From the IMG/VR virus record IMGVR_UViG_3300017963_000282, positions 41 to 64,040 of that record: 64,000 bases of DNA; one strand, written 5' to 3'. The translations under genes and the position numbers were made by a program. This document shows, piece by piece, positions 1 through 64,000 of this stretch. The first letter of the stretch is position 1; the number at the start of each line of letters is the position of its first letter. This stretch comes from a virus. Taxonomy: Duplodnaviria; Caudoviricetes. Under the pieces are notes generated by a model. The model was not told the DNA's origin, did not search any database, and worked only from the letters and a program-made list of their open reading frames with translations.

Positions 1-473
1 CCCTCTACCAGTTTTTTAGCCTGTGTGGCTATTGTGGAATCAGACAAGGTGCCTAAAATGGATGCCACGGAAGTAGGGGTAAATATATCCGAGATGAGGA
101 AAGGAAGATCATATTGCTTGGATAATTGGGGCTTCACCTTAATTTGCTCGGCATTAAGCTCTTTATAGCCCAAATCGGCCACTTTCTCGAATTGCCCCCG
201 TCCAATTGCGCTGTAAAGCTGACCATCCAAATAATAGGCTGGCTGGGGACCCTTACGATAGGTAATTGTCCGCTTGCCATCATTCAGGCATACTTCACAA
301 GATTTTTCTCCCCAGGTAATATACCGCTTGCCAGGAGTATTAAAAAGACAGGCTTCTAAAGCCCGTACCAATGCGCTTTTACCGCAATCGGAAGGGCCAA
401 CAATCACTGTAAAGGGCTTTAATTCTAGCTCCACATCCTTAAGTGACTGAAAATTTTGAATTTTTAAGTTCAC
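1..473 (-). CDS. SbcC/Rad50-like (T4 gp46-like) ATPase, N-terminal part, runs off the window
   Basis: Not in the ORF track; translated by hand from GTG at 473 (GTGA overlap with the upstream stop): MNLKIQNFQSLKDVELELKPFTVIVGPSDCGKSALVRALEACLFN... The IQNFQS start plus Walker A GPSDCGKS is the SMC/SbcC N-terminal signature. Confidence 0.85.
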   Translation of the reverse strand, partial: MNLKIQNFQSLKDVELELKPFTVIVGPSDCGKSALVRALEACLFNTPGKRYITWGEKSCEVCLNDGKRTITYRKGPQPAYYLDGQLYSAIGRGQFEKVADLGYKELNAEQIKVKPQLSKQYDLPFLISDIFTPTSVASILGTLSDSTIATQAKKLVE

Positions 474-688
474 AGCTTTATATCCGTAACTACAAATGGA
501 GAAGGTAAATTCCCTTTGACAATCAATTCCAAGCCAAATAATTTCTCAACGGTGCCGGACCAGTTAAAATGGGCTCTAATGGCCGTCTCTACTTGTGGGG
601 TAACAAATACATATTTAGGTTTAATTCCTTGAACAAGCAACATATGTTTAGTCTGGTTAATATTACTTATGTAATTGATATCTTTCAT
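470..688 (-). CDS. Small protein resembling an isolated HK97-fold A-domain (family-4-encapsulin-like)
   Basis: 72 aa, coupled to both neighbours by stop/start overlaps; pattern GIKPKYVFVTP...KLFGLELIV...LP. The fold call is inference. Confidence 0.55.
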   Translation of the reverse strand: MKDINYISNINQTKHMLLVQGIKPKYVFVTPQVETAIRAHFNWSGTVEKLFGLELIVKGNLPSPFVVTDIKL

Positions 689-1272
689 TTTTTGATATCT
701 TCTTCAATTTTCACTTTTTCATCTGGAAATAATTTTGGATATTGTTTCTTGAATTCCGCCGCCTTTTCTTCACGTTTTTGAATGCGCCGAGTCACTCTAT
801 CCACTCGGGTTTTATTGTCTATTTCTCTTTTGGCCTTTTTCTGAGATTTATCCAAAGCTTTTTGTAACCGATCATGAAAAGGTCTATGCTTATCTTTTAA
901 ATAGGTGTAGTATTTTTCAGCTTCCGCCGTTTTTTCTTTTTGCCTTTTCTTTTTATCCTGTAATTCTTCTTTTAGCGGCCCGGAAATATTTGGCCCGTAA
1001 TGCAAATAATCAACAAAATCCTCCGCCTTTTCCTGCTCTTTTAGCAAGTCTCTTTCGGAGGGAAGGCCCAGGTCTTCATTTTTCGGTGGGATATAGTAAT
1101 CGTTCTTTGCCTTAGCGCCTTTGATAATAAAGTTTACTTTACTAATTTGGCGTTTGAACGTGGTTTCCCCGCATTCCGGACATGGAAGTTTCTTTTTACC
1201 GGGGAAAGTTATAGGAAGTTTTAATTCCTCATGGTATTGGCAGGATTTGCAGTGGTATTCATAAATTGGCAT
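685..1272 (-). CDS. FmdB-family zinc-ribbon protein with charged C-terminal extension
   Basis: MPIYEYHCKSC...CPECG...KRQIS..NFIIKG is the FmdB CxxC-CxxC pattern. Confidence 0.85.
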   Translation of the reverse strand: MPIYEYHCKSCQYHEELKLPITFPGKKKLPCPECGETTFKRQISKVNFIIKGAKAKNDYYIPPKNEDLGLPSERDLLKEQEKAEDFVDYLHYGPNISGPLKEELQDKKKRQKEKTAEAEKYYTYLKDKHRPFHDRLQKALDKSQKKAKREIDNKTRVDRVTRRIQKREEKAAEFKKQYPKLFPDEKVKIEEDIKK

Positions 1273-1514
1273 TATGCACCTTCTGGAAAAATCATTTTTA
1301 TCGCTCTCAGAGCAATCTCGCCATCATCTTCAGCTAATTTCCAATCGGGTGCGGTCAATTGGAAAACCAAGGCCTCAAAGGCTTTTTCAATAAATTGATT
1401 GGTATTTCCATTCATATCTAATAGTAATTTTAATTTGGTTAAATCAAAATCTTTTTGGTGTAAACGTTCCACTAATTTCAAATTTTCGGCAGACCAAAAA
1501 AATCTACTACTCAT
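1272..1514 (-). CDS. Hypothetical protein
   Basis: In operon; start moved to ATG at 1514 (MSSRFF), preceded by GAGGA. Confidence 0.6.
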   Translation of the reverse strand: MSSRFFWSAENLKLVERLHQKDFDLTKLKLLLDMNGNTNQFIEKAFEALVFQLTAPDWKLAEDDGEIALRAIKMIFPEGA

Positions 1515-1830
1515 CTTCGTCCTCCTCCCGCATAATATCATCTAAAGTGTAAGTATGAACATGCAATTTTTGACGTTTCTTTTTATTTGCCGGGGGTGCA
1601 ATAGGACCGGGTTTAAATACTCCAGGTCCAGAAATAGAAGCCCCACCTTCACAATTGATTTGACGCTCCACCGGATGGTTAATCCATTCCGTAGGAATTT
1701 TCCATTCAGATCCAGTCCGTTCCCAAAGATCCCCCAATGTTTTAAAAGCCGGCTCGGTAATTCGTTGCCGGACTTCATAAAGCTCACCAGTAACCATATC
1801 TTTGTAGAGATAGGTGGGGCCTAATGTCAT
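1507..1830 (-). CDS. FmdB-like protein lacking the zinc-binding CxxC pairs
   Basis: PTYLYKDMVTGELYEVRQRITEPAF...VERQI mirrors FmdB PxYxYxCxxCG..FEV.Q.I.E..L...V.R.I. Confidence 0.6.
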   Translation of the reverse strand: MTLGPTYLYKDMVTGELYEVRQRITEPAFKTLGDLWERTGSEWKIPTEWINHPVERQINCEGGASISGPGVFKPGPIAPPANKKKRQKLHVHTYTLDDIMREEDEDE

Positions 1831-1831
1831 G

Positions 1832-2143
1832 TTAAATTTCCAGTCTACAAATTTGGGAAATCTTTTTCAAAGCATTCTGAGCTACTAATGCCGGCTTTCT
1901 TTTGATATCGCCAATAGTCGGAACCAAATACTCAAAATACCGATAGTTTAATTTGGAAAATTCCTTACTTGCTTTCGGTTTATATAGATTTTTACGAAAC
2001 AAGAAAAATGTTCTTTTCCAAAAACTGTTATTTTCATAGAACTCCAAAGCTTGTACGGCAATTCGTAAAGCATGTTTGACATCAGATGGGATGTGTTGTA
2101 AATGACTATTCAAATAAACTTTTATAGCATTTGAGTATTTCAT
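1832..2143 (-). CDS. Hypothetical protein
   Basis: Start placed at ATG 2143 (MKYSN) after AAAGGA; packed in operon. Confidence 0.6.
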   Translation of the reverse strand: MKYSNAIKVYLNSHLQHIPSDVKHALRIAVQALEFYENNSFWKRTFFLFRKNLYKPKASKEFSKLNYRYFEYLVPTIGDIKRKPALVAQNALKKISQICRLEI

Positions 2144-2153
2144 AAAAAATCCT

Positions 2154-3218
2154 TTAAAAATAGGTATATTTAAAACCAAGATCCTGGAGCCATTGATTAC
2201 AGAGTTTGGGATATTTAGTTAAGAGAATTTCTAACTCATCTCTTGTTTTAGCAATTACGCTTTGGCCCTTTTCATCCAAGAATTTATATTTCAAACTGCG
2301 GCCTGCGCCTTCTTTATCAATAGTGCCCCTATGTAAAAATATACTCGCCGCCGCCTTATAATTGTTAAAACCCTTTCCGTATTCAATATAATCATAACCT
2401 TGTCGAAAAGGTGCTCCACCCGCTTTATTTTTAATAACTTTCATTTGTACCAAATTACCCAATGGCACTTTAATGTTTTGTCCCGTCATTGGATCAGTTT
2501 CATCTTTAGTAGTTTTTCTAAAGGATTTCATTTTCATGCTGATAGTTTTGAAAAATTCAATCGCTTCTCCACCCTGAGGCTTTTCTTTTTCATCTTCAGG
2601 AAGATAGCTCATCGTATTGATAACTCGTCGAAGTTGATTCACAAATAAAAAGGTAATCCCAGTTTTATCGGCCAAGCCGGAAATTCCCGGAATAAAGTCA
2701 GACCAAAACCGGGCTCTTTCGCCTAATGCGGCAGCTTTACCCTCTTCTGTCATCCATTCCGGCGGAACTACAGCTCCGGCAGAATCCAAAACTATTAAAC
2801 CGACATTGTTTTGTTCCGCATTTAAAAAAGTACTTTTAATAATAGTTTGTACTTTATCGGTTGTCTGATCCTTAAATTTTGCCCATAGATCAGGATCAAA
2901 ATTAACTCCTAAAGTTTGAAAATAAGGATTACTCAATACCCTTTCAGCATCCATATAAACAGTGCCTTTGCCCAAATTTTTTTGAACCCAAGCAGTAGTG
3001 GTGCCGCATAAAGTTGTTTTACCCACACCTTTCCAACCGGTAATTTCATTGATATGGCCTTTTGCCCAACCACCATTTGTTAAATAATCAGCAATAATAG
3101 AACCAGTAGAAATTCTTTCAATATTTTGATCCACACTTCTATCTGCTACAATTTTATTTTCCTCTTTACCTTTAGCATGTTTCTTTTCAAACTCATTTAG
3201 CCATTTGGATAAACTCAT
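2154..3218 (-). CDS. recA: RecA/UvsX-like recombinase
   Basis: ISTGS..D..TNGGW.KG.I.EI, Walker A GWKGVGKTT, YMDAE, Walker B LIVLDS, FVNQLR, GGEAIEF, VIKNK..APF. Confidence 0.92.
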   Translation of the reverse strand: MSLSKWLNEFEKKHAKGKEENKIVADRSVDQNIERISTGSIIADYLTNGGWAKGHINEITGWKGVGKTTLCGTTTAWVQKNLGKGTVYMDAERVLSNPYFQTLGVNFDPDLWAKFKDQTTDKVQTIIKSTFLNAEQNNVGLIVLDSAGAVVPPEWMTEEGKAAALGERARFWSDFIPGISGLADKTGITFLFVNQLRRVINTMSYLPEDEKEKPQGGEAIEFFKTISMKMKSFRKTTKDETDPMTGQNIKVPLGNLVQMKVIKNKAGGAPFRQGYDYIEYGKGFNNYKAAASIFLHRGTIDKEGAGRSLKYKFLDEKGQSVIAKTRDELEILLTKYPKLCNQWLQDLGFKYTYF

Positions 3219-3769
3219 TCTTCACGCTCCTTTAAAAAATTCCAATAAGCGGCTTCTCTAGCTTTTTTATTTTTTAAATGCTGTACATCAAATCCTTGAG
3301 CAGATAAAAATTCATTTTGTTTTTCTGCCGGTAATTTAGAAAATTGAGCTAATTCTTTTTTCCAGGCCGCCACTTTCCAAGAAACATGGTATCTTTCCAT
3401 ATATGTTTTAATACCATGGCAATCCTTACAAAGAATTTGTGTTTCTTTAATTTCACAAAGTAAATTACGTACAAATTTTGGTAGATGTTCAAAACAAGCT
3501 AGTTCCCCACAAGGATAAATATGGTCAGTATTTACTTGCGTCATAGGAAACCATTTTTCACAGAATTTACATTGATATTCATAACGTTGTCGGCTACCTT
3601 TTTTTTGTCGATTTTTTGGAATTAAACGCCGGGCATTTTTCATTGCCTGGTATTTAACCGGATATTTGTTCCAACCTTTGCGAAGGAGAGAACGGATAAA
3701 CACCCAATAACGCTTTTCATCCCATCCTTCAATGGTGGGTGGAAGTATTTTAACCATAACCTCACTCAA
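3215..3769 (-). CDS. HNH endonuclease with zinc-binding CxxC pairs
   Basis: YQCKFC...VNTDHIYPCG...QILCKDCHGIKT. Confidence 0.8.
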   Translation of the reverse strand: MSEVMVKILPPTIEGWDEKRYWVFIRSLLRKGWNKYPVKYQAMKNARRLIPKNRQKKGSRQRYEYQCKFCEKWFPMTQVNTDHIYPCGELACFEHLPKFVRNLLCEIKETQILCKDCHGIKTYMERYHVSWKVAAWKKELAQFSKLPAEKQNEFLSAQGFDVQHLKNKKAREAAYWNFLKEREE

Positions 3770-3837
3770 AAAAAGTGGGGATTTTGATGCGCAGATCCCC
3801 TAACTGCCCGACACTGACGATCAAAATTCTCCCACTA

Positions 3838-4707
3838 TTAAGCTGCGGGAGTATTTTCCCCAAAATCGAGATCGCCTTCGAGTTCAGGGTTAGAGGGAAC
3901 GTCCCCATCTGGGGGGGTAGATGTTGAAGATCCCTCAATTCCATAAGGAGTTAAATCATAACCGGCCCCAAGCAACATCTGGACCCAGCCCTGCTCGGTT
4001 AAATCACGTCCAAATAGCTGTGCCCAATCCGCCGGATGTGCAAATCCATATTTTTGCATTTCCTCTTGAACTTTCTTCTGCACAATTTTTTCAAATCCGA
4101 GCTTGTCTTTGAAAGTCAAATATAAAGATTTATCCTGGGGCTCAATTTTAATTTTTTGAAATCGTTCTTCGCCATCCAATTCCACCAGAAAATCCACTTG
4201 GAAAATATTTTTGCCAGAATTATTCAGACGTTTATCTATTTTGAGAACGATATCTTCATATCGTTTCTGGCTCATTTTAAACCAACCCAAAGAAAAGACG
4301 CCTTTTTTAAAATAATCCTTATCTACATTTCCTTCGGCATCCGTATGATATACTAAAGCCAATACCCCGGAATTCACATCTGGTTTTCCGAGCACTTTAG
4401 CGTCGATTTCCAAGTCATCAAAATTTTGATCTCGGATAGCTTTCAAAATTTTGTTCGTAGAAAGCTGGCGTTTTTCTTGAGTGAGAGATTTAAAAGTTCC
4501 AACATACCGATTTCTCTCCTCATTTTTGGGATCTTTTTCGGTGGCATGGCGCACATTGTACACCAGCTGCAATTTGAGTTTATTACCCAAAAACATCAGG
4601 CGCTTTACCTCACCTTTTTTGAAATGCATTGCTGTGGGCTCCGCCACTCCAAATTGTTGGGCCGTATCCTGATACCCAGGTTTACTAAAATCTAATTCCT
4701 CAGACAT
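3838..4707 (-). CDS. Putative single-stranded DNA-binding protein
   Basis: 289 aa between PolA and RecA with an acidic low-complexity C-terminal tail; function inferred from context only. Confidence 0.5.
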   Translation of the reverse strand: MSEELDFSKPGYQDTAQQFGVAEPTAMHFKKGEVKRLMFLGNKLKLQLVYNVRHATEKDPKNEERNRYVGTFKSLTQEKRQLSTNKILKAIRDQNFDDLEIDAKVLGKPDVNSGVLALVYHTDAEGNVDKDYFKKGVFSLGWFKMSQKRYEDIVLKIDKRLNNSGKNIFQVDFLVELDGEERFQKIKIEPQDKSLYLTFKDKLGFEKIVQKKVQEEMQKYGFAHPADWAQLFGRDLTEQGWVQMLLGAGYDLTPYGIEGSSTSTPPDGDVPSNPELEGDLDFGENTPAA

Positions 4708-4725
4708 TTCTTCATCTCCTTCTTC

Positions 4726-5268
4726 TTAAGTTAAAAAGGCGTTTAATTCCGCCTCAATGTCTACTTCTTTTCCTTGATCTATTTCGATTTCATTTTCCAG
4801 CTCAGGTGTTGCCGGAACAGGAGCATCCAATTCGTTTACCATCGACACAATCTGATCTACCGAAGCATAATCCGAGGTTTCGGCCTGCTCTAAGGCTTGC
4901 ACATCTTCTTGTCCCGGAACATCTGATGATAACTCCTCTTCCGGGGATTTCCGTGGGGGCAGTGTATCCTCTTGAAATTGTTTACCCTTATGGATTATCA
5001 TATTAAACATTTGTTTTCCCAAAGTCAATTGTTTAATCATAGGATCAATCACTTCCTTTGTCAACAATCTTAAATACCGCATATATTCTTTTTGATCCCC
5101 GTGTTCCATGACTTCTTGGGCAATCGTAATCTTTAATTCTGTCAAATCATTGAGATTTTCATGTAAAGCTAAAATAGCATCATGATAATCACCGGATTTT
5201 GCTGGAATGGCCACTTTCATATCTTTCACTTTTTGAATGATATCTTTGATCTCACTTTTGGTCAACAT
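4726..5268 (-). CDS. Hypothetical protein (helical N-terminus, acidic C-terminus), possibly a UvsY-like recombination mediator
   Basis: Position in the replication operon and composition; function is inference. Confidence 0.45.
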   Translation of the reverse strand: MLTKSEIKDIIQKVKDMKVAIPAKSGDYHDAILALHENLNDLTELKITIAQEVMEHGDQKEYMRYLRLLTKEVIDPMIKQLTLGKQMFNMIIHKGKQFQEDTLPPRKSPEEELSSDVPGQEDVQALEQAETSDYASVDQIVSMVNELDAPVPATPELENEIEIDQGKEVDIEAELNAFLT

Positions 5269-5269
5269 G

Positions 5270-7255
5270 CTATTCTTTCTCCTTTAATTCGTTCCATTTT
5301 TTACCTGGTTCCCATACATACAAATGGCCCCATGATTTGCCCACCATGGGATCAGCTAGTACTGGAACAGGCCAGTGTTTTGGATACCATTGCATAATAT
5401 CACAAAATTTCTGGACAATCAAGTCAAATTTTTCATCTCCTGGCTCTCCCCGCACCTCGAAACAAATTTCATCGTGAACGGTAAGCAAAATATGAGCATC
5501 ATCAAATAACTGATTTAATTTCAAATAGTTGTGACATTTCACCAAAGCTAACCTAATTAAATCCGCACAACTGCCCTGAATTGGGTAGTTTACAGCTTGA
5601 TTATCTATATGGCCCGTATATCCTTTTCCTTCCTTAGCCTTTTTGTAATCTTCGGATAAATCCCGGTATCTACCGAATATTGTTGTGGTAAACTGTTCTT
5701 TTTGAGCACGAAACCGTTCCTGTTCTTTATATCTTCCCCATGTCGGATATGCCTGTCGGAACATTTTATTGAAATAACCCCAACAATCTTCATCCGTTAG
5801 CTTTAATCCAGCATCTATTTCCAGTTTCTTTTTCAGTTCTGTAATTCCAAATGCGTAAGCAAGATTAAAGTTCATTGTTTTGGCAATTTTGTAATATTTC
5901 TCATAATCTGGATCACCTCGAACTTTTCCAAATACCAGCTTAGCAGTGGTCTCATGCTGATTACCCCCGCTATTTAACATGCGGATTAGATTAGGATCTC
6001 TGGAATAATTAGCAATAATGCGCACTTCAATATTACTTAAATCAATGGCTACCCATGTAAAACCTTCCTGGGGCACAAAAGCTTTGCGGATATTGTATGG
6101 ATGATCTTTGGCTAATTTGGGAATAGCCTGTGAATTAAATTTTTGTAAAAATACCCCATCCCCAGTTGCGGAAAGCCGTCCAGTAATTAACTTTGAAATA
6201 TTAAAATTAGGATGAATTCGATTATCTAAGGTTGAAATGCCGTTCAATAAAGAACTGATGTAGGTATTCATGCGCTTTTCTAAATATCGCCATTCTTTTA
6301 ATATTTCCAAAGATTTATATTTCGTACCATACTTATCCAATAATCTTTGTATGGCTTCTTGATCGGTAGAAGGATTTCCTTTTGGAGTTAACTTTGCGGG
6401 CTTGAGCTGCAAAGTATTGAAAAAATAATCACAAAGTTGTTTAGGAGACGCGATGTTAATTTCGGTATCCGTATGTTTTCGAACTTCAGTTTGAAAAGAA
6501 TCTTCCAATTCAGCTAATTTCGCTTCGCCCTGTGCGTGCATACTGGTTAAATAGGGAATATCAATACAAACTCCGGTATCTTCTATTTTTTGAATAGGTT
6601 CAATTAAACGATGGTCTAATTGGCGCACATTTTTATATTTATCACTCAAGGCTTGTTTTTGATCTCGGTAATACTGAAATAAGCGATACGTGATATCGGC
6701 ATCAGCACAAGCATAAGCTAAAGTAATATCATTTACTGGAATAGTGGCAAAACTCAGACTTTTAGCTGCTTTCGATCTCGGTGAAATACCTACCGTTTCA
6801 AAAATTGTCAACATTTTCAAATCCAAAACTTGCTGAGATTGTTGTTTTAAAGTGGGTCGCAAATGTGTATTGGCAATATCAGAATTATAAAACATAATTT
6901 TAACATCAAGAAATTTTTTTGATTTAAAGCCAGCTTTTTCTAAAAAACCCATATCAAATTTGGCATTCCAATACACACAGGTTTTATCCGAGAAATGTTT
7001 ATTGCAAAATGCTATAAGATCCTCAATAGTTACATTTTTGGAATCCTTATGCTCCACGGAAATATAATATGCCTCTTCTTCTTCAAAACAAAAAGAAAGA
7101 CCCACAATCTTATGGATATGTTTGCTTAATCCAGTAGTTTCAATATCCACGGCCACATACTCACAATTCGGCGGGATTCCTAAAAAATCATCCAAATTAG
7201 TCAAATGTTCATAATGACAATTTTCCTGCCATTCAGGAATTTTTGGTTTGTCCAT
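5270..7255 (-). CDS. polA: Family A DNA polymerase with 3'-5' exonuclease domain
   Basis: ExoI DIETTG, ExoII NAKFD, ExoIII YACADA; TGRLS; motif A DLSNIEVR; motif B KTMNFNLAY; motif C TVHDEI. No 5'-3' exonuclease domain. Confidence 0.95.
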   Translation of the reverse strand: MDKPKIPEWQENCHYEHLTNLDDFLGIPPNCEYVAVDIETTGLSKHIHKIVGLSFCFEEEEAYYISVEHKDSKNVTIEDLIAFCNKHFSDKTCVYWNAKFDMGFLEKAGFKSKKFLDVKIMFYNSDIANTHLRPTLKQQSQQVLDLKMLTIFETVGISPRSKAAKSLSFATIPVNDITLAYACADADITYRLFQYYRDQKQALSDKYKNVRQLDHRLIEPIQKIEDTGVCIDIPYLTSMHAQGEAKLAELEDSFQTEVRKHTDTEINIASPKQLCDYFFNTLQLKPAKLTPKGNPSTDQEAIQRLLDKYGTKYKSLEILKEWRYLEKRMNTYISSLLNGISTLDNRIHPNFNISKLITGRLSATGDGVFLQKFNSQAIPKLAKDHPYNIRKAFVPQEGFTWVAIDLSNIEVRIIANYSRDPNLIRMLNSGGNQHETTAKLVFGKVRGDPDYEKYYKIAKTMNFNLAYAFGITELKKKLEIDAGLKLTDEDCWGYFNKMFRQAYPTWGRYKEQERFRAQKEQFTTTIFGRYRDLSEDYKKAKEGKGYTGHIDNQAVNYPIQGSCADLIRLALVKCHNYLKLNQLFDDAHILLTVHDEICFEVRGEPGDEKFDLIVQKFCDIMQWYPKHWPVPVLADPMVGKSWGHLYVWEPGKKWNELKEKE

Positions 7256-7691
7256 ATTTTTTTAACCCCTCAAAAATCCACTTAAGTTTATCCTCATCTT
7301 TTTTTCTATACGCCTGATCCAATTCATAATAGATTTTATTGAATCTAGGATGCCGATATTTAATTGTTAATTTTATAATTTCATTCCGATAAGCTTGCAA
7401 CAATTCATTTTCCACAGGTTGAAAATCAGTACCTAAACGAATTCCAAAATTTTTGAAAATAAAATCACGGGCCTCCTCATTGGAAGTAAATCCTTCCATC
7501 GCTCTCACTAATCCTACTGGTCCATAATAAGCCCCGCAAGCATAACATTTATATATTTTAGTTTCGGGATAGACTCGCGCTGAAGGATGCACATCATGGC
7601 CATGTACAATACACGCAAAATTTTGTCGCTGTTCAGGATAAATTGTATTTGGTCGATAATAATTTATTATTTCGTAAATGAGATTTTCCAT
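7233..7691 (-). CDS. Stand-alone CHC2 zinc-finger (primase zinc-binding domain) protein
   Basis: CIVH...PSARVY....YKCYACG...GPVGLVRAMEG; no TOPRIM domain in 152 aa. Confidence 0.8.
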   Translation of the reverse strand: MENLIYEIINYYRPNTIYPEQRQNFACIVHGHDVHPSARVYPETKIYKCYACGAYYGPVGLVRAMEGFTSNEEARDFIFKNFGIRLGTDFQPVENELLQAYRNEIIKLTIKYRHPRFNKIYYELDQAYRKKDEDKLKWIFEGLKKYGQTKNS

Positions 7692-7694
7692 ATT

Positions 7695-9137
7695 TCATTT
7701 ATCTTCTTTGTCACCAAAATCTAATTCTTCCCCGCCCTCCAAACTCATTTGTGAAGGCCTATTACTCATCCCGTCTTCAAAGCTGCGGAGACTTCCGGCT
7801 TGAAAATGAGATTCCACATCAAAATATGGCAAATCGGGGTAGCCTTCTCCATGTCTATTTTTTAATACGGCCATGCGGGATTCATTGGTAAAGGATCGTG
7901 GTAATTTTTCTTTTTTATCACCTTCTAATGCACTAAGCTTAAACATAGAGATTACAACATCTGGAGACCGATAAGCATCGGGGGTATTCGCGGCATCCTC
8001 TAATAAATAAATTCCACTTCGTTTAACGGCTTTCTCTTTACCTACGCGGTTAATTTGATGGGCAGTACAAACAAAAATGCCTTCTCCTTGATTGAAATTT
8101 AAAGCAAAATCTCGTTGGGCATAAATGAATGTTTCACCCTTTGTTAAATAGTTTTCAGTACCCTTAGTCATCATAGCTAACCGATCAAAGTAATCCACAA
8201 ACACAGCAGATAACGGAGTAAATTTATGAATTTCCTCACAACGGGCATGAATGTCTTGAATAGTTTGTCCGGCAGATACTTTTTCAAAAATTAGTTTACC
8301 ATATTTTGGATTATTCGTAAAATCATCCACAGCCTCTTTAAAAACTTTTTCGACTTCGGGAGTTAATTGTCCAGCTCGTAAATGTTTAGTATTAAAAGAA
8401 TCTAATCCAAATTTTTTAAAGGCATGAATGGCCATTACATTTAATCGCATTAAATCTAAACCTAATTCCGCACTAAAAAGAGCTACATTTTTACCCTGTT
8501 CTATGACGGCGTTATAGCAATGATTACGTAACATCGTGGATTTACCATGTCCGGATGCTGCATAATATACCCACAATTCCCCAGCCCGCCCTCCATTTAA
8601 TTCTCGGTCCAATTCTTTAATGCCTGATAATACACCTACTTGCTGGTTTTTTTGATCCTCAATAAATTGAAACATTTTATCTTTCGCCTCTTCCCCAGTA
8701 AAATCTTCGGTAATAATACTAATACTAGTTTTATTTTTAATTTCTAAAAGTCGCGCAAGCATTTTTCCACGAATTTCTAAATCTTTACCTGTTCTTAATT
8801 CTTTGGCTAAATCAGCTACAGCCCGCGTCTCCCTATCCTTATACAATTGAATTAAAGCTTCCATTCGCTGATGTACTAAAGCTAAATCAATACTATCGGA
8901 AAGCTTCTCAACTGTTTCTTCAAATTTAATTCGTTGTTCCGCATTCAAGGATTCCAAGGAAGCTTTTAATGCTTCTTTAGACATGGGAATTCCTTTTTCT
9001 AACCAGAATTGAATTAGCCGGCGATACAATTCTGCTTTTACATCATCTTCAAAAAATTCTGGATAGATATTTCTTTTGATTGTTTCAACCAATGGAGTCA
9101 AACAACCAGATAAAACAACATCTTCAACTTGAGACAT
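7695..9137 (-). CDS. dnaB: DnaB-like replicative helicase
   Basis: SGIKELDRELNGGRAGEL, Walker A AASGHGKST, FSAEL, VFVDY, HQINR, KNRHG. Confidence 0.9.
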   Translation of the reverse strand: MSQVEDVVLSGCLTPLVETIKRNIYPEFFEDDVKAELYRRLIQFWLEKGIPMSKEALKASLESLNAEQRIKFEETVEKLSDSIDLALVHQRMEALIQLYKDRETRAVADLAKELRTGKDLEIRGKMLARLLEIKNKTSISIITEDFTGEEAKDKMFQFIEDQKNQQVGVLSGIKELDRELNGGRAGELWVYYAASGHGKSTMLRNHCYNAVIEQGKNVALFSAELGLDLMRLNVMAIHAFKKFGLDSFNTKHLRAGQLTPEVEKVFKEAVDDFTNNPKYGKLIFEKVSAGQTIQDIHARCEEIHKFTPLSAVFVDYFDRLAMMTKGTENYLTKGETFIYAQRDFALNFNQGEGIFVCTAHQINRVGKEKAVKRSGIYLLEDAANTPDAYRSPDVVISMFKLSALEGDKKEKLPRSFTNESRMAVLKNRHGEGYPDLPYFDVESHFQAGSLRSFEDGMSNRPSQMSLEGGEELDFGDKEDK

Positions 9138-9771
9138 TTTTAATATTGCCTGTATTCATCACATACAAAGCTTTAGGTTTTCGTTCTAAAAGTTCGGTTT
9201 CCAAAAACTTTTTTAATTGTTCATCTTTATAAAGCTCATCCACTTTATTTAAACTTGGGATAATTCCAAATGTTAATTTATTGTGCCGCTCTCTTTGCCA
9301 AAAAAGCTCCATTACATATGATCCAATAAAATTTCGATTTACAACTGTGCCAAGAAAAATTACTAGAAATTGGGGATCTAAAAATCGAGAATCCCAGGCT
9401 TTGCGTTCTTCCGTGCCGGCCCGATTAAAAACCGTATCAATCAAATCTTTATCGGAATATATAGCTGTTCTCAATCCAACGCTTGTGGCCACCAAAGCGG
9501 CGGAATTCGCCCATTTACGCTGTCTTTCCACATTCCAATCGCACATGACAATAGTAAGCTGGCCTTTGAACAATTCTCGAACTTTTTCGGCATATACGCG
9601 ATCAATAAATTTTTCATCTATTTGAGCTTCCCGAAATCGGAATTGGAAAAGTTCTCGTTTGTAGCAATGGGGACATCGTTTTGCTAACTTAGTTTTGCCA
9701 GTATAGTATATTTTTCCATTACAGACGGTGCAATCATTTATCTTTTTTTGTATCTTATCTAAAACACTCAT
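9124..9771 (-). CDS. DnaC/IstB-like helicase loader with degenerate ATPase motifs
   Basis: N-terminal CTVCNG...CPHC, FREAQI..KF, later DLIDTVF, FLVIFLG, ELFWQR..HNKLT; adjacent to DnaB; no GxxGxGK. Confidence 0.55.
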   Translation of the reverse strand: MSVLDKIQKKINDCTVCNGKIYYTGKTKLAKRCPHCYKRELFQFRFREAQIDEKFIDRVYAEKVRELFKGQLTIVMCDWNVERQRKWANSAALVATSVGLRTAIYSDKDLIDTVFNRAGTEERKAWDSRFLDPQFLVIFLGTVVNRNFIGSYVMELFWQRERHNKLTFGIIPSLNKVDELYKDEQLKKFLETELLERKPKALYVMNTGNIKNVSS

Positions 9772-11285
9772 GAATTTTTCCTTTTTATTTTTTCCAAAAT
9801 TTCCGGAATGGTAATCGGGGCATCCCCACTTCCAAAAACTTTTGATGAATGTTTGGCTTTTTTCCTAAGAGATTCAAGCACATACTCATCAATTGTGTCT
9901 TTAGCAATGATATTTATTTCCAAAAGACTCCGATATTTCGTACCAATTCGATGTATGCGACCCCGAATTTGTTCAATCTCTCCACCAGACCATGGCCGAT
10001 CTAGCATAATCAATGTTCCAGCGGATTGTAAATTTAAACCAGCACCGCCTGCCGTAGTAATGCCCATCACTGCGGTTTGATCGGTATTTTCTAATTCCTC
10101 AAATTGTTTCAAGGCTTTAGCTCTCTGCGGAGCCGATTCTTTTCCGGTTATCCTCCAAAATGGAATATTAGCAGATTTAAAGATTTTTTGCAAGACACTT
10201 ATTGTCTTTTCAAATTTAGAAAAAATTAAAATATTCTCTCCTACTAAATTTTCTTGTACAAGCCGCAGGGCTTCTTCCAATTTTGGGTGACTTTCTTTAC
10301 CATCATAATCATCCAAAGTTTCAATAGCATTTACACATACTTGAGCCCTCTGGATGGCTCCAATTGGATCTATATTTTCTTCAATATCTTTTTTCCAATG
10401 CCCTCCGCCTACAATAAATTCATAATCTCGCATATGCCAATCCGGCAGCTCTATCCAATAATCTTGAGTAATCAAATCCGGTAATTCTTTAATTACTTCT
10501 TTCTTTGTCCTCCCCATGACAAAATGTTGAATTCTTTGACGCAATTTGTCATGATTTTTATAACCAACAATTTGGCCGTGTATGCTCCACACATAGGATA
10601 ATACACAAAATTGCTTTTTAAAATTTTCTTTATTGATAAATACATTCGGATCTAATAATTTAAAAATCCCATAAATATCAACAAGATGATTATAAATTGG
10701 TGTAGCGGTCAATCCTTTCACACCCAGAGACCGTTCCGCTAACCAAAGAGCTGATTTAGATGTTTTAGCAGAGACATTTTTACATTTTTGTATTTCATCC
10801 AAAACTAATAAATATTGCTGTCCCCGGATGGAGTTGGGGATTTCGCCAATACCATTCAAATTAAAATAAGATTTTGGATTTGTCAACTTCATATCATGTA
10901 ACAGTTGGGAATAATTGACAATATAACCATCCAGTTCATCCGTATAAAATTGGCTATAGATTTGCCGGCGGGCAGATTTGTGCCCGATGACTGCTTTAAC
11001 TTTAGCAGTGGGTAGAAATTTTTGAAATTCATTTTCCCATTGAATTTGGGTAGAGGCAAGAGTTACCACAACGATCTTAAGTTTCGGATATTTTTGAGTT
11101 TTTAAAAGATCATATGCGGCAATGCATTGTACGGTTTTACCTAAACCTGTTTTGTCTAAAAGTAAACCGCGTTTGACAGAGGCGAGAAATGCTACGCCCT
11201 GATGCTGGAAAGGATACAAAGTTCCGCGAAATCCATCCAATTTTGAATCAATCCGGACAGATTTATTAAGCCATTGATATTCCAC
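9768..11285 (-). CDS. SNF2-family helicase
   Basis: LYPFQHQGV, LLLDKTGLGKT, LVLDEIQ, LTATPIYN, GAGLNLQ.A, QIRGRIHRIG. Confidence 0.93.
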   Translation of the reverse strand: MEYQWLNKSVRIDSKLDGFRGTLYPFQHQGVAFLASVKRGLLLDKTGLGKTVQCIAAYDLLKTQKYPKLKIVVVTLASTQIQWENEFQKFLPTAKVKAVIGHKSARRQIYSQFYTDELDGYIVNYSQLLHDMKLTNPKSYFNLNGIGEIPNSIRGQQYLLVLDEIQKCKNVSAKTSKSALWLAERSLGVKGLTATPIYNHLVDIYGIFKLLDPNVFINKENFKKQFCVLSYVWSIHGQIVGYKNHDKLRQRIQHFVMGRTKKEVIKELPDLITQDYWIELPDWHMRDYEFIVGGGHWKKDIEENIDPIGAIQRAQVCVNAIETLDDYDGKESHPKLEEALRLVQENLVGENILIFSKFEKTISVLQKIFKSANIPFWRITGKESAPQRAKALKQFEELENTDQTAVMGITTAGGAGLNLQSAGTLIMLDRPWSGGEIEQIRGRIHRIGTKYRSLLEINIIAKDTIDEYVLESLRKKAKHSSKVFGSGDAPITIPEILEKIKRKNS

Positions 11286-11314
11286 TGAAATTCCTATTCT
11301 TCTTCTTAAAAAGC

Positions 11315-11402
11315 GGCGGGCTTGGGGGTATCAGCCCCAACTTGCTCAGCCTATCCATGGTTCTGAGACCGCTTGGCAGCACGTTACTGCGAAAGACCCG
11401 CC
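11315..11402 (-). ncRNA. Candidate structured RNA, cloverleaf-like, in the intergenic leader of the replication genes
   Basis: GC-rich island in AT-rich DNA. Minus strand: closing stem GGCGGGU/GCCCGCC enclosing hairpins GCAG/CUGC, CUCAG/CUGAG and UUGGGG/CCCCAA, followed by a U-tract. Confidence 0.5.
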
Positions 11403-11404
11403 AT

Positions 11405-12181
11405 TTAAAATTCGTCTAAGTCGTCTACTATGTTAATCAGAAGGCCACATTCGGGCAAACTGATTTTTCTATTTGTCCTTAATTCTTGGTCAAAATCAAG
11501 TTCCGTCAAGGCAGTGCCACCTGTTAGCTGCACAGAGCCCTCAGATGAGGTATTATTGGTCTGAATGAGGATTCTCCTAGCTGCATCTGTGGCGATTGCC
11601 GTAGCGCCTGTCAGAGTGGCATTAAGCACGTCTACAATCTCTTCGGCTGTCGCTGCGGCGATATCCTCAAAATCTGCCGTATTGAAAGTAAAACTCTGGA
11701 TAGTGCCCCCATCAATGGATAGTTCCAAAGTTTGGCCATCCTCCAATACAAAAGGTCCAAATCCATTGGATTCGAGACCATTTAATAAAATCTCAAATTC
11801 TGCAATATATGGTCCCGGAGTATCCGTATCTCCAGGTTGCCATAAATATTGAAAACGACCCCTATGAGCATCTTGTGGAGACAGAATGACGTTACTCGAT
11901 TCTAAAATTTTGAGTTCTTCAGTTTCCTGATCGCTCTCATAGTAAAATTTTTCGCGCATAATAAATTTGATCGGATTTAGAAGAGTTAGATGAACGGATT
12001 CGTCTAACGCATTGCGTAATTCTGCTCGTAAGACCGGGGCGGTATCATACCGTTTTATTCTCATCATTTCCCTCGGATCTCCTATGTATCCATGTGTAAT
12101 TAAACGTGTTTCTATGAATTTCAAATGAAATTCTTCAATATCAAAACACAGAGATAATTTTTCTAATTTACTAATTGTCAT
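11405..12181 (-). CDS. Virion structural protein (BppU-like N-terminal domain plus inserted domain)
   Basis: IKRYDTAPVL...GRFQYLWQPGDTDTPGPYIAEFEI is a BppU-like pattern; the insert resembles part of 18655..19617. Confidence 0.6.
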   Translation of the reverse strand: MTISKLEKLSLCFDIEEFHLKFIETRLITHGYIGDPREMMRIKRYDTAPVLRAELRNALDESVHLTLLNPIKFIMREKFYYESDQETEELKILESSNVILSPQDAHRGRFQYLWQPGDTDTPGPYIAEFEILLNGLESNGFGPFVLEDGQTLELSIDGGTIQSFTFNTADFEDIAAATAEEIVDVLNATLTGATAIATDAARRILIQTNNTSSEGSVQLTGGTALTELDFDQELRTNRKISLPECGLLINIVDDLDEF

Positions 12182-12188
12182 TGACTAT

Positions 12189-12758
12189 TTATGGGGTTTC
12201 CGCCCAAATCCTTGCGGCTTTTTCCCAAGAATCCTGGGTCGTTGCAGTAGATTCCGCGATAAACATTTCCCGTTCCCTGGATTCGGAATTACCTGGGCCA
12301 TAACCTTGATCTCTGAAAAACAAATCCATATAATCACGTACTGATAAATTTTTTGGTTGGACTCCGGCCACAGCTTGAAGACGTTCCAGATAATAAAGAC
12401 GCTTCGTTTCGTCAAATGAGAGGTCTTTAAATGTCCGAGTCATTGTATGTGTGCCCCCACCCGTCGCTGCGGAAATCACTACAATTGACCCATTAAATGC
12501 GTCTAAATATCGAACCGTGCTGGCATCTACATAATCAATCCAATAATTAGTCGGATAAGGATTCAAACCAGTGGGCAAAGTGCCGGTAGTGGATAATTGA
12601 ATAAGATCATTTTGAACGAATGGATGCCCAGCTTCCGTAATCGTATTAGCTGGATCAATAGTGACATCCCCATCCACAAAGTCCGCAGTATAAATCCCGG
12701 CCAAAAATGTCCGATATTTTTCCAATAAAAGATCGCCTAATGGATCAGTTGCCGCCAT
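12189..12758 (-). CDS. Putative virion protein
   Basis: Contains a small beta-domain pattern HPFVQNDLIQLSTTGTLPTGL...YWI...TVR recurrent in phage tail proteins. Confidence 0.5.
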   Translation of the reverse strand: MAATDPLGDLLLEKYRTFLAGIYTADFVDGDVTIDPANTITEAGHPFVQNDLIQLSTTGTLPTGLNPYPTNYWIDYVDASTVRYLDAFNGSIVVISAATGGGTHTMTRTFKDLSFDETKRLYYLERLQAVAGVQPKNLSVRDYMDLFFRDQGYGPGNSESREREMFIAESTATTQDSWEKAARIWAETP

Positions 12759-13591
12759 TATTGGTTCCCCTTAAATTTATTCATTACGGCTTCATAGCCA
12801 ATTTGCATCATTTGTTCTTTCTGTTTTTTGGTTAAATTAAAATCAATCGCGGAGATATCCTTAATAATTATAGGGACAGTTTGTTCCCAGTAATTAGATT
12901 TGATATGTTTATGGGAAGATGTATCCAACAAAGCTCCAATAATGCTTTTATCATATTGAAAAATATCCCACCAGTGTTTTTCTTTTTCCTGACCCTTCCC
13001 CTGAATCCAAAGTCCAATCAATCTCCGATTACTTTTCAAAATTGAAATCGGATAATTATTTATAATCCCACCATCGGTCAATTTCCATACTTGTCCAGTA
13101 GTAGGATGTCGCATTTTAATAGAGCCAAAATAATACGGAATACAGGCCGACGCTAAAATTGCATCTACTGCTTTCACAGAACCACAGGAAAATTTATCTA
13201 AAAGAATTTCTGAGTCACTTTTCGTATCATATGCAACAGTTCCCAAATAAAGTGGTAATTCAGCCAATGTTTTATTTCCAATAAAAGAGAATAAAAACTG
13301 TTTTAATTTGGCATACGAAAAAATAGCTCGCTTAGTCAATAATAACCAGGGAGCAAAAGCCTTTAATTTGCTTAAATCCAATTCCCAAAAAATATCTCGT
13401 ATTTTTTTAGGATCAAATCCAGCTGCGTAAAATCCACCTATAATTGCCCCACCAGATGTGGCCACAACTCTAACCGGCTCAAAATTTAATTCCTGTAGGG
13501 CTAATAAGCCACCAATATGGCCACCCAATCGAACTCCTGATCCGGATAATGCAAGATCAATTTGAATTTTAGAATCCTTCGGCTTTTCCAA
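12758..13591 (-). CDS. Patatin-like phospholipase
   Basis: LALSGSGVRLGGHIG oxyanion loop, nucleophile elbow ATSGG, ASACIPYYF, catalytic DGG. Confidence 0.9.
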   Translation of the reverse strand: MEKPKDSKIQIDLALSGSGVRLGGHIGGLLALQELNFEPVRVVATSGGAIIGGFYAAGFDPKKIRDIFWELDLSKLKAFAPWLLLTKRAIFSYAKLKQFLFSFIGNKTLAELPLYLGTVAYDTKSDSEILLDKFSCGSVKAVDAILASACIPYYFGSIKMRHPTTGQVWKLTDGGIINNYPISILKSNRRLIGLWIQGKGQEKEKHWWDIFQYDKSIIGALLDTSSHKHIKSNYWEQTVPIIIKDISAIDFNLTKKQKEQMMQIGYEAVMNKFKGNQ

Positions 13592-13757
13592 TTTTTAACC
13601 AATCCCCATTATTTTTTACTTCTCGCTCGCTTTCTTCTTTAAAAGATTTCATAAACTCCTGAAAATTTTTATGTGTTTTTTGTATATCTTCTTCACATTT
13701 TTTCGGGCAACGTTCTGGAGATTGCGATTTTTTTGGTTTACGTTTGAATAAATTCAT
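13569..13757 (-). CDS. Hypothetical small protein
   Basis: 62 aa, packed in operon. Confidence 0.5.
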   Translation of the reverse strand: MNLFKRKPKKSQSPERCPKKCEEDIQKTHKNFQEFMKSFKEESEREVKNNGDWLKIGKAEGF

Positions 13758-13764
13758 GAATTTT

Positions 13765-14007
13765 TTACCTTTTTTGTATGATCGCTTCTTTAATTGAATC
13801 TAATTTTCCGCGAATTTCTGATTTAAAAGTTCCCATAGCACTTTGTAAAGTGCTTAAAGATTCCACATGATGCCGCAAGTCATTAAATCTAGCATCTTCC
13901 AATTGCCGCAACCGTTTTTGTAAATCCCAATTTCTCCAGGCTAAATAACCACATAGAACCGCAAACGGTCCTTGTGTCATTAAAAATTTGCCCAATTCCA
14001 ACCACAT
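13765..14007 (-). CDS. Putative holin-like membrane protein
   Basis: One N-terminal hydrophobic helix (FLMTQGPFAVLCGYLAW) then a coiled coil; resembles BhlA/UviB-type holins. Confidence 0.5.
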   Translation of the reverse strand: MWLELGKFLMTQGPFAVLCGYLAWRNWDLQKRLRQLEDARFNDLRHHVESLSTLQSAMGTFKSEIRGKLDSIKEAIIQKR

Positions 14008-14640
14008 TTATACCGATTCTCCCGGCAACAATACTGTTCGCGGTCTATAAAGCTCCAATTCTGCGCAACCATTGGATATCGAATCTGTATCTGGAGTAGT
14101 AATTTCTACCCAAATTACATAGCCATATTGTTGGGGGGGTAAGCCTTCCTCAGAAGCTCCCTCTGTATTTAATTCATCTCCCATGGGAACATTACCTTGA
14201 ATAAAATGATTATTAACATAATGGATTACTGGAGTATCGGCAGTAGCTTGAGTGTACATTTTTTCGGGATCTAAACCCAAAACTGAGCCAGGTATTGTTC
14301 CATTCGGATCAGCATAATATCCGCCTGTTTTGCATACTATTTTCATATCCACATACGCACCATGCGGAGTTTCAAAAAAATATAATGTGCCTTCTTTAAT
14401 ATAGACTTTCTCAGAAAACCCCACTTCCAGGCGTTTCCGTTTATATCCAGTTGGGGCGGTAATGTCATCATCATCATTGGAAAAATCCCATTTCAAAATT
14501 TTTCCATCACCAATTCCCGTTAATGAGTCTCCACGCATGGTAAAATTCGTGATATAATCTTTTGGCCGGCTATCTGATCTAACTAAATCCCGTCCATCCA
14601 AAGATTTATATTTTTTTGGTTTTCGTTTATATAAAGCCAT
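14008..14640 (-). CDS. Putative virion structural protein
   Basis: Beta-rich 210 aa, translationally coupled in the structural cluster. Confidence 0.5.
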   Translation of the reverse strand: MALYKRKPKKYKSLDGRDLVRSDSRPKDYITNFTMRGDSLTGIGDGKILKWDFSNDDDDITAPTGYKRKRLEVGFSEKVYIKEGTLYFFETPHGAYVDMKIVCKTGGYYADPNGTIPGSVLGLDPEKMYTQATADTPVIHYVNNHFIQGNVPMGDELNTEGASEEGLPPQQYGYVIWVEITTPDTDSISNGCAELELYRPRTVLLPGESV

Positions 14641-14966
14641 TATTCAACACTCCTTGCAGTCATTTCCACACCTAATGCTTCTTCATCCCCAGAATCGTTA
14701 ACTAAACAAATAGCTAGTATTTTCGTACCATCTCCTGTAATAGTTTCACCGATAATATGTTTCGCAGAAGTATGGGTAAGAGCTAAAATTTCTTCATTAG
14801 CCCCTCCGAAATCCCAAATAATTTTAACATGGGTATCTTGTGTGGGATTGGCTGATCCAATCCAAAATTGAATATCCCATGATTCCCCATTTGGGATTAC
14901 TTCTTCATCGGCATCCGTATAATTAGCTGGGACACTTTTATAATATTTTTTTGATTTGTCTGCCAT
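14640..14966 (-). CDS. Putative virion appendage protein (paralog 1; shared C-terminal domain only)
   Basis: IPNGESWDI...ITGDGTKILAI aligns by eye with the C-termini of the next two genes. Confidence 0.55.
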   Translation of the reverse strand: MADKSKKYYKSVPANYTDADEEVIPNGESWDIQFWIGSANPTQDTHVKIIWDFGGANEEILALTHTSAKHIIGETITGDGTKILAICLVNDSGDEEALGVEMTARSVE

Positions 14967-14968
14967 GA

Positions 14969-15784
14969 TTATACCTCATATCCAACAAATTTCGCGTAAG
15001 CTCTTTTACCACCACCACCGCCACCAAGACGACTAATACGAATAACTAATCTAGCGATACCGTCGCCGCTCAATGTATCCGGTTTTAAATCTTCAGTATA
15101 ATTATACCCACCTTCCGGAATAACTATTAAAGCCACTAATTCCCAATTCGCCTGTATTGGAGATCCTTGTGATCCTTCGCCATAAGGATCTTTATAGAGT
15201 TCAACAGTCCATCCATTTTGTATGGCCACTCCAGATGCACTAAATCTTTGTAGTTCAATAGTTTTTTCATCCGTAACCGTATAAAAATAATTTTTGAACT
15301 CATTATTATTAAAGGTATCATCAATAATTTCAATTATGGATGTGGAACCAGGAGGAGCTGGAGGTGGTTGGGTAGATACAAGTTGCCGGCCTGAATCCAC
15401 TTTACCTTTTTTGGTAGGATCATCTGCGTCTACAATTATGATTTCTTGTTGTGTGCCTGGAGCTGAAGATGGTGTCGTTTCAACCTTAAGTTTACCATCA
15501 TCTGATATTCCCATATCAGCAAAGGCACCATTAGCTTTTTTCCCCTGAAGACGAGCCCTCACATGCTGTTTAAAAATCATATCTGCGTCAGCTTTATAAT
15601 CCGCTTCGAATTCCTGCTGGTCAATTCCGGAATCTTTTAAAAGTGTACATTCAAATGTTATACCACCAGCAACTCCAAATAAATCATATCGCTGGTCTAG
15701 TTCAATAAAATTCCATTGAAACTCATCATTGCTTGTAATTAAATTTTTAAATTGCGCCCAACTGGGATAAACTTTTCTAAACAT
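14969..15784 (-). CDS. Putative virion appendage protein (paralog 2)
   Basis: YTVTDEKTIEL...VELY...LSGDGIARLVIRISRLGG...VGYEV. Confidence 0.55.
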   Translation of the reverse strand: MFRKVYPSWAQFKNLITSNDEFQWNFIELDQRYDLFGVAGGITFECTLLKDSGIDQQEFEADYKADADMIFKQHVRARLQGKKANGAFADMGISDDGKLKVETTPSSAPGTQQEIIIVDADDPTKKGKVDSGRQLVSTQPPPAPPGSTSIIEIIDDTFNNNEFKNYFYTVTDEKTIELQRFSASGVAIQNGWTVELYKDPYGEGSQGSPIQANWELVALIVIPEGGYNYTEDLKPDTLSGDGIARLVIRISRLGGGGGGKRAYAKFVGYEV

Positions 15785-16710
15785 TAGATTTCATATCCTC
15801 TTGCAATTGCATCAATTTCAGCAGTGCTGCCGCCAAAACGAAACCGCACAATTCTAATTTTAGTCGTGGTACCATTTCCTACCATTACAGTGCCATCTCT
15901 AGCTTCATTGGTGCCTGGAAAAATTTGAACCGTAAATCCAGTAATATAAACTCTTTCAATTAAATGAGGAGTTCCGCCGGAATCCACATAGGAAATTTCT
16001 ACTTTTGATCCCTTCTCAGTCGGATCTCCTTCCGCCCCAATGGTGGCAGCAGCTAAAGTAAATGTTTTACCATTTGTGATTGTATATTCATATGTTTCTG
16101 AACCGGATACATCTATGGGGGAACTGGCATCAATGGTAACTTTATCAGAATCCGGTGGCGGTTCTGGTTCAGATAAATAAAATGAACCAGAAACTAATAA
16201 ACGATCTAAAGCATCACTAGATAAATTTTTATAAACACCGTTTGCATTTTTTGCCGCAATAATTGCTTTTACTAATTCTGCATCGTCATTATCATTTAGC
16301 GTATCAATTAACCTATGAGAAGAAGATTTAACTTTAAAAGGATGATAAATAACCTGCATCCGAAAAACAGTTTGTGCTGTAGTTGCATTATTCGTATAAG
16401 TTACTCTTAAATATTGTGCTGGAACACCAAATGAAAATTGTTTGCCTTTGTTAGCTTCCAAAGAAAATTTATCAGTTTCATCAATATTCACGCCGTCACT
16501 AGACCACTCCATTACCAATCCATCCGAGGCCGAATCCTGATCGGTAAATACAATCAAAGTTACAGTAGAGGCACCCAAAACTGATTCAAAACTTCCGGGA
16601 AATGTGGCACCGGCACCTAACGGAGTGGAAGTGGAATTACCGGGGGAAATCGTTGTAGCCGCTGAAATATCCCCAATACTAATTGGATTTATTATTACTG
16701 CTCCTGGCAT
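15784..16710 (-). CDS. Putative virion appendage protein (paralog 3)
   Basis: YTITNGKTFTL...VEISY...MVGNGTTTKIRIVRFRFGG...RGYEI; N-terminal NSTSTPLGAGATF beta-sandwich pattern. Confidence 0.55.
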   Translation of the reverse strand: MPGAVIINPISIGDISAATTISPGNSTSTPLGAGATFPGSFESVLGASTVTLIVFTDQDSASDGLVMEWSSDGVNIDETDKFSLEANKGKQFSFGVPAQYLRVTYTNNATTAQTVFRMQVIYHPFKVKSSSHRLIDTLNDNDDAELVKAIIAAKNANGVYKNLSSDALDRLLVSGSFYLSEPEPPPDSDKVTIDASSPIDVSGSETYEYTITNGKTFTLAAATIGAEGDPTEKGSKVEISYVDSGGTPHLIERVYITGFTVQIFPGTNEARDGTVMVGNGTTTKIRIVRFRFGGSTAEIDAIARGYEI

Positions 16711-17363
16711 TATGTTAATACCTCATCTATGCTAGTTACTTTATTTCCGGTATAATTATAAGTGCGAGTTAACGTTTCTACTACAATTAACCCAGTAACA
16801 TCATATTGTTTGATTACTTCTGTATTGACTTTATTTGCAGTATAGCTATAATTATACTCTCGAATCTTTGCTACTTTTAAATTATTCGTCCAATAAATTT
16901 CATCAGTTACTAAATTACCAGAATAAAGAAATTCTACATAAGCATCTTCAGCTAGTTCATGGACTAATTGATCTAAATTTCGATGTGTGGTTGGAGATAA
17001 TCCGCCACCACCTGCTCCGGCTTTCCATTTTCCGGAAGCGGATTCATATTCTAATACTTCCCCATCAGAAACTCCGGCTGAGAAATCGACATCATCATGT
17101 GCGCCTAAAACATGAGGTTGATAAACAGTTTTCAAATCTGCCGAAGAACTTATTGGATTTCCTTCCGAATCCTGAACTGTAATATATCCGGCATCAATAG
17201 CATCACAGATATCTTTACTAAATAAAAGCTCATGTAGTTTATAGCCTTCTGTGCTAACCAAATCCACCGTAACCGGATGGGTAAATAATCGAGAGCCAAT
17301 GTCCGGAAAACTAATTGTTGGACTAGTTCCAGTGGTAGTTATTATGAATTCAGAATATAGCAT
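16710..17363 (-). CDS. Putative fibre protein
   Basis: Fibre-type repeat LGAHDDVD...DGEVLEY....KWK and repeated YxYxGNKV strands. Confidence 0.55.
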   Translation of the reverse strand: MLYSEFIITTTGTSPTISFPDIGSRLFTHPVTVDLVSTEGYKLHELLFSKDICDAIDAGYITVQDSEGNPISSSADLKTVYQPHVLGAHDDVDFSAGVSDGEVLEYESASGKWKAGAGGGGLSPTTHRNLDQLVHELAEDAYVEFLYSGNLVTDEIYWTNNLKVAKIREYNYSYTANKVNTEVIKQYDVTGLIVVETLTRTYNYTGNKVTSIDEVLT

Positions 17364-17365
17364 TT

Positions 17366-18655
17366 TTAACCTTTAATAATTAAAATACAAACTGGACGAT
17401 CTAAATTCGCACTCGGATTAGCCACCCGCACGCTAATTAAATCTCCAGGACTAATTGAAGTTGATAATGTGATATCTACTAATTGAAGGGCAGCTCCAGA
17501 AGGTTGATTTATGGATTCCTGCACTACCCCATTTACCAAAATCTCCAAACCCCAAGCAGCTCCGGGAGCTGATTTAACACCCACTGCCGCAGCGGCCAAA
17601 GTTCCATTATAAACAGTAGCGATTGGGGAATTAGTCGGATCAGATGAAATTCCATCTGCGGTCCTTAAATAGGTACCCGGTGTAGAAATTTGAGCATCTC
17701 TACCAAATTGAACGGCATATCCATTTAATTTGGTAATCAATTCCGCCAAAGCACCTTCCACATCAGTAGAGGTATAATATCCGCCAGAATCTTCAATTCC
17801 AATTAAACTGGCCCCTTCGCCCGGTGCCGTAGATGCCAAATCTGCTATTAAATCCGCCAAATCCAGTTGTAAGACATTTATATCTGCACCAATTTCCTGT
17901 AGAGCCGCTTCTACAGTAGCCCCGGTATAATAAGCAGTGGCATCCTCAATACCAATTAAACTAGCCCCTTCGGCATTCAATACAGATCCTAAACGAGCTT
18001 GAGTATAATATCTGGTATCATGAATATGATCCGATCTGGCTAACGATACCGCCATTCCATAATCACCACCAGATCCAGCATAATCCGCATTGACTTGAAC
18101 TAATCCAACCCCTACAGAGGTCGCCGTAATCCCATTATAGAAATTTAATTCAATAGTTTCATCATCGACTAATGCGCCATCATTGCGTACATCTAAATCC
18201 CCGGTACCAATTCCTCCACTAGTATCTACTCTTTTTACTACTCCGTTTGCGGCATACACATTCCACATGCCCCGGTTATCCAATACTACAAATTCACCAA
18301 TATCCAATGTACCCATCCATTCAATATGATCTGTCGGGATAACCGATAAATCCCGACTTAATATTTTAATACCAATTGGGGCAGTATCATTATTAAAAAT
18401 GGATAAATGATAAATTTTATAATTAAAAATCGTACCATCATCCGGAGCGGAAACTAATACTTTTTCAGTCGTACCAGTTAATTCTCCCTGTCGTTTTAAT
18501 CGTCCACTAATATTTTGTTGTAAAATCAATCGTTCATTTTCAGAAGGATCAGTTCCAAATTTTGCATAAGAAACACTAAAAGTAGGCTGTGTGGTCACAG
18601 GACCCGCCAAAGTAACTGCTAACAAACTTTGATTTTTAGTGTCTAAAAGCAACAT
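17366..18655 (-). CDS. Putative fibre protein
   Basis: ARSDHIHDTRYYT motif and two copies of EGASLIGIED...YYT...VE.AL.E. Confidence 0.6.
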   Translation of the reverse strand: MLLLDTKNQSLLAVTLAGPVTTQPTFSVSYAKFGTDPSENERLILQQNISGRLKRQGELTGTTEKVLVSAPDDGTIFNYKIYHLSIFNNDTAPIGIKILSRDLSVIPTDHIEWMGTLDIGEFVVLDNRGMWNVYAANGVVKRVDTSGGIGTGDLDVRNDGALVDDETIELNFYNGITATSVGVGLVQVNADYAGSGGDYGMAVSLARSDHIHDTRYYTQARLGSVLNAEGASLIGIEDATAYYTGATVEAALQEIGADINVLQLDLADLIADLASTAPGEGASLIGIEDSGGYYTSTDVEGALAELITKLNGYAVQFGRDAQISTPGTYLRTADGISSDPTNSPIATVYNGTLAAAAVGVKSAPGAAWGLEILVNGVVQESINQPSGAALQLVDITLSTSISPGDLISVRVANPSANLDRPVCILIIKG

Positions 18656-19617
18656 TAAATAAATATATCCAAACCAGCTTCAACATTATCAATGTTTAAA
18701 TCCGTAAAATCTTGAGACGTGGTAGTTGTTTTAACTAGTTGGTCATAATCAATTGATTCAATCCGTAATCGATAAGTCATATCAGGCAGAGCTTCCATTG
18801 CAAAAAAGCCATCCTCATCCGTATAAACCGTTCGAAATACTTTGGAAATTCCAAATTCAGAATCTCTCAGATTTTTGTTTAAGCTGGGGATACGCCCTAA
18901 AGGAGGAGACAAATTAACCGATACATTGGTCACTGGTGATCCATCAGCATGAACCAATTTACCATAAATTACTATCTTATTAACGGGGTCATCTATGTGA
19001 TATTCCAATTGTTTTATTAAACTATATTGACCCGTTAATTCACTTATACCCGGATTAAAAGGACCAGTGGTATTCACAGCCGCAATTTTATAAAAATCTC
19101 CTGGAAGACCATCTCGATCTTCAAATTGTGAAGTGGGATTTCCTGTTTGCGCCACTGTAGCAATTTGATGATATAATGTTTGTTCTCTATTCCAATAGTA
19201 TCCTTCAACTAATCCTAAACCAGAAAGAGCTGTGCCACCAACTAATTCAAACATTTTCCCAACACCCGAACCCGTAGCTCTAATAATAAATCTATTGGAA
19301 TTATTCAAACTCACATCAGCTTCTAAATCAACTCCAGAAGCCGCAATCGCGGCCACAATTTCAGATGACGTGGCCGCCCCATTTGTCACCCCAGTTAATG
19401 TGATGGTCTGAAGGGGGCCTCCTCTAATTTTAACCGTTAATGTATCTGTATCTTGTACATTATAGGGACCATCGGCTGCTGGAAATGCCAGAGCCCCACC
19501 ACGAAAAAGCCTATATTCATCGGCATTTTCAGGCAATTCGAGCCATTCCAAAATAATTCCTTCTTGATCTTCACTCGAATTTAATAATAATCCTTTAACT
19601 TGCTTGGGCACCAACAT
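18655..19617 (-). CDS. Putative virion protein (FN3-like, inserted domain, carboxypeptidase-regulatory-like C-terminus)
   Basis: ILEW...YRLFR...FEDRDG...YKIAAV (FN3-like); YGKLVHADGSPV..V.V...TDEDGFF. Confidence 0.55.
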   Translation of the reverse strand: MLVPKQVKGLLLNSSEDQEGIILEWLELPENADEYRLFRGGALAFPAADGPYNVQDTDTLTVKIRGGPLQTITLTGVTNGAATSSEIVAAIAASGVDLEADVSLNNSNRFIIRATGSGVGKMFELVGGTALSGLGLVEGYYWNREQTLYHQIATVAQTGNPTSQFEDRDGLPGDFYKIAAVNTTGPFNPGISELTGQYSLIKQLEYHIDDPVNKIVIYGKLVHADGSPVTNVSVNLSPPLGRIPSLNKNLRDSEFGISKVFRTVYTDEDGFFAMEALPDMTYRLRIESIDYDQLVKTTTTSQDFTDLNIDNVEAGLDIFI

Positions 19618-20260
19618 TCCCTTTAATCTCCTGCTGGTCTAAAAGAAATTTAATTTGTTCAATATTTTTCTTGCCATATTTCCAATCCGCTTTCCAATTA
19701 AACAAATCAAAAAAGTTGATAATGGATTTACGATCAGACATTTCTAAATAGAAAAAATTACTTCGACGCATTTCTGTATAAACATCTACTTTAAGTAAAA
19801 GTTCTTTTAATTTGGATAATTCCTGTGGATATTTTTCTTCAATAGCTACTACTAATGGATCTCTGGATAAAATTTTCCCATGAATTTCCCAAATAACTCG
19901 TAAATAATCGGGAAATAAATGCGGAGAATTGATAATTTCTGGATTAGGCCTTCTCCTACGTGACCCTAAAAAATATCCCTTTTCCTCAAATTGTTCCAAT
20001 AATTCACTGTCTTTAATTACCAAATGATGTTTCCAAACACCAACTCCTGGCTTAACCTCTACTTGTGACCCACCTACAGTATAAACAGTGGATGGAAAAA
20101 ATTGCATGAATAAATCACGGACTATCGGAATAAATTTCCCATTTATTTTAGTAATCAATTTACCGGTATCTTTGTCTCTCCAGGTACTACCAGCATTTGC
20201 ACAATATGTGGCCAAACGCACAATATCCGGGTCGAACCAATCAATATGATCGAATCCCAC
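19595..20260 (-). CDS. Degenerate LAGLIDADG-like protein
   Basis: Two motif-like helices LATYCANAGS and YLRVIWEIHGKI, plus L.KLKELL.K.DV...YLEMS...IINFFDL; catalytic acidic residues not evident. Confidence 0.45.
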   Translation of the reverse strand: MGFDHIDWFDPDIVRLATYCANAGSTWRDKDTGKLITKINGKFIPIVRDLFMQFFPSTVYTVGGSQVEVKPGVGVWKHHLVIKDSELLEQFEEKGYFLGSRRRRPNPEIINSPHLFPDYLRVIWEIHGKILSRDPLVVAIEEKYPQELSKLKELLLKVDVYTEMRRSNFFYLEMSDRKSIINFFDLFNWKADWKYGKKNIEQIKFLLDQQEIKGNVGAQAS

Positions 20261-20284
20261 CTTTTAAACCCCCCCAAAATTTCT

Positions 20285-21067
20285 CTAAATTGAATAAATC
20301 TTTCCATCAACACAACATTTATAATCAATAATATGAACAACTTGATTAAACCATCTTCCATTGGGCAAAACACGAACGACATTAAAACCTTGTGCCCATT
20401 GATGGTGATTTTTTACATAATTAAAAGCTGGATGATCTTTATTTCCCAACCACCCACTTGAAATTCCACGAAGATTAGAGCCATCCAAAGTAACTACTTG
20501 AAATTCTTGTATCTTATGCACATGACCAAACATAACGGAAGTGCCGGCTCTTTTGACGGTATTGGCTGCCACATGCTCTCCAGCACTCATTGGTTCATGT
20601 CTGGCAATGAGCTTTGATCCCAACACATTATATTTTTGATATGGACCATAAGGAACCCATTTCCAACGTTTGCGATTTTTTAAATTAAAAAGTGTCTCGT
20701 AATCAATCAAGCCGTATAATTCCGGGGCGCGGTCTCGTATAAAGCGCGTAAAGCGATTCTCATGATTGCCTTCAATATACACTTTTTGAGATTTCGGAAA
20801 TAGCCGATCAATATCATCCAAAAAATTACCAACTTCGGCGATTTCCACTTTTAGCATTCTAGGTAAAGCTGGATCTCGGGCATAGTTTCCAATAACATAA
20901 CAATCTGATACATCTCCACCCAATCCAAATTCATCTAATCCTTCTCGTCTATTCAAATCCACAGCCACTTTCATCATCAATTTAAGAGCTTTTTTATCGT
21001 GATATGGTAGATGATGGTCAAAACTCCATATCGCGGTACGGGGACCCCGCTTCTTAAATACCGCCAT
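20285..21067 (-). CDS. Calcineurin-like metallophosphoesterase
   Basis: DHH, GDVSD, GNHE, RH, GHVH motifs. Confidence 0.88.
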   Translation of the reverse strand: MAVFKKRGPRTAIWSFDHHLPYHDKKALKLMMKVAVDLNRREGLDEFGLGGDVSDCYVIGNYARDPALPRMLKVEIAEVGNFLDDIDRLFPKSQKVYIEGNHENRFTRFIRDRAPELYGLIDYETLFNLKNRKRWKWVPYGPYQKYNVLGSKLIARHEPMSAGEHVAANTVKRAGTSVMFGHVHKIQEFQVVTLDGSNLRGISSGWLGNKDHPAFNYVKNHHQWAQGFNVVRVLPNGRWFNQVVHIIDYKCCVDGKIYSI

Positions 21068-21070
21068 AAT

Positions 21071-21712
21071 TTACTCCTCTCTGGCTTTATCTAATTCTTT
21101 CCAAACGTTTTTTAAACCACCTGCATCATAGAATTCTTTGAGTTGTTTTACCGTGAATCCATATGTACGATGAAAATGACCTAAATCACCTTTGAATCCG
21201 GGCCAGTTGCCCCCCCACCCTAATCCAAATGCTTCTCCTAATGCACCCAATGAATCCCAGGGTAAATTCTTATCCCAAGACCATTGGACGCCCTCTTTAA
21301 TTAAATCTTCATCAAAAGCTAAATCAATGGCAACTCCATAATTATGGTAACTCTGCCCGCCTTTAGCTTTTGTAACAATTTTCTCACCCGAAATGCCACG
21401 TCTGCCCTTCGCGTAATATTGATCTTGTCGTTTAAAAGACCGATATCCTTGTACCACATAAACATATAAACCTTTCATATGGGCAGCCAATAAAAATTTA
21501 ATAACTTGTTCCCGAAATGGAGGATAACAACCCTCAAGTCTTCGGTAAATTATCGGCGGCAATATCGGCTTTTTTTCTTCCATTTTCTCGTTTTTGTTCA
21601 AGAATTGTTTGGAGTTGTATAAAGGCTTGTTCTTCAGGTTGTACATCTCCGTGTACCCCATTCTCGAACCCTGGAAAATCTTTAATATTTGATTGAATAA
21701 ATTCTTCCACAC
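21071..21712 (-). CDS. M15-family L-Ala-D-Glu peptidase endolysin (true start uncertain, possibly 21583)
   Basis: QGYRSFKRQ..YYAKGR...IVTKAKGGQSYHNYGVAID...WGGNW..FKGDLGHF. Confidence 0.9.
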   Translation of the reverse strand: MWKNLFNQILKIFQGSRMGYTEMYNLKNKPLYNSKQFLNKNEKMEEKKPILPPIIYRRLEGCYPPFREQVIKFLLAAHMKGLYVYVVQGYRSFKRQDQYYAKGRRGISGEKIVTKAKGGQSYHNYGVAIDLAFDEDLIKEGVQWSWDKNLPWDSLGALGEAFGLGWGGNWPGFKGDLGHFHRTYGFTVKQLKEFYDAGGLKNVWKELDKAREE

Positions 21713-22106
21713 GGTTCCGAATATCCTTTGTGTTAATCATATAGCGTTCCCATTTACCATCCGGACTTATTAAATCTACCTGCGGAAACGATCTATATAA
21801 AAATAATCTTCTCTTATTGCCAATAAAACCAAAATAACCTAATAAATGTCGAGCTTTAGGAATAACTACTGGAAAAATTTGCTGACAATCAACATAAATA
21901 TATGGAACCCAATTACTTTCCAACCAAAGTTTGATTTCCTTACAAGTTGGACAAGATTTAATTCCATATAATACTATTTTAGCTTTTTTGGAATCACAGT
22001 AATCTGCCCAGCTAAGAATCACTTTAGATAAATTAGATTCAAATTCTGGCCTATTGGCCCATTTTACAATTTGATTTGCCCACTTGGCAATAAGTCCACG
22101 TAACAT
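21534..22106 (-). CDS. Glutaredoxin/thioredoxin-fold protein
   Basis: LYGIKSCPTCKEIKLWL...YIYVD and cis-Pro-like SFPQV. Confidence 0.7.
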   Translation of the reverse strand: MLRGLIAKWANQIVKWANRPEFESNLSKVILSWADYCDSKKAKIVLYGIKSCPTCKEIKLWLESNWVPYIYVDCQQIFPVVIPKARHLLGYFGFIGNKRRLFLYRSFPQVDLISPDGKWERYMINTKDIRNRVEEFIQSNIKDFPGFENGVHGDVQPEEQAFIQLQTILEQKRENGRKKADIAADNLPKT

Positions 22107-22115
22107 TATATCTCC

Positions 22116-23567
22116 TTATGGATTTTTCTGACATAAAGTTAATCGAATACTTTTTGGCTGATGACTCGCATTACTAATAGCTGTAGAACCACTAGCCCCA
22201 GACACATAAAAACTTTGATTCCTCCATCCAGATCCTACTCCGGGCTGAAAAGCATCGAAAACAAAACCAAATCCGGAATCAAAAATATCACAATCAAAAA
22301 GCGGTAAAATAACTCGATAGCTACCACTTCCATGGGTATGAGAACCATGGTTATGCGTATTACTTCCAAACGGCGTGGTGGTAGCTCCTCCAGCCGGCCC
22401 CGCCAATTGTAACCAAGTATCATTAGTACCCACATCTATTTTGGTAAATCCAGCTGGACAACTATCCGTTGGCGATAATGCCATCAATGGATTTGGAAAT
22501 TCACCAAACGGATATCCGGCTAACTTAGAATTAGGCACACTAGCATCTAATAATTTACTGCCTTGAATATCAGCAGTAGGCGATACATCGGCGTCAACAA
22601 TCAAACCAGTAAAAGGATTTACTCTCATTGGATGTGTTTGTCCCGAATCCCATACAGTACCTTCTACCCCATATAAACGTCCATCATCAGAACGATAAAA
22701 AATTGGAAACGCATTAGAATTATTGGGAATAGTGGTCCACGTACCATAAACTAAAGATACCGGATAATCTGATCCAGCATTCCGATCTAAATTCACATAT
22801 GCCACACTTCCTGATGTGGGTAAATCAAATCCACCCGGTAGGGCAGAAATAATGGCGTGACCCGCAGTAGATGGTTGAATTATTCTAATATTTGCATCAA
22901 ATGCAACTTTATTGGCGCCTACCACTTCCCAAGAAACATTACCGCCATTTACTATTTCTAAGTTCTTATCTTCATTCAGAAAAGATACGCCAATAATTCT
23001 GCGATTATCCGTTATCATAGCTGCTGTAATATTAGCATTTCCATCAAGGCGATCTAAAATCGCAATTGGCTCATAATGAATGCCGCCGTCATGTAAATCC
23101 CCAGTAGTGGTGGGAGGAGTACCCGTACCCTCATCTACCAGAACATCTATCACCAATTTAATTCTACGGGCAGTTTCACCAATATCGGCAAATTCAATAT
23201 CCGTATCATCAGCTGATGTTATTTCCATTTCTTGGGCTCGCAAATATACCACATCTTGTCGATCAGCTCCACTAGGAGTTGTTAAACCCTGAATATTATA
23301 TTGAGTTTCATTTTCTACAAATTCACCTTGAATTAAAGCTCTGCCCGCCGAAATAGTAATTTCATTTGGATTACCCGATTCTATGACTTGAAATCCTAAT
23401 GCAAAAAATCCATCGCCCCATAATTCTCGAAATGTGCGGCGTTTAGCGACTCGAAAGATATCCTGCATTTCATTAAATTCATCACTAGGAACATCTCGGC
23501 CTTTTTGATAAATCAGCTTTTGATAAGCTTTGGATTCATCATATAAATTAACAATTATATCAGCCAT
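22116..23567 (-). CDS. Baseplate-attached tail fibre (DUF4815-like N-terminus)
   Basis: YDESKAYQKLIYQKGRDV..DEFNEMQD, ISAGRALIQG, RQDVVYL; C-terminal CPAGF...THNHGSHTH. Confidence 0.75.
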   Translation of the reverse strand: MADIIVNLYDESKAYQKLIYQKGRDVPSDEFNEMQDIFRVAKRRTFRELWGDGFFALGFQVIESGNPNEITISAGRALIQGEFVENETQYNIQGLTTPSGADRQDVVYLRAQEMEITSADDTDIEFADIGETARRIKLVIDVLVDEGTGTPPTTTGDLHDGGIHYEPIAILDRLDGNANITAAMITDNRRIIGVSFLNEDKNLEIVNGGNVSWEVVGANKVAFDANIRIIQPSTAGHAIISALPGGFDLPTSGSVAYVNLDRNAGSDYPVSLVYGTWTTIPNNSNAFPIFYRSDDGRLYGVEGTVWDSGQTHPMRVNPFTGLIVDADVSPTADIQGSKLLDASVPNSKLAGYPFGEFPNPLMALSPTDSCPAGFTKIDVGTNDTWLQLAGPAGGATTTPFGSNTHNHGSHTHGSGSYRVILPLFDCDIFDSGFGFVFDAFQPGVGSGWRNQSFYVSGASGSTAISNASHQPKSIRLTLCQKNP

Positions 23568-23581
23568 TTATATAAATCCCC

Positions 23582-25222
23582 TTATTGCGGCTCAAAGAAA
23601 AGAAAAACATCAACATCATGCGGAACAAATTCCGGTATTACTTCTCGCAATCTCCGCGTTTTAATTGATGACAATTCATCTAAAACAAAGTAATTATTAC
23701 CAATAGCAGCCACTTTCGTTAAATCCCCCGATACCGTAATGGTAGTGGCCGTATTTCCAGTAATTTCAAAATCTTGGGCTTGTAGCACATTAGGATTAAG
23801 TCGTTTACCAACTAAAGAATCAATAGCTCCAAAATCGGCATTGTCATCTGTAAGGACATTGCCTACCAAATTGGTAGACCTGCCCACAAAATTGGCGACT
23901 CCTTCTATAATAACCAATACAGAGAGTGGAGAGAACTGTCCAAGAGACAGCAAAGAGCGACTACCACCCACGTAAAAATGTGCTGGATCTTTTGAAGTAC
24001 CTCTAAAACCTGGTGGAACTGTATTATCATAAGTTAACGAATGCCTCCCCTGTTGAACATAATACTCTGGTTCAATTCTATATTCTACACCACCTCCAGC
24101 TATCATGTCAAGACCTACTTCTTGAAAAACTGCGGGTGTTCCATAATTAGTTTTCTTTGGATTGACCGTCAAAATATCCGAAGTATTTGAAATTATTGTG
24201 AAATATTCCGTAGTGGAAAAGGTGTCAATATATAGCCGATAACCGCGCCACTGATCGTCTGTCCAACTTTGGCCGGTATCCTGTAATTCTATGGCAGAAA
24301 TACCTATTCCACCGATACCATCTAATCGCTCAAATGGAGGTGTTTTATTTTCAAAAATAATTTCCGTAGTAGTATTTCCCACAATCGTATAAAAAATATC
24401 ATCTAAAGGATCAGAAAATTTGCCATTTTGCCATAAATTAGAAGTAAAGGATTGATTGGTATCAATAGCTTTACGCGCTCCCGAACCAGTTAAATAGGAT
24501 AGCACTCTTTTTGTATCTGGGTCCCACCACCGAAACGTTAAATCCACAGCATCATCACATTGGGCATCCCAAGTCGTAAAAATTTTTATAAAATCAACTA
24601 ATCCACCACACGTTCCTTTGCGTTTATAGACACCTACTAATCCCAAAGCTAGCTGTCGTAAAACACGTAAATCAAATCCACGTTCTGGTTCAAAACCCCA
24701 CATTAAAGAATAAAAATCTAAAATATTTTCTGGAGCAATATCGGGCCGTCGCCAATACCCAGCGGTTAGTACAAAAGAACGATAAAAATCCATCATATTA
24801 CCTACGGACAACATCAGTTTTTTTAAAGTATTATTATCCCCGCCCAATACTTCATGAACGGCACGAATATCTGAAGCGAGCAAATTATAAAGTCTGTCAC
24901 CTTCTCCCCATTCCCGATAACTTAAAGCAAAATCTTGTCCAGTCAATCCAAAATCCCGATATGTGGACGTAGATGTATCATAAACAAAAATAGTATAATA
25001 ATAAAAAGTATCTGGATCTAAATCTTGATCTTCATACTCAACAATTGACGAATTTCCAGATGAAAAAACCAATGTACCTTCAGTAGAAAGCGGAAAAATA
25101 CTCAAAGCTCTGCGAATGCGAATTTCCTCATTGGCCGATAAATTCTCATCCAATGTCCATGATAACTGTATTCGACCTGGAAAACTTCCGGTCTGTACTT
25201 GAAAGGTAACTACGTCTGCCAT
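23582..25222 (-). CDS. Baseplate wedge / P2 gpI-like tail protein with FN3-like N-terminus
   Basis: LYNLL, PDIAPENILD....WG, YKRKGT..GL, EFVPHDV; follows baseplate J. Confidence 0.8.
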   Translation of the reverse strand: MADVVTFQVQTGSFPGRIQLSWTLDENLSANEEIRIRRALSIFPLSTEGTLVFSSGNSSIVEYEDQDLDPDTFYYYTIFVYDTSTSTYRDFGLTGQDFALSYREWGEGDRLYNLLASDIRAVHEVLGGDNNTLKKLMLSVGNMMDFYRSFVLTAGYWRRPDIAPENILDFYSLMWGFEPERGFDLRVLRQLALGLVGVYKRKGTCGGLVDFIKIFTTWDAQCDDAVDLTFRWWDPDTKRVLSYLTGSGARKAIDTNQSFTSNLWQNGKFSDPLDDIFYTIVGNTTTEIIFENKTPPFERLDGIGGIGISAIELQDTGQSWTDDQWRGYRLYIDTFSTTEYFTIISNTSDILTVNPKKTNYGTPAVFQEVGLDMIAGGGVEYRIEPEYYVQQGRHSLTYDNTVPPGFRGTSKDPAHFYVGGSRSLLSLGQFSPLSVLVIIEGVANFVGRSTNLVGNVLTDDNADFGAIDSLVGKRLNPNVLQAQDFEITGNTATTITVSGDLTKVAAIGNNYFVLDELSSIKTRRLREVIPEFVPHDVDVFLFFEPQ

Positions 25223-27858
25223 TAAGAACCTCCAACTACAGTGATCGTTAAATCATCCGAAACTAGCTGCAAAATTTGATTTTCCCGTGGGGTTAGATTA
25301 CCAACCAATGGTGAAGTCTGAAATACATAAATATCTGTAATGCCAGGATTAGTGGCCAATAAACCAAAAGTGATAGATTGATCGTCAGTTTGATATTCCC
25401 GCACTAACTGAAATTCATTCCCAATAGCCGGAACTGATCCAAACGCATTCACTAGTAGAGTATCTGATCCCGCATCATCATAATCCGTCACCTTTCGAGC
25501 TTGTCCTTCTAAAGTCCCATCAGTAAAAAATACTGTGTATTCATTATAAAAATCATCACCTTCCCCGCCGAGTGCGTCGCCACTAAACTGAGTCGCCGTG
25601 GGGGCTGGAATAGAAGCCACATTTGTTTTTAATCCTAGTCGGTAAGCCGGTGATACTGTATATCTATCACCTGCCACAGGAACAATTCCCGCGCCTAAAC
25701 TAGGAAATGTAAATTCTCCGGTAGCCTGGACAAAATTGGTTACTTTAACAGGAATATTGGCGGCTACCCCCTCTTTAAAAATTAAATACATATCGTTGAA
25801 ATAATCATCTGCAAATCCAGTGGCTCCGCTATCCCTAAAAGAAGTAGAACCAATGGATAAGGTCACCGATCCTTGATAAGCTTGTGGGTCAAATTTATTT
25901 GTTTCATATTTCAAAATTTCATATGTATTTCCAATTACTGCCACTTCAGATAATCCAGAATCTACAGTTACCGAATTAGCATCATTGGCAGTAACTAAAA
26001 ACGTTAATGTTTGTTCCGTATTAGGATTTACTAAATAACCCACTAATCGCTGTACGATTTGATACGATCCTGCGGCTGGAGTTCCACTGCCAGAAATCAA
26101 ATTTATATCGGTATCTGTATTCGTGTCAATTTCAAATTGACTTCCAGCAGAATCAATTAACGTTTGCCCGGAAAATTGATTAGTTTCAAAAAATTGACTT
26201 TCATCTACTAATTGATCGGCAGCTACACTACTTGAAGAACCTGTCTCCAATAAAAAGTTTTTAAGATTATCCTCTAAGCGAGTATCATTCAAAGATGTAG
26301 AAATTCCAAATATTTTATTTTTTAACAAAAATTCGGTGGTACTTTTTAATTCAGCTTCAAATTCTTTTCGTTCCGCATTAGACCGTATTTTTGAATCAGT
26401 GCCAATAAATTCAGGAGTTCCTGTATTGCTAAATTTTTTACCATATGGACTAGGTTTAATGGTAACACGATTATATTTAATACTCGCAATTCCCGTAATT
26501 GATTCTAATGTTTCATTGATATCAAAAATATCGGCACCACCAGTAGATTTTAGGAAAACCCCCTGCCCAAAATCCAAATTGTCAAAATCAAATAAATCCA
26601 ATAGGGCCACACTAATGGCATTTTCTACATCTTCATTTCTATTATTTGCTTCGGCCTGGACCCGTAAATTGATAGCCACTGGTTGAAAAATTGGGTCCCG
26701 AACAAAAACTTTAGTACGCATCATTTTTCGTGGCTCAAAATACACAACCACTTCATTTTTCAACGTTTGGGATGGTAATCCGCCACCCTCTGGTGCAATA
26801 TATAAATCTACATAGCGCACATTGGAGCTGTTAGTTAATGCAGCGGCTTTTGCCACCCCATCCACTGCTTTAGCGAGTGTGATATGATCGGATACGGAAA
26901 CGGCACGATCTCCAGCTTTAACAGATGCGGGCGCATTTACGCGAGCCTCTTCCAAACTTTCTTTATCACGACCGCCGGTAAAGGCACTCGCATTTGTTAC
27001 CTCAGTAATACCATCTCTAGTATCTACCAGAGTGTTAATTGCAGATGCATTAACATTTCCAAAATTATTGTCTTCCCTTTCAGGTAATAAAAATCTATAT
27101 GTGGCTTCAATATCTACTCCCAATGGGGGAATTACACCAAAAATTCCATTGCCGAATACGAGTTTTGTTTCATCAGCATCATTGGTCAATAAAGTGAAAG
27201 ATTTATCCGTAGATTGGGCAAAACCTAAATTAAAAATAGGTGTGTATGGCGTATTACCCACTAATACCGTAATATCATCTGCTAAATCAGTTAAATTATT
27301 GGATAAAATTACATTAGTTCGATCCAATGTAAATTCCTGACTCGGAGTACCTTCTGATTGGCCTAATGCGCCATCCCCTGCCACGGTTTCAGCTTTTGTC
27401 TCACCCTCTATGACATCTACGGTAATAGATGTGGATGCCGCTGGCACTAATGTTTCTTGTGTAGTTTCATATACTAATTCTCCATTTCCCACTTTAAATC
27501 CAGCCGGAATTGGAGTATTGTAATCAAATAAAGCGGCATCTAAAGTAAAAGTAACTTGTCCAGTTGCCGGGACTGCGGAAGATAATCTATAATCAAGCAT
27601 TTGAGCAATATCAATTACGGACTGACGCAATCTTGCCGTAGCCATAAAATTTTCAGTAGTTTGACGATCCAGGTAATACGTTAGAAGATCGCCCTCATAA
27701 GCAATCAACTCGGCAATTAGCACCATAAATTGGTCACTATTAAAATCGCTCCAGACTTCCGGAAATTTATTTTGGGCATACTCAAAAAAAGCTTGCACAA
27801 TGCCATTAAAATCTTTGGCATCCGTGTTAATCAAGCTAGTTAAAGTTATATCGCTCAT
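25222..27858 (-). CDS. Baseplate J/gp47-like wedge protein with C-terminal insertions
   Basis: KDF, WSDFNSDQF...ELIAY.GD.L.YYLD, TARLRQSV, YRLS.A.PA, FGNGIFG.IP, GGRDKE, RAVS..D. Confidence 0.9.
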   Translation of the reverse strand: MSDITLTSLINTDAKDFNGIVQAFFEYAQNKFPEVWSDFNSDQFMVLIAELIAYEGDLLTYYLDRQTTENFMATARLRQSVIDIAQMLDYRLSSAVPATGQVTFTLDAALFDYNTPIPAGFKVGNGELVYETTQETLVPAASTSITVDVIEGETKAETVAGDGALGQSEGTPSQEFTLDRTNVILSNNLTDLADDITVLVGNTPYTPIFNLGFAQSTDKSFTLLTNDADETKLVFGNGIFGVIPPLGVDIEATYRFLLPEREDNNFGNVNASAINTLVDTRDGITEVTNASAFTGGRDKESLEEARVNAPASVKAGDRAVSVSDHITLAKAVDGVAKAAALTNSSNVRYVDLYIAPEGGGLPSQTLKNEVVVYFEPRKMMRTKVFVRDPIFQPVAINLRVQAEANNRNEDVENAISVALLDLFDFDNLDFGQGVFLKSTGGADIFDINETLESITGIASIKYNRVTIKPSPYGKKFSNTGTPEFIGTDSKIRSNAERKEFEAELKSTTEFLLKNKIFGISTSLNDTRLEDNLKNFLLETGSSSSVAADQLVDESQFFETNQFSGQTLIDSAGSQFEIDTNTDTDINLISGSGTPAAGSYQIVQRLVGYLVNPNTEQTLTFLVTANDANSVTVDSGLSEVAVIGNTYEILKYETNKFDPQAYQGSVTLSIGSTSFRDSGATGFADDYFNDMYLIFKEGVAANIPVKVTNFVQATGEFTFPSLGAGIVPVAGDRYTVSPAYRLGLKTNVASIPAPTATQFSGDALGGEGDDFYNEYTVFFTDGTLEGQARKVTDYDDAGSDTLLVNAFGSVPAIGNEFQLVREYQTDDQSITFGLLATNPGITDIYVFQTSPLVGNLTPRENQILQLVSDDLTITVVGGS

Positions 27859-27875
27859 GCTTAAAAACCCCTACA

Positions 27876-28304
27876 TTATTCAAGATAGAGAGGATAAACT
27901 AAATTGCCAACCTCATTCGTTGAAATCAATTTAAAACTCACAAAAACATAAATCACATATGGATCATTTTCAGATGGAATTAGATTTACCAACAAATCTT
28001 TTATACGTGGTTCCCATTTTTGAATAGGATCAATAATCGCTTTTCGGACTTTCCTATAGGTGGGAGGATGATTAGGTTCATGCTTCAAAACTCCAATCAT
28101 AGACCCAAATTCTGGACGCCATACACGCTCTCCAACATAATTTCCCGTATCTGGATCTTGCTGTAATCTATGAAGTAAAATTATATTTATACCGGATTGA
28201 ACAATTCTACTCGAATCAATATCTTTTGCAAATCCACCATCCGGAGCTGTCCGCAATGGAAAACTTAAACCTCGTCCAAATATTTTATTTTTTACAATCG
28301 CCAA
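27876..28304 (-). CDS. gp25/GPW-like baseplate wedge protein
   Basis: GRGLSFPL, GERVWRPEFGS, WEPRI, NLVYPLYLE. Confidence 0.92.
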   Translation of the reverse strand: MAIVKNKIFGRGLSFPLRTAPDGGFAKDIDSSRIVQSGINIILLHRLQQDPDTGNYVGERVWRPEFGSMIGVLKHEPNHPPTYRKVRKAIIDPIQKWEPRIKDLLVNLIPSENDPYVIYVFVSFKLISTNEVGNLVYPLYLE

Positions 28305-28317
28305 TTTCTATATTTCC

Positions 28318-29559
28318 TTATGGTCCAGCCTGCCATGTAGATGTATATGGGGGTACTCCAGTAGTAAAATGTTTGTGTGTCACTACATCAATACCCGCAA
28401 TCACATAGGAAGGTGCCGTAGTTACTATACCCGAAGCCGTAAATGTCCATGTTAAACCCCCAATACTCATTGTAATTGATGCTGGAGTAACTATTATTGA
28501 AGTCGTACCAGTCTTCCACTCTGAAACTGCCGTTTTTAAATTAAATTCAAATAATGGATTCGTAAGAACAATATTTTGCGTGGCGTCAAATTCAATGCTT
28601 TGCGTAACGTCAGCTGTCCAATCTCCAGTAATTGTCCAATCTGCATTTCCAGTTATATCCGCTGTCCAATCACTTTGGACAGTCATTTCAAAATTACCCT
28701 GGGTTGTCCAACTTACAGTATCTTGAAATTCCCATGTTCCAGTGGACTGTCCGGTTCTACTATAAGCATCTTGAATGGTGTCATCCCAGGTACCCGTAAC
28801 ATCAATAGTCTTATTATTTTGAACGGTTAGTGAATCATCATTAACTACGGTTTGAGTACGATCATTCCCGATAGTTTCCGTCTGATTTACCCCGATATCA
28901 ATCAACTCATTATTAACAACTCTTTGCGTCCGATCCTGACCAACATCCAATACTTGATCGCGGCCAATATCCATAAATTCATCTTGACCAACATCAACTG
29001 TCCGATCCCGCCCGATAGTGATAAACTCATCCCGACCAATATCAGTCGTCCGATCCCGACCAATAGTGCGTCGCTCATCACGGGCAAAATATACCTCTAA
29101 ATCGTTTAATTCTGTATCATACAGAAAATAATTGCCGTTTAAATCCTCGATACGAATATGGCGTTCACCAGAAATATCGTCAAATTCCCAAAAATGCCCA
29201 CCCAATGATTCATATCCAGAAACATCTGGTGTATCTCTTCGAAATCGAGATGGTGGATCTTTGGAGGCATTCGTTGTATTTACAGCACCCAGCCATACTG
29301 GTTGTTCAGGATGACCAGAATTAAAAGCCACATATACCTGTGTACCCACAGCTGGAACACTAAAAAATTGATGACTCGGAAATGCCGCATCACACCACCA
29401 TTTATGGTCATCGCCATCGCTAATATACGGTATTTTTACTTTAATTCGGCCACGATGGGGCACACTAGATACAGAACTATCATCATTACGATCCACAACT
29501 ATTGCACGATGTATGCCCAATAATACTTTATTTAGCTCATGGTCAAATACATATGGCAT
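28318..29559 (-). CDS. Central spike (gp5/gpV/VgrG C-terminal type)
   Basis: OB-fold GRIKVKIP...P.VGTQVYVAF.SG.PEQPVWLG; GHFWEFDD; 8-residue beta-helix repeats (IGRDRTTD, VGQDEFMD); terminal HKH. Confidence 0.9.
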   Translation of the reverse strand: MPYVFDHELNKVLLGIHRAIVVDRNDDSSVSSVPHRGRIKVKIPYISDGDDHKWWCDAAFPSHQFFSVPAVGTQVYVAFNSGHPEQPVWLGAVNTTNASKDPPSRFRRDTPDVSGYESLGGHFWEFDDISGERHIRIEDLNGNYFLYDTELNDLEVYFARDERRTIGRDRTTDIGRDEFITIGRDRTVDVGQDEFMDIGRDQVLDVGQDRTQRVVNNELIDIGVNQTETIGNDRTQTVVNDDSLTVQNNKTIDVTGTWDDTIQDAYSRTGQSTGTWEFQDTVSWTTQGNFEMTVQSDWTADITGNADWTITGDWTADVTQSIEFDATQNIVLTNPLFEFNLKTAVSEWKTGTTSIIVTPASITMSIGGLTWTFTASGIVTTAPSYVIAGIDVVTHKHFTTGVPPYTSTWQAGP

Positions 29560-29561
29560 TG

Positions 29562-30902
29562 TTATTGATTCTCAATAAAAATTTTAGTACCACGAACATT
29601 ACCGCGATCAATTTCCACTCGACGTTGACCAGTCTTGGCATTTTTAGTATTTTTAGAAGTGTCTGCCTTTCCAGTATCTTCTTCAGATCCAATATCCGGA
29701 GGCATAGTCAAATCAAGCGTCATTGTTGCCGCATCAGACCCGCTCATTTTTACTAGCATACTTTCCACATAATATTTACGTTGCTTCCATTTGTTGGCCA
29801 CACGTCCCTCAATAGTAAGTAATACTTTTGCTGTCATTTGGGGATGTAATAAACAATCTGCCCGTGCTTTAATGGTACCCTCATTATTTTGTTGTTGAGA
29901 TGCCTCGTTTCTATTTTTGGCATCTTCTTTATCACGGCCCGGAACATTTGATTTACGTTTTTGTATATTTCGTTCGGGAGCTTCAATGATTTTTTTAGCT
30001 TGGACACTACCGCGATCAATTAGCACTCTCCGCGTAGTTTTTTCTTCTTGTTTTTGTTCTTTATTATCTCTTGTACCTAAATCATTTGTTTTAGTTTCAG
30101 CCGCTGCTTCTTCAATATCAACGTCGGGTTCAAAATCATACATCAATATGGTTCGTTTATTTTCTTGCAATCGTGCCGAATAATCTTCTTCTTGACCGCG
30201 AAATAAAATTCCCCATGATTGCTCTTTAAATTTTTTTGTTTTTTTACCAAAAAATAAATCATCACCTTCCACATATACTTCTAATCCATACGTTTGTGCC
30301 AAATCGGATAAAAATTGGATGTCTGTTTGTTTTTTTTGTTGCCATCCATTTTGTTTTATCTTGGCAGGCGCCTCATCCAAAGCAATATATGTCAAATTAT
30401 TCTCGGCGGCAATTTCTTTGGCCACATCTTCCAATGAATATTTAATATCCTCATTTTTTTCCGACTTTTTAGCTTTAGGTCGAAATATATCTTTAGTTTC
30501 CGTATGCATATTTTTACTATTATCATGACAAATCACGGTAACAGTTTCAATATCCCCTTCCGGATAACGTTCCTCTACTTCCACAATCTTGAAATTACGC
30601 CAAGGGGATAAACGAAAATCATCCTCAAAACCGTATTGAAATTCAACTTGATTCCCAGCCTTAAATAAATCAGAATCAGTTAAAAAACGTTCCCCCTCTG
30701 GCGCGGTTGGATCATAATTGATAACGGTAAATTTTAATGTATCCCGAACACCTTTTTTCTTTTTCGTCTCCTTGCCGGTCCCATCAGTATCTTCATATTC
30801 AAAATCTAAAATTTTAGAATCCGGCGAATCTAATGTAGTAGCCCAATGGAATTTTTTTCCACTGATTTTCAAATATATCACAGGTTTAAGAACAGTTGGC
30901 AT
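29562..30902 (-). CDS. Baseplate hub (gpD / VgrG N-terminal type)
   Basis: GNQVEFQYG, Q..QTDIQFLSDLA..YG.EVYVEGDDLFF; position before the spike gene. Confidence 0.82.
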   Translation of the reverse strand: MPTVLKPVIYLKISGKKFHWATTLDSPDSKILDFEYEDTDGTGKETKKKKGVRDTLKFTVINYDPTAPEGERFLTDSDLFKAGNQVEFQYGFEDDFRLSPWRNFKIVEVEERYPEGDIETVTVICHDNSKNMHTETKDIFRPKAKKSEKNEDIKYSLEDVAKEIAAENNLTYIALDEAPAKIKQNGWQQKKQTDIQFLSDLAQTYGLEVYVEGDDLFFGKKTKKFKEQSWGILFRGQEEDYSARLQENKRTILMYDFEPDVDIEEAAAETKTNDLGTRDNKEQKQEEKTTRRVLIDRGSVQAKKIIEAPERNIQKRKSNVPGRDKEDAKNRNEASQQQNNEGTIKARADCLLHPQMTAKVLLTIEGRVANKWKQRKYYVESMLVKMSGSDAATMTLDLTMPPDIGSEEDTGKADTSKNTKNAKTGQRRVEIDRGNVRGTKIFIENQ

Positions 30903-30903
30903 G

Positions 30904-31212
30904 TTAATCTAAAATCTTATCCCGCAATGTAGCGAGTGATGGTAATATGACAAATTCTTTTTCTTGTAAATCTGCATCCGGGAATAAAAGATCATTAAAA
31001 TCTGAAATTACCCAACCATATTTGGGTGTCCCATAATATTTCGAACTAAGTAAATCCACACGATCTTTTATACTTACGGTATGTACAATATTATCTGGAA
31101 AATCTGTTTGAGTTAAAGGTTTTCTATGTGGAACAAAAATCACTTCTCCACTATTTTCCAAATATTGATTTACATTAAAATATCGGCTATCATCAAAAAT
31201 TTTACCAGACAT
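30904..31212 (-). CDS. LysM/tail-X-like baseplate protein
   Basis: HTVSIKDRVDLLSSKYYG.P...WVISDFN. Confidence 0.8.
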   Translation of the reverse strand: MSGKIFDDSRYFNVNQYLENSGEVIFVPHRKPLTQTDFPDNIVHTVSIKDRVDLLSSKYYGTPKYGWVISDFNDLLFPDADLQEKEFVILPSLATLRDKILD

Positions 31213-31955
31213 TAAAATCCCCTCAAAGCCGCTTTTGGCGATTTGACTTCTCGTAAAACTACTGAAACTGTCGCCATTAGTGGAATTTGATTTTTATCCC
31301 ACATGGTAATATCCGCATCATAGTTAGTTAAAATCCACTCGGAATCATAATAATGCTCCCAATCAAAAAGTAATTTTGGAGGCGGTTTATTTCCCTGACC
31401 ATGTAATGCATCTCTTAAAAATTCCAAATCCGCCAAAATATCTCTAGTTCGTTGCATATGCACTTCTTTTTTAGGAGGAAAGAATTTATTAAAAAGAATT
31501 CCAGTACCAGTACCAATAGCCTCCGCATATGGCACACGCTTAGCCGCAAAAGCAACCAATCCCTCTTCTGCTCGCTTTAATAATTTTCCCGAATAACTAC
31601 CGGCTGATGGAGCTTGAACAGATGCAGAATAACCATTTGGAGCTTCTAATCCATGAAGAAATAATTCAAACGATAAGGATCTTCCCGCAAAATTCAAATG
31701 TTGGAAAATTGGCTGTTCTGATTGAATAGCATTTTTTTCAGCCCAATTAGCTTTTAAACTATCTTTTATTCGATTTGGATTAAATTGAAATGCCAAATCT
31801 TTAAATAAATTATCCACATGAAAAAAAGAACCCTTCAGGAACTTAATTCCAGGATTTCCTAGCTGTTGTTTTTTATTAAAATTAGTAATATCATTAAGTT
31901 CGTTGCTAACGAAATCATCGAATTTACTAGGATTAAATGTTTTTGGAAAAGGCAT
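31212..31955 (-). CDS. Tail tube initiator (CIS tube protein / gpU-like)
   Basis: FQFNPNRI...W...RSLSFELFL...PPPKLLFDW...ATVSVVLRE. Confidence 0.8.
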   Translation of the reverse strand: MPFPKTFNPSKFDDFVSNELNDITNFNKKQQLGNPGIKFLKGSFFHVDNLFKDLAFQFNPNRIKDSLKANWAEKNAIQSEQPIFQHLNFAGRSLSFELFLHGLEAPNGYSASVQAPSAGSYSGKLLKRAEEGLVAFAAKRVPYAEAIGTGTGILFNKFFPPKKEVHMQRTRDILADLEFLRDALHGQGNKPPPKLLFDWEHYYDSEWILTNYDADITMWDKNQIPLMATVSVVLREVKSPKAALRGF

Positions 31956-31969
31956 TCTTTATATTCCTA

Positions 31970-34186
31970 TTAAGTACCTGTTTTAGCGGCGGGTACTCCA
32001 CCAGCATTTCCAGCCGCCTGTACTTGTTTTTGGGATTTATTCATAGCGCGACCCATTTCTCTTCCATTCATCTGTACACTGGTACTATTATTATTTTGTA
32101 AATTGATAGTGGTATCCTGTGGAGTACCCATACCGGCGGAACCTGCTCCAGTCCAAGTACCCCAACCTCGTTTAAAACTTTCCATTCCTTCAGATAACAT
32201 TTCTCCACCAACAATACCAGCCTGTTCTCTGGACATACCGGCAGCCTTTCTACCCGCGTTTAATGAAGCCACAATACCAGCTCCGCCAGGAGTTAAAAGA
32301 AGTAATCCTTGAAATGCCTTACTGCTGGATAATTTAGTAATAGAGCCCAAAACTACTTTCACTAAACCATCCAACATTTCAATCAATCCTGCAATTCCCC
32401 GAACTAAGGTAGTTAAGGCTAATGAAACTCCCTCAATCAATGTAAGAACTAATTTAATAGCCCCCACCAAAGCACCCCCAAATACAAATCCAAGAGCTTC
32501 ACCGGTTTTGACAGCTTCCGGGCTAATAATCCCAAGTGTTTCCAGCATTCGCACTAATGCTTCCGCAATATCCGTTATCGCAAATTTAACAATATCAAAA
32601 GTTTGGCGAAAATCTGGCCCTAAAGTAGAAGCGATGGCATAAGAAATATTGAAAATATCCTGCAATCGTAAAGCAATCCAAGTCAAGCCACGAAAAATAG
32701 GACCAAAACCGGATTCATTCAAACTAATAAATAAATCTTCCGCAATGGAACCGGTTTTGAGCACTTCCATCATACCGCGTATGGCCATCCCAAAACCTTT
32801 AACCATATCTTTAATAAAATCTATTGCGGGCGCTTTAGCGGCAGAAAATGCACCGGCCAATGTACCTACCAATGCTGCTAAAGAAATTAAAGCTCCCACT
32901 AACACTAATCCAAATTTACTAACTGCCAATAAAGCTTTTCCAAATCCAGTTAATACTGTTTTTAATCCCATAATAGCTCTAGCTTTTGCTGCAATCATTT
33001 TTGGGGCAGGACCCAATAATCTACTGGGATCAGTAATCGGAGTAGCGGCTAATCCAGCGCCGGCTCCAGCCATAGCCGGGGCAGCTCCAGCCGTACCCAT
33101 TATAGCCGGGAGAGCTACACTTTTAAATAGTAAAATAGAAGCTGTGGCAGCACCGACAGTTGCGGCTAAAGTTAAAAATGCTCCGGCCAGTGTGGTACCA
33201 ACCACTGCTGAAATGGCTGCAAATTGTACTAATGTTCTATTATCCGCCAAAAACTGTAAAGTTTTCGGAATCACATCATATTTATCTAAAATTTCAAAAA
33301 ATCGGATAAACGGAGAAATTAAAGCTTTAAAAACTGCGCCTAAAGGTTTAAATATTTTTTCTTGGGCTTCGGCACTCTCGACTAATTTATTAAATTTATC
33401 CACTACTCGAATCAAGGGCGGAGTTAATGCTTCTAAGGCTGGTTGGGCAATTTTAGCAAAAGCTAACTCAAATAATTGACCTAATTGGCGCAAACGAAAT
33501 AAAAATGTTTTACTCATAACTTTGGAAACATTTCCAAATCGTTTTTCTAATAATTCAATAATTTTAGTTGTGCGCTCGGAACCTTTTAAAGATTTGATTT
33601 GAGATTTCTCTAATTCTGTAAAAGAGGTATCTAATAAACGAGCCGCAGAATTCAAGTTATCAAACATATTGGCCACACCCTGAATAGCTCGGGTGCGAGC
33701 CTGTCCGGATAAAGTGGTAATAGCTTGAGTGACTACACGAATACCTCTGGTGGACTGTTCGGCAGCTAATCCTAAACTTCCAAAACGACGAGCCACATCA
33801 ATAACTCTGGGCAGGGCAATATCGGTGGAATTAGCAATATTTAAAACAGCGCCCGCAATTGTTTCTGTATCCGTTCCAAAAAATACTCGCAGGGCGGCCA
33901 TAGAAGATTGTAATTCACCGCCGGCATTTAGAATTCGAGAAAATGCTCCAATTAAACTTTTTGACATTGCATTAAACTTTTGAGCCAACCTACCGGCACC
34001 TACCGATAAAATGCCAAAAGCAGCGGCTTGTTTTAATGCAATGGAAGTAGCTCTCGCTTGAGATTTAGCGAGATTATTGACATTTCCGGATAATCCACGA
34101 ACCTTACGATTCGCGCTATCTAATTTGGGTTCAAAACCACCAGTGACAGTGATGTGAATCCCAAGCCCTAAACTACTTACAGCCAA
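31970..34186 (-). CDS. Tape measure protein
   Basis: 738 aa, Ala/Gly/Leu-rich helical with hydrophobic stretches, after the chaperone genes; TTG start. Confidence 0.85.
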   Translation of the reverse strand: MAVSSLGLGIHITVTGGFEPKLDSANRKVRGLSGNVNNLAKSQARATSIALKQAAAFGILSVGAGRLAQKFNAMSKSLIGAFSRILNAGGELQSSMAALRVFFGTDTETIAGAVLNIANSTDIALPRVIDVARRFGSLGLAAEQSTRGIRVVTQAITTLSGQARTRAIQGVANMFDNLNSAARLLDTSFTELEKSQIKSLKGSERTTKIIELLEKRFGNVSKVMSKTFLFRLRQLGQLFELAFAKIAQPALEALTPPLIRVVDKFNKLVESAEAQEKIFKPLGAVFKALISPFIRFFEILDKYDVIPKTLQFLADNRTLVQFAAISAVVGTTLAGAFLTLAATVGAATASILLFKSVALPAIMGTAGAAPAMAGAGAGLAATPITDPSRLLGPAPKMIAAKARAIMGLKTVLTGFGKALLAVSKFGLVLVGALISLAALVGTLAGAFSAAKAPAIDFIKDMVKGFGMAIRGMMEVLKTGSIAEDLFISLNESGFGPIFRGLTWIALRLQDIFNISYAIASTLGPDFRQTFDIVKFAITDIAEALVRMLETLGIISPEAVKTGEALGFVFGGALVGAIKLVLTLIEGVSLALTTLVRGIAGLIEMLDGLVKVVLGSITKLSSSKAFQGLLLLTPGGAGIVASLNAGRKAAGMSREQAGIVGGEMLSEGMESFKRGWGTWTGAGSAGMGTPQDTTINLQNNNSTSVQMNGREMGRAMNKSQKQVQAAGNAGGVPAAKTGT

Positions 34187-34384
34187 TTATCTAGCCCTCT
34201 TGCCCCGCCGTTTAGCTTTATCCATCGCCTTTTTTTCTTCTTGTTGTTGGTAGGTTAATATTGCAGCCATTTTTTTACGAAAAGAACGAGGCCAGCTTAA
34301 TACTTCTTTCACAGAAGAAAACTTTCCATGGGAAACTAATCTAAAAACTTCAATGTCTAAAGAAGTCACTTTATTAGCAGCCAA
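34187..34384 (-). CDS. Tail assembly chaperone extension, probably expressed by -1 frameshift from the upstream gene
   Basis: EVLSWPRSFRK resembles gpT-like tails; this frame is open back to the slippery heptamer at 34435-34441. Confidence 0.75.
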   Translation of the reverse strand: MAANKVTSLDIEVFRLVSHGKFSSVKEVLSWPRSFRKKMAAILTYQQQEEKKAMDKAKRRGKRAR

Positions 34385-34413
34385 TATTTCCTCATCGGCG
34401 TCCGAGGCTGCTA

Positions 34414-35208
34414 TTAAATGGACTCCGGATAGAAGAAATTTGGGTCATCTAATGGAATATCTTCAGTAAATTTGGTATCACAATACTTACAGGTATTGAT
34501 AGTTTGTTTATCCATAGACAAGTCAATGCCGCCCTCTACCTTTTCTGCGGCGCGGAAATAAGCTAATCTAATTCGTTTTGGAAGGCGTTTAAGGTAGGGA
34601 AAAAAGCGGGGTTCTTTGTCTTTTCCAGTATTGATTGAAACTGTTCTCGCAGCCAAATTTACAGTCATTTTTTCATTTGGGTGTTGATCCAATAAGTATT
34701 TCATTTTCTGTTCCGTATGGCCATCTGCAATTTTAAATGTGATTGCCGTTTCTCCATCTTTGGCCTCATCATCTGGAAATGAAAAAATATGAGAACGAAT
34801 CAGGGGATCAGACATTTTCTTTACGGGGAGCTGCGCCAAATCTACTTCAAAATTATTCGTTTTTTGACAAAATTTATTCCGGCATTTTAGGGCAAATTTA
34901 AACATTGAAGAATGGGAAACTTCACGAAGTTTTACTAATGAAAACATACTATCTCCCAATGCCATATCCAATACACGTTCTGGAGTCAATTGTAATTTCT
35001 TTCCCGATTCCGGATTTATCAACGTACAACAAGCAGCTAAAATATCATGAAAAGCTTGTCCAGTAATAATTTTCTTTTCATCCGTCAATAAATCTTCTTC
35101 CACTCCAGTCATTTCTCGAATCATAACATGAGTATAAAGATGTTTTGCCTCTCCATCAGTTACCAAAAATCCACATGGCAACTCATAAGTTTCACTGTTC
35201 AAATGCAT
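34414..35208 (-). CDS. Tail assembly / baseplate hub chaperone (T4 gp26-like)
   Basis: ELPCG, IREMTGVEEDLL, GD..F.L..LR..S, C...C, DLAQLPVK, C-terminal CKYC...NFF; between tube and tape measure. Confidence 0.8.
   Translation of the reverse strand: MHLNSETYELPCGFLVTDGEAKHLYTHVMIREMTGVEEDLLTDEKKIITGQAFHDILAACCTLINPESGKKLQLTPERVLDMALGDSMFSLVKLREVSHSSMFKFALKCRNKFCQKTNNFEVDLAQLPVKKMSDPLIRSHIFSFPDDEAKDGETAITFKIADGHTEQKMKYLLDQHPNEKMTVNLAARTVSINTGKDKEPRFFPYLKRLPKRIRLAYFRAAEKVEGGIDLSMDKQTINTCKYCDTKFTEDIPLDDPNFFYPESI
34435..34441 (-). other. -1 ribosomal frameshift slippery site A AAU UUC
   Basis: X XXY YYZ heptamer in the correct phase (CCA AAT TTC); -1 frame reads FLLSGVHLIAASDADEEILAANKVTS without a stop. 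Confidence 0.75.
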
Positions 35209-35233
35209 TGCATTTTCCTCCTATTGTATACAC

Positions 35234-35275
35234 AAAATGGCCCTATCCGGCCCTGATGTCGAACCGGATAAGACC
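35234..35275 (-). terminator. Intrinsic terminator/attenuator after the tail tube gene
   Basis: Minus-strand 15-bp stem GGUCUUAUCCGGUUC/GGGCCGGAUAGGGCC with G-U pairs, followed by AUUUUG. Confidence 0.65.
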
Positions 35276-35288
35276 TCTAATACACTGG

Positions 35289-35765
35289 TTAGTTATCCAA
35301 ATAGATACCTTCATTTACCACCGTAGCAGTTTCAATCGCTACTTCGCTGGCATCTGCACTCAATGTGCCAATCTCATATTTCTGAACCCAAGCTCGTTCT
35401 ACTTTCCAGGTTTTGATATCAATTCCAACCATATCCCTTTGAATAACATACATATCAAAGCGATAAATTGGAGAAGCAACACCAGCTGCCCCCAAAAATG
35501 CATCAAAAACACGGGTTTGCAGATTCCAGAGATCGACATCAGAAGTCATTCCCCGTGATAGCGTAATATCATTGTAATTCGTTAAACCACGCATTTTACG
35601 TGGAGTAGACGCATCACAACCTTCACGGTAAGAAACCATATCGGTTTCAGCACCCAATCCATCGACTTCCGAAAATCCCGCTGAGGCCACATCGTCGATT
35701 TCAACACAAAACCTAAAGGCCATGAGGGGGTCCTCAAGCCTCCTAATTCCTTCTCGTCCGGCCAT
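35289..35765 (-). CDS. Tail tube protein (T4 gp19 / Afp1-Afp5-like)
   Basis: DPL..FRF.VEID....AGFSEVDGL..ET....YREG...RKMRG...Y.DITL.RG...W...AW..KY...L.A..SEVAIE. Confidence 0.93.
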   Translation of the reverse strand: MAGREGIRRLEDPLMAFRFCVEIDDVASAGFSEVDGLGAETDMVSYREGCDASTPRKMRGLTNYNDITLSRGMTSDVDLWNLQTRVFDAFLGAAGVASPIYRFDMYVIQRDMVGIDIKTWKVERAWVQKYEIGTLSADASEVAIETATVVNEGIYLDN

Positions 35766-35810
35766 TATTAAGCCCTCCTATGTTATCATCTTTTTCTCGT
35801 CTAGTCAAAT

Positions 35811-37313
35811 TTACTTAAGACTGCGAAATCGTTTACGTTTTAAGCTATCTAAAGGCCTCTTATTGATATCCTGGAATGGTCTTGGTTGCTGAGGCCTACC
35901 AATTGAAAAATTCACATAATCTTGTACATTTAGAGTTTCAACAAGATTTTTGGCACTATTGGAATAGGCCAAAACTGAATCAATAACACTTAACGTTTCT
36001 ATAAAAGCTCTCTGATAGCTTACAGTTCGGGTCATACTATCAGTTATTGATAATGTTTCGTAAAGAACATTTATTGCTGCTTTCACTAAATCCGAAAAAC
36101 TCAATGATTCCGACAAATTACGCTCAAAATCGACGTAATGCGTCATAGAATCCGCCACCGATAATGCCTCTGCAAGTGCCCTATTAAACCCATGGATATA
36201 TGCCAAACTATCGGAAACTGAAAGTGTTTCAGGTGGAGCTGTCAAATAGTACGTGGTCTCATCAGAAACACCAGGATACCGCAGCTCACTAAACAACGTT
36301 TGTGGAATATCACTCAGTCTTAATTTAGCAGCCGCTAAAGCTGCGGGATGTGACAATTCCTCAATAAATGTCTCGACATACATATATTGGTTGTTATCTA
36401 TGAAAATTTCACCCACTTCTGGCACAGCCCATTGAAATGTCAATTGTGTAGGAATAGTGGAAGGTGTAAATGGAGTGGATGTCTTTGTTGGACCAATTTG
36501 TTGAACTTTGGCTACTCCGCCGGCATCAGCTGTAACCACAAAAAGACTAACATGGGCCTTCACTTGACCTGTATTATGGGTATCCTGAACAATTAACTTT
36601 ACATCCCAGGTACCTCTTAAAAACACTCCTTGGGGCGAATTATCAAATAAAAAACCTTGGGAGCCAACATCAGTAGGCACGGAGCCTAAATCCACTTGAT
36701 TGGGGGAACCTGGCGTAGTGCCGGGCACATAACGTAAAATTCTTAAATCCCCACTTATTGGACGCTCTGAAGCGGCGATTTCACCAGAATCAGGAATTTC
36801 CTCCAATTGCCGTACTTGAGTATTTCCCGTTACAACAGTGCTTTGATCGGCCCGAAAGAAAAGTCCTTTTGAAGCCCCAGTGCGGGCAGTTAGAGTCAAA
36901 ATTTCCAATAAAGCTCTAGTAAAATCACCTTGAATATCTACGGAATCGGCAAAAGATAATGTTTCCGCTAATGGTTGATCTATATTTAATCCAAATAAAC
37001 TATAAAATTCTTTACCGGCAACATCATATACTTGCAGGGCTCCGCCGCTAAGCTCACCAATTACATCAAATTTTTGGAATTTATAGAAACTACCCCTTCC
37101 CTCCGGAGGAAATTCTTGCACTATCTGAGGAATTGCACTAAATGGTCCAGCAGTATCAAACTTTTGAATCTGTTGATTAGAATTTGCTCCAATTATATTA
37201 GTTTGGGAAAAAATAGCTTTAACAGACATCGCACCAAGACTTAACGAGGATTTAGATAATAAAAAATCCTGTACAGTTAAATCTTCTTGTAATGTACGAG
37301 TATAACTTGCCAT
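35811..37313 (-). CDS. Putative fibre/appendage protein with ETLSxxDS repeats
   Basis: At least eight copies of E[TSAD]L[STN]xxD (EDLTVQD, ETLSFAD, ETLSVSD, EALSVAD, ESLSFSD, ETLSITD, ETLSVID, ETLNVQD). Confidence 0.6.
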   Translation of the reverse strand: MASYTRTLQEDLTVQDFLLSKSSLSLGAMSVKAIFSQTNIIGANSNQQIQKFDTAGPFSAIPQIVQEFPPEGRGSFYKFQKFDVIGELSGGALQVYDVAGKEFYSLFGLNIDQPLAETLSFADSVDIQGDFTRALLEILTLTARTGASKGLFFRADQSTVVTGNTQVRQLEEIPDSGEIAASERPISGDLRILRYVPGTTPGSPNQVDLGSVPTDVGSQGFLFDNSPQGVFLRGTWDVKLIVQDTHNTGQVKAHVSLFVVTADAGGVAKVQQIGPTKTSTPFTPSTIPTQLTFQWAVPEVGEIFIDNNQYMYVETFIEELSHPAALAAAKLRLSDIPQTLFSELRYPGVSDETTYYLTAPPETLSVSDSLAYIHGFNRALAEALSVADSMTHYVDFERNLSESLSFSDLVKAAINVLYETLSITDSMTRTVSYQRAFIETLSVIDSVLAYSNSAKNLVETLNVQDYVNFSIGRPQQPRPFQDINKRPLDSLKRKRFRSLK

Positions 37314-37318
37314 TCATC

Positions 37319-39073
37319 TTAATCGGATAGATCAGCCTTAAATTTGACTGAAATAAAATTTCTAATTTGATCGGATACTTGTAAGGAGGCGGGGAGCGTA
37401 ATTCTAACTTGACCTGAATTTTGTGTCACTCCACCACCGGGCCAGGCTCCAAAACCTCCGCCAGTATCTACCTCAAACTGGGCAGCATCATCTACTGAAT
37501 TGATGCTATCCGAAATAATTCGAATATCAATTTCTCCAAATGTTCGTAATCCAGAGACTTCAATCACACCTCCGGGAGCATTAGTATCATTAACAGCATC
37601 CGTTAATACAAATCTCCAATATCGAGCACGTATATTTATATCTGGTCCAGAAGGAATATCAGTTGGTAAATTTCCAGGAATTGCTGCACCCAGACCGATT
37701 AAATCAACTGGATAATCTGAATATTCTAATGTACCCTGTAATAAACTAGCACCGGAAAATGGACTCGTATTTGAATATATATCTACGTTTGTTACTTCAC
37801 TATATGAATCAGAAATAACTTTAGATTGAATAGCAAATGATTTAACCGTATATGTTTTTCCCAGATCCACATCTAAAATTACTGGAAAATTTACGGTTTG
37901 TTCAAAAGATAAATAATCATTTTGGCTACTTCCATATGCATATCCATCAAAAGAAGCGGAATTTCCGTTCTTGATAAGATTATAATTATTATCTGCATTA
38001 TAATTATGTTGTGCCGGTGTAAATTGTAAGTCTCGTAAAGCAGATAATCCCGCATTGGCTAATATGGAAGATCCACCAATCTCCAAAATACATTCCAAAT
38101 CATCATCTTCTGACACAGTTCCAGTCTGACCCGCAGCTCCACCATCAACATCAAATCCGATAGTATCCCCAGTAGTCACGCTGTTTGCTGCCACAAATGC
38201 CTTTTTAATAGTCATTCTATAAAAACTGGCCACACTATTTGATGGGATTTCGACATAATAATCCCCAGTAGTTCCCCCTGAGCGATCCGGGATGCCAGTA
38301 TCTTCGGTCATAGCCACTGGACCAGTTTTAACACTAGCCGGGTCCCAAACAACATTTGATAGTCCAGTGATACCTGGTGCATGAGCAGATAAATCCACAT
38401 AAAGCAATGAGTCGGGAATATCAACTATAATTTCCTGAGCAGCATTGATTGTCCCACCCATTCCGGGTTGATAAATATCCGGAGCTTCTGGTAATGAAGA
38501 ATCGGCATACATTTGAAGATTATTAACATAAGAAGTAAGCGCACCACCACCGGAATTAGTATTTCCTATTTCTAAATCCCCAACAAAAGATCGTGCCGGC
38601 AAAACGAGAGTCAACATATTATCTAAATACAATTGCACATCAAAGGTGCTTCTAATGATTTTAATTTCGGCTACGCCACTAAAAATTGCAGAACTAATTC
38701 GGACAATATGTTTATTTAAACTATCATAACAACTAACATAATTACATCCCCGCCAACCTTCTTCCTCTTCATGATACACATAACTAGTACCTGTTCTATT
38801 ACAAACAAAATAATATCCAAATGCGCGAATATAAAATAAATGCCAAAAACTAAATGGATATGCTGTTGGAAAGGGATCAGCGTCAATAATAATTATACCA
38901 CTCGTTTTAATAGAGTCAGCTTTGGTAAGAGCTTGTTTATCATTATAGGAAGCTTGAATCTCTACCCTATCATCAGTGCCATTATATGTAACACCACTCG
39001 TAATTTTATAAGCCGGATCACTGGTTGGATCGGTAGAAAAATCATCATTCCATTTTGGTAAAGGAACGCCCAT
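37319..39073 (-). CDS. Putative receptor-binding/appendage protein, paralog A (discoidin-like insert)
   Basis: Shares blocks with 39084..40850; ILDVDLGKTY.V...ARYWRFV resembles an F5/8 type C domain. Confidence 0.6.
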   Translation of the reverse strand: MGVPLPKWNDDFSTDPTSDPAYKITSGVTYNGTDDRVEIQASYNDKQALTKADSIKTSGIIIIDADPFPTAYPFSFWHLFYIRAFGYYFVCNRTGTSYVYHEEEEGWRGCNYVSCYDSLNKHIVRISSAIFSGVAEIKIIRSTFDVQLYLDNMLTLVLPARSFVGDLEIGNTNSGGGALTSYVNNLQMYADSSLPEAPDIYQPGMGGTINAAQEIIVDIPDSLLYVDLSAHAPGITGLSNVVWDPASVKTGPVAMTEDTGIPDRSGGTTGDYYVEIPSNSVASFYRMTIKKAFVAANSVTTGDTIGFDVDGGAAGQTGTVSEDDDLECILEIGGSSILANAGLSALRDLQFTPAQHNYNADNNYNLIKNGNSASFDGYAYGSSQNDYLSFEQTVNFPVILDVDLGKTYTVKSFAIQSKVISDSYSEVTNVDIYSNTSPFSGASLLQGTLEYSDYPVDLIGLGAAIPGNLPTDIPSGPDINIRARYWRFVLTDAVNDTNAPGGVIEVSGLRTFGEIDIRIISDSINSVDDAAQFEVDTGGGFGAWPGGGVTQNSGQVRITLPASLQVSDQIRNFISVKFKADLSD

Positions 39074-39083
39074 TTATTTATCC

Positions 39084-40850
39084 TTAATCGGTTATATCAG
39101 GTTTAAATTTAATACTAAAGAAATTATTTGCTTCCCCAGAAGCTACTTCCATATTTGTTGGCAAGGTAATTCTAACTTTACCATCCCCTTGGGTAACTCC
39201 GGCGCCCGGAAATGCACCAAATCCTCCGCCAATGGCGGGTTCATGTTCAAATTGAGCATTATCATTTACGGAATCTATTTCTAAAATATTGGTACCAAAG
39301 AAATATAATTGATTAAAACAATATACTGTTGGTTGATCCCCATACAATATATTATCATTATTAACTACTAATCTAAGATATCGAGTAGTAAGCGAAAATT
39401 CGGGGACTAATCCAGATAAATATGGCCCCAATGTGGTAACACCCGAATGTTGAGCATTTACTGGATGATTGTCTACTTCTAAAGTACCCTGAGCCAAACT
39501 AGAGCCTACAAAAGGTACCGTATTAGAATAAATATCCATGCTAGTAATAGTACCCCCCACTAAACTACCATTTCGTGGGCCTTTTAAATTAGTCAAATTC
39601 CAAATTGTACCCAAATCAATATCAATAATAATTGGTAATGAATGTCCACTAGTATATTGAACCTGAGTACTACCATACTGATCGTCAAACAGATTAGCAA
39701 GTGGCCGCCCGGTAATATATGGATTATTGCCATCAGCATTTATATTGTGTAGAGCAAAATTGTCAGCGTTAGGTAGAATAAGATTATTGGAAGGTCTTTC
39801 ATCTATGTAATTCTGTAATCCGCTGGTGCCAAAATTAAAACCATCATTGAAAGACTGGAATCTGGATTTATCTACATAGCAATGTAAATCATCTTCTTCC
39901 TTAACTAAAGCTGTCTGTCCGGCAGGACCACCTACCACATCAAATCCAATGGTGTCGCCAACAGCTACACTATTGGTACTCACAAAAGATTCTTTGATAA
40001 CTAACCGATAATCTGATGCGACTTCCCGATTTGGGATTTCCATATAATAATCACCAGTGGTATCACCTGCCCTATCTGGAACACCAGAATTTTCAGACAT
40101 TGCCACTGGTCCCGCTTTTAAACTGGCCGGGTCCCAAACAACATTGGTCAATCCTTCAATCTGCCCAGCATATGAACCCAAATCTAAATAGAGGCGCGAT
40201 TCAGGAATATCTACAATAATTGGCCCATCCACGTCCGTTAGCCCGCTTCCAATTCCAGGCTCTACCAATGTTGGAATTTTAGGCAAGGAGGCATCCGATT
40301 TAATATTTAATGAATGTAAAGCATAGGCGTGGGCAGCCCAAAATCTTCCATAGATAGCCACATCTCTAACTGCCACCACATGGGGTAAAGTTCCCTTATA
40401 AAAATTATCTAAATAAATATCCACGCCATTTGGTGTAGATACCATTCGCAATACATGCCTGCCTGTCGAAGATTCCCCAAAACTGGCCATGGCATCTGCC
40501 CTGGGTGTGCTCCCATCAAAAGAATCTGGATCTTTTTCTTCAGTCCAAGCTCCAAATACACTATAATGATTAGATCCTACTCCTGTAACACCGTATCCAA
40601 TCAAATATCCAAAAGCCCTAAACGCCATGTATTCATCTGGGTAAACACTTGGATCATTATTCCAATAAAAGTCAAATTCGGCTATTCCAAATGAATTATT
40701 ACTATTTAATAATGTAATAGTCCCCAATCCAGATGTGGTATGTTCCATACTATCATCAGTACCATTGTATGTCCAGCTATCTATATCATAAGCTGGATCA
40801 CTAGTTGGATCAGTAGAAAAATCATCATACCATCGTGGTAGTATAGACAT
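39084..40850 (-). CDS. Putative receptor-binding/appendage protein, paralog B (discoidin-like insert)
   Basis: W.DDFSTDPTSDPAY, NVVWDPAS.K.GPVAM, TTGDYY.EIP, IIDIDLG...TRYLRLV. Confidence 0.6.
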   Translation of the reverse strand: MSILPRWYDDFSTDPTSDPAYDIDSWTYNGTDDSMEHTTSGLGTITLLNSNNSFGIAEFDFYWNNDPSVYPDEYMAFRAFGYLIGYGVTGVGSNHYSVFGAWTEEKDPDSFDGSTPRADAMASFGESSTGRHVLRMVSTPNGVDIYLDNFYKGTLPHVVAVRDVAIYGRFWAAHAYALHSLNIKSDASLPKIPTLVEPGIGSGLTDVDGPIIVDIPESRLYLDLGSYAGQIEGLTNVVWDPASLKAGPVAMSENSGVPDRAGDTTGDYYMEIPNREVASDYRLVIKESFVSTNSVAVGDTIGFDVVGGPAGQTALVKEEDDLHCYVDKSRFQSFNDGFNFGTSGLQNYIDERPSNNLILPNADNFALHNINADGNNPYITGRPLANLFDDQYGSTQVQYTSGHSLPIIIDIDLGTIWNLTNLKGPRNGSLVGGTITSMDIYSNTVPFVGSSLAQGTLEVDNHPVNAQHSGVTTLGPYLSGLVPEFSLTTRYLRLVVNNDNILYGDQPTVYCFNQLYFFGTNILEIDSVNDNAQFEHEPAIGGGFGAFPGAGVTQGDGKVRITLPTNMEVASGEANNFFSIKFKPDITD

Positions 40851-40861
40851 TTATTAAACTC

Positions 40862-41557
40862 CTATGAGTTTATTGGATTTGAGATAAAATGGTTGGATTT
40901 ACGTCGATTCTCTGAAATGGGTAAGTATTGTAGATTCCAAGGAACATGAAGCCCTTGAACATCAGGATGGGTTAAAGGAATGATATGGTCAATCTCACAG
41001 CTGGAAGGACAATTCTTATAGAATTCTTCAATTGCTTTTAAATCGATCCATTGAGGAGTAGCTTGTTTTAAAGAAGCTCGTCTTTTAGCTGCATGAAATC
41101 TTCGATTCACGGGATTTTCTTTTGCCCACTTCAAAAATTTGGCAATTTCTATTTCTCGATTTTTCTGATAATATTGCCGTCTACGAGTTAATTCTCTACT
41201 ATGATTTTTTTGATAATAATCTTTAAATTTTTGATTTTCTTGAGCTTTATGGGCATAATAATATCTTTTTCGCTGTTTACGCGCCTGGGCTTTACCTTTT
41301 TCCGAAGTTCGATATCTTCGTTCATACTCCGGATTTTTGGCCCGATACGCACGCATGTCAGCAGTATGTTTAGCTCGATTATTTTGTCGATATGTTTGAA
41401 TTTTCTCTAAATTTTTATTTGCCCATTTTTTAGTATTTAAACGACGACACATTTTACATTGATGTGTAAATCCATCTTTCGTATATTTATCTTTACTAAA
41501 TTCTGATAAAAATTTTATCACACTACATTTAGTACACGACTTTTTCACATTTTTCAA
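40862..41557 (-). CDS. Free-standing HNH homing endonuclease
   Basis: CTKC...CKMC N-terminus; ATPQW; EIDHIIPL...V.GLHVPWNLQYL...ENRRKSN. Confidence 0.9.
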   Translation of the reverse strand: MKNVKKSCTKCSVIKFLSEFSKDKYTKDGFTHQCKMCRRLNTKKWANKNLEKIQTYRQNNRAKHTADMRAYRAKNPEYERRYRTSEKGKAQARKQRKRYYYAHKAQENQKFKDYYQKNHSRELTRRRQYYQKNREIEIAKFLKWAKENPVNRRFHAAKRRASLKQATPQWIDLKAIEEFYKNCPSSCEIDHIIPLTHPDVQGLHVPWNLQYLPISENRRKSNHFISNPINS

Positions 41558-41581
41558 AAACCGTTAAGTATATGAAATCGT

Positions 41582-42055
41582 TTAAAAATTCACTGTCCAC
41601 GTAACGGTAAGTGAATCTGATGCATTAACATTGGCAATCGTCGCAAACAATGCTTCAAAAGCCATGGTTCCGGAGGGAGGGGGTCCAGCAGCATTAAAAA
41701 GTGCGGATTTAGCAACTGCATGAGGTCCGCCCGTAACGCTAAATATTTTTTCAATCGAATAACTTCTAACAGCTGTGGTATGTGAGTAGGTTCCGGACGC
41801 TCTTGATAAACCATCTACCGTTAATTCGCTTGTGAGAGTGGTGTCTGTTGCAAGAGGTGTGGCGGTATCCGTGCTGACAGCCACATAGTTAGCTGGAGAT
41901 CCGGATGCATTTCCGAGCGCGTCAGCTAACCAATCAATACCGGCATTGGTAATAATGTTGGTAGTTTCAACAATTTCCTTTATGCGACCATTCTTATCAC
42001 GTACTGTAAACGCAACATGGTTTTGAAGAGGACTTCTAAGTTCTTCAGAGAACAT
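41582..42055 (-). CDS. Putative fibre-attachment structural protein
   Basis: NIITNAGIDWL...YVAV.T....P..TDTTL.SEL...ALFNAA...GTM...V...DSLTVTWT, a pattern typical of fibre N-terminal/collar proteins. Confidence 0.6.
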   Translation of the reverse strand: MFSEELRSPLQNHVAFTVRDKNGRIKEIVETTNIITNAGIDWLADALGNASGSPANYVAVSTDTATPLATDTTLTSELTVDGLSRASGTYSHTTAVRSYSIEKIFSVTGGPHAVAKSALFNAAGPPPSGTMAFEALFATIANVNASDSLTVTWTVNF

Positions 42056-42074
42056 TTATGTAATCTCCTTTAAA

Positions 42075-44521
42075 TTATAGTAAGCCGGCTGCGGCCAATT
42101 CTTCATTGATAGCTCGTTGGTCTACCTCAAAAGTAAGATCAATAAATTCAGCAGGATATAGAGGAGCCATACCAACTCTAACCACTAACCGTCCAGTTCG
42201 TCGTAAAGTTGGAGGATTGTTAGATTCATCTACAATCACAAAAAAGGCATCAGCTGGTTGTTCTCCAAAAAGACCTCCATCTTGCCATAACAATTTCAGA
42301 AAAGCATTGATGCTGGCCCGGATGGCTCTCCAGGTAGCCGGTCCGTTTGGTTCATGTTTTGCAAATTTAATACCTTCTTGAATAGATTCTTCAGCAAAAA
42401 GGAATAATCGGCGGATTGGGATAGAACTCCAAGATGAGGATAATTGCCCTAATGTGCGACCCCCATCAATATAAATGCCAATTCCAGCTTCATCTACAAT
42501 CGGATTGATTCGTGCCGGATATAGGGCATCCCGTTCTCCCCGAGACGTATTGTAAACAACGCCCAAGGCTCCAAATAATTTACCATCATTGATTCCCGCA
42601 GGAGATTTCCAAACACCCCGTTTAAAATCAGTCCTAGCATACGCGCCAGCGGCAAAACCAGAAGGAGGAACAGCTGTTCTAGCACCCGTTTGGGGATGGG
42701 AAACAATGATCCAGTAATCATAAATTGCCCCATAAGTAGAATTTAGTGCGGCTTCATCGCGGATAAAATCCAAGAGATCCTGCGGTCTTTCACTCTTGTT
42801 GTCCCCGGTGGAATCCAGAATCGCAATCAAATCAGCCCTAGATTCACAGTAATTCAGCATAGCTTGCAAAACAGCTTCAGTATTGATTCCAGGAACACAT
42901 AAAATATTCACATCATCAATCGCGTCAAAGGCGTATAATCCGGTTTGACCTGCTGAAGTACCAATATAATCCTGATCGCCAACTCCGGTTACATCATAAG
43001 CTCCACCAGAAAGTGCCGTCAAAATGATTGCGCGAGGTCTATCATTGGGGGCGGTAGAACCCGAATTTTGATCGGCCACAGTAATATATTCAGACTTTGG
43101 ATCATCTGTCGTGCCAACAATTGTTTCCACATAGCGGGCATCAGATGTATCCATAGTTAGATTATCATAAATTTCAACCACATTGCCCGCATAAGAAACC
43201 AACATGCTGAAATACTTAGATTGTGGTAAAACGTGTTCAGCAGTAGGATAATCAGATGCATAATTGGTGGTAATGCGAGCTCGGAGCCAATAGAATGTTT
43301 CCGTATTGACCGAATTCTTTGCCCAATCAGTGGGCATATCAAAACCAATGATTCCGCTAGCTTGCATATGTTGGGCATCAGTAATCGTTTCAGTAGATTG
43401 CTAACCGGTGTCCAAATACTACCGTTCCAGTATTCCCATTGCAATTGACCTGTTGCATCACCTGCTTGAGCTAAATATATTTCGACAAAATTGAATTTTT
43501 CTGTGGCGCCAATATACATAGCATCATCTAGTGCAGTAGCAGCTGCGGTTTCCAAAGAAGCATCAGAAACCACTGTAAAAGGCCCAAATGGTCTGTCTTC
43601 TCCAATAGTTGTACGACTAATTTGAGCAGGGGTGGTATAAAGCGTGGTAATCAAAAAACGGACATAATAACCAGAAACGCTATTTACTTCCAATTGTGTC
43701 CAATCGCCAGGAGCCGACCATTCAATCAGCAAATTGTCTGCGGCCACTGCCGTAAACTCAGTCGTATTATCCGTAGCTGGAGTAAACTCTACCCAAGACG
43801 TACCATTATAATATTCCCAGCGTCCTGCACCAGCAATACCCGCCACATCCAAATCAAAATACAACTTTTCAAAAGTTTTTTCCTTAGAACCAAAATACAT
43901 GGCATCACCAACATTTGCAGGAATAGCAAACGCGGCACCACCACCAGGAGTTCTCAGGACTGCGGTACGATCCGTAAATACTGAAGACTCTTCAGTAAAT
44001 GCGGCTAGCAAACCAGGAGTTCTTGCGGGGGCAGAATTAGCTGTAAAAACCCCACCATCATTTCCAAGAACCCGATTAAAAGATCCAATTTGGTTACTTG
44101 CCAATCCAATGGAAACTTTTAAGTCATCTCCCCATTCACCTTCATTTAAAGCTTCTGCTAAAATAGTATTCACACCAGCTCCAGCAGAACGATCCTTTAA
44201 ATAAAGAGAAGCTTTCTGATTAGCCGTGGTATTCAATTGGCCAGTAGTGGTATCATCATAATCTGCGGTTCTGACTACCCAACAAGCCGTTCCGCCGTTA
44301 AGGAAAAATCCCCATACGGCAAAAGTCAAATAACTATAATCTGTGAATCCGCCAAAAACTCTGGTATATTGTTCAAATGAAGTGATTAACTGTGGTTCAC
44401 CAATCGGTCCCCGTTCAGCCAATCCAAGAAAAGCACTGGTCGAAGTCCCAACGCCAATAATAGCGCGGCCATCATTTTCAACTTCTCGAACAAAAACTCC
44501 AGGACTTAAAAAACTGGCCAT
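42075..44521 (-). CDS. Contractile tail sheath protein, interrupted by one frameshift near 43394 (track ORFs 43157..44521 and 42075..43367)
   Basis: N-part MASFLSPGVFVREV...FLGLAERGP...FFLNGG..CWVVR; C-part VPPSG..AG..ARTD..RGVWKSPAG, INPI, RRLF, EPN, P..PAEFI. Adding one base joins them into ~815 aa. Confidence 0.9.
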
Positions 44522-44559
44522 TTGTTATAGCCCCCTTAAAATGAAATCGAAAAAAATCA

Positions 44560-44997
44560 TTATTTATTTTTAGTAGGATTACCCTTAGTAATTGTTAATT
44601 TCGTTCGCTTCGTATGTTTCTTGGTGACTTTTCGTTTCTTTTCACCCTTCAACATCGGTTTTTCTTCTCCAAAGGCTAATGTCGCGGCTACGGATTTAGA
44701 TTGTGTCGTCGGATCATGTTTAGGCTTAAATTTTGGATCAGAAAAATCATAATCTTGTTTTTTAGATTTTTTTCGATTGGACGGTTTGGATTTTTTCTTA
44801 GCTTGTTCCAATTCATCATCCAATCGAATATTGCTGAAAAGATGCGGATTCAAACCTCTTAATCTAACCAATTTTCCGGTTTGATAATAATCTTGTTCTG
44901 AAATTTCAACATCTTTTTGTTTTGGTTTTAAATAAAGGGAAAGACCACTTTGAAGAGTTAAATTTAAAGGTCTATTTCCATTATAATCAATTAGCAT
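44560..44997 (-). CDS. Hypothetical basic protein upstream of the sheath
   Basis: GAGGAG RBS; Lys-rich C-terminus. Confidence 0.6.
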   Translation of the reverse strand: MLIDYNGNRPLNLTLQSGLSLYLKPKQKDVEISEQDYYQTGKLVRLRGLNPHLFSNIRLDDELEQAKKKSKPSNRKKSKKQDYDFSDPKFKPKHDPTTQSKSVAATLAFGEEKPMLKGEKKRKVTKKHTKRTKLTITKGNPTKNK

Positions 44998-45014
44998 AGC
45001 TACTCCTCTCTTTC

Positions 45015-45686
45015 TTAAATTTCAATTTCCTCAATAATAAATTCCTCTGGTGTGGTATCATTTGGATCGGAATTGCTTTGGGCTTCAACTGAGATATCTG
45101 TAATAGCATATTGAATTTCTGCATCTTTACAACTATCGGCATAAATATAACCGATGATACCCAATGTCCAAGTTCGTATAAAAATACCAAAATCTTCATT
45201 ATCTCCAAATGTATATCCGCGTCTAAATAAACTTAAATTTTGATCTTTAACCCGCAACATTCTATGTTTTGGTGGAAATATTTTGTCTAATTGAAATTGT
45301 AATTCAGTCATATCATCCCAATGTTGTGTCCTAGCTATAATCGTATAAGTAAATTCTGCTGGTTCTGGGCCTTCTCGAACTGAATATTTTACCGGATTTC
45401 CATCAGCATCCCAAGCAATTGGTTGTGCGGCACGGCATTGTTTCCAATAAACTCCGGGCGCTGCTGCCAAACCAGTAAAAGCTATTTCCACCATTCCAAG
45501 TGGTGTCGCATCCGGAACCAACTTAGAATCTCTTGTCCGAAAAAAAATAGGTACAATAAATTTTGAGCCGTCTCCCCTTTTTAGCAACAATTTCTGCTTT
45601 AATAAATCATCTAAAGCTTTATTGATATCCTTTACAGTAATATCATCACTAAAAGGTCTGTTTTCTGCTTTTGATTTACTGTGCAT
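45015..45686 (-). CDS. Putative tail terminator/completion protein
   Basis: Position between neck genes and sheath; P.P.EFTYTI pattern. Inference. Confidence 0.6.
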   Translation of the reverse strand: MHSKSKAENRPFSDDITVKDINKALDDLLKQKLLLKRGDGSKFIVPIFFRTRDSKLVPDATPLGMVEIAFTGLAAAPGVYWKQCRAAQPIAWDADGNPVKYSVREGPEPAEFTYTIIARTQHWDDMTELQFQLDKIFPPKHRMLRVKDQNLSLFRRGYTFGDNEDFGIFIRTWTLGIIGYIYADSCKDAEIQYAITDISVEAQSNSDPNDTTPEEFIIEEIEI

Positions 45687-46188
45687 CGGTGGCTCCCAAT
45701 TTTATTAAACCGTCTTTTAAAACTTTTTTAAATGTTTTCAATAACTTAGGCGGCCTAGAAATCCAAATATCTCTCCAAAGAGGATGATCTGATTCCAAAG
45801 TTTTTGCAATCTCCTCTAAGCTACCAGAAGTACGCCGGCCACGAATATCATAAGCTGGGGTACCTTGAAAAACACCCACCAATGCCCCCCCACGGGGTTT
45901 TAATTCGGCAATCCTTATATTCTCATAATAAGAACGGCTATCACCTCTACCAAATCTTTGTAAATCTTCTGTTCGTAATCCCAAGCTGGATTTATATTTT
46001 TTCCACTTGTCTGAAAATGTGCCGGGCACTTGATTCTTTGTAGAACGTCTGCGCCATTCTTCTCTAATATCCTTTGCTTCTTTTAAAGCCGCTTTTTGAG
46101 CAGCTTCATATACTGTCGCAACTACTTGACCAAAAAAAAGTTGTAAATTTTCAAGTTTTTTTTGATCCACCTCAATTCGGATGGCCAT
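45676..46188 (-). CDS. Putative neck / tail completion protein
   Basis: Basic 170 aa in the head-tail region; EIAKTLE...PLWR end. Confidence 0.55.
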   Translation of the reverse strand: MAIRIEVDQKKLENLQLFFGQVVATVYEAAQKAALKEAKDIREEWRRRSTKNQVPGTFSDKWKKYKSSLGLRTEDLQRFGRGDSRSYYENIRIAELKPRGGALVGVFQGTPAYDIRGRRTSGSLEEIAKTLESDHPLWRDIWISRPPKLLKTFKKVLKDGLIKLGATDAQ

Positions 46189-46646
46189 TATTTAGGCACT
46201 CGCGTAACTTGATCTGGAGCCTGATAATCTTGATGCAGCCAACGTTTTCTGGTAAATCGAGAAGTCGTTGAAGATAATCCTTGTCTTCCGGTTCTGCTCT
46301 TTTTTAATTCCGCTATAATTTCTTTAGCATCATCTTTATAGTCTTTTACCCATTGATTTTGCTCACCTCTTTCACCACGAATCACTCCCCGCAAAATCAA
46401 ATATGCCCCATAAGTAGCTTCCAAGAGGATTTTATCATTATCCTTTGCAAAAGTGGCTAATTTTGCTCTTTCTAGTTGATTATCCACCCAGCCCTTTGCC
46501 TTTTTCCTACATCTAGTAATATATGTTTTAATTTGATTTGGATCATCACCAAAAAAAGCTCTAACATAATCTTCTATTTTAGGAACTATATCCCGAATGT
46601 CATCATTCGTGGCGTATGTTTCCACTTTAACCGTTCGTCTAGGCAA
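46188..46646 (-). CDS. Putative head-tail adaptor
   Basis: YAT.DDIR...A..WVD..L...AYLIL pattern typical of helical adaptors; TTG start. Confidence 0.6.
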   Translation of the reverse strand: MPRRTVKVETYATNDDIRDIVPKIEDYVRAFFGDDPNQIKTYITRCRKKAKGWVDNQLERAKLATFAKDNDKILLEATYGAYLILRGVIRGERGEQNQWVKDYKDDAKEIIAELKKSRTGRQGLSSTTSRFTRKRWLHQDYQAPDQVTRVPK

Positions 46647-46663
46647 TTTCTAAACCCCCAAAA

Positions 46664-47050
46664 TTATTTAGATTTTTTGGCTGGTTTAGCTACTTCTTCT
46701 TCGGCTTCCAATTCATCCAGAGCTTCATTTTTTTCTTTGGGCAATTCCATCTTCGGCTCAGGATCAACAGGTTTTTCTTTCTTTACTTTGGGGGCTTCCT
46801 TTACAGGTTCCGCCAAATCTTTAATGTAGGTATATACTTTTGGATTTTGTTCTTTTACATAATCCAATGAAATTTTATATACCTCTTTGATAGTTTTATA
46901 GACATATTCAGGCGCTAATTTTTTATCCATTTGCGCCTGAGCCTTCCGAAGAAGCTTATCCCAGCGTTTTTCATATATCCTTCTGGCACTACGTTGCACC
47001 TCAGTCTCTTGTGGTCTGAGTCTTAAAAGTCCCATAACACTTCCTTCCAC
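46664..47050 (-). CDS. Hypothetical protein, charged C-terminus
   Basis: ORF after the capsid gene. Confidence 0.55.
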   Translation of the reverse strand: MEGSVMGLLRLRPQETEVQRSARRIYEKRWDKLLRKAQAQMDKKLAPEYVYKTIKEVYKISLDYVKEQNPKVYTYIKDLAEPVKEAPKVKKEKPVDPEPKMELPKEKNEALDELEAEEEVAKPAKKSK

Positions 47051-47062
47051 TAAAAGTTAAAA

Positions 47063-47401
47063 TTATAGATGATACGACACGCCATCCATACTTAAATAAG
47101 TGGCTGCCGTCATAGAGAAAATTTCCACATCTCCAGTGGCTTCGACTTCAATATTTGGATGAGCATCTGTAGAATCGGAATGCACAGCAATTTTTCGTTG
47201 AGCCGAAGGCCGGGCAATAGCTGCAAGATTGGTCAAAACTGTCGTATCTGCCAATGTGCCTGGAGTTAATTGGCCACGAAAATGCACAATACCATCCTTT
47301 ATACGATATTCCAGCGTGCCAGTCCAGCTATTTTGTAGTGTTAAAGTTCTCCAACCGCTATCTGGCCTATCTGCAATATATCGTTGATCTTCATTCGCCA
47401 T
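47063..47401 (-). CDS. Small beta-rich virion protein (stand-alone fibre-head-like domain)
   Basis: DSGW..LTL.N.W....YR...GIVH.RG...L....RPS; GGAG RBS. Confidence 0.6.
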   Translation of the reverse strand: MANEDQRYIADRPDSGWRTLTLQNSWTGTLEYRIKDGIVHFRGQLTPGTLADTTVLTNLAAIARPSAQRKIAVHSDSTDAHPNIEVEATGDVEIFSMTAATYLSMDGVSYHL

Positions 47402-47438
47402 TTTAGATTCATCTCCTATAAATTAGATTTTACCCAAT

Positions 47439-47487
47439 AAAATAAAAGGGGTTGGGGCCTAAAATAGATAAGCCTACCAACCCCCTT
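47439..47487 (-). terminator. Intrinsic terminator after the major capsid gene
   Basis: Minus strand GGGGUUGG...CCAACCCC stem followed by UUUUAUUUU. Confidence 0.75.
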
Positions 47488-47540
47488 GTAGTAAAAAGGA
47501 ACCCATAGCAACCTATAATATCCTCAGCAACTAATTCAAA

Positions 47541-48596
47541 TTATACTGGAGTTTCAGTAAGATCGTAGAGCGCAAAGTTGGCATTGGGCTTACGACAAAT
47601 CAGCTGAAGATATGATTCCATGTAATGCTTGTTTGCAGGACCGTCTTTGGCGATTGGAGTCATTTGGGCTTCTTTGAGCACCTTCATCTTCCAATAGCGC
47701 ATATCCAATCCGAAAACATCCTGACCCTTATTACCAGCTGCGGTACCAACCAGGGTATCACCAGCAGTGCGGGGCACATGGATAGAATCCGCAATAGGAA
47801 TAGCACGATACTGTGAAACCACAAAACCGGCATTCACATTGATCGTATCATTAAACCGTTGCCGCGTAGCAAAAATGTTATTCAGATTATCTCTTTGAAC
47901 ATTACCAGTAATAATCAGATTAACTCGGCCACCATCATCTCGGACAGCTCGAAGACCGGCATCTAATTTTGCCTGGCTAATATTCTCAGGAGTACCCGGA
48001 GTCGCGCCATAAAACGCATTGGAAAACAACGTAGCGGTCTCAGCATCAGTTGTTCGATCCAAACCATACAGCGTATCCGTAGAAACCGGGGTGGGCGTAG
48101 CATCCTGAAGAACGTGGCGAAGACCAACTAAGTTATTCGCACTTTCACCGGCAATTATACCAGATCGAATTGCGAAAAGCTGAATCTCTTCCAAATCCCG
48201 GAAATCCATAACGGCGTCACCCAACTCTTCCATAAGGACATCAATGCCGCCTTGACCAGCCGCCGATGCAATCATATAATCCGAAACGGCAACACCAATT
48301 CGGATAATACCAGCATATTCGGCCACTCTTAAGCGCCCTTGATTTCCAAAGGAAGCATCCGGCAAAGCATCTGCCGTGGTAGGCTCAACGGTCATGGTTC
48401 GGCTTGCATTACGAGCAGTTCTCACGCGAATCCCGGTTGGATTACCAATCATGGGCTCACGATCAAACAGTTGCCGAAACACATTATCATCATTCAATTG
48501 ATTCCACACAGCCAAATCAAACAGATCGTTTAATTCAGCGCGATCTGCGCCAACAACAGGCAGAGTCGAGGTAATGTCAGCAGTTAAAAGAGCCAT
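47541..48596 (-). CDS. Major capsid protein (HK97 fold expected)
   Basis: 351 aa after the scaffold; EE.QLF, GLR.VL, LYGLDR, GGRVNLIITG, YRAIPI; strong RBS and downstream terminator. Confidence 0.85.
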   Translation of the reverse strand: MALLTADITSTLPVVGADRAELNDLFDLAVWNQLNDDNVFRQLFDREPMIGNPTGIRVRTARNASRTMTVEPTTADALPDASFGNQGRLRVAEYAGIIRIGVAVSDYMIASAAGQGGIDVLMEELGDAVMDFRDLEEIQLFAIRSGIIAGESANNLVGLRHVLQDATPTPVSTDTLYGLDRTTDAETATLFSNAFYGATPGTPENISQAKLDAGLRAVRDDGGRVNLIITGNVQRDNLNNIFATRQRFNDTINVNAGFVVSQYRAIPIADSIHVPRTAGDTLVGTAAGNKGQDVFGLDMRYWKMKVLKEAQMTPIAKDGPANKHYMESYLQLICRKPNANFALYDLTETPV

Positions 48597-48628
48597 TCTT
48601 TTAAACCCCCCTTAAAAGGACTGTAAAA

Positions 48629-49465
48629 TTATCTATTTAGGACTTTTGTTAATGCATTCTGCAATTTTGGACTATTCTTAATCAATTCAGGCAAGGTTTC
48701 CAAATTGATGGATTGAGCTTGCTCTGGAGTTAATTTCTCTAAAATCGAGCCCCCAGTTGATCCGCCCGCTGGGGCTTGTTGAGTTGCTTTTTGTGCATCA
48801 GAATCCGCAGCTGGGGGATTAGGCGCTCCCATTTGCTGAGTTTGAATCTGACCCGGCACCTGCGATTTCTTAATCACATCTTTGAAAACTTCTTTTGCTT
48901 CCTCTACTGCCAGTTGAAAAGCATCGGCATCTTTCTTATCTGCACCAATAAACTTATGATATTCTTCAGGAATGCCCGATTCTTTTAAGATTTGTACCTT
49001 TGCAACTTCAAATTCTTTTGCCTGGCGGGCTACTTCCGCATCAGCTAATTTCTGGAGCAATTCCTTATTTTGATCTGCAAGTTTACTTAATTGATCCTGA
49101 AATTTTTCCGTATCAGACAATTTAGCTAGCCTCTCTTTTTCTTGCGCTTCCTTAATTAAATTCAATTCTTGTGCGACTTTTGTGAATTCCGCTTCTTTGG
49201 TCTCAAATTGTTCTTTTAACCCAGCGATTTTACTTAACAATGAATCCCTACTTTGTTTCACTTTGGGATCATACATTGGATCATATCCCGCAGGTAATTG
49301 AAAATCCCCAGTAGGTGCGGGAGTTTGCTGTGTTTGCTGCCTCTCATTTTCTATAGCGGCAGAAGCTTGTTGGGTTATATTCTGATGAAGTTGCTTTGTT
49401 TTCTGGGAATGCGGCCCAGAGCCGGTAATAGTGGATAAATCTTGGTTATTATCTTGTTCTGGCAT
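48629..49465 (-). CDS. Capsid scaffolding protein
   Basis: Coiled coil with KLSDTEK, GIPEEY..FI; directly upstream of the capsid gene; AAAGGAG RBS. Confidence 0.8.
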   Translation of the reverse strand: MPEQDNNQDLSTITGSGPHSQKTKQLHQNITQQASAAIENERQQTQQTPAPTGDFQLPAGYDPMYDPKVKQSRDSLLSKIAGLKEQFETKEAEFTKVAQELNLIKEAQEKERLAKLSDTEKFQDQLSKLADQNKELLQKLADAEVARQAKEFEVAKVQILKESGIPEEYHKFIGADKKDADAFQLAVEEAKEVFKDVIKKSQVPGQIQTQQMGAPNPPAADSDAQKATQQAPAGGSTGGSILEKLTPEQAQSINLETLPELIKNSPKLQNALTKVLNR

Positions 49466-49522
49466 AAAATTACTCCTTTGAAATAATTACACAAATGTAC
49501 AAAAAATGCACATACAGGAGGT

Positions 49523-49558
49523 ACTATACCATATTTTTTAAAGAAAAAAGGTATGGTC
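49523..49558 (-). promoter_or_regulatory. Phage-specific promoter motif, copy 1 (heads the scaffold-capsid-tail operon)
   Basis: GACCATACC-N16-TATGG-TATAGT. Confidence 0.7.
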
Positions 49559-49608
49559 ATTCGATTTTTTTGAAAAAAAGTGAATTTTTTTGAGGGGTTG
49601 GGAACGTG

Positions 49609-49932
49609 CTAATCTAACACATAAAAGCTGATTTTATGGGGGGGAATGCGTAAGATCATGGAATCTTTGAAGATTCTCCATTTAATCGCAAAAGGCAGTT
49701 GTTTCATATGAAAATGAATATCCCAATAATATTTGGTAAAATTTTCTGCCTCTTTTAAACCTAAATATCTCCACCTTTCTTTGAACTTCCAGCTATTTCG
49801 ATAATTATAGATACCCTGTTGAACTAAAGCCTCGAAATATTTGCCAAAACACCTTTTGTACCAAAAAGATAGACAAACATAAATCAATTTATAGCCTAAC
49901 TTCTTGATTTCTTTATGAAATTTTTTCCGCAT
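49609..49932 (-). CDS. Hypothetical protein
   Basis: AAGGA RBS; aromatic/basic 107 aa. Confidence 0.5.
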   Translation of the reverse strand: MRKKFHKEIKKLGYKLIYVCLSFWYKRCFGKYFEALVQQGIYNYRNSWKFKERWRYLGLKEAENFTKYYWDIHFHMKQLPFAIKWRIFKDSMILRIPPHKISFYVLD

Positions 49933-49953
49933 ATCCTTATTTTATCATAAATA

Positions 49954-50415
49954 TTAAGGTGTGTCTACTGGATCTTCCAAATTATCAACATATTGATCTA
50001 TATATGGTTTTAATACAAAATCCATTTGTAAAATAACCATATGTTCCCAACACGTTCGACGTAAATGATTAAATCGAAATATAGCATGTACAAATTCATG
50101 ATTTAGCGTATGGATATCACCTTGTCGGACATAAATAGAATGGGTCATCGGATGATAACAACCCAAAGCCCATGGACCACAATAATCAAAAAGACCATCC
50201 TCATCCACATAATAAACTTTAGGAAAAGGCGGTTCTTTTAAAACACATCCCTTTGAAGCGTAAGCTTGCAATAAAACGTTGAGATATCGCACATTTGCCT
50301 TAAGCAACACCTCATGTTCCCGCACTGGAGCTGGTTTTTTTGAACTTAGTGAAAATCCAAAAATATTAAAAATCAACAATAATCCTACTAATAATGAAAA
50401 AGTGTTTCTAAACAA
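49954..50415 (-). CDS. Putative exported HExxH zinc metallopeptidase
   Basis: N-terminal hydrophobic signal; GCYH....IYV.....TLNHEFVH...E. Confidence 0.6.
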   Translation of the reverse strand: MFRNTFSLLVGLLLIFNIFGFSLSSKKPAPVREHEVLLKANVRYLNVLLQAYASKGCVLKEPPFPKVYYVDEDGLFDYCGPWALGCYHPMTHSIYVRQGDIHTLNHEFVHAIFRFNHLRRTCWEHMVILQMDFVLKPYIDQYVDNLEDPVDTP

Positions 50416-50428
50416 TGGTTTAGGATTC

Positions 50429-50767
50429 CTATAAGTCTGAAAATTTCCAAATTAAAGCGATTAAAGACCATTGAAAAGCTGCCAACCATACCAAGAGAAA
50501 AGTTAGTATAATCCAAGACAGCCATTGCGGCACAAACATTAAATCAAATAGGCCGGTAGTAGTACCACCAATTGCCACGAACGCTGAAATATAATGGGAT
50601 AGGCAATACGGACAACCTACCAATTTTCCCAAAAACTTAGATTTTTTTTGAATCCAACGTCTAAGTCCTTGAAATAACAGGCTTTTAGCAATAGTCCACG
50701 ATAAACAAGCCACAATTGCGGATAAAATAAAAAGAGATGATCCACAAAATTCCTCTAGCATATACAC
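50429..50767 (-). CDS. Small membrane protein with CPYC motif (DUF1360-like)
   Basis: LFQGLRRW...LGKLVGCPYCLSHY plus hydrophobic helices. Confidence 0.65.
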   Translation of the reverse strand: MYMLEEFCGSSLFILSAIVACLSWTIAKSLLFQGLRRWIQKKSKFLGKLVGCPYCLSHYISAFVAIGGTTTGLFDLMFVPQWLSWIILTFLLVWLAAFQWSLIALIWKFSDL

Positions 50768-50829
50768 CCACTACCACAATGCGTTACAGGACGTAGCATC
50801 CATTTTCTAATCCAAATACTTGAAATCAT

Positions 50830-51498
50830 TTATTTTTTACCCCCTTTGCGTTTTTTATTAGCCTGTTTTTTTACTTTTTTAACTAATGGTTTTTGTTTTG
50901 GCCAATCATTAAAACATAAAATTCCATCAACAAATCCATAGTTAACCACTTCTTCTACACCTAAATATACATCCCCACCCTTGTTTTGAATAAAAAGATT
51001 TTTCAAACCAGCTTTTTTAAGCCTCGTATGGGTTTCATAAACATCATACATCATTTCCAGCCGATTCTCGCTTTCTTTACCATATGAAATAGAATCCCTA
51101 ATATGTTCTGAACCGGATGAATGAACCGTTCCACCTTCATGGATCATAAAACACGTATTGGGAGCCAAATATCGTTCATCACAGGCCAACATAACAATAG
51201 TGGCCATCGAGGCCACGATTCCCCATCCAAAAGCTCTGGTATAACATTTTATGGATCTAAGAATGTCATACATCGCCCAACCGGCTTCATCCGACCCCCC
51301 ACAGGAATTTACATGAATGGTTATTGGTCTTTTGTTCAATGATTCCAATAACATAAGATTTTTGTGCAACCGAATTGCCGCAGCCTGGGAAATATTCCCA
51401 ATATATACTTCTCTCCTAGTGAGACTTACACCGGATTCCACATAACGCTCCAAATCATCACCAAATGTGTTTATTTGGTCCCGTGTTTTGGCATCCAT
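50830..51498 (-). CDS. clpP: ClpP-family serine protease
   Basis: VNSCGGS...G.AMYD, ASMA (Ser), FMIHE (His), GDVYL (Asp), YGFVD. Confidence 0.9.
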   Translation of the reverse strand: MDAKTRDQINTFGDDLERYVESGVSLTRREVYIGNISQAAAIRLHKNLMLLESLNKRPITIHVNSCGGSDEAGWAMYDILRSIKCYTRAFGWGIVASMATIVMLACDERYLAPNTCFMIHEGGTVHSSGSEHIRDSISYGKESENRLEMMYDVYETHTRLKKAGLKNLFIQNKGGDVYLGVEEVVNYGFVDGILCFNDWPKQKPLVKKVKKQANKKRKGGKK

Positions 51499-51515
51499 TT
51501 GCTGGCCCTACCTGA

Positions 51516-51815
51516 TTAGAATTGAATTACAATACCGAAAGTTGGAGAGTGGGAATTGGCATCAATTTTAAAATAATATCCCCAGTTGCAGTTTTGCCTG
51601 TATGGCGCAAGCTGTTTTTTATAAATTGGCGAGCTATTGATATATTCTTGTGAAAACTCAGATTGCATTAGTTGCCCGGCCACAAAATGATCCGATATAT
51701 GAGTTTGCAGGATTTTTGGGATATTTCGAATCTGCCAAGAATACGAAGAAACACAAACCATAAAAACTGAGAAAATCCAAGGAGTTAGCTTTCTCAATAA
51801 TTGTTGAAATGTCAT
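51516..51815 (-). CDS. Hypothetical membrane/exported protein
   Basis: Start placed at ATG 51815 after GGAGGG; N-terminal hydrophobic stretch. Confidence 0.55.
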   Translation of the reverse strand: MTFQQLLRKLTPWIFSVFMVCVSSYSWQIRNIPKILQTHISDHFVAGQLMQSEFSQEYINSSPIYKKQLAPYRQNCNWGYYFKIDANSHSPTFGIVIQF

Positions 51816-51835
51816 ACCGCCCTCCAAGTTTTATT

Positions 51836-51871
51836 AGTCTACCACAAAATTATAACATAGGCGGTATGGTC
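51836..51871 (-). promoter_or_regulatory. Phage-specific promoter motif, copy 2
   Basis: GACCATACC-N16-TGTGG-TAGACT. Confidence 0.7.
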
Positions 51872-51878
51872 TCGTCAA

Positions 51879-52232
51879 TTATATTTTAAGTATTTGTAAT
51901 TCCTTTGCTTTATTTTTGTTTTCCAGGTAGGACAAAATATGTGGTCTAGCCTCATGTAGCACTGCCTTCTTAAATTTGGCAAATGAAAATTCATTTTGTC
52001 CAATAATTCCAAGGATTTCGGTGGGAAAGTATTCTTCAATAATTGCGTTATAGAGATCATCCACTACCTCAGAAATTTGTTCCGGAATCTGAATTAACAT
52101 ACCGGAATCATTCAATTTTTCTATCCGACTAAAGATATAGTCTTGGGTCACATATCTCAATGCAATTTTTTCTTCAATTGTTTTTTTACGTTCCATAATG
52201 GCAAAAATTAACCTCCATAGCTGTGAGCACAT
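51879..52232 (-). CDS. Hypothetical protein (start 52232 or 52196)
   Basis: The longer track start (52367) would run across promoter motif copy 3, so it is trimmed. Confidence 0.55.
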   Translation of the reverse strand: MCSQLWRLIFAIMERKKTIEEKIALRYVTQDYIFSRIEKLNDSGMLIQIPEQISEVVDDLYNAIIEEYFPTEILGIIGQNEFSFAKFKKAVLHEARPHILSYLENKNKAKELQILKI

Positions 52233-52262
52233 CTTAGCCACTAGGGCTCTTTTTTGCCAATT

Positions 52263-52298
52263 AGTATAGCACACTTTTTCTAGTTGGGCGGTATGGTC
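52263..52298 (-). promoter_or_regulatory. Phage-specific promoter motif, copy 3
   Basis: GACCATACC-N16-TGTGC-TATACT. Confidence 0.7.
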
Positions 52299-52559
52299 TA
52301 ATATAACTACATGAAATCTATACAAAAAAACATCTTGTTCACCAATAGGGCACAATTTCACGACCATGAAATAATGGCCATTTCGTGAACAATTTTAATT
52401 ATCTGCGATGTTTAAAAAATTGAATTTGACGCTCTGCGGCATTAAATCTTTTTTTAGAAGGTTTTTTTGTACCAAACCACCTTAAAACCCGTCCGGTAGT
52501 TTTAGAGATCAGGGCGTATTCTAATTTACCCGTTTTGGGATTTTTTCTGTGAGCTAGCA

Positions 52560-52787
52560 TTATTTTCGTTTTGGAGGAAGTAAACTCTTCTTCCGTACCT
52601 TCCGGCGTAAGGAACCGGTGCTTTTAGCCAAATTCTCAAAAAATTGTACCCGACGTTCCGCGCTGAGAACTCTTTCATGAGATGGCTTTTTGGACCCAAA
52701 CCACTTAAGAACTTTACTGGGCTTGCTATCTGCTACCAGCGCCCATTGCATCGTTCCTGTTTTTGGATTCTTTCTCCTGACCAACAT
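52560..52787 (-). CDS. Small basic hypothetical protein
   Basis: AGGAG RBS; WALV....KVL.WFG...ERRVQFF. Confidence 0.65.
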   Translation of the reverse strand: MLVRRKNPKTGTMQWALVADSKPSKVLKWFGSKKPSHERVLSAERRVQFFENLAKSTGSLRRKVRKKSLLPPKRK

Positions 52788-52925
52788 GCTACTATTCTCC
52801 TACTACAAAAAATTGACCATTTACTACATATTCGCAAAAAAAGCGTAACCACAACCAATTTAAGTTTATAATTAAAACATAATATACTTATTTAATTTGA
52901 TTATATTATCTTTCTTATTATATAT

Positions 52926-53167
52926 AGATCATTATTGATCTAACAACAGAGAACCCGGACTAGGCAGCTAGGAAAAGAAAGAAAAACGTAATAATTACGC
53001 ATATTTACAAAGTCCAGACGCACCAATACGAAAAGTGTATTTTTGAATAAAAATCACCCTTCGTATTTATGACTCCAATTTTTTTAAATCCCTGAAGCCG
53101 GGATTAACTAACCTGCCGAAATTATTCGGCTTTCCAAAAAATCTTGTTGTTAGATCAATGATGATCT
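52926..53167. repeat. 23-bp inverted repeat pair (52926-52948 and 53145-53167)
   Basis: AGATCATTATTGATCTAACAACA versus reverse complement AGATCATCATTGATCTAACAACA (22/23); each contains the palindrome AGATCA-N4-TGATCT. Confidence 0.9.
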
Positions 53168-53266
53168 TTTCTATTGAGCACTACGCCTTCTTGCCTTTTT
53201 TTACCTCGCAGTATCAAGGTCCCAGCTCATGCAAAGATAACGAGGTGTGCAAAACGCACAGAGATT

Positions 53267-53302
53267 ACTATACCATACTTTTTCAAGAAAACAGGGCAGG
53301 TC
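53267..53302 (-). promoter_or_regulatory. Phage-specific promoter motif, copy 4 (fires into non-coding DNA)
   Basis: GACCTGCCC-N16-TATGG-TATAGT. Confidence 0.62.
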
Positions 53303-53885
53303 ATTGTTTTTTTCTTAATGCCCGCCTTAAATTTTCTAATCTTCTGTGTAACTTTCGGATTTCCCACCGTAATTGATAATTTTCAGCCATTAGACCTGCG
53401 GACAATTCATCTAAACATCGGCCATTGGGTAAAATATATTTCCCAGCTGGTTGATTTTTTGCCGCTTGGGTATTCCAGGTCATGTAATGGGTGTATTCGT
53501 GTGTTAAGGTATCCCACCGGCCTTTCAGATAATATACGGTATTGGTTTTATAATCAAAAAATCCGTTAATTTTCCGTATTTTAGCCTTTGGATATAATTT
53601 ATGATGCATTGCGGCTAATTCTTCTTTAGTACAAGAAACCGTGGCGGGGCGCGGCAATGTTAAATCATACTGACATAATTCTCCGGTATGTCCGCTCAAA
53701 TGTTGCTTTAGAGTAAATTTCACATATTCATATGAATCCTTTTCCCAAGCTTCCCTATTTTTTTCTACTACAAAAATAAACGGGGCTTTAAACCATTTAA
53801 CGGGAGTAAACCATTTTGCATGGGCATATCCTGCCATCCAGCCTAATAACACCAAAGCTAATACACAAATTATAAGCGTTTTCAT
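53301..53885 (-). CDS. Putative exported HExxH zinc metallopeptidase
   Basis: Signal peptide ending AHA; GFFD...NTVYY....DTLTHEYTH...DE; C-terminal coiled coil; AAGGAG RBS. Confidence 0.62.
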   Translation of the reverse strand: MKTLIICVLALVLLGWMAGYAHAKWFTPVKWFKAPFIFVVEKNREAWEKDSYEYVKFTLKQHLSGHTGELCQYDLTLPRPATVSCTKEELAAMHHKLYPKAKIRKINGFFDYKTNTVYYLKGRWDTLTHEYTHYMTWNTQAAKNQPAGKYILPNGRCLDELSAGLMAENYQLRWEIRKLHRRLENLRRALRKKQ

Positions 53886-53905
53886 TTAAAGACTCCTTTT
53901 TTTGC

Positions 53906-53954
53906 TTGCTTTCCTAAATTTTACTTGCTAGAATAGGGCAAAGTCAAGTAAAAT
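53906..53954. promoter_or_regulatory. Overlapping divergent sigma70-type promoters at the strand switch
   Basis: Plus: TTGCTT-17-TAGAAT (53906-53934, TG-extended). Minus: TTGACT-18-TAAAAT (53947-53918). 10-bp inverted repeat ATTTTACTTG/CAAGTAAAAT. Confidence 0.6.
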
Positions 53955-53983
53955 AGTAGATAATTTTTATGGAGGATTGTTTA

Positions 53984-54358
53984 ATGAAAAAATTGTTGGT
54001 AGCTATGTTTTTGATTTCATTAGCTTTTTTTGTATCATGCGATGATGAATTCTACCCATGGGGCTTTCCATTTGGCACTACGATGGGTATTGATTGTCCC
54101 ATTCCAGTGCCCACTCCGGCTCCGGACGGTCAAGATGTAATGCCAGCTGACGATCAAGATCAAGATGGGGATGGGGAAGATGACGGAGTTCCGGCAGGGG
54201 AAGATGGTTGTTTGGAAACTCAATTTGCTATTTGTCATATTCCGCGTGGGAATCCGGATAATTATTTCACTATTTGTGTAGGCAGTGAAGCGGCAGTCGA
54301 AGCGCATTTGGCTCATGGTGATATTGAAGGATATTGTGAAGATATCGAGTTTGAATAA
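53984..54358 (+). CDS. Lipoprotein with acidic linker and Cys/His-rich C-terminal domain
   Basis: GGAGG then MKKLLVAMFLISLAFFVS-C lipobox-like; ICHIPRGNP...TICV...AHLAHGD..G.C. Confidence 0.7.
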   Translation: MKKLLVAMFLISLAFFVSCDDEFYPWGFPFGTTMGIDCPIPVPTPAPDGQDVMPADDQDQDGDGEDDGVPAGEDGCLETQFAICHIPRGNPDNYFTICVGSEAAVEAHLAHGDIEGYCEDIEFE

Positions 54359-54381
54359 CCTTTGAATAAAGGAGAAATATC

Positions 54382-54705
54382 ATGGATCTTTATCCTTTTA
54401 TTAGTGTTCCGGGATGGGCGTTAATCACTCTTTTGGTTTTGGCCCTTCTCTTAGATTTTTTAGCTTATCGGCGAATAAGCAAACGATTAAAGCATCTGGA
54501 AAACGAAGCATTTGTCGCAGCTGATGTAGAAAATGAAGAAGTGGATGAATCCGGAGAATCAGGAGCCACGGACTTGATTTTGGAAGAACTTGCTTCTGAT
54601 ATTGATGATTTGGAAGCTGTAACCTCCGATTTGCTTAAAAGAATGGTTCGGATTGAAAAAACCTATGTGCGCCGCAAAACCGGCCCCAAGAAGAAATCAA
54701 AATGA
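54382..54705 (+). CDS. Membrane-anchored coiled-coil protein
   Basis: AAGGAG RBS; one N-terminal TM helix. Confidence 0.65.
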   Translation: MDLYPFISVPGWALITLLVLALLLDFLAYRRISKRLKHLENEAFVAADVENEEVDESGESGATDLILEELASDIDDLEAVTSDLLKRMVRIEKTYVRRKTGPKKKSK

Positions 54706-54869
54706 TGTTGGCCGGCATTTCATTTGGAATCTTAATTTTAAGTTTGATTTTCAATATCTACATATTGCATCAGCGCATGGATAATTTGGAAAAACAATTA
54801 AAAATTGTATTACAAATAGTCCAACACGTTCAAGAATCGGTAAAAGAGGAGATTATAAAAGATGTATAA
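54702..54869 (+). CDS. Small membrane-anchored protein (55 aa, below the track cutoff)
   Basis: Hand translation MMLAGISFGILILSLIFNIYILHQRMDNLEKQLK...; ATGA overlap with the upstream stop. Confidence 0.55.
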   Translation: MMLAGISFGILILSLIFNIYILHQRMDNLEKQLKIVLQIVQHVQESVKEEIIKDV

Positions 54870-55101
54870 TAAATCGCACGCCGCAGTATTGCGCATCTGC
54901 CAAGAAGAGGCAGAAAAAAGAGGATATAATGGAACTGATGTTACCAGCTATACCTTTAATTTTGCTGATTTGGATGACCAACGAGTGATGGTTAAATTAC
55001 ATGGCGGGCATTCTTTTTCATTTCCAATTGACCGGCTCCGGCAGGATACTCAATTCATGGCTGCGGCGGAAGAATCTGTCAATTTAAAAGATGAAAACTA
55101 A
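54862..55101 (+). CDS. Hypothetical protein
   Basis: GAGGAG RBS; overlaps neighbours. Confidence 0.6.
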   Translation: MYNKSHAAVLRICQEEAEKRGYNGTDVTSYTFNFADLDDQRVMVKLHGGHSFSFPIDRLRQDTQFMAAAEESVNLKDEN

Positions 55102-55585
55102 AATTAAAAATTGGTTGTCTCCTCTACTCAATCGGGAGGAGAAAGATAATTTAAAAATCCTGGCCACTATAGGATTATGGTCTCTTCCTCTGGTGCCTGT
55201 AGTAATTGCGGTTATTTTTCCGCATTGGATTTTTTGGTGCATATTAGTGAATGTTTGGATGATTTGGTCTGCCTTATTTTTTCAATTTACAAAATTGATT
55301 TCTTTGAAAAAAATAAACATGGTAAACAATAGAAATCTGGAATTGATGTCAAAAGCTGATAATTCTATTTTTACAAGCTTGGAGTCAAAATTAAGCACGT
55401 TAGATTCAAAACTGGGGGCTTTAACAAATCAAGTCTCCAGCTTGAAAATTGAACTAGAGTATGTGGCGTCCGCGACCGAATCGAATAATTCCGATATTTC
55501 TCAATTACCAAATCAAATTCGTTTACTAACAGATCAAATAAACAACACGTTAACAGACATAATGAGGTTAATGGATGAAAAGTAA
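55091..55585 (+). CDS. Two-TM coiled-coil membrane protein
   Basis: Two hydrophobic helices followed by heptad repeats. Confidence 0.65.
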   Translation: MKTKIKNWLSPLLNREEKDNLKILATIGLWSLPLVPVVIAVIFPHWIFWCILVNVWMIWSALFFQFTKLISLKKINMVNNRNLELMSKADNSIFTSLESKLSTLDSKLGALTNQVSSLKIELEYVASATESNNSDISQLPNQIRLLTDQINNTLTDIMRLMDEK

Positions 55586-56330
55586 TACCGGAATAGTGGC
55601 TGGAATATTTGGATTGATATTACTATGTGGTTTATGTATTTTTGGTTGGTTTGTGGTGCAAAAATTAACTGATTTGGCCAATACTCTAAAGGAAACACAA
55701 TCTGAAAAAATAAAAAAACAAACTGAAGAAGAATCGTTTAAATCTCAACAAATTACATATAAAGTACGGCGGGGTGACTGGCTTTCACTCATTGGATCAA
55801 AATTTAATGTTGATTGGAAAGAAATTGCAAAATTAAATAACTTAGTTGCCCCATATATTCTTCATGTCGGACAAATTTTAATTATCCCTGGCATTAACCC
55901 GGAACAAATTCAACACTATATTCAGATTCTAAAACCTAATATTGAGACCATTAAAAAAGTTAAATTAGCTAATTACTACGCTTTTTTATGTAATAAATAT
56001 AAATTAAATCCAAAAGTATTTGTTTCAATTGCCTATCAAGAAAATTCATTTCATTATAGTGGAATATCGGGAAATGATATTGGGCACATGCAATTGAATT
56101 ATTATTGGCAATTTGTAAAAAACGGTAGGGCTGAAAAATATACAATTGAAGAAATTAACACAAATTGGAAATTAAATGCTGAATTGGCGGCGCAATATTT
56201 GATTGAGTGTGGAAAAAGACATCCAAGAAAAAATCCACTTCCGAGTTGGGTATGTTATAATTCTAAAACATTGGAAAATCAAGAAATTTATTTCCAGAGT
56301 GTTGCCCGGCATATTGGGAGATTAACATGA
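55575..56330 (+). CDS. Membrane-anchored LysM + lytic transglycosylase (SLT) protein
   Basis: TM; YKVRRGDWLS.I..KFNV....IAKLNNL.....VGQ.L.IP; SIAYQENSF (catalytic Glu), GHMQLN, YNS. Confidence 0.85.
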   Translation: MKSNTGIVAGIFGLILLCGLCIFGWFVVQKLTDLANTLKETQSEKIKKQTEEESFKSQQITYKVRRGDWLSLIGSKFNVDWKEIAKLNNLVAPYILHVGQILIIPGINPEQIQHYIQILKPNIETIKKVKLANYYAFLCNKYKLNPKVFVSIAYQENSFHYSGISGNDIGHMQLNYYWQFVKNGRAEKYTIEEINTNWKLNAELAAQYLIECGKRHPRKNPLPSWVCYNSKTLENQEIYFQSVARHIGRLT

Positions 56331-56563
56331 AAGTAAATAGATTGGAATACGAGACAGCTTGTGAAGTGCCAAATGGCCAGAATAAACTTACTTCTTTGAA
56401 CTTAGAAGTGGAGTTGGATAAACAAACGATTTTTCAATGGAGAGACCGTTTTATCCATTTTACTGAAGAACAAGAGATTGAATCGGTGTCTTTGGAATTG
56501 ATACCCCATTTAGATGCGCCCCCTAAGATAACAATTAAAACCAAAATACACTATAGAAAATAA
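56327..56563 (+). CDS. Hypothetical protein
   Basis: ATGA overlap, GGGAG RBS. Confidence 0.55.
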   Translation: MKVNRLEYETACEVPNGQNKLTSLNLEVELDKQTIFQWRDRFIHFTEEQEIESVSLELIPHLDAPPKITIKTKIHYRK

Positions 56564-56565
56564 TC

Positions 56566-56662
56566 AGGGACTCCCATAGTATGAATCCCATGTTCCATCG
56601 TTTTTTAAGGGGTTTTGCTGTTTTTACCCTTTTTTGGATTTAGTTATGGGAGTCCTCTTTTT
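56566..56662 (+). terminator. Long structured element / terminator with a large internal region
   Basis: GGGACUCCCAUAG pairs with UUAUGGGAGUCCU; inner GAAUCC/GGAUUU and AAGGGG/CCCUUU; U-tract follows. Confidence 0.55.
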
Positions 56663-56679
56663 ATATTGGAGGAATATTT

Positions 56680-56865
56680 ATGCAACCCAAACGTCCCCCT
56701 TCTTGGGATAATGATATTGATGAAGAGTGGTTTGAGGATTTGGATATTGCTGATGATCCATCCACTGATCCCGGCATCATTGATGATTTAGAGGATGTGG
56801 ATGATGAGCTGGAAATTTGGGATGAAATCGAAGATTATGATGAAGATGATGATGATTTTTTATGA
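56680..56865 (+). CDS. Highly acidic small protein
   Basis: GGAGG RBS; 29 of 61 residues are Asp/Glu. Confidence 0.7.
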   Translation: MQPKRPPSWDNDIDEEWFEDLDIADDPSTDPGIIDDLEDVDDELEIWDEIEDYDEDDDDFL

Positions 56866-56888
56866 TATTGGGGGTGTTAATTTTCTAC

Positions 56889-56917
56889 TAGACAAATATG
56901 GCAAAATTTGGTACTCT
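56889..56917 (+). promoter_or_regulatory. Sigma70-type promoter
   Basis: TAGACA-17-TACTCT with TG extension, in the gap before a run of coupled genes. Confidence 0.55.
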
Positions 56918-56945
56918 GGGAGAAGAGATATGAAGGAAAGAGTTT

Positions 56946-57173
56946 ATGAGGGACAGCGAAAAAAAAGCCCAGAGAATTGTAGAAAATATAATCGAAGATT
57001 TGACTGTTAATTATCGTTGGTTTACAAGAGGTTGGCGACGTTTAACTTCACAGCAACAAGAAGATTTAGCTAAAATTTGGCAAAATCTGGTGATTATGGA
57101 GTTAGAAGATCCGGCCAGCATATTTCCCTATGGCTACACAGGACCAAAAGAAATTCGACAAACACAGAACTAG
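56946..57173 (+). CDS. Hypothetical protein
   Basis: First gene after the promoter. Confidence 0.6.
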   Translation: MRDSEKKAQRIVENIIEDLTVNYRWFTRGWRRLTSQQQEDLAKIWQNLVIMELEDPASIFPYGYTGPKEIRQTQN

Positions 57174-57360
57174 AGTAATTGTCATGAATCCAGCTGAATT
57201 TATGCGCCGTCAAAAATTATTTGCTACTGAGACGAGAAAAGGCGGTCTTTTTGATCCGGTTCAACAGCTCTATTGGTGGCATGGTTGTCAAGTATTGGTG
57301 GATAGAAACTTGCCGGATGGAATTTTGGAAATACGCCCCAAATTCAGGAGAATTATATGA
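57130..57360 (+). CDS. Small protein resembling an isolated capsid A-domain
   Basis: VIVMNPAEF...WHGCQVLVDRNLPDGILEI. The fold call is inference. Confidence 0.5.
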   Translation: MATQDQKKFDKHRTRVIVMNPAEFMRRQKLFATETRKGGLFDPVQQLYWWHGCQVLVDRNLPDGILEIRPKFRRII

Positions 57361-57626
57361 AACAAAAAATTTGGCAAAAACGTTTTTTGGAGCTGAAACC
57401 AAAATTACAAGAACTAAAAAATTCTTATGAAACTTTATTTCAGCAATTTGAATCTTATAAAAAAGAAGCCAAAGCTGAAATAGCTGCTTATCGGGCAGAA
57501 AATGAGTTATTCCGAAAACGGTTAAATGAAAATCATTTACCAACCCATACAGACGAACTAGCTGCACAGGAAAGTAAGAAAAGTGATATCCCCCCAAGCC
57601 AAATTATTGAAGAAAATAAAACATAG
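57357..57626 (+). CDS. Hypothetical coiled-coil protein
   Basis: AGGAG RBS; ATGA overlap. Confidence 0.6.
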   Translation: MKQKIWQKRFLELKPKLQELKNSYETLFQQFESYKKEAKAEIAAYRAENELFRKRLNENHLPTHTDELAAQESKKSDIPPSQIIEENKT

Positions 57627-57795
57627 TCTTCATGATCTGCGCTATAAAGTAGATTCGATTGAGGCTATGTTGCATGATGTGCCAATCGAAAGATTGGAGG
57701 ATTTTCTTTTTTATTTAGAAGCGGCGTGGGATGTTCCGGGATTAACCGCAGGACCGATTAAAAGAAAGAAAAAACGTGGGCATTTTATTAGATAA
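57583..57795 (+). CDS. Hypothetical protein
   Basis: Packed in operon; start uncertain. Confidence 0.45.
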   Translation: MISPQAKLLKKIKHSLHDLRYKVDSIEAMLHDVPIERLEDFLFYLEAAWDVPGLTAGPIKRKKKRGHFIR

Positions 57796-57973
57796 TCATT
57801 TAAAAGCATTACATCTGAAACAAGCTGCCAAGCGAAAAATTCAGGTGAATTTGGATGCATTATGGAGATTGGTGCATTGTAGTGATGAACGCTTACTCAC
57901 AATGGAGTTTTTGGATAAAATCAATACTATTATTTTGAGTTTATGTAATAAATTTGAAAAGTTAAAAAAATGA
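57776..57973 (+). CDS. Hypothetical protein
   Basis: Packed in operon; ATGA overlap with the next gene. Confidence 0.45.
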   Translation: MGILLDNHLKALHLKQAAKRKIQVNLDALWRLVHCSDERLLTMEFLDKINTIILSLCNKFEKLKK

Positions 57974-58851
57974 GTTTACATATTATTGATGGCAATCAAT
58001 CAATTTCCACATTAAACTACAGTCTGAATTACGGTGTTTGTGCTTGGGAAGGTATTCGAACTTATTGGGGTAAACCATTATTTTTAAAAGCCCATATAGA
58101 ACGTTTATATAGAAATGTAGAAGAATTAAAGATTTTAAATTATGATTTTGATCTCCTGAGAGATGAAACACGAATTCGTCAATTTATAGAAGCCCACCAT
58201 ATAACTATAACATTTGGGAATTTTGGTTATTTAAGACCTATTATTTATACGGATGTTACGGAAAAAACTCTGCCTAAAGATGGTTTTCCAGCTAAATTGG
58301 ATATTCATTATATGCCGGTACAATCCACTTTAAACGGCCTGTCAAAATTTATAAATATGGGATTTAATTTTTCAAAAGATTTCATTCGAAATCGTAATCA
58401 TGATAAATTTTTGAAAATTTCTCCCAATTATTGGCGTGTGGACCGAGCCAAATATTTATTGCCCATAGAGGTGGATGAAGTATTATTTCATGATGGCCGG
58501 TATGTGATTGAAGGAGGATTTTCTACTCTTTTTGCGGTAGATAAAAGCGGACAAATTCTTACTCCAGAACTGTCGGCCAATTTTTTATTGGAGGGCATTA
58601 CTAGAAAATGGATACTGGATGAGTTTAAAGTAAAGCAAATTAGAGGATTTCCGCTGAATATGGGGTACTTTGAAGATAATATTACTGAATTATTTATAGC
58701 GGGAACCCATGCTGAAATAAAATCTGTAAAGAATTTATGGTATGCCAATGAAAATATTCAAGCCGCTGCTAAAATTGGAAATGGTACCACTCCCATAGCT
58801 GATGATATTCGAGAACGATATTTTGATTATATATGGAAGGTATGTAAATGA
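57970..58851 (+). CDS. PLP-dependent class IV aminotransferase (IlvE/Dat/PabC family)
   Basis: YG...WEGIRTY, HIERLY, YLRP, K..PNY (PLP lysine), EGGFSTLF, LEGITR, ELFIAGT.AEI. Confidence 0.88.
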   Translation: MSLHIIDGNQSISTLNYSLNYGVCAWEGIRTYWGKPLFLKAHIERLYRNVEELKILNYDFDLLRDETRIRQFIEAHHITITFGNFGYLRPIIYTDVTEKTLPKDGFPAKLDIHYMPVQSTLNGLSKFINMGFNFSKDFIRNRNHDKFLKISPNYWRVDRAKYLLPIEVDEVLFHDGRYVIEGGFSTLFAVDKSGQILTPELSANFLLEGITRKWILDEFKVKQIRGFPLNMGYFEDNITELFIAGTHAEIKSVKNLWYANENIQAAAKIGNGTTPIADDIRERYFDYIWKVCK

Positions 58852-59171
58852 ATAGAAATCAATTAGATAGAATGATTCAGCATTTTACCGCTATTTATCA
58901 CACCAAACCAGTAGAAATTCGTACTAATACGAATACCTTTGGTGATTTATTTTATAACCAAAAACCGGGCCAAAAAAATAAATTTGGTTGTATTACTTAT
59001 AAACATGCCAATCAATCCGTGGCCACCTATGATGGAATTGTGTATCTACGTAATGATAAATTAGGCTATAATGAAGTCGAATTAGTGAGTCCGCCCCATG
59101 CGGCCAAATATTTTGCCGATTCTTTTAATGACGGTCCTATTGTCGAGGTGAAAAATGCCATCAAAAATTGA
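58848..59171 (+). CDS. Small protein, possibly capsid-A-domain-like
   Basis: KPVEIRTNTNTFGDL...TYDGIVYLRNDKLGYNEVEL. The fold call is inference. Confidence 0.45.
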   Translation: MNRNQLDRMIQHFTAIYHTKPVEIRTNTNTFGDLFYNQKPGQKNKFGCITYKHANQSVATYDGIVYLRNDKLGYNEVELVSPPHAAKYFADSFNDGPIVEVKNAIKN

Positions 59172-59466
59172 CCCTAAACAACTACTGACTAATATCAATG
59201 AAGCTTTGGTAAAACAAGTGCTTAAAATCATTGGAACTTTTATGATAAATCATGTCGGTACTTTGGAAGATGATATGGCTGATCTATTAGCTGATTGTAA
59301 AGAACAAAAATTACAACAAGATCCGAAAACCTATGAACAATACGATCATGAAGATTGGAGCGAAAAAGATAGAGATTACGCATATTTAGAAGGCAGGTTG
59401 GTTTCGTATCAATCTATTTCTGATGAAATCCGTAGGTTTATGGCTCAACTGGACATCATTGTATGA
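59155..59466 (+). CDS. Hypothetical protein
   Basis: GAGGTG RBS. Confidence 0.6.
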   Translation: MPSKIDPKQLLTNINEALVKQVLKIIGTFMINHVGTLEDDMADLLADCKEQKLQQDPKTYEQYDHEDWSEKDRDYAYLEGRLVSYQSISDEIRRFMAQLDIIV

Positions 59467-59795
59467 CAGACAATAAGGATTTTTGGGATAAATTAGATTT
59501 GACTCCTGTGCCAGAATGCTTTAATATAGAGAGAGCAACTGAGCTTTTAGGTGAAAAATATTTAGATATGGCTCTGTTCACCCATAAGGCTGGTGCCCCA
59601 TCAATGGATGCGTTGGTGGGTAAAATGACTGAATTACAACGTGCTTCATTTATCTATGGTACGGCGGTCGGTGAATTTCGATTAGCCGGTTTGGTGTTTG
59701 CGGAAATTGCGGGCCGGCACCCAAACCAAAAAGATTTTGATAGGGGTGTAAAAACAGTACGTGAAAAAAGAAGAAAGGAGAAAAACGATGGATGA
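59463..59795 (+). CDS. Hypothetical protein
   Basis: ATGA overlap. Confidence 0.6.
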   Translation: MTDNKDFWDKLDLTPVPECFNIERATELLGEKYLDMALFTHKAGAPSMDALVGKMTELQRASFIYGTAVGEFRLAGLVFAEIAGRHPNQKDFDRGVKTVREKRRKEKNDG

Positions 59796-60009
59796 TAGTT
59801 TTGCTAATTATTTAAACAGCAAAATTGAGTATTGGGATTCTACCTATAAAAGAGCTATGCAGGAACCACCAAAACGATTACAAAGTTTTCGAGCAGCTGC
59901 TAAATTAGGTAGTTTGCGCAATACACGGGATGTATATTTAAGTTTACAACGAGGATCAAATAATGAAAAAACCGTTATTAAAATCACTCAGAGAATTTCT
60001 TGTAAATGA
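59761..60009 (+). CDS. Hypothetical protein (true start probably MDDSF)
   Basis: AAGGAG precedes the internal ATG. Confidence 0.55.
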   Translation: MKKEERRKTMDDSFANYLNSKIEYWDSTYKRAMQEPPKRLQSFRAAAKLGSLRNTRDVYLSLQRGSNNEKTVIKITQRISCK

Positions 60010-60202
60010 ATTAACTGAGGATGGTAAAGCTTTAATTGTAATGCCGGCTGATTATGAATCTGATGGCCTTTATTTGTTAGATTGCCGTTTGGTTTATCTT
60101 TTGATGCATTTAATAGGGCGTAGTTTGTCCTTTGAGGATTTTGATGAAATGATGGGGCAAATTATCATTGAAATGGCTATTGAAAAAGGATTTCTGGAAT
60201 GA
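59963..60202 (+). CDS. Hypothetical protein
   Basis: GAGGA RBS; ATGA overlap with Fic. Confidence 0.55.
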   Translation: MKKPLLKSLREFLVNELTEDGKALIVMPADYESDGLYLLDCRLVYLLMHLIGRSLSFEDFDEMMGQIIIEMAIEKGFLE

Positions 60203-60906
60203 AAAATATAATTCGTTATCCAATCTGTGATTTAGCCTCATTCATAATGAATTCCAATAAAATAGAAAATATCAATTATTCTTATCAAGATACTGAAAAT
60301 GTTATCAAGGAATGGCACCGCCTTATTGATCCGGTGGAACGGCAAATGTTTGAACAAACTACGCCTTGTTATATAATTCAACATTACAAAGCTTTGCATT
60401 GGGCCTTACAAACTTGTAGTGTTATGACTTGGGATCAAATTTTAAAAATGCATCAAATTTTAATGAAAGGTCAATTAGGTCCCCATGAGGCCGGTTTACC
60501 AAGACGAGTACAAGTATATATCGGAGAACATATTCCTCCAGCTCCGGGCGAAGAGTTAATGGCCGCCATACAAAAATTTATCCGGTGGATGGAACAAAAT
60601 TTAATTTTAAGTAAATCTAAAATAAGACGATTACGAGTACAAACAAATTTGAATCGGGGGTTGTACATACAAGTTTATGAGGCTCATTGTCGCTTTGAGA
60701 GTTTACATCCATTTTTAGATGGGAATGGGCGTTCGGGACGTATTTTTTGGTTATCTCTTTTACATTATTATGGTTTTGAATTCAATGAGATAGATATTAT
60801 GGATAGATGGGACTACTATAGATCCTTAAATCAATTCCATCAGTGGGAAAAAATAAAAGATGTTACTTGGTTTCCGCCGAGATTGTATGCTGGAGAAAAT
60901 TCATGA
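60199..60906 (+). CDS. Fic-domain protein (predicted active AMPylase)
   Basis: Canonical HPFLDGNGRSGR; N-terminal NSNKIEN; G..RRVQVYIG.H.PP. Confidence 0.92.
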   Translation: MKNIIRYPICDLASFIMNSNKIENINYSYQDTENVIKEWHRLIDPVERQMFEQTTPCYIIQHYKALHWALQTCSVMTWDQILKMHQILMKGQLGPHEAGLPRRVQVYIGEHIPPAPGEELMAAIQKFIRWMEQNLILSKSKIRRLRVQTNLNRGLYIQVYEAHCRFESLHPFLDGNGRSGRIFWLSLLHYYGFEFNEIDIMDRWDYYRSLNQFHQWEKIKDVTWFPPRLYAGENS

Positions 60907-61544
60907 GCCAATATCATAAAATTCAATCTGCGTACAAAAGAGATCCGGAAACAAAATTTTCTACGTTATTGGAAGGTGAGTATTCAGAACCGGAATTTGA
61001 GTTGTTAAAAGACTGCCTTTGGACTTTTACAGAAAAAGTGGATGGAACGAATATACGTGTGTATTGGAACGGCGTAGCCGTTCGGTTTGAGGGCCGCACG
61101 GAAAAAGCTAAAATTCCACCGTTTCTATTGGAAGCTTTAAAGCAAATATTTCCGGAAGACCAATTAAAGAAAGTATTTCCTGATTGTAATGAAGAAAAAG
61201 AAATAATTCTTTATGGTGAAGGATATGGAAATAAAATCCAAAAAGTCGGTAAAAAATATTTACCAAATAGCCAAGGATTCATTCTTTTTGACGTAAAAGT
61301 TGGCCATATCTGGCTCACACGAACAGCAGTAGACTTATTAGCGGAACAATTGAATGTGCCAGCAGTACCTATAATTGGAGTCGGCACCCTCGATGTAATG
61401 GTGGAAATGGTGCGAAATGGTTTTAAATCCAAACTAGGTGATATGGAAGCGGAAGGAATTGTGGCCCGCCCTGCAATTGAGCTGCGTAATCGAATGGGTC
61501 AGCGTATTATTACCAAGATTAAAGCGAAAGATTTTAAAAAATGA
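60903..61544 (+). CDS. ATP-dependent RNA ligase (Rnl2-like nucleotidyltransferase domain)
   Basis: Start ATG 60903 after GGAG; YHKI, TEKVDGTN, LYGEGYG, FILFDV, EGIVARP, KIK. Confidence 0.88.
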   Translation: MSQYHKIQSAYKRDPETKFSTLLEGEYSEPEFELLKDCLWTFTEKVDGTNIRVYWNGVAVRFEGRTEKAKIPPFLLEALKQIFPEDQLKKVFPDCNEEKEIILYGEGYGNKIQKVGKKYLPNSQGFILFDVKVGHIWLTRTAVDLLAEQLNVPAVPIIGVGTLDVMVEMVRNGFKSKLGDMEAEGIVARPAIELRNRMGQRIITKIKAKDFKK

Positions 61545-61801
61545 ACGAATTCCAAAAGGAAATGCAAAAAAATATTATCGCGCTTTATAAAACAAAACAA
61601 GATATGTTAGAAAATCATGTTCGGGAAGGGTGTATTTATTGTAAGAAAAAAGCAATTGAGATTAAAGAATTTCAAGATCAACCGGGAGTGGAATACATGA
61701 TTTTTGCTTGCGGCTCGATGCTGAAAATAACTGAAAAACGTCATACTGAAAAGCATTCCTTTACGATGACTTGGGATAGAACTTTCTTACGGAAATGTTA
61801 A
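61541..61801 (+). CDS. Hypothetical protein with CxxC
   Basis: ATGA overlap; CIYC...CG. Confidence 0.5.
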   Translation: MNEFQKEMQKNIIALYKTKQDMLENHVREGCIYCKKKAIEIKEFQDQPGVEYMIFACGSMLKITEKRHTEKHSFTMTWDRTFLRKC

Positions 61802-61802
61802 A

Positions 61803-62378
61803 ATGCATAATATTTGGTTTACAGCCGATCAACATTTTTGGCATAAGTCGATTATTCGACATTGTAATCGCCCATTTCCGTTCCTAACTCAGATGCACAG
61901 AGCCTTAATTGATAATTTTAATGCGGTAGTGACTAATAAAGATCATATTTATCATCTAGGTGATTTTGCCTTTATAAATAATGTTCCGATGGTGAAAAAA
62001 ATTTTTAAAGAGCTTAACGGTAAAAAACATTATATTATTCCTGGAAATCATGATCGTTGGCTTCGAAAATTAAAACGGGAGGGGGAGTCTATTTATCGAT
62101 TAGAGATTTTAGAACCCATACATGAATTAAAATGGGAAGGACAACGAATCACTCTTTGCCACTATGCTATGCTTACCTGGCCTGCGGCGCATCGTGGCAG
62201 TTGGTGTTTATATGGTCACTCACACGGAAATCTTAAACCAGAGAAAGGACGACTTATGGATGTGGGAGTGGACTCGCATAATTTTTATCCTATTAGTTTT
62301 AACCAAGTAAAAGAATATATGGCCACCCGCATACCCTGGGAGGTGGACCACCATAGAGAGGAAAAAGGCAATGGCTAG
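61803..62378 (+). CDS. Calcineurin-like metallophosphoesterase
   Basis: WFTADQHFWH, HLGDF, GNHD, LCHY, LYGHSH, DVGVD. Confidence 0.92.
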   Translation: MHNIWFTADQHFWHKSIIRHCNRPFPFLTQMHRALIDNFNAVVTNKDHIYHLGDFAFINNVPMVKKIFKELNGKKHYIIPGNHDRWLRKLKREGESIYRLEILEPIHELKWEGQRITLCHYAMLTWPAAHRGSWCLYGHSHGNLKPEKGRLMDVGVDSHNFYPISFNQVKEYMATRIPWEVDHHREEKGNG

Positions 62379-62937
62379 AATCATTAGAAAAGGGGATGGG
62401 GCTAATGTCCCGCTTGATTTTGGAGTGCCTCCTGGATATACCATTTATTTATCCGGTGGCATGGAATATTCATCTGATTATGGAATGGGTTGGAGAGATA
62501 AAATTGTACAAGAGCTTTCTGAGACCGGTTTTAAATTTTATAATCCTTGCGAAGAAGAAAAACCTATTTTAAAGCACCATGGAGTAAAAGATCCAACTGA
62601 GCTCTTTAAAATGAAAACATGGAAAGATTTACCAAAAGCAGTAAGCGTGGTCAAGGATTTTTTGATTAAAGATAGAAATGTTATTTATCAATGTAACGCT
62701 CTGATAGTATATTACGACAAATCTACGCAGCTGGGTGGTGGTACTGCAATGGAACAAGCCTGGGCGAATGAGGGAGTGAATGAACAGCGGCCCATTTTCT
62801 TTGTCATGGGTATTGGATTTGAACTCAAGAATGTTTCATTATCCATGTTGGCCATGTCTGATTACATTTTTGAGGATTTAAAAGACTGCATTATTTATTT
62901 AAAAAGAGCGAGGGAACTTTATGACCATGTTACCTAA
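62371..62937 (+). CDS. Nucleoside 2'-deoxyribosyltransferase-like / dNMP N-glycosidase family protein
   Basis: IYLSGGM...WR...FYNP...D...I..C.ALIVY.D...GGTAME (catalytic Glu)...PIF. Confidence 0.8.
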   Translation: MARIIRKGDGANVPLDFGVPPGYTIYLSGGMEYSSDYGMGWRDKIVQELSETGFKFYNPCEEEKPILKHHGVKDPTELFKMKTWKDLPKAVSVVKDFLIKDRNVIYQCNALIVYYDKSTQLGGGTAMEQAWANEGVNEQRPIFFVMGIGFELKNVSLSMLAMSDYIFEDLKDCIIYLKRARELYDHVT

Positions 62938-63571
62938 AGATGTATTATCGAAAATTGACTTTGCTAGATTAGATCCGTGCCACTCTCTTTTACATATTCA
63001 AAAAGCTTGCAATTTAGCTTTGGATGTTGGCTTTCGTGGAGTATGTGTTCATCCAAAATTTATTGGCGTTACGAAATTTATGTTGGAAAATAGCACAATC
63101 AAAACTATTAGTGTGGTGGATTTTCCCCATGGTGGTAGGAATACTTCCATGCGCCTAAAGGACGTGATGGCTTTTCATGATTTAGGTGCCGATGAACTAG
63201 ATATTGTTATGAATATCAGTGAAGCGAAAGCTGGAAATTGGAATCAAGTGTATGATGATTTAGTAGTGGTCGTAAAAGCAAGTTATGTGCCCGTCAAAAT
63301 TATTGTGGAAACTGATCTTTTAGTTGAAGATGAAAAAATTAAAGCTGCGGAAGTTGTGCTGCAAAGTGGCGCCCAATATCTTAAAACTGGAACTGGAACG
63401 GTAAAAAATGGATTAGGTGCGTCCATTAGTGATATCAGATTATTTGCCGAAATCCTTGGGGATCATTGCGGCATTAAAGCCAGCGGTGGAATCAATAGTC
63501 GTCGCCAAGTATTTGATTTACTCGGATCTGGGGCTACAATTATTGGAACTTCTGGAATTTGGGATATGTAA
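62921..63571 (+). CDS. deoC: Deoxyribose-phosphate aldolase
   Basis: GVCVHP, VVDFPHG, GADELDIVMN, VKIIVET, YLKTGTG (Schiff-base Lys), IKASGGI, GATIIGTS. Confidence 0.93.
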   Translation: MTMLPKDVLSKIDFARLDPCHSLLHIQKACNLALDVGFRGVCVHPKFIGVTKFMLENSTIKTISVVDFPHGGRNTSMRLKDVMAFHDLGADELDIVMNISEAKAGNWNQVYDDLVVVVKASYVPVKIIVETDLLVEDEKIKAAEVVLQSGAQYLKTGTGTVKNGLGASISDIRLFAEILGDHCGIKASGGINSRRQVFDLLGSGATIIGTSGIWDM

Positions 63572-63572
63572 A

Positions 63573-63767
63573 ATGGCGGTTAATTTTAGAGAAGATGAAG
63601 TAAATGTTGAATGTGATATTTGCGGCGTATTTTTAATTGGCCTGTCAAAAAAGAATTTAACTGTACAAGAGGCTGTCGATTTTGCAAATCGTTACCGTGG
63701 ATCAATATTTTGCAAGAAATGTGATACAATTCCAGAAAAAATTCCGGAAAACGAAACTTTACATTAG
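63573..63767 (+). CDS. Small zinc-finger-like protein
   Basis: Start at ATG 63573 (MAVNF); CDIC...CKKC. Confidence 0.6.
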   Translation: MAVNFREDEVNVECDICGVFLIGLSKKNLTVQEAVDFANRYRGSIFCKKCDTIPEKIPENETLH

Positions 63768-63797
63768 GATAATTTATGACGGATAGAGAATTAGCAT

Positions 63798-64000
63798 ATG
63801 ACTACTAATAAAATTCAAACCAAAGAAAAGAAGAAAGCTGGAACCAATTGGGGCAAACCCACCAAATTTGAACAAAAAATGGGGAATAAAAAGTTGCGGA
63901 AAGAAGCCAAGCAAAAAGCAAAAAAGAAAAAAGGCCAACAAACCAAGAAAAATAAGTACAAAAACAAGTCTTTTCAAAAGAAACTGGTTAAAAAATTGGC
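63798..64000 (+). CDS. Lysine-rich protein, N-terminal part, runs off the window
   Basis: Hand translation MTTNKIQTKEKKKAGTNWGKP..., open to the window end. Confidence 0.5.
   Translation, partial: MTTNKIQTKEKKKAGTNWGKPTKFEQKMGNKKLRKEAKQKAKKKKGQQTKKNKYKNKSFQKKLVKKL

Follow-up and report, generated by a model that had tools for sequence, protein, structure and literature searches.

Four sites in the 64,000-nt stretch of uncultured phage DNA analysed here (the window) join a textbook extended -10 element to a 9-base box where a -35 element would sit, a combination that suggests control by a regulator. The reading we prefer, to which we give a probability of roughly 40%, is that these sites are predicted extended -10 promoters of the host RNA polymerase that belong to one class specific to the phage, the box being a putative docking site for a regulator. 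Host RNA polymerase carrying its primary sigma factor would recognise the core through the extended -10 element and the hexamer TA(T/G)A(G/C)T, the -35 element being absent and unneeded, and a trans-acting protein would dock on the GACCATACC box, beside or over the position of sigma region 4 or alpha. The likeliest docker would be a phage-encoded activator of the class II type, or an adaptor that replaces sigma region 4, and it would time the expression of the head-morphogenesis genes. This is a plausible and ordinary kind of finding, in which the extended -10 half is already known and the novelty is confined to the box at about -42 to -34.

An earlier sequence-only reading had proposed four copies of a motif in which GACC, exactly 26 nt and a -10-like hexamer follow one another. 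All four strings were found on the minus strand exactly where that reading had placed them, and the arrangement is present in 4/4 copies. Copy 1 (49523..49558) consists of the box GACCATACC, a 16-nt spacer with an A-tract, the extended -10 element TATGG and the hexamer TATAGT; copy 2 (51836..51871) of GACCATACC(GCC), a spacer, TGTGG and TAGACT; copy 3 (52263..52298) of GACCATACC(GCC), a spacer, TGTGC and TATACT; and copy 4 (53267..53302) of a degenerate box, GACCTGCCC, a spacer, TATGG and TATAGT. The box, which is 9 bp long and asymmetric, is set exactly 21 nt before the hexamer and would span about -42 to -34, with its centre at about -38, if transcription starts 7 nt past the hexamer, as we infer that it does. 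No hexamer resembling TTGACA stands at 17 nt (the bases there are CCTTTT, CCGCCT, CCGCCC and CCTGTT), in agreement with the earlier claim, and spacers of 16-19 nt yield nothing better. The sites had also been described as lying at or near gene boundaries, and this holds for all four, which are intergenic or sit at the end of a gene and point towards the genes downstream. Flanks rich in A/T, resembling UP elements, lie upstream of the sites, and downstream of each is either an SD with an ATG or a structured leader.

In the window, GACCNNNCC-N18-TGnTAnAnT has four matches, all on the minus strand and all identical with copies 1-4. For GACCNNNCC-N18-TGNTANANT, the four matches compare with 0.00 expected, and no match arose in dinucleotide shuffles (0/100). 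Enrichment of the minimal pattern of the sequence-only reading, GACC-N26-TANANT, is much weaker: five matches against 1.85 expected, with five reached in 1/100 shuffles. The fifth match (62346-62381, plus strand) is probably due to chance because it has no correctly placed TG and its hexamer falls within the first codons of the next ORF. Exact GACCATACC occurs three times in the window, always inside copies 1-3, and with up to one mismatch it gives 7 matches against 7.7 expected; therefore, the box alone is not enriched. The core pattern TRTGNTANANT has 16 matches against 7.6 expected, a number reached in 2/100 shuffles, with 7/16 of them minus-strand matches within 49523-53277. Downstream of copy 1, the 49 kb of structural and replication genes contain no copies of the motif.

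Copy 1 heads the scaffold-capsid-tail genes, as had been proposed, with the scaffold ATG (49465) 58 nt downstream. The scaffold gene (48629-49465, minus strand) and the major capsid gene (47541-48596, minus strand) are downstream of it, and a tightly packed gene run of ~38 kb with internal terminator-like hairpins follows this copy. Copy 2 is found just upstream of GGAGG-N5-ATG at 51815 and precedes a membrane ORF of ~99 aa (ATG 51815) and the gene for a ClpP-like prohead protease (50830..51498, minus strand; phrog_94, E = 3.4e-24). Copy 3 is upstream of the SD and ATG (52196) of a 105-aa helical ORF, and an imperfect terminator-like hairpin with 26-nt arms and a T-run (52335..52392, minus strand) lies between it and the copy 4 unit. 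Copy 4 overlaps the stop codon of ORF 53301-53885 and is followed by a 473-nt stretch (52788..53260, minus strand) that holds no convincing ORF and is predicted to be a leader or non-coding RNA. This stretch is strongly structured (z = -4.90; 0/100 shuffles fold as well) and features a 23-nt long-range inverted repeat (52926-52948 / 53145-53167). Neither blastn nor nhmmer found a homologue of the leader in the related phage described below, Rfam gave nothing at gathering thresholds in the whole window and nothing at E <= 1 in 52300-53400, and there are no tRNAs in the window. The first coding genes after copy 4 are two tandem paralogous small basic ORFs of 75 aa and 53 aa that are 52% identical (52399..52787, minus strand).

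The promoters had originally been called non-canonical, a description that fits the box at about -42 to -34 but not the downstream half, which is a canonical extended -10 element. The extended -10 motif is T-17 R-16 T-15 G-14 n, and it renders the -35 element dispensable for the primary sigma factor because the contact between sigma region 4 and the -35 element is bypassed (PMC7403470). TRTGn of this class is present in 4/4 sites, as is a -10 hexamer of the TAnnnT type. The sites therefore resemble the extended -10 class of sigma70/sigmaA, with TRTG one base before TAnAnT and no -35 element in 4/4, and they differ from it in adding a conserved 9-bp box at a fixed distance, which is outside the class definition. 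Given the bypass of the sigma4/-35 contact (PMC7403470), the absent -35 element does not alone demand an activator, and since promoters of the extended -10 type do not require one, the box may be dispensable. At 53906..53947, two predicted ordinary -10/-35 promoters overlap divergently (TTGCTT-17-TAGAAT, plus strand, 53906-53934; TTGACT-18-TAAAAT, minus strand, 53947-53918); as a contrast class, these putative promoters show that two promoter classes coexist in one phage. Such coexistence is shared with T4 and with the Thermus phage P23-45, in which extended -10 middle/late promoters are found beside promoters of the -10/-35 class and the phage protein gp39 brings about the switch by displacing sigma region 4 (PMC7403470). 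The accessible part of that account mentions no upstream box for the P23-45 promoters (PMC7403470). Both host and phage are unrelated to the present ones as far as can be told.

Pairwise among copies 1-3, the box is identical at 9/9 positions against 6-7/16 in the 16-nt spacer, so that it is apparently a separate constrained element. Moreover, a 9-mer that recurs three times at one offset upstream of the 63 TGNTANANT sites was seen in 0/500 shuffles of the upstream strings. Both results argue against an alternative that we consider somewhat unlikely, namely that the unaided host holoenzyme uses these sites as factor-independent extended -10 promoters and that the box is a duplication relic or minor context element that binds nothing specific; in non-sister pairs (1-2 and 1-3), neutral decay would not spare exactly nine bases. 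A phage protein that inactivates sigma region 4 while sparing extended -10 promoters, like gp39 of P23-45 and AsiA of T4, would then account for any temporal switching. This alternative gains from the presence of TRTGn and TAnAnT in 4/4 sites, which is sufficient in principle, and from the repeat structure of the region. An unbiased repeat finder run over 49300-54000 returned copy 1/4 (53 nt, 79% identity) and copy 2/3 (40 nt, 73%) as its top two direct-repeat families. The sites thus look like two pairs of duplicates, and that there are only four of them counts against the preferred reading. Copies 1 and 4 diverge most in the box: the copy 4 box differs from that of copies 1-3 at 3/9 positions, leaving 6/9 identical, and the spacers are identical at 13/16. 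Either the ATA core is not essential or the similarity of this pair stems partly from duplication.

The one relative found also speaks for the factor-independent alternative. When the capsid protein was compared with viral, metagenome and genome collections, the searches returned either nothing or one related phage, with 56% capsid identity; its scaffold-capsid operon is driven from ATGGTACACT without such a box. The sequence-only reading had proposed looking for further copies in relatives, and the motif is not kept in the only one found, which lacks the box, intergenic regions included. Even with a looser pattern (1 mismatch, TG not required), its three records gave 4, 7, and 8 matches against 2, 10, and 13 for the reversed control (forward plus reverse). 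Two pattern scans of IMG/VR returned 37 and 36 stretches, none with at least two copies and all with one chance-level match apiece; no deposited phage record matched the window at the DNA level, and the Fic-domain ORF of the window had no relative among genome contigs. As a literature text term, the GACCATACC 9-mer led, among the matches listed, to unrelated work, mostly on eukaryotic systems, and to none on phage promoters. Across 49300-53450, contigs from four DNA runs were the same as the window wherever they matched it at high identity, leaving no natural variation that could inform on constraint.

Folding was also considered. Segments of 44 nt centred on the sites (the 36-nt motif plus 4 nt per side) gave z values of -1.63, -0.23, -0.44, and +0.56. 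A hairpin reading of the motif was rejected, as these segments show no conserved hairpin, and a protein site at the DNA level is accordingly more likely than an RNA element.

If a protein does dock on the box, the preferred reading predicts that its effect would be activating. The earlier proposal of a phage activator at the box is partly supported, in that the sites look like a distinct phage-specific class with the box at a fixed distance and head the head-morphogenesis and structural genes, but no activator was found in the 64 kb. The regulator searches cover these 64 kb of a record that is ~40% complete by CheckV estimate, with ~60% of the genome missing. In six frames of the 64 kb, there was no match at E <= 1 to the MotA C-terminal domain (PF09158), AsiA (PF09010), Mor (PF08765) or Ogr/Delta (PF04606), and likewise none to Sigma70_r2 or Sigma70_r4_2. 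Among 65 distinct ORFs scanned (Pfam and/or PHROGs), none passed the cut-off for any transcription-factor family, and no repressor-like HTH protein was present. The 105-aa ORF after copy 3 is predicted to be a helical bundle (pLDDT 69.7, single sequence) and had 0 PDB matches at E <= 0.001. The 75-aa basic protein, for which a confident model has three strands and a helix (pLDDT 86.3, 40-row alignment; 0 PDB matches at E <= 0.001), is not convincing as a box-specific activator because its family is found in phages of 33-62% GC that lack the motif and is also a domain of larger proteins (NUDIX in 2/10 scanned).

Known phage activators offer partial parallels. In T4 middle promoters, the MotA box is centred at -30 and its consensus is unrelated to GACCATACC, whereas the box described here differs in sequence and would be centred at about -38 (-42 to -34); these 64 kb of a record estimated to be ~40% complete contain neither a MotCF nor an AsiA domain. 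The small phage activators Mor/C of Mu and Ogr/Delta of P2 occupy dyad-symmetric sites that lie upstream of the -35 region, or overlap it, in late promoters whose -35 element is poor. Unlike these sites, the present box is asymmetric, and searches of the 64 kb of this incomplete genome detected neither a Mor nor an Ogr_Delta domain. A bolder possibility, and a doubtful one, is a system resembling sigma appropriation, in which a phage protein unrelated to MotA/AsiA, Mor/C, and Ogr would read GACCATACC near -38 and recruit or re-tool the primary-sigma polymerase on extended -10 promoters to turn on head morphogenesis, with one of the promoters also driving a structured non-coding RNA of ~470 nt.

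The surroundings of copy 2 bring in another alternative. A putative near-consensus -10/-35 promoter, TTGACG-18-TATAAT (51849..51878, minus strand; 11/12 matches, TG present), overlaps this copy, with the GACCATACC box in its spacer and its -10 element preceding the copy 2 hexamer by 13 nt; at this site, repression or a promoter switch therefore fits as well as activation. The box could accordingly be a repressor operator, of phage or host origin, at which a protein bound at -42 to -34 would block RNA polymerase until removed. Left unrepressed, these extended -10 promoters would be constitutive, a spacer such as that of the overlapping promoter is a classic operator position, and in copy 1 a 6-bp dyad, ACCATA...TATGGT, joins the box to the -10 region. 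Nevertheless, we consider an operator improbable: the box itself is asymmetric, the dyad is absent from copies 3 and 4, the ORFs scanned include no repressor-like HTH protein, and binding just upstream of -35 is more characteristic of class II activators.

The conserved upstream element at a fixed distance might also indicate that an alternative or phage-encoded sigma factor reads the sites, with the GACC box as its -35-type element. Large phages commonly have their own sigma factor, and by the CheckV estimate ~60% of this genome is missing. This is nonetheless very improbable, given that the 21 nt between box and hexamer exceed the 16-19 nt usual in sigma70-family promoters and that neither sigma region 2 nor region 4 turned up when the 64 kb were searched in six frames. 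TRTGn and TAnAnT are, moreover, hallmarks of recognition by the primary sigma factor (PMC7403470). Hardly probable at all is that the sites are not promoters and are instead repeats for recombination, packaging, replication or the loading of a Q-type antiterminator: they do lie within 3.8 kb, and antitermination would be useful in the ~38-kb gene run with its terminator-like hairpins after copy 1, but their orientation, full extended -10 element, A/T-rich upstream flank and nearby SD-ATG all fit promoters, and no recombinase or terminase adjoins them.

Taken as a whole, the finding is a well-supported prediction of a promoter class in an uncultured phage that helps to annotate the phage, and it is chiefly valuable in pinpointing where TSSs could be mapped and binding assayed. 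Since phage-specific promoter motifs are found routinely, it is useful but unsurprising to a specialist. If a protein does read the box, it would represent another independent way for a phage to re-aim host RNA polymerase without the -35 contact, and box and protein together would make a compact orthogonal promoter-and-factor pair.

Four minus-strand sites, copies 1-4 (49523-49558, 51836-51871, 52263-52298 and 53267-53302), carry exactly the strings reported for them from sequence alone, and the motif that they form is real and has two subtypes. The pattern GACCNNNCC-N18-TGNTANANT matches four times in the window, always on the minus strand, and not once in any of 100 dinucleotide shuffles. 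The minimal pattern originally proposed, GACC followed after 26 nt by TAnAnT, is likewise present at the four sites but is statistically far weaker alone, with 5 matches versus 1.85 expected and 5 reached by 1 of 100 shuffles; the fifth match (62346-62381, plus strand) has no properly placed TG, and its hexamer falls within the first codons of the next ORF. The exact 9-mer GACCATACC, the upstream box that starts with GACC, occurs three times in the window, in copies 1-3 only, and is at chance level when one mismatch is allowed (7 versus 7.7 expected). When the strings upstream of the 63 TGNTANANT sites in the window were shuffled, a 9-mer common to three of them at one offset was obtained in 0/500 cases. 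When a repeat finder was run without a prior on 49300-54000, the two largest families of direct repeats that it gave were copy 1/copy 4 (53 nt, 79%) and copy 2/copy 3 (40 nt, 73%).

The description of these sites as non-canonical promoters applies to the box, which is what remains unexplained, but not to the pentamer before the hexamer, which in all four copies (TATGG, TGTGG, TGTGC and TATGG) fits the canonical extended -10 motif. According to a review, sigma domain 3 recognises this motif, which bypasses the sigma4/-35 interaction (PMC7403470). TRTGNTANANT has 16 matches in the window against 7.6 expected, a count reached by 2 of 100 shuffles, and 7 of the 16 are minus-strand matches within 49523-53277. 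The sequence-only reading had found no TTGACA-like hexamer upstream, and this is upheld at spacers of 16-19 nt; a missing -35 is, however, the usual look of the extended -10 class and thus does not by itself demand an activator. We estimate a probability of about three in four that the four sites are promoters, and recognition of these predicted promoters is most probably by the host primary sigma via the extended -10 motif.

If transcription is assumed to start 7 nt past the hexamer, the box, which is asymmetric, spans -42 to -34. All copies share an A/T-rich flank 5' of the box and an A directly after the hexamer, and an A5 tract in the 16-nt spacer between box and pentamer is common to copies 1, 3 and 4. 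The box is identical (9/9) in pairs 1-2, 1-3 and 2-3 whereas the spacer matches at 6/16, 7/16 and 7/16, respectively, which argues for a constrained element apart from the -10 region, and the box probably functions as an element in its own right. The main rival, that these are unaided extended -10 promoters in which the box is a relic or minor context element, has real support in the comparison of copies 1 and 4: a spacer identity of 13/16 points to shared descent as the source of part of the similarity, and a box identity of 6/9 argues that its central ATA is not indispensable. The most likely account is a putative trans-acting regulator that would dock at the box, and activation is favoured over repression since the box lies just upstream of the expected position of sigma region 4. 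A conserved hairpin at the sites was ruled out by folding 44-nt windows comprising the motif and 4 nt on each side (z = -1.63, -0.23, -0.44 and +0.56).

With regard to a factor, a six-frame profile search of the whole record had no match at E <= 1 to Sigma70 region 2 or region 4_2, in agreement with the earlier remark that no sigma factor is visible, or to the MotA C-terminal domain, AsiA, Mor and Ogr/Delta. No transcription-factor family exceeded its cut-off in 65 distinct ORFs searched with Pfam and/or PHROGs, the nearest match being a sub-threshold AsnC-type one in ORF 54382-54705 (16.4 bits versus a cut-off of 25). The source record (IMG/VR, linear class, 64,040 bases) has a CheckV completeness of 40% and the window is nearly all of it; because an estimated 60% of the genome is missing, the factor's absence from the window decides nothing. 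Consistent with an incomplete genome, neither terminase nor portal was recognised among the ORFs scanned. A 105-aa ORF models as a helical bundle, to which the PDB holds no significant neighbour. A tandem pair of small basic paralogues, of 75 and 53 aa (52399-52787, minus strand), shows 52% identity. The 75-aa protein is modelled with confidence (pLDDT 86.3) as three strands plus a helix, again without a significant PDB neighbour. Its family is broad and unnamed, with ~53-aa modules in 362 representative clusters at E <= 0.001, is found in phages that lack the motif and have very different G+C (the window is at 37.8%), and occurs standalone or as a domain of larger proteins (NUDIX fusions in 2 of 10 scanned). 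This breadth speaks against the 75-aa protein as the box-specific activator, and that role is disfavoured.

The sites lie at or near gene boundaries, as had been noted, with copies 1-3 preceding ORFs. Copy 1 does stand at the head of the scaffold/capsid genes, 58 nt upstream of the scaffold ATG, and the 5' UTR predicted from it has a stable hairpin at its start (z = -2.96). Copy 2 is immediately 5' of GGAGG-N5-ATG (51815), ahead of the protease and a small membrane ORF. A near-consensus promoter, TTGACG-18-TATAAT with TG (51849-51878, minus strand; 11/12 matches), overlaps copy 2 and contains the GACCATACC box in its spacer; this overlap may represent a tandem promoter or a switch. Copy 3 lies 3' of a terminator-like hairpin with a T-run (52335-52392) and 5' of the 105-aa ORF, while copy 4 overlaps the stop codon of ORF 53301-53885. 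Downstream of copy 4, a 473-nt minus-strand stretch without a convincing ORF (52788-53260) folds with z = -4.90 (0/100 shuffles as good) and includes a 23-nt long-range inverted repeat (52926-52948 / 53145-53167; 96% complementary, 196 nt enclosed). It matched no Rfam family, has no homologue in the one related phage found, and may be a structured leader or a non-coding RNA of the phage.

From 53.9 kb downward, the minus strand encodes a secreted HExxH protein, the two basic paralogues, the 105-aa ORF, the membrane ORF, a ClpP-like prohead protease, three small ORFs, scaffold and major capsid, after which come the tail sheath and the baseplate. The tail genes are followed, on the same strand, by replication/recombination genes (2154-11285) for an SNF2-type helicase, a DnaB-like helicase, a DNA polymerase and a UvsX/RecA-like recombinase, with a long hairpin and T-run between the two groups (11286-11404). 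The tail sheath (42075-44521, minus strand) is split into two ORFs in different frames (43157-44521 and 42075-43367) that overlap by ~210 nt and both match sheath families; possible causes are a frameshift, an error in the assembly or the insertion of a domain. ORFs 53301-53885 and 49954-50415, both on the minus strand, have N-terminal hydrophobic segments, share a short stretch with HExxH (30% identity over 47 aa, pairwise E = 8e-5), and belong to no Pfam or PHROG family. Genes on the plus strand, from 53,969 on, encode a lipoprotein-like ORF, a LysM protein, a class IV aminotransferase, a Fic protein, an RNA ligase, a phosphoesterase and a DeoC-like aldolase. Intergenic region 56564-56679 (+), which lies between small plus-strand ORFs, combines a long inverted repeat, GGGACTCCCAT ... 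ATGGGAGTCC, with a GC hairpin and T-run that resemble a terminator.

Searches with the capsid protein recovered nothing in the reference genome collection and elsewhere yielded a single related phage (56% identity, on several contigs) whose gene order differs from the window's. Recurrence of the motif in relatives was not borne out, as no GACC-box promoters were found in this phage. Immediately 5' of its scaffold-capsid operon is ATGGTACACT, again an extended -10-like element, inside an 11-nt-arm palindrome that a divergent promoter shares. The intergenic palindrome between this operon and a divergent gene, ATGAAATATTT-N9-AAATATTTCAT (L005 6566-6692 = G003 1651-1777, records of the related phage), is flanked by the extended -10-like ATGGTACACT and TGATATACT. 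At the equivalent position, the regulatory layout of the related phage thus differs from that of the window. When IMG/VR was scanned for the box plus extended -10 pattern, 37 and 36 stretches came up with one match each and no contig twice; these are chance-level singletons. Contigs from several runs on sediment and seawater contain DNA of the phage under study, and the high-identity pieces show zero differences from the window; none of the runs listed for this DNA is an RNA run.

The 83-nt divergent region 53886-53968 has ordinary -10/-35 promoters both ways, TTGCTT-17-TAGAAT (+) and TTGACT-18-TAAAAT (-), and beside copies 1-4 these indicate that two predicted promoter classes coexist in this phage. 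The same is described for T4, with early promoters of the -10/-35 class and middle promoters that have a MotA box centred at -30 and use MotA and AsiA (PMC6024815), and for Thermus phage P23-45, in which the extended -10 class comprises the middle and late promoters and gp39 displaces sigma region 4, shutting off -10/-35 promoters (PMC7403470). The proposal of a candidate phage-specific transcription system goes too far: the motif very probably marks a phage-specific promoter class without a -35 and gives no evidence of a new transcription system. Phage-specific promoter classes that dispense with the -35 are a well-known kind, and the finding is a new variant thereof.
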